A DNA stretch of 57,902 nt from Moniliella sp. 'wahieum'. Lineage: Eukaryota. The DNA lies in assembly GCA_003971905.1 (NCBI GenBank), contig RSEE01000085.1:248001-305902 (forward strand), written 5' to 3'. The notes beneath the pieces are model-generated. The model searched no databases, had not been told where the DNA came from, and was given only the letters and a program-made list of their open reading frames with translations. Of the stretch, positions 1-57,902 are shown piece by piece. Numbering within the stretch: position 1 is the stretch's first letter; the number at the start of each line of letters is the position of its first letter. Made by a program: the position numbers and the translations under genes.

Positions 1-243
1 CCAGTGGGTTGAAGGTATGAAGGAACCATCTCTTCCTCCTCATCGGAATCGTCTAGGTCCCTCCGCCTTTTCCCAAGCGAAGTGTGGCGGGTTCGGAAAC
101 CAGAGCAGGGGCCGGGACGGGGGGCAGAGGACAATAGCTTCGTCTTCGTCATTCCTCGATCGTCTCAACTACGGCGGCACGATCCAATCCTGTTGGGTAG
201 CAAAACCTGCGTTCGCGGGCTTGGAGCGCTGCGCCGCCTTGGG

Positions 244-1800
244 CTACACTTCCCGGCCCGTGTTGCCCTCGTCGGCGGCTTGAGCACCTTGCAGCGCCTC
301 GTCCGGATTGTCCAGCCCGGCAAAGAGCGCATCTAGATCAAACTCCTTATCCAATGTGGTCTTGATTTCGCTTGTGGCGTTAATTGCAGCCCGAGCGGCT
401 TCAGCGTCGGTCTGCTGCGAAACCGAAGACGTAGGTGCCTTGGTGGTCGCATTGGGGTCAACGAGGGCGGGAACGATGAACGAGCGGAGGTGCAGTGCAG
501 TACTTGATTTTGCCCACATTCCAATCATGCAGAACCGAGCGGGCTGAACCCTCGAGATCCGGTGCGCCGGTAGCAGATTGTAGCCGTCCTCGGCGCAGGG
601 CGAGGCGGAGGAGGAAGCGTTGTGCCATAAGTAGGGTAGGGGAGGGAATCGGTTGTGTCACATCCACTTCGTCTCCTTCTTGACCAAGGGAAGAGGAAGG
701 CGGGAGGTCGTACACTTCTTCCAATTGGGAAATGGGGACACGGGAAAGGATGGCTCGGACGGGAGTGATAGGGTCTTCCAGTAATTCGACCTTAACCACG
801 TTTCGGAGGGCAGCAGCCATCGTGTCAAACTCAGTCATCCCCTTCCCGGCCGAGGGAGGCTCATGAAATGACACGCCGGGGCAATCGATCAGCCGGATCT
901 TTTTGTCGAGCGCGACAGATTGGAGCACCTTGGTGTGACCCGGGGTAGAGGCCACACCACATACCCGGGCCCGCTTGAGCGAATTGATCAGGGAAGACTT
1001 GCCCACATTGGGCGCTCCAAAGATCCCGACCGTCAAGGATGTCTTGACTGAAAAGTTACGCGAATAGTTCTTCATTAGCTGCAACAGCGCGGTGGCTCCC
1101 AAAGCCTCGTTGCCTGTGTGCAATGCGCCGGCCCCCGCGGAGGGCACCTTCCCAGCCCCCTGGGCTAGATGAGAGCGCTGCTGCTGCGTCGAGGCCTTGA
1201 ATGCCAAGGTGGTAAAGTCATGGCGTAAAAATTTGAGCCACCGCTCCACGTTTTCTCGCGGCACCAAATCAACCTTGTTGAGAATGAGAATCACCCTTTT
1301 TCCCTGTCCCAAGGCCAGGGTCTCGGTGGTCAAGGACCTACAGGCCATCGGGTCCCGCGCATCCAACACCTCCAATAACACATCCGAAGATGCAATCAGT
1401 TCCTTCAACTGACCCGAGTAGGCACGCAGAGAACTGTCCTTGCCCCCCGTCAATGCTCGGTCCGCCGAAAGGGAGGCATACGTCTCCCCCTCTGCGTCGG
1501 GGCGGAGGGTAAATTGAAAGTCGGATTGGGGCACTTGGGCAACAGTAGCCGTTTCCGACGCAAGGGACCCACCTTCACCAGCTTCGTCCATCTCTACCTC
1601 GCCTCCCCGGACCTCGTCCCGCTCTCGTGCGGCGGCGGCGGCGGCAGCGTACTTGCGATGCTTAAAAAGGCAGGCAGGCCTTCCTTTCCTCCACCGCCAT
1701 TGGGGCCGGAAGTAGGAAGCGCGCCTTTCCTTTGGGCACCGTTGCGCTTGTCCTGTCTCCCTTGCTGCTTGCGGCGGCTGGCAGCGGTACGTTGCCCCAT
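244..1800 (-). CDS. NUG1: Nucleolar circularly permuted GTPase (Nug1/GNL3/nucleostemin family), 60S biogenesis; frameshifted in the assembly, 3' end uncertain
   Basis: ORF 458..1942 contains SDVLLEVLDARDP, G4 LNKVDL, G1 GAPNVGKSSLINSL, G2 TPGHT and G3 DCPG in the YlqF/RbgA permuted order, plus the LHDWNVGKIKY motif. Likely ATG at 1800 (MGQRTAASRRK). The C-terminus continues in ORF 244..528 after an indel. Confidence 0.9.
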
Positions 1801-1852
1801 GGTTGCGGTCGTCGACGATGGAGGCGCTTGAGTTGATGGGGCGTAGAACCCA

Positions 1853-1862
1853 GAAAAATTTT
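1853..1862. promoter_or_regulatory. RRPE-like motif (GAAAAATTTT) in the 240-bp divergent NUG1/RAD10 intergenic region
   Basis: Matches the ascomycete RRPE consensus ~55 bp upstream of a ribosome-biogenesis gene. Function in this lineage is not established. Confidence 0.3.
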
Positions 1863-2040
1863 GGTGGCGCCGCAATGGAGGAATTGCATATCAAAAAGAA
1901 ATAAAAAATTAAATCACTGGCAGGTTGCACCGACGTCATCAATCAACCAAGTCACCTCGATAATTGCCCAGGGCCATTGTGGCCATTGTGCGTAGTCGGT
2001 TGGTTGCTGGGGCTGCAGTCGGGTCTGTACCACCACCGCC

Positions 2041-3533
2041 ATGAGTGCCGCTCCTACTGCTGGTTCTGGCGAGGGATCTTCCTCTCACCAACCTGCTCCA
2101 CCTGGTAACAGGCCGCGGCCTAGGCCTAGGCCCAGGCCTATCATCCGTGGCTTAGGTGGAGGCAACACCATCCTGGTCAATAAGTCCCAGCGCAAGAACC
2201 CGCTTTTATCGTCAATCAAGGGAGTTGGCTGGGAAATGGCAGAGATTGTGCCTGATTTTCAGATGGGGACGACAGCGATCCTCTTTCTCAGGTTTGTTCT
2301 CATGTTCTGATGTATTCATTTGCTTTATCTGACACGATCCAGCCTCATGTACCATCGGGCCAAGCCGTACTACATTCAGGAACGGATCCAGAAACTAGGT
2401 CGATCCTTTGAGCTGCGAGTGTTGCTGGTGATGAATGATGTGCACGACTCGATGACGGATGTGCGCGAGCTTTCGCGCATGGCACTGCTCAATGATTTGG
2501 TCATCGTCATGGCTTGGAACAACGAAGAGGCTGCGAATTACATTGAGATGTACAAGCTTTTTGAGAAGAAACCTCCTGATGCAATCCGAGGTCGCCCCAG
2601 GGCCGAGTACGGCCAACAGATGGAATCCCTCCTCACCGCGGTGGACCGGGTGAACAAGACAGATGTCGTTACGCTCACTTCCAATTTGGGTTCTCTCGAC
2701 TCGATTGTGCGCACCTCGGCGGATCAGTTGTCCTGCCTCACTGGTTTTGGCCCAGCCAAAGTTCGTAACATCCGAGAAGCGTTTCACCAACCCTTCCGCG
2801 TGGGAGAGACACGAACCATGCGCCAACGCAAGGCTCAGGAAGCTATGCACAATACTGAAAGGGAAGCATCGGCTGGGCCAAGGAGGGACCCTTCTCCTGA
2901 AGAAGAAGCCCTCCTTCCTCCAGGCGATCCGGATCTTATGCCCCCTCCACCCCCTGTTGAGGAACGGACTGAAACCCCAGTACCAGATCATCCTGCTCTA
3001 CGTGCCGTCATGGCCTTGCGTCGGGAGGGCAAGAGACCTCTCGCTCCCAAACGTACGTTTGGCCCGACCAACACAGAAGAACGGGAACCAAACGGCAACG
3101 GTCGGAAGAAGAGACGAGCGACACTCTTCGGCCTGTACCGCCTGTGCCACAGCAGGCTACAGAGGCGAAGGAGGCAGAGGAAGATTTGGACTTCGAATTG
3201 CGGGACCTGGAAGACTTGGACGAAGCGGCTCAGTTGGCGTTGGCACTTCAGCTCTCTGGTACACAGGGGAAAGGTTCCACAGACCCTCCAACTCCAGCTC
3301 CTCCTGCTTCTGCTCCAGCTCCAGCTCCAGCTCCAGCTCCAGCTCCAGCTCCAGCTCCTGCTCCTGCTCCTCCTACTTCGTCTGCGCCTGCAGCTGAGGA
3401 ACAGAACCCACCGGAGCCCGAGTTTGGTCCCGAGGCAGACGTGGACCTGGATCTAGAGGACTTGGACGACCTGACGGAAGAAGAGCAATTGGCGCTGGCT
3501 TTGCAGATGAGCCAACGGGGGTTTAAGATCTGA
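2041..3533 (+). CDS. RAD10: Rad10/ERCC1/Swi10 DNA-repair endonuclease subunit with an extended C-terminus carrying two UIM-like motifs
   Basis: ILVNKSQRKNPLL...W...IVPDF...AILFLS|LMYH after removing intron 2292..2342 (GTTTGT...CTGAC...AG); LRVLLV, MAWNNEEAANYIEMYK and HhH motifs VNKTD and GFGPAK. One indel near 3070-3080 joins it to ORF 3144..3533. Confidence 0.92.
3295..3368 (+). repeat. Coding hexanucleotide microsatellite (GCTCCA/GCTCCT)n encoding a Pro-Ala linker
   Basis: Tandem ccagct units read directly; translates as PAPAPA... between the two UIM-like motifs. Confidence 0.9.
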
Positions 3534-4899
3534 CGTTTGGGTTTCGGTGGAATCGAAACTTGATGTGATGACAAGATAGCAGCGTGTGTTGTGTGGCTGA
3601 CGAGAGAAGAGGGATAGAAGTGTTGCATATACTTCCCAGTCAACACAGCTCTCGTTTCAAGGGTTGAGCACAGTGGAAAGGCCTAACTGGAGAGTCTCAT
3701 TGTGGAGATGGACCATCTTGAACGTTGAAAACTCGCATGCGTGTCATGCTCATTCATCTCCACTCGCTCTACATCCGATTTGGAACTAAGAGATTGCCGC
3801 GAGAGAGAAGGTCCGGACCTGTTGACGAGACTCCACACTGCTGGCCTCCTGACTGGGTTAGACGTACGCTAGCATGAGGAAGCACAGCATACCCCGAGTG
3901 GACAAAGTGCGGGGAAAAGAGAATTCGGAGGGGTGCGAGGGGCTAAATCCAAATCTCTGGCAGAACCTGCATAGAGGGATCGAGGCCATAAGGAAAGCAT
4001 GAAGTGGGTCGTCCATGCAAAGTCCCTCCCCACAAAAGCTGCGAAAGTTGTCTGTGAAATCGATACCCGGGTTGGACGCAGGCAGCCCACAAGGCTCCGG
4101 GAGCTCTGGCACCTATTACCATCTGGATCGAAGTGTGCTCTCGATCTCATCAATGGTGACGCTGATGGACACGAATGTCTTGTTTTTGTACGCTTCAAGA
4201 GCAGCTTGAAGGCTGCGCTGAGTAGAATGTTCAACTAAACGTCCAGCTCAGCTGTGGTCCCTGTGACAGGCATTATAGACAGCCGACTGCTCGGCGAAGG
4301 AGCAGGACGGCCGCCTACTGCGCCCGTGGTGCTGAGAGAGGCGTGGTGTGGGGGCAGTGTGCCGTGCCGATTGAATATTGAAAGCCCGAGGGTTGAAATG
4401 TCCAGGATGTCCGCAGGCACAGACGCCAGCCAGGCCAGCCGGGATGCATGCAGCTGCATTTGTGCGCAGCCGCGGCGCGCAGCCGCCCCGTCGCAGACCC
4501 TGGCCGGCCGCCGACAGGCAGGCGTGGCGCCAGTGTACCCGCATGCCGGAGCCGGAGCGCCCCGCACTGGCCCAGCCTAGCACAGGCGCCGCAGATGCAC
4601 ACTGGCGCCACGCCTGCCCGCCATCCGCGCGCAGAGCGGCGCCAGGGCAGGGCGCGGCAGCACATGCAGCACAGCCGATCATCGTCACCCTTCCCCTTCA
4701 CGCCAAGCCTCACCGGTCAGCGTCGCTCGGAGGCTTGGGCCACTACTCCTTCGCTCAGCTGCTCCTCAGGGCAAGCGTTCAAGCTTCAAGGGAAGCTTCA
4801 AGCTTCAATTGAACGCTGACGCGCTCGCGGCAGGCGTGCTCGCCGGCCCACCCACCACCATCCCCCCTCCCACCACCACCCCCACCCCTCCCGCTCGCC

Positions 4900-6696
4900 A
4901 TGTCACTGTACGACGCACAGTCCCACTCATTCCGTCGTCTCTCGCCGCTCGGCGGCCACCTCACGCAACGCGTCGCTCATCAAGAAGAACACCGCCCCAA
5001 CGAGCTGCGGCCAAGCGACCTGCTCATCGAGCGCTTCACTGGTACGTCACCCCCACCACACCCTAACCCTTGTTTGTCCCCCTCTCTCTGCTAACTTTTT
5101 TCTTTCAGGATGGAAGCACATTACCAAACAGCTCATTGCCTACTTTGAGGGCATCGCTGACATTGAGTACAACACTGCCCGCGAGCTGACCAGGCTCGGA
5201 GGTGTGATTCAAGTCCCTTTCCGCGAGGGGAACCAGTTCCTCGGTGAGGATGGAATCCAGGACGTCTACTATTCCATCCGCGACAAGACGCGTGTCATCG
5301 CAGACCACCACGCCAATCTGGCAAGACTGTCGAGGGCTCCATTGTCCAGCACCTCGAGAAGCCCGCACCGAGATCAAGGCCCACATTCGCAACGTCCAGC
5401 TCGACACGGGCAAACTCGCCAGCAGTGTGGCCAAGGAGCGTGAAACTGTCGACCAAGATGGTCACTGATCTGGCCAAGTCGATTACCCTCCTCAAGAACG
5501 CCCCCATGAGTGTACAGCGCGTGAGGACCCTTGGGCCCAGAACTCCCTCGTCTATCGTCAGTTGCACAAGCAGGTCAACGAGGAGAATGCTCTGCAAAAG
5601 TCCATCATCATCATGCAGCAAAACTCAGCACACTTTGAAGAAGGAATCGTTCGTTCCATTCAGTCTGCCTGGCAAAACGTTTGACGAGTGGTCGGGCCGC
5701 ATGTCGGCTCAGGTGCAGGACACGTGGCTCTCCCTTGGAGTACAGATGCGCAGCCTCCAACCCAATGCCGAGTGGATTGCGTTTGCTGCTCGTTCAGACC
5801 ATCTGCTAGACCCGGACACTCCACTGCGCAACCCCGAAACGATCGACTATCCGGGCAAGGACGACCCGTCGGTCATCCCTGTCCACCATGGTATTTTGGA
5901 ACGGAAGAGTCGTCTGACCAAGTCGTACCGTGAGGGGTTCTATGTTCTTACTCCTGCCGGCTACTTGCATGAACACGCCTCTTCGGATCCGCATCGCCAT
6001 CCCAAGCCCTCCCTTTCCCTCTTCCTCCCTGTATGCACACTCGGAGCGCCGTCCACCATGGCCTCGCGTAGCCACAAGTTCCGCATCACCGCGGCCAAAT
6101 CCGACAGCCCCTTGGCTAGTCTGCGCGGTGAACAGGCTTATGTCTTCCGCGCCCGCAGTCATACCGAGATGATGGAGTGGTGGAACGACATTAAGCAGCT
6201 CTCCAAGGTCTACCTCACACGTCGGAGCAAATGGACCGCTCGGGCCCGGTGCCGGCCGCGGTCCGTGCTGGGGGTACCGCTCCGAGTCGGAGGAGGAGTA
6301 TGAAGATGATGATTACGAAGAAGAGAAGAAGAAGAGGAAGAGGAGGAGGAAGATGGGGAAGAGGCGTAACTATGGTCAAGATGGGTCTGAGGAGAGGAAG
6401 AAGTGGAATACGAGACCGAATCCGAGGATGAGGGCGTTCACCCCAACATAGTCCCTGCCCATGATCACATTGCCGAGGAGTCGGAACCTGAAGAGGAGGA
6501 GGATCCTCAGCACATGCAGGATTACACCCACCACCCGCAAGAGGAGGAACAAGTGCCGGGCTACACGGGGCATCCAGGCCAGGCGGGGGTGGTCATTGGC
6601 CCCAACGGGTATGCGCTCGAGAAGAAGGCACCACAGCCCATTGCCGCCAGCCCTGTTCGGGGGCAGAGTAGCGCAGATGCGGCACGGGGGGGCTAA
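4900..6696 (+). CDS. SLM1: Slm1/Slm2-like BAR-PH domain phosphoinositide-binding protein (frameshifted)
   Basis: RPSDLLIERFT|GWKHITKQLIAYFEGIADIE across intron 5042..5108 (GTACGT...CTAAC...CAG); PH domain GILERKSRLTKSYREGFYVLTPAGYLHE...YVFRARSHTEMMEWW; acidic tail. Confidence 0.8.
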
Positions 6697-7363
6697 ATCT
6701 GCGGTGCGCTGTACAACATCTCAGAACGCTCTCTGGTTGCGCCACAGCTGTGCCGTCAGCTTTTTCATTTAATACCCTCCACACATATAACCACCAGCCT
6801 CGTATTGGTACCAACTCTCTTTTCCCCCGTCTCATCAACTGTGGCACACCACCTTCATTTGATCTTCCTTCTCTACCTGTGCCATGTTGCCTCTCGCCAA
6901 AAAATGTTTACATGCTTCGTTTCGAGAGAGCAGCCCCCCTATCTTCCACATCCGAATACATCAAGGCTCAGCTTGGCCTCCTGTCAAGTGTACTCATAGA
7001 GGGGACGTAGACCTTTTCAGGGCAACGAGCAGACGTCCAAGGACAAGTTATTGCATGAAGTTGTCAAGTTATAGATATGCTGTGTGGGCCTTGACAAGGT
7101 CAGGCTTGTGTGCTGCTCTAGTACTTGCCACGGTATGTGGTCGAGAAACTCCATTTCATCCAACTACACCCCTTGCGGGGGAATGAGCCTCATTGATGCA
7201 ATTTATGCCTCGTTGCGCCCCCTCGGCGGAATAATTTAATGCTTGGCCGATACTCATTCCGACGGCCTGATTTTTTGTTTTCTCTGCAAACTCGCTCACC
7301 TACACTCCACCCATCCACTTAGTTTGCAGCCCCCCAGTCCTTTTTGCCCAACGAGTACGGATC

Positions 7364-8753
7364 ATGGGTCGCAAGTCTGCACCTGCCACACGCGCCGCCG
7401 CGCCCAGCAAGAAGGCTGTGCCTGCCAAGCCTGCCAAGAAGGCTGTCAAAGTGTCCAAGAACCCCGAGCCGGAGCAAGATGTCGATTCTGCCGATTCGGA
7501 GGAGGAGGAGGAGGACGACGACAACGATGACTCGGAGGAGGAGATTAATGAGGAGGAGATGCAAAACCTCATGGCTGCACTGAAGAGGCAAGGTGTCGAA
7601 CTCCCTACGGGTGAGGATGAGGATGATGAGGATGATGGGGAGGAGGAGGAGGGTGATTCAGAGGAGGAAGAGGAGGAGGAGGAAGACATGGAGAAGCCCA
7701 TGTCTAAGCCCACCCTGGCTGAGAGCATTCTCCGCAGCGGTCTCGTTCCAACCGAGTCTGGGGAAGATGACGAGGAGGAGGACGAGGAGGAAGACGAGGA
7801 GGAAGATGAGGACGTGGAACTGGACCACATCAAGGGGAAGTATCTCCTGCTGTCTTGGCTACCAAGCACAACCGAGTACGGATCAACAATGTGGTTGCGC
7901 TCAAGGCTTTGACTGAGGCCATTTCGCTCAATGCGTGGCCAAGGGCCCCCCCTTGGCCTGGACCGAGACGATGGATGTGTCTTGGCCAGAGAACGTAGCG
8001 GAAGAAGTTGGTAGCCCTCGAGGATGACTTGAAGCGGGAACTTGTGTTCTACCGACAAGCCCTTGCCGGTGCTGAGGAAGGTCGTCGTCGCCTAGCCAGG
8101 CTGGGGTGCCTCATTCGTCCTAAAGATTATTTGCCGAGATGGTCAAGTCGGATGAGCACATGGAGCGGGTCCGCCAGCGCATGCTGGATGAGCGTGCCGG
8201 AATCAAAGCGTCGGAAGAGGCCAAGCGTCAACGTGAGCTCAAGAAGTTCGGCAAGAAGGTCCAGGTGGAGAAGCAGTTGGAACGTCAAAAGCAAAACGAG
8301 AGTTTGCCGACAAGGTCAAGGATCTGAAGCGCAGTATGTAGACCCGTCCCTTCCCCCTCACACAACCGGCGTCATCTCTGTAAGGATCGCTGTGCTGACT
8401 GACCTTTTCCTGCCTTGTCCAGAGCATTCGGGCGGTGGTGACGATGGGTTTGATATCCAGTTGGCTGATGTCATGGAGGGCGAAGCGCCCCCCGCGGCGT
8501 GCGCGGCGGTTCGGCTGGGCGCGGGCGTGGTGGGGGCAAGCATATGCCCCGCTCGGCGCGCGATGCCAAGTACGGCTACGGGGGCAAGAAGAAGCACTCA
8601 AGGCCAACACGCGCGAGTCGACGGAGAACTTTTCGTTTGGGGGCGGTGCGGGGGGCCGGCCAAGAAGCGCCGCATCTCGGGCACGGCGGGCGTGCGTGCT
8701 CCCTCGAGCAAGAAGAACCGGCCGGGAAGAACGCCCGCGCGGGAAGGAGGTAA
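7364..8753 (+). CDS. EBP2: rRNA-processing protein Ebp2 (frameshifted)
   Basis: Acidic N-terminus; DDLKRELVFYRQAL, RPKDY(F)AEMVKSDEHMERVR, RQRELKKFGKKVQ; intron 8334..8422 (GTATGT...CTGAC...CAG); C-terminal RDAKYGYGGKK and RPGKNAR motifs. Confidence 0.92.
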
Positions 8754-9016
8754 GCGAGAGTGCCTTCTGCTTCATCGGCTGCTCGATCCTCATCGACATC
8801 TCCTGAATATAAGCTCCAAGCTTCAACTTGCCTCCGTAGATCTAATAGATGGCCATATAGACGCCCGCCGGTCACCCACCGATCATCGTTCTTTGATTGG
8901 CAGAGAATGGATGTTGAACATTTGAACCCGAGAGCCGTCCCCCACCTCGGCCGACACATGCATGCATCACCATTGCTCAAAGGGCCTGTGCTTCTTGCCT
9001 CGCCACCACCACCACC

Positions 9017-12000
9017 ATGCCGCCGAAGCGAGGGCAGAACGCATCCGACGACCAGCCGTCCGAGGTGGAGCAAAACGATGCGCGCGGATATGCGTTGTGG
9101 GTGCGATCCCTGCAGGCCAAGCTCTTGTCCGCGCGCGCTGAGATGCAATCGAGTAACGCCGAGGCGGTGCTCGAGGCAGAAGCAAGCGCCCAGGCGGCTA
9201 GCACCGAGCTGGCCCAGGCTTTTGCTCAGATGGAGCAGCACGTTGCGCTGCGTCCGGCACAGTGGGCACTCTACTCGACCTACTCCCTTTCACGGGTGGC
9301 TCACGAGCAGCGTACGGCCTCATTGACCGTCATCCCCGCCGCGCAACTGGAGGCGGTGCTCCAGATCCACGACCGCGCCACGCAGGCCGGCTCTGGTATG
9401 GACGCTGCGGCCCACGCGCGTTTTGCCTCTCTTCTTCTTCATTGGCACAGTACTTACTCTGGTACCGATGTCTGGGGACTTTTCAACGGTACCACCGGGC
9501 TCGGGGCAGACGAGGCGATGCACGAATCGGTGCCTGCGCCGATCAACGAGGGTGTGCCGACAGTGGATGTGCTTCAAGAGCAGACAGGGCTTGTGGGTGG
9601 GGCTGTACTTCAATCTACCAAGTCAGGTGCCTGGACGTATGTCGCGCCCTCTTTGCCTGCCGTTCCCAGCCTGATCGAGGTGGCAACCAAGCGCGCAAGA
9701 GCAAGGGTCGGACGATATTCTCGTCGAGTATGAGTCCCTTCTTGGGGAGCCGGCGGTGCGGGAACGTCTCTGGACCGCATATTCTCGAATCGCGCATGAT
9801 GCAGTCAACAGTCAAGCCATCTTTCTCATGTACTCTCTTCGAGATGGCTTATTTCCGTATCCGCGGGGACACCGAGCAGCGGGACCGTGTCCTGCGCGCG
9901 TTCAAAGCACGGGCCGCCGTGGCTCATGAACAACGCCCCCTCACCATGTCCATGATGAGCGAATTTGTTACCACCTTCTTTGACTCGGAAAAATACGAGT
10001 CTCTCATGGCTGCTGCTGCTACGGCGGGTGCCGCCGCGGTAGAGCATGCCAACCGAGTCCGGGCCCAAGAAGAATCACTCCGAGGAATCTTTGCCACTAC
10101 CTCTGATCCTAGGGGAACTCAAGGAGTATCCTACGAGGAGCTTACCCAATTGACGAAATACCTTGTTACGGTTACGGACCGATCCAATCCTGTGATCGAG
10201 CAAGCCGTCGTACTTTACCGTCGGGTGCTAGCTCTTGTGGGCTTGCCACCGACCTTGACCCGAGCAGAGCAGGCACCACCTACCCCCGAGTACGAGCAAG
10301 GACGTCAGGCCAAGAACCCTGAGGTCAAGGCGGCCGCAGCGACTGAGTTGGACTCGGCGTTTGCCACTGCCGAGGGGATGTGGGAGGATTATCTTTCTTT
10401 CCACGCTATCCACGGCCAGGATGCATCCCCAGCGGAGGAATTGGATATCTACACCGAAGCTCTACGCGCGATGCCGGGGAGTGGGACTTTGTGGGCGTTC
10501 TTGCTGCGGACCCAAACGCGTCTGTGGCAGCCTTTGAAGTGGTGGAAGCAACGTTCCAGACTGCTTTGGACCTACGACAAGTAGCCAAGCGGGGCCCGGC
10601 TCCTTTCGCTACCCTGCTTCTGGGTCGTTGTGTGGCCGAGAAGCAGCTGGCTTTGATTGATCTGGCTCAGACTCAGGGAGTGCCTATCACTGAAGTGAAG
10701 CTAGCTGAAGAGCTTGAAACATTCGTCCGTGTGGAGGAAGTAACCTCCCATGCGCTGGAGCTGGGCAAGGCTCGCCTTCTCCCCAAGGGCAAGGCGGGGG
10801 GCAAAGCGGGTACAGATCCGGAGCTGCGGTTAGAGCGATTTTACTCGAGTTGGTGTGAGCTCTTTGGCCCTGATACGGCTCTGATGGCCAACACTGTGTG
10901 GAAGGAGGTAGCAAATGCAGCGGACTCAGTGCCGGGCTCAGGTGACTGCTGCCGAGTACTTTACGCGTGTAGGAATGCTGGACGAGGCACGCCACATCTA
11001 CAAGCGAGGCTCGCGTATTGTCACCGAGGACCAGTCTCGTCTGCTCGACGCCTGGGTCGCCTTTGAGCAAGTTCATGGGACATTGTCGGATCTCGAGTAC
11101 GCCCTGGCACGGTCTAAACGCGAAACCCAAAAGGCATGGGAGCAGTACTATTCGTCATACCAAGCCCAGGCATATGAAGCAGCTGCCCCGGTTGCTACGG
11201 AGTCTACTGCTACCACTGTTCCCTCCACAGCCCAGACTGCGGCAGTTCCTCCGCCTAGCTTCGAGACCACCCCATCCTCGACTGCGTCCCATGTCCGTAC
11301 GGGCAGCAAACACAGTACAGACGAGGCTGCACTGGGCCTCGCTAGTACCGATCCAACAGCTGCACCGGGTCAGGCACCTCGTGGAGCTGAGGAGATGGCT
11401 CGGCCCAAGCCTAAGCCCAAAGTGGCGGACTTCACTCTAACCCCCGACCGGGAGAACACTTCTGTGGTCGTCTCGTCTAGCGTTGCAGAACCCCCCCCTC
11501 CGACAGACGAGCTACGAACATTGTTCAAAGGGTGTGGCACCATCAGTGATGTGGTGGGTCCGCGTGCTTTGGCTAGCGGAAACTGGGCAGGCACGGTCGT
11601 TTTCTGATCGAGGGGCGATCCCCACAGCCTTGACTCGAGACCAAAAACGGATCCCCGTGGCGGGTGGGACTACAGGTCCGGTCCATGTATCTGTCAGCAG
11701 GGATTGCACACTCTATGTGACCAACTTCCCAGATACCTACACTAACACGGACATCACGTCTCTCTTTTCCGAATTTGGGGATGTATTGGACACCCGTTGG
11801 CCCTCAAGACGCTTTGCCTCCTCACGCCGTTTCTGTTATGTGGAGATGGCTACAGCTCAAGGGCAAGCCGCTCGTTAAGCGCGAATGGGCGGCAGCTCTC
11901 AGAGCTCAACCGGTTGACGGTAGCTCTTTCGGACCCTGAGCGGCGCAAGGTGCGCTCGGATGCGAATGCCTCGGAACGGGAAGTGTATGTGGGGGTCTGC

Positions 12001-12732
12001 CGCACCATATGACAGTAGACGAGGTGAGGGAACTGTTTGCTGTGCATGGGGACCTCCTTGCCGTGCGAGTTCCCTCGGCTGGGATTGCTTTTGCCGACTT
12101 CCGGACCGCCTTGGACGCGCACAAGGCCTTAGCCCAGCTGAATGGGCTCGAAGTGCAGAGCCGAACCTTGAAGGCTACTATGGCCGACCCGGGAAAGAAG
12201 CACCAGCAAACGCCCGTGGAGGGCAGGGATTCCGTTCGCGCGCCGTTCACGTTGCCGGGTTGCCCAGCAATGCCCAAGAGGCGCTGGTCCAACAAACGTT
12301 CGAGCACCTCCTTGGACTGAATTCTGTCCGCAAGGTCGAGTATAGCCCTGGGTCGAACACAGCAGTTGTTGAACTGATCACAGCCCAGGCGGCTGGTCAG
12401 GCCCTGTTGGCCCCACAGGTGATGTACGACGATCAGCCTCTGATCCTCTCCTCCCTGGAGCAGGGTCGGCAAGGTGGAGGCAGATCCAGCGTGCGGGCCA
12501 CTGCATCTGGGTCACGCCCTCCTCCACCCACGTCGGCCACGGCATTTGCTCCCCGCACCACGCGACCTCGACCTCAGGCCCAGAACCCGCCGCGGACGCA
12601 GACGCTGCCTCCCCCTCCTCGGTTCCGGATCAGGGTGACTCGATGGACGTGGATGCTCCGCCCCCGCCCGCGTCAGTTGATGCTCCCCCTCGTAAATCCA
12701 ACCAGGACAAATTCCGTGCCTTGCTCGGGTGA
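9017..12732 (+). CDS. PRP24: U4/U6 snRNP recycling factor Prp24/SART3 (HAT repeats plus RRMs; frameshifted)
   Basis: HAT-like segments (ALRAMPGSGTLW; LLDAWVAFEQVHGT), RRMs (TLYVTNFP...RRFCYVEM; REVYVG...IAFADF; AVHVAGLP) and C-terminal Lsm-interaction motif KSNQDKFRALL before TGA at 12730-12732. Confidence 0.88.
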
Positions 12733-12840
12733 CCTGTGGCAGATGTGAGGTTTTGCATCGACCTAGCATGCTGGGTTCGCAATACAATTCGCCTGGCCTA
12801 GCTTCCAGGAATGACATATACATGCCACAGACGAGATAGA

Positions 12841-13080
12841 ACGGGAATGGGAATGGGAATGGAAATGGAAAGGGGGACGACAGAAATGAAGCCCGACATG
12901 GGCACAGAGGAGTCATGAGGTGATGCCAGCCCATGCGGGCGTTGAGGACAGTGGGGGAGTGCGGTTAAACGATGCAGGCCGACAGGAAAGAAAGAGATGG
13001 TGAGACAAGACGAGACAATACGAGACAGGATGAACAGAATAGGACAGAACAAAACAGGACAGGACAGGACAGGATGAAAC
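12841..13080. repeat. Low-complexity purine-rich microsatellites (GGGAAT)n and (GACAG)n between convergent genes
   Basis: Read directly at 12843-12870 and ~13005-13075. Confidence 0.7.
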
Positions 13081-13251
13081 AAACGACAGTGAGTGGTATG
13101 AGGAGACACTGTAGCCATGGCGGCTCTTGGCGAGCCTGGCATGCACATGTATGGTGTAGGATGTTCCGATACCCGGTGACAAGGGGGAGGAGGTGTGGTT
13201 GAATGAAGAAGGCGTCCAGTAGACTCATGAGACCCTCTCATGGCTGGGAAC

Positions 13252-15810
13252 CTAAGTGATAAAGGCCCAAATCGTGCCCACAATGGCCGCCACTGCCGAG
13301 ACGGTCAGCAGGGCCACATCACCAGCGATCCGCATCCAACTCATCTCGTGACCAAATAGCTTCAAGTTGGCCAAGAGAGGGCCCAGGACACAGGTCGTGA
13401 TCACGAGGAACGAGCCGAGGAAAGCCATCGTCTTCTCAAACCCGGGCAGTACGATGGCCGTCAAGACAATCAGGCCAGCCAGAGTTACTTGGACCGCAAT
13501 GCGAGCCGGGCGATGCCAGCGTGGCTCGGATGCTGATGGAGATTGATCCGCGTTCATGAGAAGCGGCGAGGTCACAGTTTGCCCAGCTGTGGCGGGAAGG
13601 GGCAAGTCCCAGCTGAACGACTTCTTGGATTGGGTGGGTGATCCTTTTCTTTGGGCAGCTGGACCAACATGTGTTGGAGAGAGCGCCGGTACAGGTTGCG
13701 GGCACTGATCTGAGTCTGGTGAGAGGGATCCGTAGGAATGTGGGCTTGCAGGAGGGGGAGGTTGGGAGTGCGTGGAATGGGTGGGATGAGGCTCTCGATT
13801 CCCAACGTGCCCTCGAAAGTGTTGATGATAGGACGAGATGCGAGGGCAAACTTGGACAAGGGGTTGACGACAATGAGCCAGACGGCAATGCGGTTGAACG
13901 TCTCGGGGAAGCCAGGGGTCTGGGCAAGGTCCTTGGTGATCTCGTCGCTCACCGAGCGGCCAAACATGGCGTAACCGGCAGCAGCCATGGTGAGATACAG
14001 GATTGTCGCCGTCACATAAGCCCGGTTAAGCATAGAGGGGAAGCGTCTGGGTTCGCGCATGTCGCGCGCGAGGCTGGGGATAACGGGGTGAGAGCTGAAG
14101 CCACTCATGATCAAGCCAAAGGATAACGGCAGACGCATCCAGTCGGGCACCGCCGACGCGCTGCTGTTCCACTGATGCAGGCTACCCGGAGACGTAGGTT
14201 TGATAAACCCGTCCACCACTACTACCACCACGAGAGTAAAGGCAGAGAGAATGCCAACGACACTGACTGGCGAAAGAAGCTTGAGCGGGAGGAAGATGGT
14301 TGGGAGCACCAATGCAAGGCACAAAACCTTGTAAGTGTTGCTCCCAGGCCCGTTGGGGAAGATGGCGTGGAGGCTGTCGGCAAAGAGAATAACGAGTGCC
14401 ACGCAGACCGCCCACAGTTCAAGGCAGAAAAGCGTGCTGACCCACGCACGCGCGCGCGGCCCAAACGCATAGCTTCCAATGTCGGCGTACGTGCGAAGCC
14501 GGCCATTGCGGGCCATAATGCCAAAAAGAACCTTGCCCGTGTAGCTGGTTAGCAGCCCACACACCAAGAACAGCAGCGGCCCCAAGATCCAGCCGGCATA
14601 GCTGAATGCCAACGGCGTGGCAAGGATGCCGACGCCCATCACCGCATTCAAGGTGTTGAACCAGCTCTGAAGAAAGGTGCTCCTTCCCGCAGGGAACGCC
14701 ACTCCTTTGGTGGTGTCAGAGGAGGGGTTACCATTGCGCTTCAGTACACTGCCCGCAGTAAATTGGCTGAAGTGCGCCATTGGTAGTGGTGGGCAATCCC
14801 TCTCTCCATTAGGAATGTCGGTAACCAAAAATGGAGGCTTGTCCGCATCGCCATCTTCTGCCTGATGGGCACGGGCCTGGCTAAAGCGCGCTGATCCATT
14901 TCGCCTCCCCGAGTCCCCGCCCCACGAGAATGGCTTCCTCGGGTACGAGAACGACTCGACTTTCGCCATTCGAAGAAGCGCTTCGGCTGTGAGGGGTGGA
15001 GGATCCTCCATTGGCAACAGAATTGATCCCCCCGGGGAAAGACTAGGTGGGGAAGACCGGCCGAAGGGGCGGTTGGGCCTGTAGCAGTACGAGTGCGAGA
15101 GTGGGAGCGGGAGCGGGAGCCACTCAATCTCCGACCCCGACCATCGTCCGAGTTGGTATCATCATCTTCGAGAGTGCGGAGCTTGGCATTGCGAGCTTGC
15201 AAGGCAGCGCGACTGAGGTTACTCAGTCCAGGTACCGAGCGACCGCGTGACCGCCGATCAGGCACAGGCTTGAGTGCGTTGGAGGGAAGCTGCTCCGAAG
15301 CCCATTGGGACTGCGCATTGCGGGGATATTGCGGTCTGGAATCGCAGTATCACTCGCGTGGAAGCGGCGACGCTCTCTACGGGCGTTACTCACCAGCATC
15401 GTCATTGTCCGAATCGCTTCGGGACTCGTCGCTGTCGTACTCTTCGTCGCTGTACTGATCCTCCTCGTCTCCGTCAAGAAAAAGATCATCATCCTCATCC
15501 TCGTCCGAGTATTCGTAAGAATCTGACGTGAGGGAAGGTCCTTCGGCTTCTGAATCGGCTGGAGTAGACGTGCCTGAGGCGGCAGGCAGGGCAAAGCGCT
15601 CGACAAAGGAGGAGACGTGCCAGTGTTCTCCCCATAAAAGCCTGGGAGCGAGTAAGACCAAACAAGGTCCAAGCTGCTCTTCCAGGGGGGCTGTTGGTGG
15701 CCTGACACTTCGCGGGTGCGGGTGCGGTGGGACGGAACCTGGAGCAGCAACGCCACGGCCCACTGGGGCAGGGAAGGGCGAGGAGCCGGGATGGAGCGGG
15801 TACCTGCCAT
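13252..15810 (-). CDS. AVT1: Vacuolar amino-acid transporter, Avt1-like (Aa_trans/AAAP family; frameshifted)
   Basis: STFLQSWFNTLNAVMGVGILATPLAFSYAGW, RTYADIGSYAFG, GFSSHPVIPSLARDM, NPLSKFAL, PGFEKTMAFLGS; multiple TM segments; long acidic/Ser-rich N-terminus. The start at 15810 is tentative. Confidence 0.88.
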
Positions 15811-17173
15811 TGGGCAGAGGCAGGGGTGGCGGCGAGATACAGACGAGTGGTTGGGGGGGATGAGAAGGATGGGGCTGGCGCTGGCGCCGGAGGGGGGGTG
15901 GTGGAGGTGAGTGGGGATGGTTGGGTGGCCCCAGGGTGGGTCCGGACTGCCGAACAAGAAAAAAAGTCCGGCACCTGCCAGATCCAGGCTGTGCAGCTTA
16001 CAGCCGGTAGTACGTACTAGTCACCTGACAGTCATCGGTCAGACCATCCTCATGCATCACTTCAAGCTACAGTCACTGGCTCCCTGCGACGGACGAAGCC
16101 GAAGACCCTTATCGGAGGCAACCTTCCACCCCCACCTGCGTTCTCGTGCCCAGACGATGAAGCGATGGGTCGCACTGGCGCCAAGGCGGCACTGCCTGTC
16201 TGTGTGTGGCCGCTGGCCGGGGAGCTTCAAGCTTCCAGCTTCACATCTTCACATGTCACTTCATGACATGACGGCCGACTGCCCGTAGAAGTGGACCATC
16301 GCCATCACTTGTATCACTAGTTGGTCACTAGCACCAGCACTACGTTGGTCTGAAGAATGCGCTTCGCTTCTTCCAGATGCCCAGCCAGGCTAGGGCAGTT
16401 TGCTACTCTAGTATCTGACCGCTGCCATGCCCCACAAAACAGCGGGGTATTATCGAACCTCGCATACGTCGTTAGGGTTCCCCATGAATGCGAACCTGTG
16501 TGCGCTCCGCCGAAGGACTTTATATAAGTGTGTTTCTCTGTGGGCCCTGTGCATCAAGCCTAACAAAGTAGTGTCATTTGATTCATTAAATCGAGTTCAG
16601 TTTGAGTGCACGGACAAATGGCCACACGATTGAATCCGCCAGTAGGGCCTTTTCTTGCGTGATGTCCAAACGTTTAAGTGAACAACGTATTACGTGCAAA
16701 TAATTATTAGAGCAAACGTATCCAAAAGTAACTTTGCAAGCACAAAAGCAATACAAGACTGCCTGATGTTGCGAAAAAAACAGAGTCCAATACGGTGCGT
16801 ATGGCAATATGTGTTCGAATCGCTCATCAACGCAGCCTTAACAACTACGACCAGAATGCTGCTCTCCACGGGAGTATGTTCATGCGCGCTCTTAGCCGCT
16901 CATCTAGCATTGCATCATTGATTCATCATTGATTCATCATCGCATCATCACCATCTGCATGACCCGGTCTTTGGAGTTCTGGCAGTGTATAGAACAGTAT
17001 GAGAGGTGTACACCGTTTTTGCAAAAACTTCTAAAACCAGGGAGTCCGTCAAGGCATGTACCGCATCAAACTCGCTCGGTCTGCCTTTGTGATCAGCTCG
17101 TGCCCATTCAATCAAAAGGTGCCAATGATGACCACAGTAGGTCGGGGGACTCTCTGACAATTTCTAAACCAGA

Positions 17174-17263
17174 TATAGTGCAAGTAGATACTGTGCAGTT
17201 GTGCGTTTTGTCTGAGCGTTCAGATGAACGTCGCCCATGAGACTCTTCAACAAGTTCTTCCAG
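17174..17263 (+). repeat. 90-bp exact dispersed direct repeat, copy 1 (copy 2 at 35851..35940)
   Basis: TATAGTGCAAGTAGATACTG...CAACAAGTTCTTCCAG is identical at both sites; the flanks differ on both sides. Confidence 0.95.
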
Positions 17264-17969
17264 TGTTCCAACATCCTGGCAATCTGATGGCGTAACATCC
17301 GGTGCGTTTAATCATGGCCACAACGAGAGAGGAACACAGGCCTTGGCTGCATCCTTGCGGCGCTGTAAAATATAGAGTCCCACAGCAGTCAATAAAAAGG
17401 CCGTATATACGAGCAGGAGGTCTTCCCAACTGCCTCTGACATTCTGTGATTTACAGTCTGGTTTGTCCACCAAAATGTCGCCCCGGTCTGTCATATGAGG
17501 GCATGCCCTCAAAGTGGAGGCCTCCGAAGCACGTGGTTGAGATGTTCGAGTGAAGTTGGGTGCACTCGGTGGAACTTGGAGGTGGACAATACAGTGATGA
17601 GTTACAAGTTACTTGACAACGTTTAAGGAAGCCCCCACTGCGCTGCTTCCTATAGCTTCACCGCTCCTATATATAGTAGCTTCACCCACAAAGGAGTGGT
17701 GGACGGACACGGGGTTCTGAGACACCAACGTAGGGAGCAGGCTGATCAATGATCGATGAGATCGATGATCATCAACTATTGAAATGTACCCTTGTTGACC
17801 CGGCCAAGAAGGGGTCAACCCTAACATGACCACAACCGACCGTGTCGAAAACAGCCGGCGCAATAAAACGTGGGGTGCGGAGCGGATGTGCACGGTTGGC
17901 TATTGGCCCTGGGACATCCGAGCAGGTTGTCTCCCGCACCATCCACCTCTGGCCGTACTTCACTCAACC

Positions 17970-18584
17970 ATGGCTCCTACGAAGAAGACACAGCGTTCCG
18001 TCCTCAAGGACGTCGTGACCGTGAGTATCCTGCTGGGACTCTGAATGCCGTCCTTTGCATCCCGAGATGCATGAAGGTCTGCCGGTCGACGCCTCGGTCC
18101 CGGTCTCTGTAAGAGGCCGGTACCCTCCCCCCTTAGGGGGGAATCGTCGAGAGCGTTTGGCAGGTTTTGCCCTTCGCTTGGCTATTTTGCCCTGTGCGCA
18201 TTACGACATCGCTTGGTCTGCTTTGGGTGTGCCCGATTGGCTAACTTGTTTCCTTTGTTTTGGTTGGTAGCGCGAGTACACGATCCACTTGGCCAAGCGT
18301 GTTTTCCGCATGCAAGACAAGAAGACGGCCCTCGTGCCATCAAGGAGGTTGTCCGTTTTGCCCAGCGCGCTATGAGCGTCAAGGACGTTCGCATCGACCC
18401 TAAGCTCAACGAGGAGATTTGGAAGTTGGGCGTCAAGTCGGTTCCGCGCCGGATTCGGGTGCGTCTGGAGCGCAAGCGCAATGACGATGAGGACGCCAAG
18501 GAGAAGCTTTACGTTGTGGCCACGCCCGTGTTTGGCATCACCTCGTTCAAGGGCCTCGAGACTGTCGTTATTGACCAGGAGTAA
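17970..18584 (+). CDS. RPL31: 60S ribosomal protein eL31
   Basis: [24 protein letters not shown] across intron 18021..18270 (GTGAGT...CTAAC...TAG); [41 protein letters not shown]. Confidence 0.97.
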
Positions 18585-19952
18585 ACTGTTGAATACGCTT
18601 TCTGTCCCCGTGTCATCATGCCGTCCCCTAGGATATACTCATCTCCTTACTTTGGTCGGCCACACTTTGTGGCCCGTCCGCGACCGTGGATCCCCCACAC
18701 CAAAATATGAATACCTGCCTCGCTCATGTGCTTGCCATGTAGTTGTTTCTGTATGTTGGGCTGGCCGAGTCGCAACCATAACCTTAGCCATCGATCAAGG
18801 CAAGCCGTCAAGTTCCAAGAGAGGCTTTCTGCTTTGGCCAGTGTAGGTGCCTGTCAACTGCCCCCCGATCACATGTATGCCAACGTTGCTGCTGTGCATA
18901 TCTGATTCGATTCCAATCTTGAAGATAGCTCGGCGCAATGAGGTTGTTGCATGGATTCATTGGATCGGTCGTTGGTTGAATGATGACGAAATCGCACATA
19001 CGCTCCATCGTCCTGACATCGGCCATCAGTGCGTCTCAGTAGGCCTCAGACCTCAGATCACAGACTTCAGAAGGCGGGTAGGCTCCACTGCACCAGATTC
19101 GCCACCAAGGTTCGCGCATCGGGGGGGACGTGCCACAGTGGGAGATAGGAGATCATAGAACTGCTGTGGCGTGTTACCAACGGATGGTTAGTAGGGAGCC
19201 ACAGTCCGATGAGTTTGGTACCCATCCATATTCAATGGCCCACTTGCCGCACCTTCCTTCCCACCCCCCTCGTAACTCAGTGTAGCTTTCGCGCAACTCA
19301 TGGCTCCATATCGCGCCTCGCTGCGCGCACAGCCAGTCTTCCTATAGCTGTCTCTCCCCCCTTGGGTCGGGAGTCGCTGCCACCACTAGTACCATGGTTT
19401 GGTGATGGGCATGCGCAGGCTGGTAGGCGGGTAAAAAAAATCCATACAAACCGTCATAGAGCGACTAGCGGGGAAACGGCGGGGCAGAGCAAAGCATGGT
19501 TTGGTAGGCGAGAAACAAGGGAAGGAAGAGAACAGCGATCAAACAAAGAGCAAAAGAGGAACAAAAGAGGAACGGAAGAAAGGCAGGAGTAAGGGGCATG
19601 GAGCAAGGGGAAAGGGGCAAGGAACAAGGAGCAAGGGAGACAAGGGGCAAGGGAGACAAGGGCAACGGGCAAGGAAGGGCGAACGGGGAGAAAAAAAGAG
19701 AAAGACAAAACCAAAGAGGGCGCACGCAGATCTTCGCACCAGGAAACAATGAGGCTCGTAAATCGTAACCATGTCAAGACGTGTGCGGGGTAGGGAACAT
19801 GCACACTTGGTCCACCTGCTCCAGCCGAAGGCGTGGCTGACGACACCGGAAAGAGCAGGGGCAGGGACAGGGATCAGGAGGGGGCTCGCCTCAGGCCCGC
19901 TAAAGGGCCAGAGGGGACCAAAGAAGGGAAAGGGAAAGGGAAAGAATGGGGG

Positions 19953-22900
19953 TTAATTGTACCACCGCTCCTGAGGCGGGGCGTGGTAGCCCTGCCCAGC
20001 CTGCGGGGCCGGGGGCTGGGAAGGGAAGTTAGAGTAGGGCATGGTTTGCGTAGGAGCGGGGTGGTGGGCCGAGGGGTGGTACGCGTGGCCAAGGTAGGCG
20101 AGGGGGAGAGGTGGTGGCCTTGGTGCGGCGAAACGGAGGGGTCGGTAACATGGCCCACATGGGGCGGAACATGGTTCATGTGGCCGGGCACGTGCGCCAT
20201 GTGGCTCGCAGGCGGGAAATGGGACGGAGTGACAGGCGGCGGGTAGATCCCGTAGCCATCGCCTTGACGCGGAAGAACAGGATCGTAATAGTACGGTCCA
20301 GGGCGTTGACGCGGTCCCGGTCGACTGCCTACCGGCGAGGGCATCGTGCCCCCCTTGCGGCCCAGCTCCCGCAATGGGCGGCAACCCGGGGGAGTAGGAC
20401 CCAAGGACAGCCGCCGATCCACCGTGTGGGGGGGCAAGACACTCATCCCTCCCATCGGGTCAACGCTCACCCTTCGATCCGAAGGGGCAGGCGCGACGTG
20501 GAACCGGGCCGGGCCCAGCGGGATGACCGGTTGACGTAGGCGGAGGGGGCGAATTGGGATCGACAAACATGTGCGCCTGCACCGGGTCCGAGGGGGTAGG
20601 GGAGGGGCCATACAACCCAGCTGACGGGGCCAGACGCGCGTTGCCTGGTCCAACAAGGGGGTTGGATGCCAAGGCAGGATCGGACTGGCGCATGGTATAC
20701 GACGGAAGGAAGCGCGTGTCGCTGTCGGTGGGAGAAAACGCCGTAGGAGCCGTAGTGCCCGCGGCGAGATGTGCATTCGGAAGGGGTGGCTCCAGTACGC
20801 TGGCCCCCGTAGAGGCTGGGGCGCCGTGAGGTGGCAGCGGGTTAGGCGGCTGAGCTGGTAGCTGGGCCTCCTCGGGGCTCAGCGACGCATCCGTCACGCC
20901 CCGAGCCAACCCCGAAGCGTGGAGCTTATTGCTGGCCCCGCTTGCTGAATCGCCGCGGGAGGTTGCACCGCCGGGGCAAGTTTGCGTCCTGAAGCCCGCC
21001 TTCCTCCCGCCCCGGTCGCGTTGGGTCCGGCCGAAGTTGCAGAGGAAGCATCGGCCGGCTCCTCGACTGTCCCCTCATTGTGAAGGAAGCTGTTCATCGA
21101 GGCCTGCGACACCCATCCTCCCCACCAGACCGCCTCATGCGGCGCCATCAGGTTGAGTCCATACCGACTGCCCTGCAGCAAGCATCGATCAACCCCCCCT
21201 TGCGAGGCTGAGCTGGGTATAGTCTCCTCCAAGTCAGGAGATTCGCCCAAGAACCTGGGCGCGAAGAACGGCCCAAAGCACCTTGCGGCGGCACGCCCGC
21301 TCCAACCGAGAGAGAGAGAGAAGGCCCGCTCGACGTGTCTAGACCGGCGAGACGAAAGAGTTCTTTCATCTGGTCAAGCAACTTGGTCCCATACATGCGT
21401 GAATGCGGAGCATAGAGGTTGGTCTTATTGAAGGAGGGAAAAACGAGGAACTTGGGTTCCAGCGGCTGGTTGCCATTAAGCCGGACACAAAATTGGGCCC
21501 AACGCGTAATAGTGCCAGCGGGATCCAGCGTTGGCTTTTCGGCCTGGTACTGGAGACAGTACGTCTTGGGCTGCCGATCGTTGTTTTCTCGCCAGGGTAG
21601 AGTGACCACGGCGGTCGGGGTAGGCGTAGTTTGGGTCGACAGCGCTGCCGGGTCCATCGGTGAGACCGAGCGTACCCTTCAACAGTTTCGTAGTGGCCTC
21701 GGGCGAGACAAACTTGCCAGTGTAGTCGCTGAACGAGATGTTCTCCCACTTGAGCAAGAGCAACTCATCGAGGCGCGTCCAGAGCAAGTAGCTGAGGGTC
21801 AAAAAGTGTGCATAAACAGATACAGCACCAGCTCCCGGGAAGACTTGTTGTTCGTGATAGCGTCCTGAACAGACGACATGCATGAGTCAGTAAGAATACC
21901 AAGGGACGAGGGCTGGGGAAGTAGGGCGGGGCAGATGTTTCACACGCACCTCATCCATCGTCTCGTTGCGCAAATATGATAGGACTACGGCCAGCTCAGG
22001 ATAAAGGAGGGGCTTGACTTTCACATGCTCCGAGTCGCGCCGGCGCCGGCGTTCCCCGCCAGTGCGGGAAATGGAATTGTACCGAGCACGGTACCGCTCC
22101 GAGAAACAGGGTTTCCTTTTGCGTGACGCTCATTGAGGTCCTGAATCTGGTCCCAGGCAGCCAATTCGCGCTTCAGACGAAACTTAAAGTAAGCGGCTAG
22201 GGCTGAATTGACCCGACTCACGGTATTGTACGACAAGCCGCGGTCCACCGCATCATCAATGTACAGCAGCATCGCGTCCAGCGTCAATTCCGACACTTGA
22301 TCAAACGAATCGGCAAGCTCGGGCTTGTGGGTCGCCAGCCATTTTTTCATCGTGACAATCGTATCATCATACTGCCGCAATGTACTTTCCGATGGACTTT
22401 GAGTCCAACGGGAACCACGTGCGACAGTGGGACCAGTACTTGGGGACTTGCGTACCGAACGACGACGCGGGGCACCCGACGGCGCCCTCGCTGTCGAATG
22501 CGGATCGGCAGCCACGTCGGGCTTGGCACCGGTGAGGGCCTTGGTACTGGAGCTGCGCCTGCGCGCGACAGAGGCGGGGCAGGAAGAGAGACCGAGGGGA
22601 CCGAGGAACGATGGATAGGGGAGATGGCTCCGACGTTGGTCGTAGTGGAGCGACGGCTGATTTGGAGCAGGGCCGGGTCGGAGTAGGAGAAGGTAGGGGG
22701 GAGGCAGGCGGGGGCTGGGATTGCGCTTGCGCTTGCGATTGCGCTTGCGATTGCGACGGCAGTTGGGGTGCACTGCGGCGATTGGTAGGCGCGCTGCGCA
22801 GGCGGGAAGGGTGGGTGAGGTGCGCTGGTAATAGTATTGGTCGGTATGGGGGGCAACGGCATTGGGCCCCGTGCTAGGATCCGAGTAAGGTGGGCCCAAG

Positions 22901-23108
22901 GGGCCTTCGGACGCGGAGGCACCAACAGGCGCACCCGCGGGACCGGACGACGGGCCAAAGGGGAGGAGTCCCAACTGGGGCCCGACAAGGCAGGGAGCAC
23001 AGCAGAGGCGGCAGGCATGATCGGGCCGCGCGTGGACTGGCTACTGGCGTTTGTAGGGCTGGTGGGGCGAACGATCTGGTAGGGTGTGTATTCGGGTGCG
23101 GGGGGCAT
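19953..23108 (-). CDS. Crypton-like tyrosine-recombinase-fold protein with long Pro/His-rich N- and C-terminal extensions; catalytic His and Tyr apparently substituted
   Basis: Helical core-binding region (TLRQYD...SYNTVSRVNSALAAYF...W...GNP), intron 21865..21949, LLWTRLDELLLLKW (first catalytic Arg), LDP...W, LVFP, YTQLSL(R)KGG at the HxxR box, and WWGGW...SMNSFL at the Tyr box. Assembled across several indels. Confidence 0.75.
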
Positions 23109-24899
23109 GGGGTGAAGCAGGTCGGACACGCGACGTGACGCGAGCAGGCCGTCGATCGGGCGTGCTACGTACGGACAGCGGCAGCAGCAATGGGCACAGC
23201 AGGCTGGCTGGGCTCAACAGCAGCAGCAGCAGGAGAGAGAACAGGGCCCGCAGCCGAGGCGGGGTGCGTGTGGGGGGCGGCGAAAGAAGGCGAAGGGGAG
23301 GGCGGGTGGGCGGGGGTGCCTGAGCGGTCTCGCGGGTGTGGGTTGGGACAGCAGCAGAAAGGAGGCGGAAGAGGTGGGGCGGAGGGGAGCGAGCTGACAC
23401 AGCGAGCGGAGCGGCCGGAGGAGGAGGCAGAAGGGCACGGCGGGGATGGAGGTGGGGCGGAGGCAGAAGCGAGATGGAGAAGGCAGAGCGGATGGAACGC
23501 AGCGGCAAAGACCGAAGAAACGCCCAAGACAAGCGTAGGCAGGCAGGCAAGGAGGGGCCGGTGCTTGGACCGAGTGCAGGCAAGACACGACGACAGAACA
23601 CCCCAGCCAGTCCGCAGGCAGCACGCCAGCCAGCAGACCACAGGCCCACAACCGTCGCAGCGCCCAGCCAGGCCGAGTGCTGGTGCCCAGCCTGCAGCAG
23701 CCGGCAGCGCGTACGCCCGCAGCAAGGAGCAGGCAGGCCGGCCGCACCAGCCCTACGTAGCACGCGCCCCCCCACGCACGGCACTGCAGCACCCACCTCC
23801 CAGCCACCGCAGCGGTGACGGGCAAGTGTGAGGCTGGTGCGCCGCCGAAGCGGTTAGGGACGCGTGACGCAGCTCCCCCCACCGACCGGCCGACCGACCA
23901 AGAGCCCGCGCCTACGTTACCCCTTGCGCCTGCTCCGCGGTCCCTCGCACGCAGCGTGCCAGCAGGGGTGGATGCTGCTGAGCGCTGATGCGCGGATGCA
24001 TGACCGCGGGATGGGAACGGTTGATCGCACCAAGCGATCGCTGCCACCGGCCACCCCTGCAGACGCCCGCCACCGCAGCCCACACTGCCCCCACGGGTGC
24101 GTCTGGTGCGCCTGGGCGCCCCCACGCCGCCGGTGGCTCTGCACCACCCCCGGTCCCACACGGCAAAACTGACACCGCACCGCAGGCACTGCAGCCATCT
24201 TGGGCCGACGCCCCTATGTAGAGGACCGCTGACTGCCACACACGACGCATGACTAGTGACTAATGGTCCGCAACCCCTTCCCCACAGCCTGAGGCGGGTA
24301 CCCTCCAGCGCCTCCCCTGTCTCGTCGCCATCCCAGATCCAATCGGAATCCGGCCAGGCAGGGCGCCAGCCTCGCCGCCAGCCCCTGTGGCCAAGCACCT
24401 GCCGCGCACCAGCGCTGTGTCAGCCACGGAATCTTGTCCGCCCGCTCGTTCTGTTTGCAGATCGAAGACAACCGGCCGATGGCAGTAAATCGAGCAGACA
24501 GCATGGTACCGGGCGGTCTGTCCTGGGGTGCCGGGGATGCCTGCGGGGCCAAGTTGGGCGCGGTGAAAGCGGCAGCGTGATGCATGAAGGGCGACGTGGC
24601 GCACCCTGGCACACCCGTTCTTTGGACATGGGCATGGGCATGCAGCATGCAGCCGCACCGCGTACATGGCCAGCCTGTCGCACCCACCAGCCGCAAGCGC
24701 GCTGCTGCCTGCGCCGACAAGCGACAGCTGCATGGACAGTGCGCTATCGATATCAGCGCGTGTCCCCCATGGCTGAGCTGGTGCCAGGGCGGGACGCAGG
24801 CATTGCCTCACACGGGAACATGTGCTGCTCCCCTGGCACATGGACAGCCTTCCGAAATTTACACAGCAACAGGGCCAGCAGCCATGTGTTGTTGCCGAG

Positions 24900-27800
24900 G
24901 CTGTTAGCCGGTCACGCCCCGATCACTCGATCACCGCTCGCCAATCATGATGCATGACCGGATGACCATCGATCTTCGGCCGTTGTACCCGTAAAGCGTA
25001 ACGCCCAAGTCGTAACCGGGTGGCATCGATCATAGATGTCTCAAGTGCACAAATTCATCAAAGGGCAGCACAGGCCTAAAATTCACGCAGCCCCAGCCGG
25101 CAACTCGTACCCGGTACCCGTGGGAGCGAGCGCTCAGGCCACAGGCCGAGCGCTGTGCCTCAGCGCTGACATGCTGACATGCTGGCAGTCGACAATCGGC
25201 AACCGATAATCGATAACCGGTACCGCTAAGCGCTAAAAGCTAGCGCTAACGTCTAACGGCTAACTCTGGCTGCTCGCATGTTTTAGGATCGATCCTAGCT
25301 ATACAAGCAAAGAAGCCTTTCGCATTCATATCCCAGCTGCGGGGTTTCTTTCTACGCTCTCATCTTCCCGGCCTCCCCAGCCTCCCCTGGGGTCTGGGAT
25401 GAGTATATCCTTGCGCTGGCTTGAATATTGAATTGACATGCAATTGACGTGTTGATAACGCTTCTCTGGCATGATGCGGTCAGTCATCATACATCATGCA
25501 TCAACGTTCAACGTTCAACGTTCAACCACATTCGTCACAGCGTCACTGTCACTATGTCACTAGCTCTTTGCGTGTGAGATCTAGAGCTGAGCTGCTCAGC
25601 ATGGGAGGCGTGACGCGGACTCTGCATGCTGGGCGCGCTCGCATTCCATCGAATCATTAATCGTTGGCATCAATTGATGAACGATAATCGATGATCACGC
25701 GTCGCGTAACTCCGGCCCTGTGATGCATGATGCCCAGCCACTGCTCAGCCATGCACCAGGCTGGGCGCCGGCCGTGCCTCGGTCCAGGCCGCCTGGATTC
25801 CGATCAGATCTCTCGCATGTCCCTTTCAAGCTTCACGCTTCACGCGGCACGCGTCCCGCGTCCTGCGTCCTGCCCCACCTGTCCCTGCCAGTGCCCAGAT
25901 GGACGGCATCCAAGCTCCGTTCGACGGGGGCAACAACTTCGCCACCAACGTACACGCGGCTGATTACGAACTTGTGCACTGTGCAGCCATCAACGCGTCC
26001 CTCGACTCAGTACTCACAGCTTACAGCTTGAAGCACTGAGTTCGGGCGCCTGAGCGCGGGCTGCGCCAGGCTGCGGCGTCAGGGGCACACCCCTTCAGAA
26101 CACTACCCATCGTGGCATAGGCGCATAGGCCTCATGCTCAGCCTGAAGCTTGAATCCTGGGACCTGCGAGTGAGCGGGGAGGCACTGCGGCTCAGCAGTT
26201 CGCGTGCAGCGTAACGCGGTGCATGCTACCAAGGGAATGGCGCTGGGCACTCGGCCTCATCGATCATCCGCGCAGACCGCTTAAGCCCAGAGGCGCGTTT
26301 AAGTGTTAGCATGTTAGGGGTCTGATCGATCTGATTCATGATTTGGGCCTTCGAAGCACGATCTGAACGTGCCAACGTCCCATCGTTCAACGTTCCTCTT
26401 TCATGCACGTTGAACCGCTGAAATTACAGGTGCAGCCTGGTGCAGCTGCAGCTGCCAGTTCACGCGTTCACGTCTTCCCCAAACTGGCCAGCTGTCGCAG
26501 TGCTGTCCCTGAGTACCTGAGGGGCTGAGTGCACTTGTTCCTCGCAGCTGGCGGCATGCAGCAGGATGCAGCATGGGATGTAGATGCCTGGCGTCGATCC
26601 ATACGGCACCAAGAACAGCGGGACCCTAGTTCGTCTAGACCCTGCGATGTTACGTTTTATTAACGTTTAACGTTTAACGTTCAGTACGTGCAGTTCAACA
26701 CGTTCAACGTGTTCAACTTCGAATATTTGAATTACGGTTGAGAATCTGAAAACAGAGATCAGAGTCTAAAGAAACCGCGGGCCATTGAAATTGTTGAGCG
26801 CTGCTTTCTTTTAACGGGCTACCGGCTACAAGCTACCGGTTACCAGTTACATAGTTACCCATGATGTACCGCGGGGGCGCGTGCCGTGTACCACCAGGCA
26901 AGAATCGAGAAGTGGGATGGCGATGGCGAGTGAGCCGGTCAGATCCAGACCGAAGGCCTAACCGCTAAGCCCGATAAGATCGATAAGACCGGAGGCACAG
27001 GAGCTCAGTTTCTAGCGTAAGGTCTAAGGGGCTGCTGTATTGGTACTGCAGAGGGTCGAAAAGGGTCGGAATGTATTGCGTGGGCCGACAGCGGCTTTAC
27101 GCGGGTAGGCTTACGCCCGTTACGCGTTGTGCGGTACCTACTTAGCGCTTAGTTCCACGCGTTTCATCGATTGTATTGATCATCGATCATCTTCTTGGGC
27201 GAAATTGGCGGAGGGCGTAAGTATGGGGACAGTGTACCCCCATCCGGGCTCCCTCAGCCTCATACATAATTGATCTCAGAACTGTGACTCAGTACTCATC
27301 CATCTCATCTCGTCTCTCTCTCTGGCTTTCAAATTTTGAGGTCAGCTGGGGCGCTGAGGTGCTGAGGCGCTGAGGCCTTCCGCTCACGCGCTCACGGCTC
27401 GACGATGCTAGTGCATGATGGACCCAGGTTCGAAGCTCGTCCCGTAGGCTTGTGGCCAGTGCCCTATCGAATCCCAAGCTAAAACCCAAAGCCAGCGGTC
27501 AGCCGGTCAGTGCTAAGCCTGAGCGCGTCGAGCCAGCGGCAAGTCCTGCGATGTCCTGGCGAGTACCGAGACCGAATCCTAGGACCTAAACGCAGAACGC
27601 GGAACGCCTGATGCCTAACAAGCCGACAGGGTCAAAACGCCACAGCAGCCACAGTCTGGCGCAGCTTGTCGCAGCGCGTGCATTCAATAATTCAATGGCC
27701 ACTGCATCACGTGGCGTCATGCATCGTGCTCCCCGAATCGGAATCACCCATGCATCATGCGTCACAAATCCGCTTAATCACTTAATGGATAATCCTTTAA

Positions 27801-29400
27801 TCACTTAGGCACCCGGTCAAGTCACTAGTCACGTGCTCCTCGCGTCACATGTCACAGTCGTATCGCGTGTCATGCATGTCGCATGTCACATGTCGCATGT
27901 CACCGGATACGTGATCGATGATCGATGAGATCGATGATCGCTCCTTGAATCGATGGATTTGAAATTCTCAGGTCGGATAAAAAGGAGGTGCGCGGGTGGC
28001 AAACAGATGGATGAGATACAGCCCTACGTAGCCCCTTGCCAGTCCACAGTAACCGGTGACATGCATGACTATTTGTCTACATCACGTGTCACAATCATAG
28101 TGTGTCAAAAGTATAACGGCTCCTGTGCCTTTGTCTCGAAATTCATACGCATACCGAGTACCGATCCCTGTAATGTATGTAACCGCTGCATTGATCATTG
28201 ACTCAATACTCATACTCAGCGATCATCGATCATTGATCATTGTATCATACACCGCACATCATGCATCATGTATCATGCATCATGTGCATATTATTTTCTC
28301 ACACTACATAGCTTGTGAACCAATTCAGGCCCAGACCCTCCCGTGCCGTTGGAGGCAGTACGGGCCGCACCTTCCCAAATGCAGTCGCGGCCCACAAGGG
28401 CACAAAACAAAACGGATGTATTTGCATCTGGGATCTGAGATCCTGAGATCCGACCCCTGTACGTAACAAAACCCCAGCTTTTTCCGGCTTTAAAATTTAA
28501 GCGCTAATAAGCTGCCTCTCTCACCGCCTCCTCCCTCGCCTTCGCAGCAAGCAAGGCTCGCTAGGCTCGCCATCTATACCATTGACCATCCTGTCCTTTA
28601 CTTATTCATGACCGACATGTGACACGCATGATACGTGTCCTTTTTGAAGCTTGACATCCACGAGCGCGTTATATGTTTTACCCAGGTATATGGGGGAACA
28701 GAACACCCTGGACCACCCCCACTGAAGGGCGACACTGCCATTTTCTCCATTCTGGACTTGTTTGTGCGAACATGCGCGCAGCTATCGACTATCCAGCTTC
28801 CAGAGCTAGCGCCGCTTCCGTCGGTTCTTCGTCGGTGCCGGCACTGCCTATTGAATCAACGGTCACAAACGTCAGCGCGTTAGGTGTTCTGAGTGCACTG
28901 ACTAGTCAGTAACTAGTAACTAGTAACTCAATAACCAGTACTCCGTACTCAGTACACTAAGTACTCCAAACTCGGTACTAACGCGGGACGCGCGTTATGC
29001 GTTACGCGTGTCGCGTTTTCAAAAGCGTGGGGGTACGTGACGCGTGTGAGTGCAGAAGACGCGCGTGAGGCCTGAGGACCAGTGGATAGTCCCTAATCTC
29101 AGGGGAAATGAGTATATGAGTACTCAACTGAGTCCTACTGCGTACTGAGTTCAGTACTCACCAGACTGAGTCAAGCTTCAAGTCTTGAAGTGGCGAGAGT
29201 CCGAATAGGATGGGATGATCTACTTCATGATCGACAGAGCGCCACCAACAGCGCTTCGCCTCGACCTGATGTGTTTATAGCTTCACATGTCACATGTCAC
29301 AGTCGTTGTGCATTGCATGTCTCCATGTGTTTGTGGCTCCGCCTCGCTTTGGGTTCCGTAGAAACGGTGGATCCTCCGTTACGCGTTACGCGTTATACGC
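24900..29400. repeat. Non-coding region dense in 7-bp-period palindromic microrepeats
   Basis: AACGTTC x3 (25503), AACGTTT x2-3 (26662), ATCGATG x2 (27914), ACTAGTA x2 (28912), ACATGTC x2 (29285), ACGCGTT x2 (29381); no credible ORFs. Confidence 0.8.
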
Positions 29401-31398
29401 CGTTCCATAGTCCGATTATACTGCGAAAGTATCCGGCAAGTCATTCGGAGAATGAACTACCCAGAGAGAGGGTGGACTTATGGGGGAGTGACGGATGCGT
29501 ATATTGTAAGTGCTGATCTGATGAGAGTTGAGGGTATAGGGGTAGGAGGGCGGCAGCAAGGGACGGGCTAATGGACTGTGGGGGGGGGGGGGGGGGGTTA
29601 ACGCACTCATACCGGGAACGTTGAAAATGGGAAAGGGCATCAGATGGAGGGGGGCGATAGACGAAGGAGGTTAATCAATCTGATGGAAGAATGAGTTACA
29701 TTTTGTGAAACGCGGGCCAGGGGTGTATTAGGGGGGGATGTATGGGAGGAGAACGTTTGACGACGAAGACGCAAACAGCAACATACTATAGCAATAATGC
29801 GTTGGAGAGCCATACTCGTGTTACAGATTCAATAACCCATTCCGCAGAGGGTTGGTATTTATACAGGATGAAGGTTGCCCTCTGTAATACAGTGATGGCG
29901 CAGTAGCGACGTATGGAAGAGCGATATCGGGGGAGGTTGGTGACGGTGGCGGGGATAACCAGTAGCTCCTTGGGAGGGCGGGTAGGACGGGTTAGAAGGC
30001 GAAATATAACACGGGCATTATGGGCAATCGATTGTCCGTCGGCCCAAAGCCCATCGTGTTAGGCCACCACATGTGACCACGAAGGTCTCGACTCTACCCA
30101 AGAATCGATTTTGCAAGAATGACATCTTCAACTTCATGAACCGGAATTAGGCGGCAGGTCTGAATGAAGAGGTGTTACACTGATCGAGAGTGAGAAGCCG
30201 GGCAAGGGGCAGACAGGCGCAATGAGCCGAGACGCGGCAGGGTGCGGTTCCGAAAGGATGGGTTATAGTAGTATGCAGTGACGGGATGGAATATATCACA
30301 TGAACACGCACGATAGAGGGTACCCTCACCTTGAGAGGGGATATAGCTGTTCCGGAGGATGGTTTTATAGAGAGTGACGTTGTAGTTCCGTGTCCCAGGT
30401 GATTGGCCTGTAACTCAGTAGTGCTGCATTTGTAATATCTCGATCGTACGGACAGTAGAGATAGATGCCACATGCTTGCGGCCTCTAGTGACGCGGTCTG
30501 ACGAGTTTTGGTACGTCCCGCGAAGTGCGAGAGTGCGCCCGCCAGAGTGTGAATAGGGGTTTGGACTACATTTACTACTACTAGGCTACACTCGCTACTA
30601 CACACCGGTTATACTAATGCATATTAGTACTTAGTACTTAGTCCAAACAACACAATATAGGTTTCTGCAAGCCCCGCCGCGTATACTGCATCCATATCAT
30701 TGACAGAGTTAAAAAGGCTGGGACAGGGAAACGCTATACCTAAACCGACCGGATCATCTTAGGAGTTTGTGCTAAAAACTGGGTTTGTGGCAAGACAAAA
30801 CACACGGGGGGTGTGAAAAATTGAAACAGGGTCATGGCGGGATTGGAAAATGGGTAGATGGGCTGGATAAGCGGAGTGGGGCTGAAGAGGCCGGTGGCAG
30901 AAACCCGACGCTTTGGCGACAGGCATTTGGGGCTGCAACCACGCCTCACCGTCTGGCCTCTTACTCCATAACCGCCCCTTCGCTTCGGCCATGCCCCTGC
31001 GTATGGACGCATGACAGTCATCCGTCACCTGGCTCGTTCGCCGGCAAAAGAACTTCGCATCATATCAAGCGCCGCCCATGGCCCCATCTCAGATCCCACG
31101 TCTCGAGAGGTTCCGGCTGATGGGTCCGGGATGCGCACCACCCTATGGCCTGGCTACTGATGACTGACGACTGCACCAAACCTATACTCATCCTCATCGC
31201 GCAATGCAGTGTCCATTTGGTTCTCGCTCAATCACTGTCACTGTCCGAAGAGTCGTCGCTGTTGCCCCCTCCTCCGACAGCGACCACGGCAGGTGTCTTC
31301 TTCTTGGCGCGCGCTCGTCCCACAGGTGCATGGCACCGTTCGTTGCAATCCTCTGGGCCACGTCTTGCTCAGCGCGTTGGCGCTCAGTTCCGGGGACT

Positions 31399-32900
31399 TC
31401 AGCTGATCCTCAAGTCCATGTGCGGCTTGTGGTGTGGTGGACTTCGCATAGCGTATTCGTTCAATACCAGCCGCTTCCCGTTCTTGGCTTTAAAATGAGA
31501 CGCCGCCGGGATGAAGTACTCTATCGCCTCGTTCTCCCCGAGATAGGGTCCTTCTCGTAGTTGTGCACCAGTACTTTCTGGCCGTCCTGCTCTATCATGA
31601 ACTTCTTGGTGCAGGCGTGCTGGAGAGGCGCCTCGCTGCCAACATCCTGTGGTCAATGTCCCAGTGTCAGTACTTGATGAGCAATCGTCACGCAGCCGGA
31701 TTCAGCACTCATCGGTGCTCTCCGTCAATAGGGCAAACTCTTCAGGAGCATCACCATCATCGAGTTCGCGGACAATGCGGCAGCCTGAGCGATGCGTGCT
31801 ACTCGTGATGATGTACGGCCTGTACCCGACCCAGGCAGCCTTCTCATCCAACGGGTCGTGCCCAATCCGGAGGATCTTGCCAATAACAAAGTCGGTGGAC
31901 GCGCTGTACTCGGCCGACTTCTGGCCGATCGTCACGTTCATCCCCACACGGATCATCTCCCCTGTAGCGATAACAGCCGCCTTGCCCACCAGGTACTGCG
32001 CCCGCACCTTGACACGGCCCGCCAACTGGAAATGACCCAGCTCCTCGTCGGTGAGGTTGTTGCAACCCACCGAGGATTGGTTCTTGGCTGGGGCCAGCAC
32101 CACTCGTGGAATCGCCATGCCATCAGAGTCGTAGCCGGGCTCTTCCTTCCCTTGCTCCAGCACCCCGGGAGGAGCCCCAGGCCGAGCCACCACCGAGCCG
32201 TCACTAGACACATCGTACCCCGGTGAAGAGTGGTGCAGAATCTTCTCGGCGACCAGGACGTTGTACAAGGTGTCACGCGGGAGGTTCTGGAAGTTGCAAT
32301 GGGCAACGGACGCACGGTGCTTCACGCGACCCTCGAATCTGGCAGCGTCCGTGTTCTGGAGAGGGCCGAACAATTCGAGCGCATCAGACGTATGCGCCAG
32401 GAGGAGATGGAGCTTCGGTCGCGTCGCGATCATGGCGCTGTCGGGGCCGAGTCTCGAAAGGCGTTCGATCAGTCGGTATGCAGTCTGGGTCGCCCGGTAC
32501 TATTCCAGCCATAACAGGCATGTCAGCGTCTAAACCCGTATATCAATCAAGGCTGTGGGACTTACCATGAACTGCGCCCTGGCCTGCCCGGCAGCCGGGT
32601 ACCATGTCCTGGAAAGCAAACCATGCAGGCCGGCTGCCGCGACGATAGCGTCATAAAGCGGAATCGGAAACGTGAACTCCTTCTCATCGTTGGCCTCTTT
32701 TCCGGTCGCGAGGATGGGGAGTGCCGCGAATGGGAGAGCCACAAGCATAGTGCGCACATCCTTCCCAACCCCACAGTCTTTAGGTTAGCCAACAAACCCC
32801 TAGCTCGGATATTGGTGCCCTCTGCGCTCCGTGTTGAGATCGCTGATGAATATCAGCCTCTTGGTTGCGGATTTGCTCGACACGCTCATTCGGGGCGCCG
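31399..32900 (-). pseudogene. C-terminal part of a fungal En/Spm(CACTA)-like transposase, fragmented
   Basis: RPKLHLLLAHTSDALELFGPLQNTDAARFEG...CNFQNLPRD matches the K-x-H-L-L-x-H...FGP...FE motif of CMC-type transposases; also GKDVRTMLVALPF upstream and LVLNEYAMRS downstream. In-frame stops are present and no N-terminal catalytic part is recognisable. Confidence 0.65.
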
Positions 32901-35553
32901 AGCGGGTTGTCATGCGCCCGCGGGCGGCAAAGGACACGCCCGTGGGCTCTTGAAGGTGGTCCAAAGGAAACACTGGGCTACGTCTGGCATAACTCGTCCT
33001 CGGCCATGGTAGTGTCTACAGGCGAGGAGGCACGGGAAGCAAGGGAAGGCGAGCATGTGTCAGGTGTGGCTGGGGCATGCTCGCATCTTCGGCCACCTCG
33101 TCAATGGCGTGACTGGCCCCCATCCTCGCACCCAGCACCACGTTGTGGGTATCTGCGCACCTTCGTGTGCATGCATGAAACCGGACATCGGTTGAACTGG
33201 GCAAGCAGGGAACTGGTACAGCAACCTCTCGTCCTGCTTCATCGTGGACCAGGCCGCGGGAAAAGGTACAGCAGATGTGTCTGTCCTATTGTGCACGCGT
33301 GCGAGCTCGTTCCATCGGTCGGCATTGCATTTTGGTGAGCCGACGTCGAAACATGGTGGTGGCGACTTGGTAAAAGGATGGGCGAGATGGGTTGTACATG
33401 ATATGCATTGGTGGGTGCTTTTTTTGTCACAGGTCCGGCAGACGATCGCGGCCCCTTCTAACCTTAAACCTTGTCCCCTCTAACCTTAAAACTTGCCCCC
33501 CCTCCCAGAGACGCACGCTCTCCCGCTTCTTTGATGCTCTTCCAAGGCGTATTACATTCGTCATCCCCTATCTGAAGATGAGAGTGGCGCAGTCCAGATG
33601 GCCACCCTGATGGGTGATGCGGTAGCACTATAGTGTTGGCAGTGCGGTGGTCGAATACGCCAGCCAACGACACGCCTAACACAAGGGTGCATGAAAGAGC
33701 AACAGAGGCTATATACCTTAGGGCTGCGGAGATCATGGACAAAGCCAACACAAAAGCTAAATGGAATGGTTACAACATCGGAGCTCCTTGACTCGACCAG
33801 GGGCTATCGCCTTGACTTTGATGATGTAACACCGTAGGTTACTAGTCACTAGTCACTAGTATAGCTCAAGTGAGGATAATCGTGACCTGTATAGTGATTC
33901 ACCCGGCTATGGAGACCACAATGGATGCTGAAGCGTTTGGGACAGTAGCGTAGTCGATCGATTGCGGGCGAGAGATAGGCGTTGGTGGTAGGAAGCAAGA
34001 CGAGGGCTACTGGACAAGGCTACTAGTCGTTGACTTACGCGCGCATCAGCAATCTTCGGGGAGCCCTTGGAGTCTCGGGGCTAGAGAGGCCGCAAGTGCG
34101 CCGCGTTCGGTGAAGCCAGTCACCGTCGCAACAGACAACTAGTACCGCAGCAAGTCGCAAATAGGCAAAGTCAAAATGGCGCTCTTGATTGAGGTGATTA
34201 GACCCTCGAACACTCTGCTGCAGGAGACCGCTATAGTGTTGAGGCGTTAGACAGATATAATAGCTTACCTATAGGCCCCTGGCGTAGCCCAGATTGGCCT
34301 GTGCGCACAGATTGGCTGCGCCACACGCGCCTCCTTTTAACCTCCTGCTCCTCTGTGGTTGCATCCTGTCTCCTCACCACCGCCCCTCTCATTGCGTCCG
34401 TCGCAACCAGTATCCCATCTCTGCAGCCAGCACATCGAAGAGTGCTCTGTCCCACGGCGCAACAGCACCATCTTCTCCCTGAACATCAACATCACCATCG
34501 TTGCTGCCTGCACTGCTTACTGACCGCCTTGCTAGTCCCGCCCCTATCGCTCGGTTCTTCTCGCCTGGTCTGCATTGCTGCCGTACGTCTCCATTCCCTC
34601 TCCCGCCACACTCCGTCCTCCTCGCCTCGTCAGTATCGCTGGTGAACGCCCCCTCTGCCTCTCGCCCCGGCCCCCTCTCACTGTCTGCATTGCTGTTGTC
34701 GTATGTGTTCTCTTGCCCACCAGCGCTCTGTTGCTGACCCCGCGTACACAGACTCCCCTCGCGGGCCATCTTGCCCTCGTTTCACCTGATCCGCAGCGCC
34801 ATCGTACGTGCCCGCTTCCTCCGCATTCCCCACACTTCTGCTGACCTTGTGGGTCGCATGCATGACGTGCATGCACTTTTCGTTTCGCTCACCTTCGGCC
34901 TTGTCCGTCTGGTTCCATTTTGCCTCGCCTGAGGTCCTCTCGCTTGGCTCGTCTGTGCCTTGCCATCGTACGTCCCCCGTACTTCGCGCTTGGAGTTGTC
35001 CTGCCGCTGACACTGTCTACCCAGCTGCTGCATGCACGGAATCCCACGGTTGGTTCGTCTCGTCTTGTTCGCCTCGACTCATCTGACCTGTTTCGCCGTC
35101 GTACGTCCCTTCTCTGTTATATGCCAACGCTGTTCCTAACATTGTTCGCCCTACCAGTGTACATTCCGACTTCATCCCGCTTGCCCTCGCCACTGGCCGT
35201 CTTGATCGCCTGACCTGTGAGTCCGTCGCACATCATTTTCTGTGTCTCGCGCTAACCCTATGCTGCTGCTGACTTGGCCAGCGTCTCCCTAGTGCGCACT
35301 CCCCTCACACTAACCTGCCACTTTCTGAACCGCTCGCTGCTCTACTACGTTGTGGTGCTTCCGTCTGACGTCACACCTAACCGTGGTTGCCGTGTCATCG
35401 CTTCCCAGCGATCTTCGAAATTCTATATCTAAAAAATACCCCCTGCCTATAAATCTAGTAGTTCTGGATCGATGCCAGCCAGCCGGTTGGAGAGCCTACA
35501 AGCACGCATCCAATCAAAACAGCTAAGCGTTTGGGCACATTTGAGCTAAGGGC

Positions 35554-35756
35554 TTGAGCGCATGTGGCCAAAGCCATTGAGCGCATGTGGCCAAAGCCAT
35601 TGAGCGCATGTGGTCAAAGCCATTGAGCGCATGTGGCCAAAGCCATTGAGCGCATGTGGCCAAAGCCATTGAGCGCATGTGGCCAAAGCGCTTGACTTCA
35701 TGTGGCCAAAGCGCTTGACTTTATGTGGCCAAAGCGCTTAATCTCATGTGGCCGCA
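35554..35756 (+). repeat. Tandem array of ~9 x 23-bp units (TTGAGCGCATGTGGCCAAAGCCA), subterminal to the transposon end
   Basis: Units start at 35554, 35577, 35600, 35623, 35646, 35669, 35692, 35715 and 35738, diverging progressively toward the right (TTGACTTCATGTGGCCAAAGCGC). Confidence 0.95.
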
Positions 35757-35850
35757 ATGTCAAAAACGTTCCGCACCAAATTCTACGCATTTTGGGTAAT
35801 GTGGTCATCGATCATCTAAGCAAAATATTAATTTTTTACACCCGCCCGTG

Positions 35851-35940
35851 TATAGTGCAAGTAGATACTGTGCAGTTGTGCGTTTTGTCTGAGCGTTCAG
35901 ATGAACGTCGCCCATGAGACTCTTCAACAAGTTCTTCCAG
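35851..35940 (+). repeat. 90-bp exact dispersed direct repeat, copy 2
   Basis: Identical to 17174..17263; starts flush with the right TIR. Confidence 0.95.
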
Positions 35941-36621
35941 GCAGCGCTTAATAATGATGGTCATCATTCCCTTCGTACAGACCTGCCCCTCAGATCCTCA
36001 GGTCTCAACCAAACGCCCAATCCCAGCTAGTTATGCATGCGCCGCGATAGCCAACAATGATGCCTTTGGGGAGCTGTGATGCGTTGCGGCAGAAGGTCGG
36101 TGTTTGTTGGACAAAGTGGTTTCAAAGATTCTTGCCTGTGCTGCTCAATATATGAAGTCAGCTTTGTTAAAGTGGCAACCATCCTGCCCCATAGCAATCT
36201 TCCAAAGAGCACACCCAGGACTCCCATTCAGCACTCGTACTCGAACTGAGTATAGGTTGAGTACTCCCGAGCACTGGTCGTCACTTCGCCCGCAAAAAAC
36301 TCGACAAGCACAGGAGCAGCGCTTCAAGCTCAAGGGAAGTGGATGTTCAAAATCCAAAATGACACTTTCAACATGTTCCAGGCGGGCTGCACAGTAGGGT
36401 TGGGGCTGCACGCAAAAGTGGGCGCGTGTGGAACGACGCGCTCAGGAGCCAGCACGGCGCCAGTGTCCCAAGCGCGTCGCGTGGCCGCGGCGGAGCCCAA
36501 AATAAGGTCTAGCTCGTAGCTGGGCGGTGGCAGGGGGCCCACTTTACTCAGTCGCGGGCCATCCATCTCCCTCCTGCCCCACCACCACCACCACCACCCC
36601 GCCACCCCTTTCTCTCCCCAG

Positions 36622-37743
36622 ATGGCGGTCCTCGCCTCTCCGCTGGACAAGCGTCCACCAATGCTCCCCAGCAAGTCTTCGCCTGTCGGCCTTCTCGGCA
36701 ACAATGCCAACCCGCAGGCTCAAGCCGACGATGCTGCCCTGGGCCAGCGCGACGAGCATCCAGCCACCTGGCGTGGCTCTGTTTCGGCCAACAATTACGT
36801 CGACGTGCGCGTCTTTGATCGTCTGCAGTCCAACCCGGCCCAGATTCGCATGCGCCTGCTCCGCACTGCGGGCTCCCCCAGCGCCGCCCCTTCCGCCACC
36901 GAGGACGATCTGCAGTACATCCGCCGCACTCGTTCGGCGTTTGAACGCACCGCCAGCCTTCCAGTGCGCCATCTCAGCCGTGGTCCGGCTCCTCCCCCCG
37001 GACCCTTCTTGAGCTGGTTAAAGCCAATTACCACCCTTCCGTCGAGTCGGGATCCAATGAGCTCCAGCCTCTCGCCAGCTCCAAGCCCGAACCGAGCGGA
37101 ATGACGCTTCGTCTGATCCGCACCTCGGGGGGATGCAGCGCTACGCCTCGGTCCCAGCCCACGCTTTGTCGACCTACGCTGCTTCTCGCTCCGACCTTGA
37201 GACGCCTGAGCTGGATGTGTTGGGTGTCAAGCCCTCGATTGAGCACGAAGGCGCTCTGGCGGACAAGACGTTGACTCTGTCCTTGCCCGCGGCCGAGGAT
37301 GACGAAGAAGCGTATGTGGCACCATCCTCTTTTGTTTTCCCTTTAGCACTACTAACCGTACAATCATGTGCCTCTCAAGTGGATTTGGCTCGGACGATGG
37401 CAGCTCCAGCTCATCGGATGAGAATGAGACGGTGAATCCCCATGCCCCCTCCACCGCTCCGTATGTGCAACCGGTGCCGTCCCACCGCCACCCCAATTTG
37501 GGCCCGCCTGTGGCACCCATTGGTGCTGGGACCCCTTTGCTCGCCGCACTTTCCGCTCGGCCCAGTCTGCCCCTGTGGGTGCGCTGGAATTCGGCCGTGC
37601 CGCCATTGGCCATGAAGGAGCGCCGGACTTGGACGCTGACGCCCCCTGGCGCAAGGTCGACTTTAGCAAATACTTTAACCCAGAAGTTGTGGACTTCTAG
37701 GCTCACCTTGCCTACACTCACCTTGCCTGGCGAGTGCGTTTAG
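36622..37743 (+). CDS. Hypothetical protein (possibly one frameshifted gene)
   Basis: Consecutive + strand ORFs 36622..37104, 37133..37435 and 37366..37743 with protein-like composition; no recognised domain. Confidence 0.35.
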
Positions 37744-38016
37744 CCATGGAATTCGCATGAACTTTCCCCTTGTTCTCTCGCCTTGGTCCAACTGTGCCGT
37801 TTGCATGGGCCGCTACTTTTCTCCATACAGTTTCCCATTCAATGTTAACCCCCCAGTGTCCACGTGATTGCGCCATATCCCTTCATGTGTCCCTACCTAC
37901 TATGGTGCAAGAGGCTCATTCTTTTGCATGTTCACTATAGCAGTTAACGCTGTGCCACCAGACTCAGAAAGTCATATTCGATGATGTCGATGATGAGAAG
38001 TGTAGGATACATTCAC

Positions 38017-40954
38017 CTAGATCAGCGCCTCGATCGACGGAAGGCTAGCGTGCTCCCTCAAATGGCGCATCAAATTCGAAAGGTAAATATGAGTATGGCG
38101 CCTCCCCCCCCTAATCGTCCAACTGTCCCCCACAATGCACAGCTGACGCTTGGCTCGAGTCAAGGCAACATTGAGCCGACGAGTGTCTTTAAGGAAACCC
38201 ACATCATGGGTCCGGTTGCTCCGCACGAGGGTAACAATTACCACCTCATTCTCTCGGCCTTGCATCGAGTCGATGGAGCCAATGGCGAGGTTGGGGAAAA
38301 CTTGGCCAGACGAGCGGTGGAGCCCCCTTCGCGCATCACTTCCGTCTCCAGTAAAGCGCGCACCTGGGCCGTGTAGGGAGTCAAGATGGAAATCTGGTCA
38401 GGCGGACCCCATGAGCCAAAAGTTTGAGCACATGAGCCACGACCAGCCGCACCTCGGCTGGGTTACTCATGGACTTGGTAGGGCCCCCCGACGGTTCTGA
38501 TTCCCATAGACTGTACCCTCCCGTATCATAAAATACAAGCGCGCATCCCACTCAGTGTCATCCTCAGGCATATAACCATTGGCGAGCGCACCTTGCGTTA
38601 CTTTCTCGGTATCCTTGGCTCCTGCATTCTCGAGTGCATTCTGTTCTTCTTTTTTCTTGGCTCTCTTCTTAGCCCGTGCGTTCTTCTTCTTCTCCTTTTG
38701 ATTTTTGCCCGTGTCTTTGGAGGTATATTCCAAGTGGAACTTGTTCCATGGCTCCTCTGTGGATGGGGGCAGAAGTGGTATGCCAACTTTGGATCTTGTT
38801 TCCGACGTATTGACGAGACCCTTCAATCCAATTGATGCGTTGGACTTGTTCGCCCGCGCAGCCTTCTTCATACATGGACGTATTTGGGAAAGCCATGATC
38901 TCCTCATTGAACCGATACTGAACTCTGAGAAACGTCTTGATTCCGGGCCAGTCGTGGTACGCGTGCAATAAACGCTCAAACATGGTTTCTTGCTTTTCCG
39001 GAGGAAGAACGAGAACAGGGGGTCTGCCCCATTTCTACCTTTCTTGAATGAAGATGGAGGACGAAACAGCCCATCGTCGGATTGGAGAACTGGACCCAGT
39101 TGCTTCGGATCTCCTGCAATCACTACCTTGACAAGGGGGCCTTGGGGGTTAGGGCAAGCCCGGGTTAAGGGCACCCAACACAACGGTTCCATCGCCTGAC
39201 ACGCCTCGTCAATAATGATAAAATCGAATGGGCCACCCAGATTCTTGCGGCCGCTGTTGTGCAACGTACATAACACCACTTCGGCTTCGTGCCAATACTG
39301 AGGCCGAAGGGTGCTAGTAACGAATTCCACCAACAGATCTTCCTCCGATTCAGATGGAGAGGAGTGCTCATTGGAAGGAGCAGGAGAAGCTCCCTCATCT
39401 TGGTTGACACTGTCTGCGCCATCGGAATAGGATTCAGGAATAGGGCCTTTCTTAGACACATGATGAAAGCGTTGCATGTGCTGTACCACTTGTTTGGTCA
39501 TCTTCACAGGGCTCCCAATTCGGGCCACCTTGATGTCATGTTTGCGGAAAAGCTGGAACCAAGGTGTAGTGGGAGCCATCAGCCGCTCGGCAACCGCGTC
39601 GATGGCCAAGTTGGAAGGTGCCGTGACCAAAATTCGGGGGCGTCGATAATCGACCGTCGTTTCGCCGTCTGCGCGAAGAATCGGTTCGTTGCCAATCATC
39701 GTTCCTAGAACCAATTGAACGATCAGCTCCACCAGCGTCGTTGTTTTTCCCGGTACCAGGGGTCCGTGTAGGAGGTGGAAAGGAAGTACATCCGGTCCTA
39801 CCTCTTCCCCCTCAAATTGGGATGAGCGGATCAGATTCAGTATCTTCTTCGGGGTTGGTTTTTGCAAGGCACGACGTCTTTCTCTTCTCCCGCATCACTT
39901 TGAGTACCTCATTGATGAATGAGCATTGAGAACGAGAAAGAGTGTCCTTATTATCGTTTTCTTCTCACTTGTGACAGGTGTTGGGGGCATAATTCCTTCT
40001 TTTGTGGCTTATTGACATAGTACAGAGGGGGTGGATGATGGAGCGTTGAATTGCCTTGAGCTGCTCCTCGTTAATCCTTCTGTAAATACATCCAATGGAA
40101 CAGGCGGCAGGGACTCTGTTGCTTGAGGAGCACAAGTAAACTCATCCAAGCGAAGCACAGCACGCATGTGCCTAGAATGGGTACGGAGCTTGTCTGATTT
40201 GGCTTCCTCCGGCAATCCACCCGCTTTTTTTTGGAAGCAATGGGCTTGGTCTTGCGAGGGGTCTTGGTAGTCCACCTAGGCAAATCGACATCCAATGGCT
40301 CTGCCACCACTTCGATGGCATTCCGCATGATGTGGAAGAGGTCACAATCGCCTTTGGCTAGAAGATGTACTGACTTGGGCATCTTACCGGCAAACTGGCG
40401 GTTGAATTAGGGCCCATGTGCAAGCTTGGCGGGCGCATAATCATCTCCACCGTCTGCAGGGAAGTAGAACTCACCACGCCCACGCTTCAAAGTGGGGTTG
40501 GCGAAGCGCTGATGGCCCTCGGGCCCCTTGATTTGCTCTTTGTCTTCTTTGTCTTTGTCTTCTTTATTGTCTTTGTCTTTGTCTTCTGGAGTAGGGGGCC
40601 AGTACTCGGTCCAAGGCACGTCTTCATCCCGTAGACGCAGGCGGTACCCTTCTTCAAGGTATGCCAAGGAGGGTACGCGAAGTGATTGATGGCAAGAGCT
40701 CAAGGATGGGTGGAAGCCGTGCCATGAGTACCATGCGCGTTGGAGGTGCAGATGCAAAACCGCGAGTCCTTGCTTCTCGAGCTCCTCGGGGCATGGGGCT
40801 CAAATAGGATATGGTCCCGGGCCTGGATAGCGGCGAGCTCGTTTTGGACCAGGTCTGCCTGTTGCAGGATGAAATACGATGCGGCGTCCGTCGCTTCAGA
40901 TTGCAGTGCACTCTCAATTGCAGGCTGAGAATCCGCGTCCCCGTTTGCAGGCAT
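38017..40954 (-). CDS. HCS1: Superfamily-1 (Upf1-like) helicase, Hcs1/IGHMBP2-like (frameshifted)
   Basis: Motif I HGP(P)GTGKTTTLVELI, Ia ILVTAPSNLAID, II IIIDEACQ, III AGDPKQLGP, MFERL, LRVQYRFN, V QGRENEV, VI RRLNVALTRAKRQL; N-terminal helix followed by (ELEKQGLAV)LHL as in IGHMBP2/Hcs1. Confidence 0.85.
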
Positions 40955-43900
40955 CGACGGTGGTAGTGTGGTGGGGGTGGGTCGGGGGGGGTGGGGTGGT
41001 GGGGTGGTGGTTGGGGTGTTTCAGTTGTACGGGTCACACCCTTTATATAAACTTGTTTGCTGAAATCAAAAAGTAGCTTCCGGTCATGGCGATCAAGCTT
41101 TCGATAACGTATCGAGAGAGGTTATCGATTATCGATCATCCCCCCCTCTCAGCACATATGTAGCTCTCTTCCGTGTGCTGGTTGATTGGGTATAGGGTAT
41201 AGAGGGGGAGTAAATGTGGAGAGGAGATTGACATGATTTTTGGTGTCGTCTGTTCTTGGTTCTCTCACGCGTCTCATAGCTGCGTCAGGTGGCCGAAGCC
41301 GATGAATCGACGAAAATGGCGTTTTTCCCCGCATAAGCGACGATCGACCCCCCTTTCTTCTTCCGTCCTATATCATTTTACCAGTATAGTAGTAGCAGTA
41401 GTATTCCTGTGAGGTATATTTTGCGTGAGTACCACACGATCAAAGAAGTTCTTTTGTGGCGTCGCCAGCAGGTCAGAGGATCTTCTGCCACCCGCCACAT
41501 GATGAGACCTGGAGTCCAGGTGGTCCTCGAGGGTATGCAATCGCACTAGTGGTGGTGGTGGTTGTCTAAGCCAAGCAGCAACGCCTACTGAGGAACATCA
41601 AGCAGCGAGTCGCCACCAGGGCTAAGCTGCGGAACAAGGTAAACAGGAGAGAGAAAAACAACGGAACTCCTAGGCCTGAGGAGGAACTGAAGGGACATTG
41701 GCCAAAGCACGAGCCACCTGGCTCAACACCACATTCGGCTTGAAATGGAATGTATCAACGCCCTGAGGCTGTGACTCCTGAGTCAGGAGTGTTTTGGATA
41801 TAGTATGAAAATGAGAACTTAATGAGCGCGCAGAGACAGCATGTGAGCGCTGCATGATGCATGAACCCCCTCTAACTATATATGATTAAGTAGAAGATCA
41901 CCGGATCAACTGCTCGGCTTCAATTGGGTGCGCGTTCCACCGTCTTCCTCCCAGTTCCACTTGTCGTGCTAAGCCATCGTAGCCACCGTTTCACGCGTCG
42001 TGGCAGCGCCGGCGGCCCTGCGCGCGTGCTATAATACGTCGGAGAACTTGAATAGAACTATGCTCTACGCGTTTTATTACCGCACGGATGTCTGCCACAC
42101 ACTCATTCGCATATCCTCGCGAGCTACGTCCGTCGAAACGTGCTGGAAAGAAACTGCTTGGGGTGATCATATTGCCAAGACAAGGTTGCATGATTATCCC
42201 TCAGGATCATGCAGTCAGTCGTCATCGAGTAACTACCCAGGATAGAAGAAACTGCCCCCAAAACAATATACCAATACGCATATATCAAGCTTCAATGGGT
42301 TAGTGGTATACTACAATCATCGTTGCCAGCAGGGCGTTGTTGCTCCTAAGACATCGATGTGACAGGGTTTGATTCCCCTTTGAAGCACGTCTTTTGCACA
42401 TAAAGGCGACTTTCCTTCTTTTGGATCGAGCTGTGCGCGACTTCACCAAGTTGGCGGTGGCATTGTCCATCGGTGGCATGCAAACTGCGTCCGTTGTTCC
42501 GATTCTTGCATTAATTAAAGTCGAGAGAGGAACGATAGACCGTCAAAAAGTGTTTTTGCGCCATTTCGCAAAATGGACAAAACTAAAAAGTAAGTGGACA
42601 ATCGTTTGTGCGTTGTAGATCGTCAATAGTCGCCCATCACATCAAAAGCGCCCCACGTTTCCGCACCCATTCTCACTTTCAAGCTTCATCCAGTGTGGAA
42701 GAACCCACAGGCCGTTCTGGCCTGTCAGTGAGGCCGTTGGCCTCATCAGCTTTTTTTGTATATAGCTGAGCTTAGTGGAGGTGGAGGCAACAGTAACTGA
42801 GAGATAAGGGAATAGGGCACTATATATAAACAACTCTGTGTATAAGTGACCCTCGAAGAGAAAATGGAGTAGTAATACGCCATTCTCCTGTTATCAACAG
42901 AGGGATTCAAAACAACGCCGTATAGACAACAGAGGGTCGCCCTTACTTTGTCTTCCCATTCATTTCCACGGTGCGACTACCGCCGGGAAGTTGTTTTGCT
43001 CTCGGAATGCCGTTGTGTGCTCTTGTAGATGTGACGATATAAATTTGCACAACATATCATCGTTTTCTTGGAAGGGGAAGGGCGTTTCCCATTTCGAAAC
43101 TGGTATATAGGGAGTGCATCTCATATGTTGTAACGCAGTATACCACTGTGCTTTTTGGGCGTGATACGAACTCTTCGCACCTTAAAAATGCTTGAAAAAG
43201 AAGATGCCGGTATATATTACTAGCTCTAGAGGGCCGCTTCGTCCCTCCACTGTGGCGGCTTTTGGTACCGACGCTTCTCCATCTCCTTTTTTGGGTAAAC
43301 AACGAAGTTCCAAAGGGAAAGATAGAATGCAATTCGCAGGGATTCAACTCTTTTCTCTTCCTCATTTTTGTTGGATTCATTTGGTGATGACGAGTGGGCA
43401 CTCCACCGCTTCTTTGAGAAATACATATCCCTTTTTTCTCATCAAGAGCATATCATGTTGACCCTATACCCCCCTCGACCTGTGAGAGATGGGGAGTTCA
43501 GTTTCCCGTACATTATAATAGTCCACACCGTTCTTCCATATATATATCGTCTATCATATATCACGGCCCACCATATGTTCCAAGTCTATTACACTGTCTA
43601 CTGTACCGTGATTTCCAACATGTCCGCAGGCACACATTCAAGCATTCCATCATAGCTTTGGACCTAGCCTTGGGCAGGATTGCTTCCTCTTTCTTTTCCC
43701 TTTCTTGATGGTCGTCGGAGGCCCGAGAGGAGGGAAATAAGAACGGTGGTATAGAATAACCGGTGGACTTCATTCATAAGGCGAAACTGAGGCTTCAAAT
43801 TCAAGCTTCTGCTTTGTTTGGGCGGGGGGCGGGGGGGGGGCATATGTTGTGACCGCCGCCTGGAGGCCTCTGTTCCTGCCTGCAGTGGCCGTGTCCAGCA

Positions 43901-45676
43901 CGACGAGAATCGTGCGTACTAAAGTGTAAGGCGTGACGCATGACGTCATGTGAGACGCTCCCTTGAAGCTTGACTGCACATATATGCATCAACGTACTGC
44001 ATCAACGTTCATTATGTTCACCCACATGCTACAGGTGTAGAGGTTGCTCTGCAGGTTACTCTACCTAGGGGAAACTTGATCCGGAAACGAACGGATCGAA
44101 TGCGAATTGACCCCAATTGGCCAGGAGCGCGTATTCGGCTAATATATTCTGACATGTGGGACACGGGAGCGGGCTCAGGCTGAGCGCTGAACCTCCGCGC
44201 TGAACCTCAGGGCATAGCCTGCTCTAACAGGGCGAAGCTACTAGACGCGAGGGGAACCGCATCGGTAAAATTTGAGTACGTTATAGTAACACCCAGGTGT
44301 AGTGCATCAGTTGGGCCATGTGCGCGTTCGGCATTGCACGCCCAATGTTTACAGCGACCTGTCTACCCCGCAAGGCGGAGCGGACAGAGACACGTAGAGG
44401 GATGCAGCAGATGCGCTGATATCATGCATCATGCTCATGTAATGTAACCTGTAACATTAACGCGAACGCCCCAACGCGTTGTTAACGACGCAGTCGAACA
44501 TTCCCAGCAAAAAAGCACATGTCTGTCGCTGGAGCTGGCAAAGTGGCGTAGAGCTGGCCTCAGATATCCGATTCGCGCTATTCGGCTTCCTCGCGCTCGC
44601 GCTCCTTGGTTCCTGCGGCGGGGAGGGTGAGGTCACCGGCCACCCGGGCTCTCCCGCTCCACTTGCTCGCGGCCACAGACCGGACCAAGATACAGCCCCT
44701 CTGCGCCCAGTCCTATCTGTTTTCCCGGTAGACGTCATCGACGTCATCGATCATCGACCACATGTCGACGAAGCTGTCTGTGATCGGGTAGCGGGTGCGC
44801 GTTGGGCGATGCCAGTGCGGTGTCGATGAGGCCCCTGACGCCCTGACGCCCTGAGGCCTGAAACCTGAAGAGAGGGAGATGGGCGAGGTAAGCGAGTGCA
44901 CCGTATCGTATCCTTGCGTCTTTGCTACTCGGATACTCAGTACACACTCAGTCCCAATACTCAGTACTCAGTGAGTACCATAGGCAGGACATCGTACTCA
45001 CAGTCTCAGGCACCGAGCACTGCCGTCACCGGTCAGGCCTCAGGGGCCTCAGGCGTCACCGGTCCCCGGTTCACCTCGCGCTCTGCTGTCTCACAGCCCA
45101 GGCCCCAGGTCTCACCCAGTCACCGGTCACCGGTCACCGGCCACCCAGAGTCACCGGTCACGTCCGGCACTCGTCGCGCTGGTGTCTCTCCAAACGCACA
45201 CTGCTCCCTCCTGCCCAAGGACTATGAAGATATGAAGTTCGATTAATTTGGTGAGCCCACTCGTTCTACCCCCCCTGCTGGAAGCAACTCACCACTCACC
45301 ACTCACCTAGAACGCCATATCAGATCTCAGAGATCTCAGGCCGCGCCCGTCACTACATCACCCTAACACGCAACGTGTGCACATGTCGAGCACAGAGAGA
45401 TACTGTCCCAACGAAGTGATCTCCTCCCAGCTGTCTCTTGTACGTTGCCAAGCTTGGCGCCGGCAATCCAACTCCGACGGCATCACTCCTGCAGCCCTCC
45501 GTGCTCGCATAAATTCGGTGGGTGCCTCGCTGCTCTTCTCTCCTCTCTGCTACCAACCCCCCCCCCCCCCCCCCCCATACACACCAACCTGCCCTTCCCC
45601 TTCACCACCTTCACAACTCTCGCATATCCTCTCGTCACTCGCCTCTATACTAGGCTCACTACACTGCTGCTGCAAT

Positions 45677-47935
45677 ATGCCGTTCGACAAGAAGGTGTTC
45701 CCCCCCCCCTCGCCCCCCAGCCTAGGCGAGCCCCCACCAGCCTACACCCCCCTCAGCGCACCTTCCCCCACATCGCTGCCAGCGACACCACGCAGACTGT
45801 CACCTCCGACGAGTGTGTCGCTCATTTGCGCTTGCTTGCTGTCTTTGCCGATTTGCGCGATTCGATTGCCCATATTGATGGTCTGTTTGGCCTGCGCGAC
45901 GAGGACGTGTTGACTCATTTCCAGAAGGAGGAGGATCAAAGCAAGGGTCTGGCCCTGATGCGGGAAAAGCGCTGGTCCGTTTATGTGGCACGCGCCGCCG
46001 ATCGGTTTGAGCAATTTTGGAAGACCTGCTTGCCATCCTCAGGCCCAGCGATCACCGTTGACCTGGTTGACTCGACCACAGGTTTGGCCGATGCGATGAA
46101 GAATACCAAGTCGCCTTCGGACCCACCGCTGTGGAGCAGGGAAAATCTGCCTCCGCTGGATGTGCTGATGGTCTGGCACGCATTTTGCCTCAACCCCACC
46201 AACTACCTCGAAGACTGTCTTCGTACGGGTCACATGCGGGTGTGGAATGTAGGCTTCCCCTGGGCCCTGATTGATGAGTGCATCAACGACTCGCTCGATT
46301 ACCTCCCTCTGCCGTGGCTGCCGACGCGTTCCCCCGGGCCACCGGCCGTGCCTGGCGAAACCAAGAAGACCAGGGTGGGAAGAAGATCAAGTGTCCCCAG
46401 TGCAACGGGAAGAAGAGATTCCATGGGCCACTGGTGGTCCCCTGGGAGAGCTGGCCAAGCCATGGTTTGACGCAAAGGACGGGTTTACCGATACCATTTA
46501 GCCACCGACTGTACCTCGTGCAAGTTTCACATCACGCACGATACGCTGCGTGTGGCCAAGTTCCGGTATGACTATAGCCAACTGGTAAGCAAGGATGTGG
46601 CTATGCCCGGTACCATTCTTTCCTACGATGGCCGTCCGCCCCACCATCCTTTGACGGTGATGAGCCAATCGTACGCGAGCCATCTGTTGTTACGCGGGAC
46701 TGGAGGTACTGCAGAGAAAGTTGAACTTTGACGCCGATCCGTACCTGACCATGCTGGAGGTGCGGGAGCAGATGGAGCTGACGTGTGCCAACCGGATGAT
46801 CGTACGAGCGGTTGGAGGTTCCCGACCGGTCAAACGAGAGGTGGCAGTAGCCCGTCGTGGGGGTTCGGGCAATGATGTCACGTTACTGGGAAAACTCGTC
46901 TCCGTTTGGGTTGGACTTGGTGGGGGCAGTGTTGCGCCAAGGCACGTTTGTCCGCAAGATGGATGAGATTGATTGGTTGCATTCGCCGGCACTGGAGCAG
47001 ACGATGGCACGGTTGATTGCCAAGTATAGCGTCTTTCTCGAAATCATGAAGAAATACCCTGGTTCCATGGCGGTGCCGACATTGGACGTGGACTTGGCCT
47101 GGCACACCCACCAACTCAGCCCGGCACGGTATTACTGTTACACGGTGCATCACATGAAGCGGATGATCAACCATGATGATAAAGTCGCCTCGGGTCGGTT
47201 GAGCGATGCATTTGAGCTCACATCCAAGCGCTATGCCAACTTGACCAATGGTCAGCCATACTCCGAGTGTACGTGCTGGTACTGCGAGGCGGTACGCGAA
47301 AGCCAAACCAACCGTGCGTCACCGGCGCTTTTGTTTTCCTCCCCTGCCTCTCTCAGGCACGGGTCAACGCGGACGCCCTTCATTCTAACCCCAACATCGA
47401 CCACAACCCATCCCGAGCGCAACGCCCACATTTCTGCCCACAATGCCGTGCCCACCGAAGGGGACCAGGCAGCGGTACGTGGCGAGGCAGTCCGGCATCG
47501 TCGTCTCGTCTCCAAGGCCGAAGCGGCACAACGGCGACTGCACAAACGCGGTCTGCTCACTGGATGCAAACGAGAAGCGTGCTCTGGCCAATGATGAAGC
47601 GGCGACTATGGCGTGGGGAGTCTATCCCGTCTACATGCCCTACTACGCTCCGTACTACCCAGATCCATGTATCACTGCCGGTTCCAACTCGGGAATGTAC
47701 GCAGGCAACCCCGCGTGTGTCGCCATGGGCGCCGGAAGTTTGGGAGCGTGCGTGGCTGGGACCTGTGGCGGAGCTGTGGCCGCAGGCTCCTGTGGTGCGA
47801 GTGGCTGCAGCGCTGTGGGCGGGTTTTCCTCGTGCTCCGCGGCTGGTGGGTGTGGGAACGTGGGAGGTGGAGGAGGTGCCTGTGGAGGAGGTGCTGGCGG
47901 ATGCGGCGTTGGCGGGTGGATGTGGAGGATGCTGA
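45677..47935 (+). CDS. DUF1399 / glycine-rich domain-containing (GRDP-like) protein, copy 1 (frameshifted)
   Basis: PPLDVLMVWHAFCLNP, DLVGAVLRQGTFVRKM, VPTLDVDLAWHTHQLSP, INHDDKV, CTCWYCE, HISAHNAV and a Cys/Gly-rich tail ending GGCGGC*. Confidence 0.85.
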
Positions 47936-48650
47936 GAGGACCTGCGAGGTACACAGTGGAAGCGCTGCTGCTTTCTCTTGTGTGCCCGCGTTCTTGTCTG
48001 AATGTCTATACCCTCTCCACATGAATGATGTGAACCACATGATGATGCTATCGAGCCTACTACCCACACCCTCAATTGTTGAATGCTCATGCTGCTTTTG
48101 ACCTTTGTTGTTCCCATCCTTCCTCCTCTGTATATCTCTATACTGATGGAGACTCCATAAATGGCCTCCATTGTATACAAACAGCTCTCAGAAATGGTGC
48201 AAACGGTGAAAAGAAAGTGTATGGAAGGTTTTAGGCCTTCGGGGGACGCCTGTGACATTTGGAAAGTTGGTAGTTGCACTCAAGAGTCATTCTTCCTCCG
48301 GCCAAGGCAATGCGCGGGCTCTACTACGCTACCAAGATCAACAGGATATGTAAGTGTTGGAAGCTTCTCTTCTCTTCGGCAGTGGAGATGATTCATCTCT
48401 TCGCTCACACAGTCAAGTCTCTACACTTTTGACAAGATCCGTATCCACTCTCATCACATCCATTTTGGAAGCAAATCAGGGAGGCAGAGGATCCTGGTTT
48501 GCTGGCGAGTCACATACTTCAGTCTTGAATGGGTTGGCACGAGAAACAATACACGTCGAAGGAAAGAGTCTGATACGCAATGTCCGGAAATGATATGCAT
48601 GCGATGGTAACATTTTGTCACATGCAGTGTGGTGTGAATTTAAGGACCAA

Positions 48651-48731
48651 GGACGGCTGGCGCAATGGTAGCGCGTCTGACTACGACTAGTTGTAATCAG
48701 GAGGTTGCAGGTTCGACCCCTGCGTCGTTCG
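48651..48731 (+). tRNA. tRNA-Arg(ACG) with 9-nt intron (48687..48695)
   Basis: Acceptor stem GGACGGC/GTCGTTC, D-arm GCGC-AATGGTA-GCGC, anticodon arm TCTGA-CT-ACG-A^A-TCAGG, T-arm GCAGG-TTCGACC-CCTGC; T7 Pol III terminator ~20 nt downstream. Confidence 0.95.
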
Positions 48732-49094
48732 ACCCGACACGGGCGTCCTATTTTTTTCAATGTGGTTGATTGATATCTTTTTTTCTGCCCAAGTTTTGAA
48801 AACCTCCTCTTCTGGACACCCAATAGATAGAGCTTTTGCGCTCATCACCACCACCGGTCTTGTACTTTTCTCCTGCCGCATCCCTTCGAAGTGTTTACTA
48901 GCGTTAGGCGTGTGCGTTTCGAAGTGCCCGCTCAAAGCCCAGGTTACCGGTTACCGGTAAGACTAGTGAGTCATGTGGTTCGGTGCAACGTGCGTCCGCC
49001 GCACGGACGTGGCGCTCAGCCGTTCTGGGCATGACAGATCTCCGTGATTACAACCACCACCACTGTTGCCTTGCTCTCCACGCTGTTTCCCAAC

Positions 49095-49623
49095 ATGCCT
49101 ACCGCTTACAGCCCCCCGACGCTCCTGCCGCTTTGGGACCCTATTCGCAGGTCATTGTGCATGAGGCCACGCAGACTGCTTATGTGTCCGGCTGCATCCC
49201 CCTCGACCCGAACGGGCAAGTTGGTTGAGGGTGGCGAGGGCGATGCTTCGGCCCCGGGGGTGATTGAGAAACAGACGGAGCAGGTGTTCAAGAACCTGTT
49301 TGCTGTCCTGAAGGCTGCTGGGGCAGAAAAATCGTCGGTGCTCAAGACGACTGTGTTCATCAAGAACATGGAACACTTTAAGCGGATCAATGCTGTATAC
49401 GAGCAGGTACGTTTCTGCCTTCGTATGATCATATGGCCTCATATGCCCTTTAATTTGCCTTCCCCCTTCCTCCTGTTGACTGTTGTCTTTCTTGCTGCCT
49501 ATATAGGCTTTTGAAGGCCACAAGCCTGCCCGCTCCGCAGTCGAGGTTGCCCGTCTTCCCCTGGACGTTAGCATTGAGATTGAGTGTGTCGCTGCGGTGG
49601 TCAAGGCCCCGGGCAGTGCTTAA
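49095..49623 (+). CDS. RidA/YjgF/Mmf1-Hmf1 family enamine-imine deaminase
   Basis: APAALGPYSQ, YVSGCIPLDP, VLKTTVFIKNMEHFKRINAVYEQ|AFEGHKPARSAVEVARLPLDVSIEIECVA; intron 49407..49506; catalytic Arg (PARS) present. Confidence 0.93.
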
Positions 49624-50819
49624 GCGTTCAGGCGAACGCTTCTCATGCACCGCCTCTCTCCCCCGACCACACGTATTTCCCACATGCTTTATTCCTTGTT
49701 CCTGACCTTTCTCGTTTGGTTTGGACGAACGGAGGAAAGCTGGATTGGTACGATCCCCCCACACTACATCTGCATCGCCATATTTTGGGTTGATACATTG
49801 ATGCCACTCCTGTGGTTGCTCCTGATGCATGATTCACAAAAGAGGTGGTGTAGGATGTCTTACTCTGGGTCGGAATTTGGTGTGTGCCGGCGTGGACAAA
49901 GCGGGATGGGATCTATAGTTGGGTATGCCTGTTTACTACGTGAGAGGACATATACGAAAGGCTGTCTTTGTCCTTGTCTTTGTCCTTTTTGTCCCCGTCC
50001 GTTTGTCCATACCATCATTGCACTTTTCACCCAGCGCGCCCGCGCAACTTTACTGACGACGATGATACTTTTTTTTCTATTTCGCTATCTGTACAGAACC
50101 AAGGCCCGGCTCTGTTTCCGACACCGTCTGCTGCTGTTGAATGTCGCATCCCTCTTCACCACCCGTCTGTTCTCCGGGCGTTTTGATTCAGATCCTCCTG
50201 CACTCGGAAAACACAGGACTCATCTTTTTGATTCCTTCTGCTCCCATTTACCGCCTTTCATTAACACATCATCTCCAACTGCTATACGCTGATGATATCG
50301 ATGATACGGACTAGAAAACGAAGGCAGTGTTTGTCTCTACTATTAGCATGTGGACTTACACTGAGCCCCTCCCAGTGTTGATGAGTATCATAGAAGGGAC
50401 ATTGCGTCGCGCGTGAGATAGGGAGGTTTTGGTGCGGGTATTCCGAACACGCATCAGCACATTTTACTGTCAAGCGCACGGTGAATCGTTGGGGTGTCAT
50501 TTGTTGGAATGAATGCCTTCAAAAAGGTATGGTGTTATTGGGCGCTCCGGTCATCTCCAGACACCGAGCCCCGCATTTCGTAGAACTCTCATCGAATTAC
50601 ACGCCAGCCCCGCGACACTTGCGAGTAAGAGTCAGCACGGACAACTTGTCATGGATATTTTCCACAGAGAGCCAGGAGAGGACCGCGGACTTAACGATAC
50701 GGAGCTTTGTATCTGCGGCCCCCGGTCTTGACAGAACCCCACATCGACTCACTGTGGCCCGCCGGATCGCAGTCTGGGCAGCACAGGCCGCCCTTTACCT
50801 CTTACTACTATAGATCCCC

Positions 50820-51321
50820 TTCCTTCTGTTGATGCATGTTCTGATGTTACGGTATATAAGCAGCCCGGTCTCAGGCTTGCTGGCGGTGATCCTCACCGCC
50901 CCAACCTACGTCTTCCCCCCGACTTCCCTCTTCACTCTTCACCCTTAAGCTTACGAATTTACGACTTACGTCGACCACTCTGCAAGCCGCGGTTACTATA
51001 TCAATCGCTTGCTCTTCTTGAAGGCTCTATCTGTTTCCGCCCACTATATACTGCGTACCGATTGTGGTAACGCCACGAGGAACAGAGTAACTTCGGAGGT
51101 ACTGGACCCCTTTCAATTGGTCTCATGACCTACGTACACCGCTCCTACCTCGGCGGGTCTGAGCTGCGGCCTTTGCACGCAGGCAGCCACCCAAACTAGA
51201 GGGTCTCCCTTACCTCTACACACCCCCGGTTCAACCAGGATCTGAAGAAGGACCTAACGTACGTAACTCTAATGCCATGTCCAAGGGCTTTCACCCCTAA
51301 ATTCGGCCTCGCCCCATGACA
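50820..51321 (+). mobile_element. Solo-LTR-like repeat, copy A (left boundary uncertain)
   Basis: Shares ordered blocks (GTATATAAGCAGCC; GCTTACGAATTTACGACTTACGTCGACCAC; AAACTAGAGGGTCTC; GGTTCAACCAGGATCTGAAG) with the reverse complement of 56519..57040; TATA-like box and TGACA end. No TSD found. Confidence 0.6.
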
Positions 51322-52269
51322 TATGGCAATCTCTACTTTCGATATGGGAATAGGCAAAAGAAAATGCTAACAACCTAACCCTGCACGTGACGGGTGTGGG
51401 TGGGGCTGGCTACGCCAAAGATCGGGCATATGACAGAGTCGCGTCGACGCGTCCCTTCACTACCTTAAAAGGGGATCGATGGTGCAAAGAGTAACCGTGG
51501 AACAAGGCGGAGTGGTGGAACAAGGAGGCTGCGTATGCGCCGGCTTGAGGGTAGTAAAGTATCTGAAGCTTCCGGGGCTTCGGGACGGGGAGATGCAGCG
51601 GAGGACAAGCACTGCCAGGGCCGAGGCTGATGGGCAAAGGCGGCTGTCGATGGCATGGCTGTGAAAGGAACCCACGAGATACTGTGGTACGGGGAATCGA
51701 CGCAGCTGAAGGAAGGCTCGCCCGAATGGGCGGATGGAAAGCTAGAGGACGAGGTTGGATGAAGAAGTTGAGGCAGCTAAGTGGAGACGAAGGTTGCCTG
51801 TATTTTTATTCAATGAATTGTTGGCTGGAAACGGTCAGGAGTTGGAAAGGAAAGGCGGGAAGGGACGAGAATGGAAGGTAGGATAAAGGATCCCCACTGA
51901 TCGAGGATGATGACTGTTGGCTGACCCCTTTTTGGTAACCCCCTCCTGTCTAAAAGCCCCCCATCGCACTGGCATAGATTTTGACAAAGCGAAGCAGACG
52001 AAGCTGCGATAGAGTGCGACTTGGGAACACTCGCGATCCTATGGATCAACTGCAAAGCAGCCTTCAGACAAGGCGTGAAGGCACAGTGGTGAGCCACAAG
52101 TCTTCAAGAAACGCCTGAAGGGAAGGAGGCAGGAGAGAGAGAAGGGAGATGGAGCGAGCAGGGCGTGCGCGCCCTGTGAGCGGAACTCTTCTGCCCGGCC
52201 GGCTAAGCGAGCGTCACCGATCCACTGAGGGCCGTGCTGGAGAACCCTAGCCTCCAACAGAAGCAAGCG

Positions 52270-52320
52270 AAGGTTGCGAAGGCTGCGAAGACTGCGAAGA
52301 CTGCGAAGACTGCGAAGGCA
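52270..52320 (+). repeat. 9-bp tandem repeat (TGCGAAGAC/TGCGAAGGC) x ~5 just left of the duplication breakpoint
   Basis: Read directly. Confidence 0.85.
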
Positions 52321-53787
52321 CTAAGAATATCAGCCTATAGCACTTCCTCGTTCGGCTGATATGTTCTGACATGGGACACGCGACGGGCTGAACCTCAGCG
52401 CGTAGCCTGCTCTAGCAGGGTGTAGCAATTGGGCGCGAGGAAGACTGCACCGGGTAAACGTTGAGTACGTCACATCCGGTAGTGCATCAGCTGGGGCATG
52501 TGCGGCGTTGCACGGCCCGCACGGTCCACAGCGACCTGTCTACCCCGCAAGGCGGAGCGAACAGAGACACGTACTAACGACGCGCAGGTCGCAGCTACCG
52601 CTGGACGAGGGATACAGTGAATGTGCTGGCATCACGTAACGCGTAACGCGAACGCCCCCAACGCGTTGTTAACGACACAGTCGAATATTTCCAGCAAAAA
52701 AGCACTTGTTGCGTACTACACGTGTCGCTGGAACTGGCACACAGTGGCGTAGAGCTGGCCTCAGATATCCGACTCGCGCTGTTCGCCTACTCGTGCTCCT
52801 TGGTTCCTGCGGCGGGGGAGGGTGAGGTCACCGGCCACCAGGGCCCTCCCGCGCCACTTGCTCGCGGCCGCAGCCCGGATCCAAACAGCCGCTACCCTTG
52901 CGCCCAGTTCTATGACTGTTTTTCCGGCAGACGTCATCGATCCGTCATCTCATCGACGTCATCAATCATCGATCATCGACCATATGTCGACGAAGCTGTG
53001 GTCAGGTGGCGGGTGGGCGTTGGGCCATGCCAGTGCGAGGTCGATGAAGCCCCTGACATTCTGATCTACTCAGTACTCAGTACTCAAGTGTACTCAACGG
53101 CGTACTCACAGGAGGCAGGACATCGTACTCACAGTCTCAGACACCCAGCACTACCGTCAACGGTCAGGCTGACCCCTGAGCCTCAGGGCTCAGGTGACCG
53201 GCGAGGCTGAGGGCCTCCCCGATCACCGGTCCCCAGTTCACTTCGCGCTCAGTTGTCTCACACCCATGTCTCATTCAATCACCGGTCACCGGTCACCGAT
53301 CAAAGCTCACCCTGGTCACCGGTCACCGGTCACCAGGGCCGCTCGTCGCGCTGATGTCCCTTGCCCACAAGGACGAAGCAATGAAGATCGATTAATTTGG
53401 TGAGCCCACTCATTCGACCCCTGCTGGAAACCACTCGCCTGCAACGCCATATCAGACTGCGCCCATCACTGCATCACCCGTACCACGAAACGTGTGCACA
53501 CATGCCGAGCACAGAGAGATACCGTCCCAACTAAGTGATCTCCTCCCAACTCTCTCTTGTACGTTGTTGCCAAGCTCGGCGCCGTCCATCCAACTCCGAC
53601 GGCATCCCTCCTCAGCCCTCCTGCTCGCATAAATTCGGTGGGTGCCTCGCTGCTCTTCTCTACTCTCTGCCACCAACACCCCCGCCACATACCAGCCTAC
53701 CCTTCCCCTTCACCACCTTCAACAACCCTCGCATATCCCATCTCGTCACTCGCCTCTATACTAGGCTCACTACACTGCTGCTGCAAT

Positions 53788-56056
53788 ATGTTGCCCGACA
53801 AGAAGGTGTTCCCCCCCCCCCTCGCCCCCAGCCTAGGCGAGCCCCCACCAGCCTACACCCCCCATCAGCGCACCTTCCCCCACATCGCTGCCAGCGACAC
53901 CACGCAGACTGTCACGTCCGACGAGTGTGTCGCTCATTTGCGCTTGCTTGCTGTCTTTGCCGATTTGCGCGATTCGATTGCCCATATTGATGGTCTGTTT
54001 GGCCTGCGCGACGAGGACGTGTTGACTCACTTCCAGAAGGAGGAGGATCAAAGCAAGGGTCTGGCCCTGATGCGGGAAAAGCGCTGGTCCGTTTATGTGG
54101 CACGCGCCGCCGATCGGTTTGAGCAATTTTGGAAGACCTGCTTGCCATCCTCAGGCCCAGCGATCACCGTTGACCTGGTTGACTCGACCACAGGTTTGGC
54201 CGATGCGATGAAGAATACCAAGTCGCCTTCGGACCCACCGCTGTGGAGCAGGGAAAATCTGCCTCCGCTGGATGTGCTGATGGTCTGGCACGCATTTTGC
54301 CTCAACCCCACCAACTACCTCGAAGACTGTCTTCGTACGGGTCACATGCGGGTGTGGAATGTAGGCTTCCCCTGGGCCCTGATTGATGAGTGCATCAACG
54401 ACTCGCTCGATTACCTCCCCTCTGCCGAGGCTGCCGACGCGTTCCCCCGGGCCACCGGCCGTGCCTGGCGAAACCAAGAAGACCAGGGTGGGAAGAAGAT
54501 CAAGTGTCCCCGTTGCAAACGGGAAGAAGAGATTCCATGGGCCACTGGTGGTCCCTGGGAGAGCTGGCCAAGCCATGGTTTGACGCAAAGGACGGGTTTA
54601 CCGATACCAATTTAGCCACCGACTGTACCTCGTGCAAGTTTCACATCACGCACGATACGCTGCGTGTGGCCAAGTTCCGGTATGACTATAGCCAACTGGT
54701 AAGCAAGGATGTGGCTATGCCCGGTACCATTCTTTCCTACGATGGTCGTCCGCCCCAAAATCCGCTGCCGGTGATTAGCCAATCGTATGCGAGCCATTTT
54801 GTTACGCGGACTAGAGGTACTGCAAAGAAAGCTGAACTTTGATGCCAATCCGTACCTGACCATGCTGGAGGTGCGGGAGCAAATGGAGGTGATCTTTTCT
54901 AACCGGGTGATCGTACGAGCGGTTGGACGTTCCCAGCCAGTCAAACGAGAGGTGGCAGTAGCCCGACGTGTGGGGATTCGGGCAATGATGTCACGTTACT
55001 GGGAAAACTCGTCTCCGTTTGGGTTGGACTTGGTGGGGGCAGTGTTGCGCCAAGGCACATTTGTCCGCAAGATGGATGAGATTGATTGGTTGCATTCGCC
55101 GGCACTGGAGCACACCATGGCACGGTTGATCGCCAAGTATTCCATCTTTCTCGAAATCATGAAGAAATACCCTGGTTCCATGGCGGTGCCGACTTTGGAC
55201 GTGGATTTGGCCTGGCACACCCACCAACTCAGCCCGGCACGGTATTACTGTTACACGGTGCATCACATGAAGCGGATGATCAACCATGATGATAAGGTCG
55301 CCTCGGGTCGGTTGAGCGATGCATTTGAGCTCACATCCAAGCGCTATGCCAACTTGACCAATGGCCAGCCATACTCCGAGTGTACGTGCTGGTACTGCGA
55401 GGCGGTACGCGAAAGCCAAACCAACCGTGCGTCACCGGCGCTTTTGTTTTCCTCGTCCACTGCCTCCCAGGCACGGGTCAACGCGCGACGCCCTCCATTC
55501 TAACCCAACATCGACCACAACCATCCCGAGCGCAACGCCCACATTTCTGCCCACAATGCCTGCCCACCGAAGGGACCAGGCAGCGGTACGTGGCGAGGCA
55601 GTCCGGCACCGTCGTCTCGTCTCCAAGGCCGAAGCGGCACAACGGCGACTGCACAAACGGGGGCTTCTCACGGGCGATGTAGACGAGAACGTGCTCAAGC
55701 CAATTCGGAAGCGCCCACAATGGCATGGGGAGTCTATCCCGTCTACATGCCCTACTACGCTCCTTACTACCCAGATCCATGTATCACTGCCGGTTCCAAC
55801 TCGGGCATGTACGCAAGCAACCCAGCATGTGTCGCCATGGGCCCGGAAGTTTGGGAGCGTGCGTGGCTGGACCTGTGGCGACGCTGTGGCCGCAGGCTCC
55901 TGTGGTGCGAGTGGCTGCAGTGCCGTGGGCGGGTTTTCTTCGTGCTCCGCGGCTGGCGGGTGTGGGAGCGCGGGGGTGCCTGTGGGGAGGTGGTGGTTCC
56001 TGTGGAGGTGGTGGCGGAGCCGGTGGTTTTCGGTGGTGGTGTATGTGGAGGACTGA
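53788..56056 (+). CDS. DUF1399 / GRDP-like protein, copy 2 (frameshifted)
   Basis: Near-identical paralog of 45677..47935 with the same motifs. Confidence 0.85.
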
Positions 56057-56518
56057 GAGGGCATTGCAGGCGCATCATGCACAGTGGGAGCGCTGCTTTT
56101 CAGTTGTGTGCCCGCGTTCTTGTCTGAATGTCTATACCCTCACCACTTGAATGATGTGTACCACATGATGCCCTATTGAACCTACTAATACCCACACCCC
56201 CAATTGTTGAATGCTCATGGTGCTTTTGACCTTCTTGTTCCCATCCTTCCTCTCTGTATATCTGTATACTGATGGAGACTCCATAAATGCCCTCCCTCCA
56301 TTGTATATAATAAACCGCTCTCAGAAATGGTGCAAACCGGCGAAAACAAAGTGTATATAGAGGGTTTTAGGCCTTTGGGGACGCCTGAACATCCGGAAAG
56401 TTGATAGTTGCACTCAAGAGCCATTCTTCCCTCTGGTCAAGGCGACGCGCGAGTACTCCTACGTTACCAAGACGGTCAACAGGATTTGTAAGTGTTGGAA
56501 GCTTTATTAGTGACGAGT

Positions 56519-57040
56519 TGTCACATGCCATGGGGGAGTCCCGAGGTGGGACCCCCCCTGTAGTCTAGGGGTATAAGCCCTTGGACAGGCCAATTGGTGT
56601 TGTCTCGTACGTATTGGTCCTGCTTCAGATCCTGGTTGAACCGAGCGGGTGTAGAGGCGAGGAGAGACCCTCTAGTTTAGGTGGCTGTCTGCGTGAAAGC
56701 CACAGCTCAGACCCTCCGAGTAGGAGCCACGTACGTAGGTAGTCAGACCGGTTGAAGGGGTCCAGGAGACCGAAGGTACTCTGCTCCTCCTACGCTGTAG
56801 TAGGCGGAAACAGACAGAGTCCTAAAAAGAGCAGGCGCTACTGATGAGAGTAACCACACGGCTTGCAGAGTGTGGTCGACGTAAGTCGTAAATTCGTAAG
56901 CGTAAGGGTGGTAGAAAAGGTGAAAGGGCGAGAGAGGAACGGGTAGTCGGGGACGGAGATCAAAGCAGGCTGGTCGACAATGATTAATGACCACAGCTAG
57001 CAACCTTAGACATGGCTGCTTATATACAACAGAAGGAAGC
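56519..57040 (-). mobile_element. Solo-LTR-like repeat, copy B, inverted relative to copy A (insert may extend to ~57297)
   Basis: Diverged reverse-complement match to 50820..51321; ends in TGTGACA on the minus strand; sits exactly at the gap in the duplication. Confidence 0.6.
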
Positions 57041-57325
57041 AGGCCTCAAGTGCCTCATGACAGGTATAAACAGAATGCGTGCACTTTCCAGAGAGGTAAA
57101 GCTAATGCACGGCTTATGCTCTCAAAGGCGCTGACCCTGCGTTGTCGGGCGCAGCAGGAAGGGTTCGCCAAGACTGGGTGCAATGGGCACAAAAGAGTCG
57201 TACAGATGAGACCATGCGACCATGGCGGGCCGCGGATGATATCCGAACATGGGTAAGACGTCGAGTGCTCTCTCTCGCTAGTCCCTTCTCTTGCTAAACT
57301 GTTGTCTTTCTTGCTATACCTATAG

Positions 57326-57443
57326 GCTTTTGAAGGCCACAAGCCTGCCCGCTCTGCGGTTGGGGTTGCCCCCGTCTTCCCCTGGACGTTAGCATTGAGA
57401 TTGAGTGTGTCGCTGCGGTGGTCAAGGCCCGGGCAGTGCTTAA
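57326..57443 (+). pseudogene. Truncated RidA paralog (intron 3' end and exon 2 only)
   Basis: TATAG|GCTTTTGAAGGCCACAAGCCTGCCCGC...GCTTAA matches 49507..49623; exon 1 is absent. Confidence 0.85.
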
Positions 57444-57902
57444 GCGTTCAGGCGAACGCTTCTCATGCACCGCCTCTCTCCCCCGACCACACGTATTTCC
57501 CACATGCTTATTCCTTGTTCCTGACCTTTCTTGGTTTGGACGAACGGAGGAAAGCTGGATTGGTACGATCCCTCCACACTACATCTGCATCGCCATATTT
57601 TTGGGTTGATACATTGATGCCACTCCTGTGGTTGCTCCTGATGCATGATTCACAAAAGAGGTGGTGTAGGATGTCTTACTCTGGGTCGGAATTTGGTGGT
57701 GTGCGGCGTGGACAAAGCGGGATGGATCTATAGTTGGGTATGCGTGCTTACTACGTGGGAGAGATGACATAGACGAAAGCTGTCGTCCTCTGCTTGAGAG
57801 TGGTCTGGGCGTGCTATAGCGGGTATGGTGTGTGGCAGGTCATTCTCGGCGAAGCTTGTCAAGTACGGCTAAGGGACAATGATTAATGAATCCACTGCGC
57901 AG

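What the first reader, a model, noticed from the sequence alone, without database searches (positions are those of the whole stretch)
19953..23108. Apparently domesticated, catalytically altered Crypton-like tyrosine recombinase: candidate new DNA-binding regulator
Seen: a YR-like core (GNP; WTRLDELL; LVFP; WWGGW) with a clean spliceosomal intron, flanked by several hundred residues of Pro/Ser/His/Tyr-rich low-complexity sequence on both sides. The HxxR His position reads Leu (CTC, 21210-21212) and the expected nucleophile position after WWGGW reads Phe (TTC, 21086-21088). Each is one substitution from CAC or TAC, unlike the indel errors dominating this assembly. No element boundaries are visible. 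Established: fungal Cryptons are intron-containing YR transposons, and the kinetochore protein Ndc10 is a YR-fold derivative lacking catalytic residues. Inference: an independent domestication giving a non-catalytic DNA-binding or architectural factor with activation-like disordered arms. The motif alignment is from memory of the family.
Basis: partly seen in the sequence, partly recalled or inferred. Interest (0 to 1): 0.8.

Follow-up and report, generated by a model that had tools for sequence, protein, structure and literature searches.

The report
Dead recombinase reused as fungal gene
This fungal gene is built from a transposon-type DNA-cutting enzyme that has lost its cutting residue. 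Related fungi keep the same gene, so it is probably reused as a DNA-binding regulator, a known kind of event seen here in a new fungal group.

Summary
A minus-strand gene runs from the ATG at 23108 to the TAA at 19953-19955, with one 85-nt intron (21949-21865). It encodes a two-domain tyrosine-recombinase (YR)-like core between long low-complexity arms.

The N-terminal core-binding domain matches Phage_int_SAM_1 and XerC/XerD profiles. The catalytic-type domain is supported only by weak, mutually consistent evidence: ESM Atlas neighbours, collinear hhalign matches to Cre and lambda Int, and motif agreement with published Crypton alignments. AlphaFold2 failed on it (mean pLDDT 37-39).

The gene has relatives in Tilletiaria anomala (hypothetical protein, 1323 aa) and in three or four unnamed assemblies. 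All copies found lack the nucleophile Tyr and the box II His. All keep Arg-I, Glu, Lys, Arg-II and Trp. Folded domains are 51-83% identical between relatives; the arms are 11-38%. The protein clusters look single-copy, and the window shows no extra copy and no terminal repeats.

This fits a domesticated, non-catalytic YR, most likely a DNA-binding regulator. That is a new member of a known kind (Gcr1, Ndc10, DUF3504 genes).

Open points:
- The window copy carries about 9-11 frame breaks. An essential neighbour (Ebp2) is broken the same way, but the density here is higher than in neighbours.
- Expression, DNA binding, synteny and dN/dS were not testable.

The parts
19953..23108 (-). Whole coding region of the YR-derived gene. 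ATG at 23108-23106, stop TAA at 19955-19953, one intron. The assembly interrupts it with about 9-11 single-base frame breaks.
   Evidence: The start matches the start of relative P0001. The C-terminal end resembles the conserved C-termini of P0002, P0006 and P0008.
22420..23108 (-). N-terminal low-complexity arm (Pro/Ser/Ala-rich), with a hexamer repeat at 22719-22756.
   Evidence: Frameshift-aware alignment to P0001. Tandem repeat. N-terminal tails are 11-26% identical between relatives.
21950..22419 (-). Core-binding (SAM-like) N-terminal domain of tyrosine-recombinase type. It ends in the GNPCFS..RYRA.Y block. GNP is at 22116-22108. A frame break lies at about 22108-22112 in a CCC run.
21865..21949 (-). 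Spliceosomal intron, 85 nt, GT...CTGAC...AG, between complete codons.
   Evidence: Machine-called relatives end or restart at this point (P0001 and P0004 end there; P0005, P0006 and P0008 start just after). Tilletiaria P0002 reads through it.
21041..21864 (-). Catalytic-type domain.
- Box I WTRLDELL 21781-21758: Arg-I codon 21775-21773, Glu 21766-21764.
- Candidate hairpin Lys 21567-21565.
- LVFP 21447-21436.
- Poorly conserved insert at about 21330-21230.
- RKGG: Arg-II codon 21204-21202.
- WWGGW 21127-21113.
- Phe 21088-21086.
   Evidence: Alignments A2 and A3. Frameshift-aware alignment to P0002. hhalign to Cre and lambda Int. ESM Atlas neighbours.
21210..21212 (-). CTC (Leu) at the position of the box II His. 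It lies in a short alternative frame; the neighbouring frame gives Ala here.
   Evidence: Relatives have Val, Val and Tyr.
21086..21088 (-). TTC (Phe), 9 codons after the Trp of GGW. This is the column of Cre Tyr324.
   Evidence: Phe in all 4 genomes with this part.
19956..21040 (-). C-terminal low-complexity arm (Pro/Gly/His/Tyr/Ser-rich), read in at least three frames in this assembly.
   Evidence: Relatives share short islands: an RGRPRK AT-hook in P0002 and P0008, GSDPSSYA, and a terminal P-P-A-W..PR. C-terminal tails are 26-34% identical.

Best explanation
The locus is a resident host gene of a small fungal family. Its only named member is a hypothetical protein of Tilletiaria anomala (Georgefischeriales, Ustilaginomycotina).

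The folded core descends from a eukaryotic, Crypton-type tyrosine recombinase: a core-binding domain followed by a catalytic-type domain. The family cannot form the 3'-phosphotyrosyl intermediate, because no Tyr stands at or near the nucleophile position and the box II His is replaced. It keeps Arg-I, the following Glu, a hairpin Lys, Arg-II and the Trp. In active recombinases these residues hold the scissile phosphate.

The most likely mechanism is inferred, not shown. The two domains clamp DNA as Cre or XerD do, but without cutting, and so act as a site-recognising or architectural DNA-binding module. The long disordered arms recruit partners such as transcription or chromatin machinery. In two relatives these arms carry an AT-hook and conserved short motifs.

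The many frame breaks in the window copy are most likely single-base assembly errors.
For: Relatives exist and share the loss.
- A word search found 4 relatives among 450 candidates.
- Exhaustive phmmer over 1.84 billion representatives found 4 hits at E<=0.001. Three are real (P0002, P0005, P0006). I judge the fourth (P0007) a spurious repeat protein.
- In all 4 genomes with the catalytic part, Arg-I, Glu, Lys, Arg-II and Trp are kept. The His position is V, V, Y, or L/A. No Tyr stands at Trp+9 to Trp+11.

The ancestry is YR.
- Phage_int_SAM_1 is the best Pfam hit in 4 of 4 relatives that hold the N-terminal domain. It is above the curated cut-off in P0004 (24.4 vs 22.3 bits).
- XerC/XerD N-terminal profile positions 11-88 match in 4 of 4 (E 3.9e-5 to 0.034).
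- In the ESM Atlas structure search on its own model of P0005, 5 of 8 rows are PF00589 clusters, with TM 0.37-0.40 by query (0.43-0.61 by row) on those five.
- In the ESM Atlas feature search, 5 of 7 named rows carry PF00589, PF02899 or PF12012, with scores 0.95-0.97.
- hhalign puts the family Arg on Cre Arg173 (E 0.03-0.04) and on lambda Int Arg212 (E 0.01). A second, collinear alignment puts GGW...F on Cre GGW315...Tyr324 (E 0.17).
- The 6 best Foldseek rows for the two-domain model are all Cre or the Cre variant Tre (E 0.6-1.9).

It behaves like a host gene.
- Each 90% cluster holds one member on one contig, or fragments of one gene.
- The intron site is shared.
- Folded domains are 51-83% identical; tails and insert are 11-38%.
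- Short motifs in the tails are conserved.
- GC3 is 0.59-0.89, against 0.56-0.77 for neighbours.
- The window holds no second copy and no element-like terminal repeats.

The frame breaks look like errors.
- Ebp2 has a seamless frame change at nt 8130.
- 9 of the 11 breaks fit one missing base.
- The aligned frames contain no in-frame stop.
- Relative P0001 reads GNPCFS without a break where the window breaks.
Against: - No significant sequence or fold match for the catalytic domain. Pfam, PHROGs and NCBIfam gave nothing for P0005 or P0006. A profile search of the PDB gave nothing.
- Both AlphaFold2 models were poor, with mean pLDDT 37.1 and 38.6. Foldseek on the catalytic-only model returned unrelated folds.
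- All hhalign, Foldseek and VIA-align values are below the usual significance levels.
- The window gene has about 4-5 frame breaks per kb. Aa_trans shows none over about 1 kb and AAA_11 none over about 0.7 kb. Homopolymer density does not differ. Real decay of this particular copy is therefore not excluded.
- Not tested: expression, DNA binding, copy number in the whole genome, synteny and dN/dS. No genome is held, and no DNA of relatives could be fetched.
Confidence: 0.65

Rival explanations
1. The family is a domesticated gene, but the copy in this window is a true pseudogene. Some or all of its frame breaks would then be real and the gene dead in this strain.
For: There are about 9-11 breaks in about 2.2 kb. 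Aa_trans has none in about 1 kb and AAA_11 none in about 0.7 kb. Homopolymer density is similar in all of them. About half of the breaks are not at runs of 4 or more bases.
Against: The aligned frames hold no in-frame stop. 9 of the 11 breaks fit a single missing base, with no longer indels in conserved blocks. The core-binding domain is 90% identical to P0001. The essential Ebp2 gene carries the same kind of break. Two of the breaks (about 21228 and 21205) may be artefacts of my alignment.
Confidence: 0.15
2. It is an inactive relic of a Crypton or other YR transposon, with no host function.
For: It has YR-type domains and an intron, as fungal Cryptons have. It lacks the catalytic residues. 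The window copy has frame breaks. Cryptons are often low-copy and lack long terminal repeats (PMC3212892, passages read).
Against: The same substitutions, the same intron site and the same tail motifs recur in Tilletiaria and in at least two further assemblies with open frames of 830-1323 aa. Conservation is concentrated in the folded domains. There is one cluster member per genome. No catalytically intact close relative was found among 1.84 billion representatives.
Confidence: 0.08
3. It is still an active recombinase. The missing His and Tyr would then be assembly errors, or another residue would serve as nucleophile.
For: CTC and TTC are each one substitution from CAC and TAC. Five of the seven active-site residues are retained. 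P0006 has a Tyr at Trp+6.
Against: Four independent assemblies agree on the absence of Tyr at Trp+9 to Trp+11 and of His at box II. The Trp+6 Tyr is in 1 of 4 genomes only. The errors in this assembly are indels, not substitutions.
Confidence: 0.03
4. The likeness to tyrosine recombinases is limited to a helical N-terminal domain or is chance. The C-terminal conserved region would then be an unrelated fold.
Against: Several independent weak signals point the same way and are collinear. The N-terminal domain matches YR core-binding profiles in two libraries. Box I and box II align to Cre in the right order and spacing. ESM Atlas structure and feature neighbours are YR clusters. The secondary-structure order is helix, three strands, helices. 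The motifs agree with the published CryptonS and CryptonF rows.
Confidence: 0.05

Closest known systems
Crypton DNA transposons, especially the CryptonS group of oomycetes and diatoms (Kojima and Jurka 2011, PMC3212892; passages and supplements 3 and 4 read)
   Same: Two-domain eukaryotic YR without a GCR1_C domain. Box II reads R-[RK]-G-G, followed by an aromatic-rich stretch ending in G-x-W and a Phe at Trp+9, as in the CryptonS rows of supplement 4. The nearest named ESM Atlas cluster is a core-binding-domain protein of Oomycota (score 0.97).
   Different: No His in box II and no Tyr at Trp+9 to Trp+11. Long disordered arms. Apparently single-copy and conserved between species. No 5-6-bp direct repeats or TATGG termini were sought. 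No significant sequence match was obtained, so the link is at motif level only.
Cbf2/Ndc10, Gcr1, Msn1/Hot1 and Cdg1 of Saccharomycotina (CryptonF-derived genes; PMC3212892, passages read)
   Different: Those genes share the GCR1_C domain. None is detected here (Pfam). The host lineage is different (Basidiomycota). This family keeps Arg-I, Glu, Lys, Arg-II and Trp, whereas the paper states that the catalytic site of Cbf2 and Gcr1 is not preserved.
DUF3504 (PF12012) genes of animals: ZMYM2/3/4, QRICH1, WOC, KCTD1, KIAA1958
   Same: Crypton YR domains kept as non-catalytic modules in transcription and chromatin regulators, joined to other regions. A DUF3504/QRICH1 cluster is among the ESM Atlas feature neighbours (score 0.95).
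   Different: No Pfam DUF3504 hit. According to the paper, DUF3504 genes lost the Tyr and the second Arg, and mostly the His. Here the second Arg is kept.
Cre, XerC/XerD and lambda Int (bacterial and phage tyrosine recombinases)
   Same: Core-binding domain profile matches. Box I Arg and the GGW motif align to Cre and lambda Int. The best Foldseek and VIA-align rows are Cre. As recalled knowledge, Tyr-to-Phe mutants of such enzymes bind DNA but cannot cleave it, which is the behaviour proposed here.
   Different: Those are active enzymes with His and Tyr and without long disordered arms. All matches here are weak.

Membership tests
Tyrosine recombinase superfamily (fold and ancestry) | N-terminal core-binding (SAM-like) helical domain | tested here: met
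Tyrosine recombinase superfamily (fold and ancestry) | C-terminal catalytic-domain fold | tested here: inconclusive
   ESM Atlas model of P0005: 5 of 8 structural rows are PF00589 clusters, TM 0.37-0.40 by query on those five. AlphaFold2 models were too poor, pLDDT 37-39. Foldseek's best rows are Cre only at E 0.6-1.9, and none appear for the catalytic-only model.
Active tyrosine recombinases (R-H-R-Y tetrad) | Arg-I in box I, with Glu/Asp three residues on | tested here: met
   W-T-R-L-D-E-L-L is invariant in all 4 genomes. The Arg aligns to Cre Arg173 and lambda Int Arg212 (weak E-values).
Active tyrosine recombinases (R-H-R-Y tetrad) | His of box II (HxxR) | tested here: not met
   V, V and Y in relatives; L or A in the window, depending on the frame.
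Active tyrosine recombinases (R-H-R-Y tetrad) | Arg-II of box II | tested here: met
   R-K-G-G in all 4 genomes. The assignment to Arg-II is by motif, by comparison with the Cre and CryptonS rows.
Active tyrosine recombinases (R-H-R-Y tetrad) | Nucleophile Tyr 9-11 residues after the His/Trp of the last motif | tested here: not met
   Positions Trp+9, +10 and +11 read F, L and E/Q/H in all 4 genomes. Phe aligns to Cre Tyr324.
Crypton transposons | Mobile element: several copies, short terminal direct repeats | tested here: inconclusive
   One copy in the window, and no repeats of 16 nt or more that bracket it as ends. Protein clusters look single-copy. The whole genome is not held, and 5-6-bp repeats are not testable on one copy.
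CryptonF and its derivatives (Gcr1, Ndc10, Cdg1) | GCR1_C DNA-binding domain | tested here: not met
   No GCR1_C or Ndc10_II hit at E<=1 in the window pieces or in 6 relatives.
DUF3504 (PF12012) | Match to the Pfam model | tested here: not met
   No hit at E<=1. Only an ESM Atlas feature neighbour, score 0.95.
Domesticated transposase-derived host genes (general kind) | Orthologues conserved between species, with constraint on the folded part and loss of catalysis | tested here: met
   Relatives in Tilletiaria and in three or four unnamed assemblies. Domains 51-83% identical against tails 11-38%. The catalytic losses are shared.
Domesticated transposase-derived host genes (general kind) | Synteny, dN/dS below 1, expression | not testable with these tools
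   No DNA of relatives could be fetched. No genome is held. No sequencing run was listed.

The most novel reading that the evidence does not exclude
A regulator restricted to Georgefischeriales-type fungi arose by an independent domestication of a CryptonS-like recombinase. That group is so far described only from stramenopiles. The protein works as a 'frozen' recombinase clamp: it keeps the phosphate-holding pocket (Arg, Glu, Lys, Arg, Trp) under selection but has no nucleophile. It would therefore recognise, and perhaps pair, specific DNA sites, possibly relics of its own former element ends, while its disordered arms recruit transcription or chromatin machinery. This would be the first such case in Basidiomycota. 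It would differ from Ndc10, Gcr1 and DUF3504 genes in retaining most of the active site.
Probability: 0.3. Interest if true: 0.6.

Novelty: new member of a known kind. Interest (0 to 1): 0.45.

Why it matters
Domestication of tyrosine-recombinase transposons into non-catalytic DNA-binding proteins is known from budding yeasts (Gcr1, Ndc10) and animals (ZMYM, QRICH1). [quoted passage not shown]

This locus adds an unannotated family in Ustilaginomycotina. My literature searches found no paper naming the Tilletiaria protein. The one paper holding both 'Crypton' and 'Ustilaginomycotina' is on rust-fungus transposons and was seen as a listing only.

The family keeps five of the seven active-site residues while losing the nucleophile. 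That makes it a natural test case for what a 'dead' recombinase pocket is selected for.

It also matters for annotation. The catalytic-type domain has no Pfam model, and machine gene calls split the gene at its intron.

Tried and rejected
- No whole genome is held for the window, so copy number and synteny could not be examined.
- tblastn of a catalytic piece against phages found no match.
- The first word-index search with the catalytic piece, longer proteins only, found nothing. The exhaustive search later found relatives.
- phmmer of the N-terminal piece against the PDB gave only chance-level rows. The profile of A2 against the PDB gave one chance-level row.
- PHROGs gave only phrog_1 integrase at E 0.01-0.08 on the N-terminal domain.
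- The profile word search with A3 found no member beyond those already known.
- Two metagenome scans found no encoding locus. One earlier attempt with A3 was rejected as unsuitable.
- AlphaFold2 with the shallow alignments gave mean pLDDT 37.1 and 38.6. Foldseek on the catalytic-only model gave unrelated folds and is meaningless at that confidence.
- A helicase neighbour was tried as a second control for frame breaks. It was too divergent from solved structures to be useful; its Pfam pieces lie in three frames.
- Earlier findings of the scan held nothing on this genome or sequence. The word search returned only unrelated genomes.
- An inverted pair, 19877-19896 / 24287-24306 (20 nt, 85%), brackets the gene. 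I regard it as chance in GC-rich DNA.
- I did not compare the family with Crypton sequences by program. The only Crypton sequences I saw are in a paper's supplement, and I did not type them into tools. That comparison is by eye.
Full report
**What is there.** On the minus strand a gene runs from the ATG at 23108 to the TAA at 19955-19953.
- GNP at 22116-22108
- WTRLDELL at 21781-21758
- LVFP at 21447-21436
- WWGGW at 21127-21113
- TTC (Phe) at 21088-21086, nine codons after the Trp of GGW
- CTC (Leu) at 21212-21210

An 85-nt intron (21949-21865, GTGCGT...CTGAC...CAG) joins two frames at codon boundaries. The core is flanked by about 235 N-terminal and about 360 C-terminal codons of Pro/Ser/Gly/His/Tyr-rich sequence. 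The window contains no second copy. No repeat of 16 nt or more looks like an element end. One 20-nt, 85% inverted pair brackets the gene (19877-19896 / 24287-24306); I take it as chance.

**The assembly is noisy.** The gene cannot be read in one frame.
- A frameshift-aware alignment to the close relative P0001 needs 5 frame breaks between 23108 and 21938.
- An alignment to Tilletiaria P0002 needs 6 between 21855 and 20925.
- 9 of the 11 breaks fit one missing base, and the aligned frames contain no in-frame stop.
- At the GNP|CFS break the window has CCC, while relative P0001 reads GNPCFS without interruption.

An essential neighbour shows the same defect. The Pfam Ebp2 profile runs to position 77 in one frame, ending at nt 8130, and resumes at position 78 in another frame at nt 8130. 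That leaves no room for an intron.

Against a simple error explanation, the break density here is higher than in neighbours. It is about 4-5 per kb, or about 4 per kb if the two doubtful breaks at about 21228 and 21205 are dropped. Aa_trans is unbroken over about 1 kb and AAA_11 over about 0.7 kb, and homopolymer density is similar in all of them. I therefore keep 'this copy is really decaying' as a rival at 0.15.

**Relatives.** Pfam on nine window pieces gave only a sub-threshold Phage_int_SAM_1 hit (E 7.3e-4, 20.2 bits against a cut-off of 22.3). The searches for relatives gave the following.
- A word-index search with the N-terminal domain found 4 proteins among 450 candidates: P0001 (90% identity), P0002 (hypothetical protein K437DRAFT_128645 of Tilletiaria anomala UBC 951, 1323 aa, 68%), P0003 and P0004.
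- An exhaustive phmmer search of 1.84 billion representatives with a catalytic piece found 4 hits at E<=0.001: P0002, P0005, P0006 and P0007. I judge P0007 a spurious repeat protein.
- A profile search added nothing new.

P0004 and P0006 both come from an NCBI contig of 851,037 bases and end or start at the intron. They are probably one gene split by machine gene calling. The same probably holds for P0003 and P0005/P0008 from ENA; this is inference. The family is thus seen in the window, in Tilletiaria (Georgefischeriales) and in three or four unnamed assemblies. Each 90% cluster has one member on one contig, or fragments of one gene. I found no paper that names the Tilletiaria protein.

**Is it a tyrosine recombinase derivative?** The N-terminal domain is well supported.
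- Phage_int_SAM_1 is the best Pfam hit in 4 of 4 relatives that contain the domain, and it passes the curated cut-off in P0004 (24.4 bits).
- NCBIfam XerC/XerD profiles match with their N-terminal positions 11-88 in 4 of 4 (E 3.9e-5 to 0.034).

The catalytic-type domain is supported only by weak signals that agree with each other.
- The ESM Atlas's own model of P0005 (pTM 0.53) has PF00589 clusters in 5 of 8 structural rows, with TM 0.37-0.40 by query and 0.43-0.61 by row on those five.
- Feature neighbours of the P0002 core are eukaryotic YR, DUF3504, ALOG and core-binding clusters in 5 of 7 named rows, with scores 0.95-0.97.
- hhalign places the family's box I Arg on Cre Arg173 (E 0.03-0.04) and on lambda Int Arg212 (E 0.01). 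In a second, collinear alignment it places GGW...F on Cre GGW315...Tyr324 (E 0.17).
- The six best Foldseek rows for the two-domain model are all Cre or the Cre variant Tre, over 276-304 columns, but at E 0.6-1.9.

AlphaFold2 with 7-9 sequences gave mean pLDDT 37.1 and 38.6. The fold of this domain is therefore not confirmed. The catalytic-only model found nothing meaningful. Pfam, PHROGs, NCBIfam and PDB sequence searches gave no catalytic-domain hit.

**The active site.** Across the four genomes with this part (window, P0002, P0006, P0005/P0008; alignment A2; window read through):
- Invariant: W-T-R-L-D-E-L-L (Arg-I and Glu), a Lys in K-[ST]-Y, R-K-G-G (Arg-II), and W-W-G-G-W.
- The His position is V, V and Y in relatives. 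In the window it is L, or A if the neighbouring frame is the true one.
- Positions Trp+9, +10 and +11 read F, L and E/Q/H.

In the supplement of Kojima and Jurka, CryptonF rows have H-x-x-R, then G-R-W, then Tyr at Trp+9. CryptonS rows have H-S-F-R-R-G-G, an aromatic stretch ending G-x-W, a Phe at Trp+9 and the Tyr at Trp+11. Cre has Tyr at Trp+9. Under either alignment the nucleophile is absent. So 'Phe replaces Tyr' is one of two possible readings, but 'no Tyr' is firm. By motif (R-[RK]-G-G, the aromatic stretch, Phe at Trp+9, no GCR1_C) the family looks closest to CryptonS. This comparison is by eye and is not a statistical test.

**Host gene or transposon relic?** The evidence favours a host gene.
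- Folded domains are 51-83% identical between relatives. The tails and the insert inside the catalytic domain are 11-38%.
- Even the tails share short islands: an RGRPRK AT-hook in P0002 and P0008, G-S-D-P-S-S-Y-A in three, and a terminal P-P-A-W..P-R in three. The window ends with a similar H-A-P-P...W.
- The intron site is shared.
- GC3 (0.59-0.89) is like that of neighbours (0.56-0.77).
- No catalytically intact close relative exists among the 1.84 billion representatives.

This is the pattern of a domesticated gene, as described for Gcr1, Cbf2/Ndc10 and Cdg1 in Saccharomycotina and for DUF3504 genes in animals (PMC3212892; passages read). I could not test synteny, dN/dS, expression or genome-wide copy number.

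**Mechanism proposed (inferred).** The two domains form the usual C-shaped clamp on DNA. Arg-I, Lys, Arg-II and Trp still contact a backbone phosphate. Without Tyr no covalent intermediate can form, so the protein would bind DNA, and possibly bend or pair sites, without cutting. The disordered arms, with an AT-hook in some species, would add minor-groove contacts and recruit partners. What is shown is the domain ancestry of the N-terminal half, the shared loss of His and Tyr, the retention of the other residues and the conservation pattern. DNA binding and a regulatory role are inferred.

**Verdict.** The locus is a new, unannotated member of a known kind: a YR or Crypton domestication, here in Ustilaginomycotina. 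It is notable for keeping five of the seven active-site residues. Interest is moderate.

Noticed in passing
window 7999-8750 (+): The essential rRNA-processing gene Ebp2 is split over at least three frames. Pfam profile positions 77 and 78 meet at nt 8130 in different frames with no room for an intron. This is direct evidence of single-base indel errors in the assembly.
   Followed up: yes
window 44196-48366 and 52384-56504; also 49479-49966 and 57298-57784: A segmental duplication of about 4 kb (88.5% identity over 3.5 kb, 75.7% over a further 0.7 kb) carries a GRDP-like gene in each copy (Pfam PF07173 at 46851-47591 and 54775-55500). A second duplicated piece of about 490 nt is 93.8% identical.
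   Followed up: partly
window 17174-17263 and 35851-35940: An exact 90-nt direct repeat, 18.7 kb apart, of unknown nature.
   Followed up: no
window 48651-48731 (+): A tRNA gene (Rfam 49.6 bits) for which ARAGORN gives no anticodon assignment. It may contain an intron or an assembly error.
   Followed up: no
window 19585-19674: A purine-rich tandem repeat (unit AAGGGGC, about 11 copies) lies between the 3' ends of RPL31 (18075-18581, +) and the YR-derived gene.
   Followed up: no
window 38020-39894 (-): An Upf1/Sen1-type helicase. AAA_11 is intact in one frame, but AAA_12 profile positions 2-43 and 138-194 lie in two other frames. This points to further frame breaks or introns.
   Followed up: partly
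window 23200-35200: None of 46 ORFs of 75 aa or more on either strand matches any Pfam family at E<=0.001. The region upstream of the gene is GC-rich (up to 66%) and open in several frames.
   Followed up: partly
relatives P0004/P0006 and P0003/P0005/P0008: Machine gene calls in public collections split this gene at its conserved intron into an N-terminal and a C-terminal protein. As a result the family looks like two unrelated orphan families in protein databases.
   Followed up: partly

Follow-up and report, generated by a model that had tools for sequence, protein, structure and literature searches.

The question raised by this locus is how many unrelated short tandem repeats come to obey a single rule. 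The window, the whole stretch of 57,902 nucleotides analysed here, contains repeats of a 6-bp palindrome that begins with A and ends with T, followed by one spacer base, and the initial annotation attributed them to a dedicated mutational process. The window is fungal, with genes for a Nug1-type GTPase, Rad10, an amino-acid transporter, RPL31, a helicase and a GRDP-like protein. The best named relatives of the transporter belong to Ustilaginomycotina, at 57-70% identity, with other proteins reaching up to 78-82%, and the host is a smut-related fungus whose genome comprises 69.5 Mb in 223 contigs. The region 24900-29400 has a homeologous second copy on contig C81, and one window gene has eight additional genome matches, apparently paired; together these make the genome look polyploid. 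Frameshifts are frequent in the genes, so an artefact had to be weighed.

Thirteen of the fourteen repeats first reported are two exact palindromes 7 bases apart, correctly placed, while the fourteenth, at 28261, is present with one mismatch in its second copy. The whole window holds 19 tandem pairs of a 6-bp palindrome plus one base, against 0.2 ± 0.4 expected from 20 block-wise dinucleotide shuffles of the window. Eighteen of these 19 begin with A, and spacers of 0 and 2-7 bases yield just 0-4 pairs each, which bears out the proposed enrichment, A...T cores and fixed period of 7. The proposed T-N-A junction is likewise upheld, with the refinement that the unit is better written TNA-xy-y'x'-TNA. 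Within the window, 95 of 226 TNA-N4-TNA cases (42%) have a palindromic centre, and the proportion is 4-11% for the 15 other X-N-Y anchors. All 16 possible cores are represented among the window sites. The two flanking Ns are identical in 83 of the 95 sites and complementary in only 4, indicating that TNA is directly duplicated rather than mirrored.

The distribution of the units is strongly uneven. None of 838 TNA trinucleotides in coding DNA carries the unit, versus 83 of 1678 elsewhere (p 1e-14), where coding intervals are roughly delimited and the non-coding class pools everything else, introns included; selection against frameshifts is most likely what keeps coding DNA free. Density reaches 0.85 per kb, or 336 sites in 394 kb from three contigs of the genome, a non-random sample in which 140 kb of C81, for which no close homeolog was found, contributed to counts only. 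Sites are clustered, with 278 of the 394 one-kb bins containing none. Distant fungal metagenome loci (n = 27, 204 kb), all at 27-54% identity and used as a negative control only, hold 6 sites, or 0.03 per kb.

Comparing the centre with the two bases flanking either side, in the notation ab-TNA-xy, reveals where the core originates. Among 178 isolated palindromic sites the centre is flank-derived in 140, matching the right flank (xy-y'x') in 63, the left flank (b'a'-ab) in 48 and either in 29, with neither in the remaining 38. Perfect TNA...TN'A palindromes, in which N is complemented, are flank-templated in 22 of 36 cases. Of 119 unambiguous sites, 100 (84%) have C or G as N, a modest excess over the 74% background. 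A strand polarity by N (TYA versus TRA), hinted at in the window, is gone in the larger set, with 52 C and 48 G. There is no wider target consensus within 13 bases of the site, and non-TNA versions show no enrichment (213 versus about 245 expected). In the comparison made for hairpin opening at +2 or +3, mismatches at the outer T number 47, versus 30-32 at the other three positions.

Homeologous alleles then allow the sites to be read in filled and empty states. Joints are named here by the number of bases gained; besides the seven-base form, variants of 8, 9 and 11 bases also occur, and the region 24900-29400 alone contains 37 seven-base, 9 eight-base and 3 nine-base joints. Its main features, and one joint further downstream, are as follows, none with an assigned strand.

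24900-29400, dense intergenic cluster of TNA joints, from joint counts and the homeolog alignment (88% identity)
24955-24965, 8-base joint; homeolog without the joint
25494-25526, chained array of a left-templated TGCA core and then ACGT cores; fewer ACGT units in the homeolog
26460-26470, 8-base joint; homeolog without the joint
26660-26683, TTA/ACGT array; shorter in the homeolog
26704-26715, 9-base joint in which 2 inverted bases separate the copies of a full 7-bp duplication
26975-26986, 9-base joint in mirror orientation
27912-27940, TGA/TCGA array
28491-28500, single 7-base joint with an AATT core; homeolog site empty, no palindrome
28910-28926, TAA/CTAG array; homeolog identical
29283-29299, TCA/CATG array; homeolog identical
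29379-29395, TTA/CGCG array; homeolog identical
43964-43973, single 7-base joint; homeolog site empty

The homeolog alignment covered 234 kb, and clean indels were counted with one paralogous alignment excluded, giving 44, 66 and 38 indels of 6, 7 and 8 bases. Seventeen of the 66 seven-base indels obey the rule where the other allele had no prior palindrome, the other allele also differing by one base in 3 of the 17. A further 10 are unit-number changes at sites already palindromic, 8 are plain duplications and 31 are unclassified. In 511 comparisons of a site with its homeolog, the two matched exactly in 222, an indel fell at or beside the site in 220, and substitutions set them apart in 69.

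An indel between homeologs does not by itself reveal which state came first; copies of a resident CACTA-type family were used to polarise the change. The relevant features, again with no strand assigned, are these.

30803-35850, young CACTA-type element with terminal inverted repeats starting CACGGG; polarising tool, not agent
33839-33860, TCA/CTAG array within this element; unit number varies between element copies
35805-35814, 7-base joint within this element, a polarised gain found in 1 of 9 copies, with a gap in further copies too

The joint at 35805 is filled in one of nine aligned copies and empty in the other eight. At a second transposon-family site 17 of 20 copies are empty, one is right-templated and two are left-templated. 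At a third site one copy has an 8-base right-templated form and eight have the 7-base form templated from the left, none of the aligned copies being empty. Because the copies are related, these tallies represent few events rather than independent counts. The CACTA-family copies show that the change is a gain, with both mirror products arising at one site.

These alleles bear on three other readings. Ordinary slippage of chance palindromes would account for the 10 of 66 unit changes at existing palindromes, and slippage probably does extend the arrays, long ones included; it cannot generate inverted bases, however, and the empty alleles without a palindrome refute it as the sole cause. The initial annotation had likewise argued that slippage alone is not enough. 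A sequencing or assembly artefact would fit an assembly that contains frameshifted genes, but a base-caller would not respect coding boundaries (0/838 vs 83/1678). Against both, the homeolog matches exactly in 222 of 511 comparisons and different transposon copies have sites in common, leaving slippage or artefact hardly credible. A grammar of binding sites under selection, read by a family of dimeric DNA-binding proteins, would explain the intergenic clustering, with 278 of 394 bins empty, and the avoidance of coding DNA. Such a grammar is nevertheless very improbable, as N is repeated rather than complementary, the core is copied from the flank with all 16 cores present, 220 of 511 comparisons show an indel at the site or beside it, and new sites arise within transposon copies.

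Joint geometry defines the event more closely. Isolated joints built of a duplication, two inverted bases and the duplication again number 119, 32, 25, 1, 0 and 0 for lengths 5 to 10, with 6.8, 4.1, 3.2, 0.7, 0.1 and 0.6 per other dinucleotide at the same lengths. The excess at 5, 6 and 7 and its absence at 8-10 identify ab-TNA-xy as the longest enriched duplication. Two-ended joints (xy-y'x'-b'a'-ab) occur four times at TNA, two of them unambiguous, and at none of 7 control anchors. Eight-base joints show 1-base microhomology in 26 of 41 cases, and joints with a net gain of 7, 8, 9 and 11 bases stand in the ratio 381:41:45:4. The geometry is thus that of a 7-bp duplication with TNA at its centre and, at one end or at both, two added bases in inverted orientation. 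A 3-bp TNA duplication is ruled out by this geometry, and a 5-bp duplication by the mirror products and the 9- and 11-base joints, which need 7. The earlier suggestion of a dedicated process leaving hairpin-derived, P-like bases gains support from the empty and filled alleles, polarised gains and two-ended joints, but its hairpins need moving: the tips would lie not at TNA itself but two bases further out on either side, where the 7-bp duplication ends, which makes the A...T hexamer a by-product.

This is a real, recent and enzyme-like insertion process with a well-defined geometry, and it fits flank-hairpin excision. The repeats are probably the piled-up excision scars left by a flank-hairpin transposon that duplicates 7 bp of its target, supplemented by re-hits and slippage. 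In this mechanism a cut-and-paste enzyme would strike ab-TNA-xy with a 7-base stagger, so that the inserted element ends up between two copies of those 7 bases. When it leaves, both flanks would be sealed into hairpins precisely at the duplication ends, and opening about 2 bases off the tip would leave the self-complementary overhangs xy-y'x' and b'a'-ab. End joining would mostly keep one 4-base overhang in place of the other, for a net gain of 7 as TNA-xy-y'x'-TNA or TNA-b'a'-ab-TNA, whereas rarer joining that keeps part or all of both overhangs would give net gains of 8, 9 and 11. Wider hairpin opening with the same net length would complement the second N. That the flanking DNA forms hairpins is established for hAT, Transib, RAG and Muta1 in the available part of PMC5499845, and hairpins are opened by Artemis either at the apex or 2-4 bases away according to the accessible text of PMC13041557. 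With two TNA sites and a direct repeat of 5 bases left by each scar, re-hits would chain different cores and slippage would multiply units; the 14 of 66 three-TNA chains that combine two different cores are proposed to result from such re-hits.

Comparison with known systems shows that the process works like a flank-hairpin excision footprint, yet fails membership of each family tested. It shares with such footprints a direct target duplication of fixed length (excess at 5-7, none at 8-10), inverted bases from either flank and sometimes both (140/178; 4 two-ended), and a derived state set against an empty site (1/9 and 3/20 transposon copies filled). PIF/Harbinger and IS5-type elements share the target, TNA or TWA, with a 3-bp duplication, whereas the duplication here reaches 7; a 3-bp duplication cannot place flank bases between the TNA copies, and the PIF/Harbinger geometry fails accordingly. 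V(D)J and Transib joints have even symmetry and additions of 1-2 bases, which matches the joints here, but the Transib target duplication is 5 bp rather than 7 bp centred on TNA, and the present joints are far more uniform (381:41:45:4) and spread across non-coding DNA. In V(D)J coding joints (RAG1/2, Artemis) and Transib, as here, off-centre opening of flank hairpins yields short inverted P bases, as described in the available parts of PMC5499845 and PMC13041557.

Footprints of Ac/Ds and other hAT elements, including those in yeasts, similarly combine a target duplication with palindromic P insertions and microhomology (PMC5873905, available part). At the centre of an Ac/Ds palindrome stands the complement of the base adjoining the element, according to the same portion of that source, so that there is one central base, whereas the scars here are even and have none: 4-base centres are enriched (95/226), and 3-base centres occur in 33 of 131 cases versus 32.8 expected. 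Since Repbase contains hAT families with 7-bp duplications (PMC4455052, in its available part), the enzyme may be an atypical member of the hAT clade. Mutator-like elements share the flank hairpin, which in Muta1 holds both strands (43+43 bases), but their duplications of 8-10 bp exceed the limit of 7 here, and excision is mostly precise, in >90% of events for Muta1 with its target duplication in yeast (all from the accessible part of PMC5499845). No description of the pattern was found in a literature search that reached only a minority of subscription papers.

Replication template switching could write comparable joints without any cut, if a polymerase that had passed TNA-xy took 2-5 bases from the opposite strand and re-primed upstream at T or A. 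Seven-base joints and those with a complemented N are writable as four-point switches with 1-base microhomology, so the recurrent template switching put forward in the initial annotation can spell the common joints; it explains the 7-bp limit and the two-ended joints poorly. Two-ended joints would require an additional jump, the switch point keeps to 2 bases from TNA on either side, and the duplication ends at 7. Moreover, only TNA is enriched, while ANT, CNG and GNC, with equal microhomology, are not. To our knowledge, short-range template switching is not tied to a single trinucleotide or to a fixed offset. Short switches are known, and four-point switching likewise makes short inverted copies beside direct copies (PMC5453318, in its available part), but as an account of this locus the process is improbable.

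The transposon reading predicts an element, and the search for one covered about 0.6-0.9 Mb of the 69.5 Mb, or about 1% of the genome. A TNA-centred 7-bp duplication with inverted ends is absent among 45 weak candidates in the loci inspected, and neither the 13 large homeolog insertions nor the 434 gaps of at least 12 bases contain a fitting element. Other repeats in the examined DNA comprise solo LTRs (5-bp duplications), a Helitron-like family and the CACTA-type family, none with a 7-bp duplication; the last was rejected as agent on its 2-bp duplication in the two copies read at both ends (L110 and L113). Five profiles (PF13359, PF05699, PF10551, PF18758 and PF04937) gave no genome match in searches of which three had no positive control. 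The five include DDE_Tnp_4 of PIF/Harbinger (PF13359), the hAT profiles PF05699 and PF04937, whose controls were silent, and the MULE profile PF10551, whose control responded in prokaryotes only. A tyrosine-recombinase-like ORF at 22021-23040 has a weak PF02899 match (E 7e-4); as a candidate agent it was rejected on its presumed chemistry.

The very high density (336 sites in 394 kb), given that no element turned up in the DNA inspected, is evidence against the scar reading and favours a sequence-directed insertion mutator, in which a domesticated transposase or another nuclease acts at TNA with no resident element and the ends are hairpinned two bases outside TNA. Joining would then use ends from two copies of the site, supplied by sister chromatids or by a filled-in 7-base stagger. 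The strict TNA with no wider consensus agrees with this, and domesticated hairpin-forming transposases have a fungal precedent in Kat1 (PMC4763223, available part). This alternative is nonetheless unlikely: it needs an extra source for the duplication that a transposon supplies naturally, the five profile searches, three lacking a positive control, returned no candidate gene, and fast-moving elements, if few, could be missed when about 1% of the genome is inspected. That no transposon is now involved, and that a host or domesticated enzyme inserts the flank-templated 7-base unit at TNA in non-coding DNA by a RAG-like hairpin route, is accordingly put forward only tentatively.

If the excision-scar reading is true, hairpin-type excision and end joining have left a fossil record across the whole genome, which at 0.85 per kb would extrapolate from the non-random 394-kb sample to roughly 59,000 sites. 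Transposition scars, and not slippage, would then give rise to microsatellites and remodel intergenic DNA. On the same reading there should be an unclassified transposase that is strict for TNA, duplicates 7 bp and forms even flank hairpins; none of the families checked combines these traits. If instead a host enzyme is responsible, the organism would carry a self-seeding insertion mutator, to which tens of thousands of palindromic repeats in its promoters would be due. The rule itself is exact enough for testing in any related genome.

The window aligns with the contig carrying its homeologous second copy (C81) at 99% identity over positions 1-11483 and at 89-95% beyond, and the near-identical stretch resembles what a recent loss of heterozygosity or gene conversion event would leave behind. 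The remaining features of the window, with family copies in compared loci (L-numbers, position after the colon), are as follows.

Window 20460-23040 (minus strand): ORFs interrupted by frameshifts, weakly matching the N-terminal region of phage integrases (E 7e-4)
Window 30803-35850: a young DNA transposon of CACTA type, with CACGGG termini and 23-bp subterminal repeats
Window 41493-41732 and L024:9041-9272: solo LTR family, TG...CA, ~235 bp
Window near 30690, L037:4404-4997 and L035:8959-9506: Helitron-like family with a TC start and a terminal hairpin
Window 45033-48030 and 53220-56156: GRDP-like gene as tandem paralogs, flanks duplicated too
Window 48651-48731: tRNA-like gene, no anticodon called

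The GRDP-like tandem paralogs and their duplicated flanks are carried by both homeologs, and the frameshifted ORFs, which possibly represent a Crypton-like tyrosine recombinase, are also found in the second copy. The CACTA-type element, of which many copies exist at 87-96% identity, and the window's copy of the solo LTR are both missing from the homeolog, and presence of the Helitron-like family is polymorphic between homeologs. Within the CACTA-type element, the ORF at 31702-32499 gave no match in a Pfam search, and its atlas neighbours share no common family. A 5-bp duplication was read at the solo LTR copies in L024 and L066, and the Helitron-like copy in L035 was inserted at an A/T junction, where no bases were duplicated.

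At the transposon site with both right- and left-templated mirror scars (L098:3612 and copies), the TNA middle base of the empty copies is C in 10 and G in 7, possibly a trace of N-complementing events, in which the second middle base complements the first, followed by loss.

Related copies of the gene at window 4959-6364 and of other genes reside on contigs C15, C26, C51, C43, C23, and C8. Beyond its close homeolog on C81, one window gene has 8 further matches at 77-80% identity; these apparently group in pairs, pointing to a genome that has doubled or hybridised several times, which would be unusual in a smut relative.
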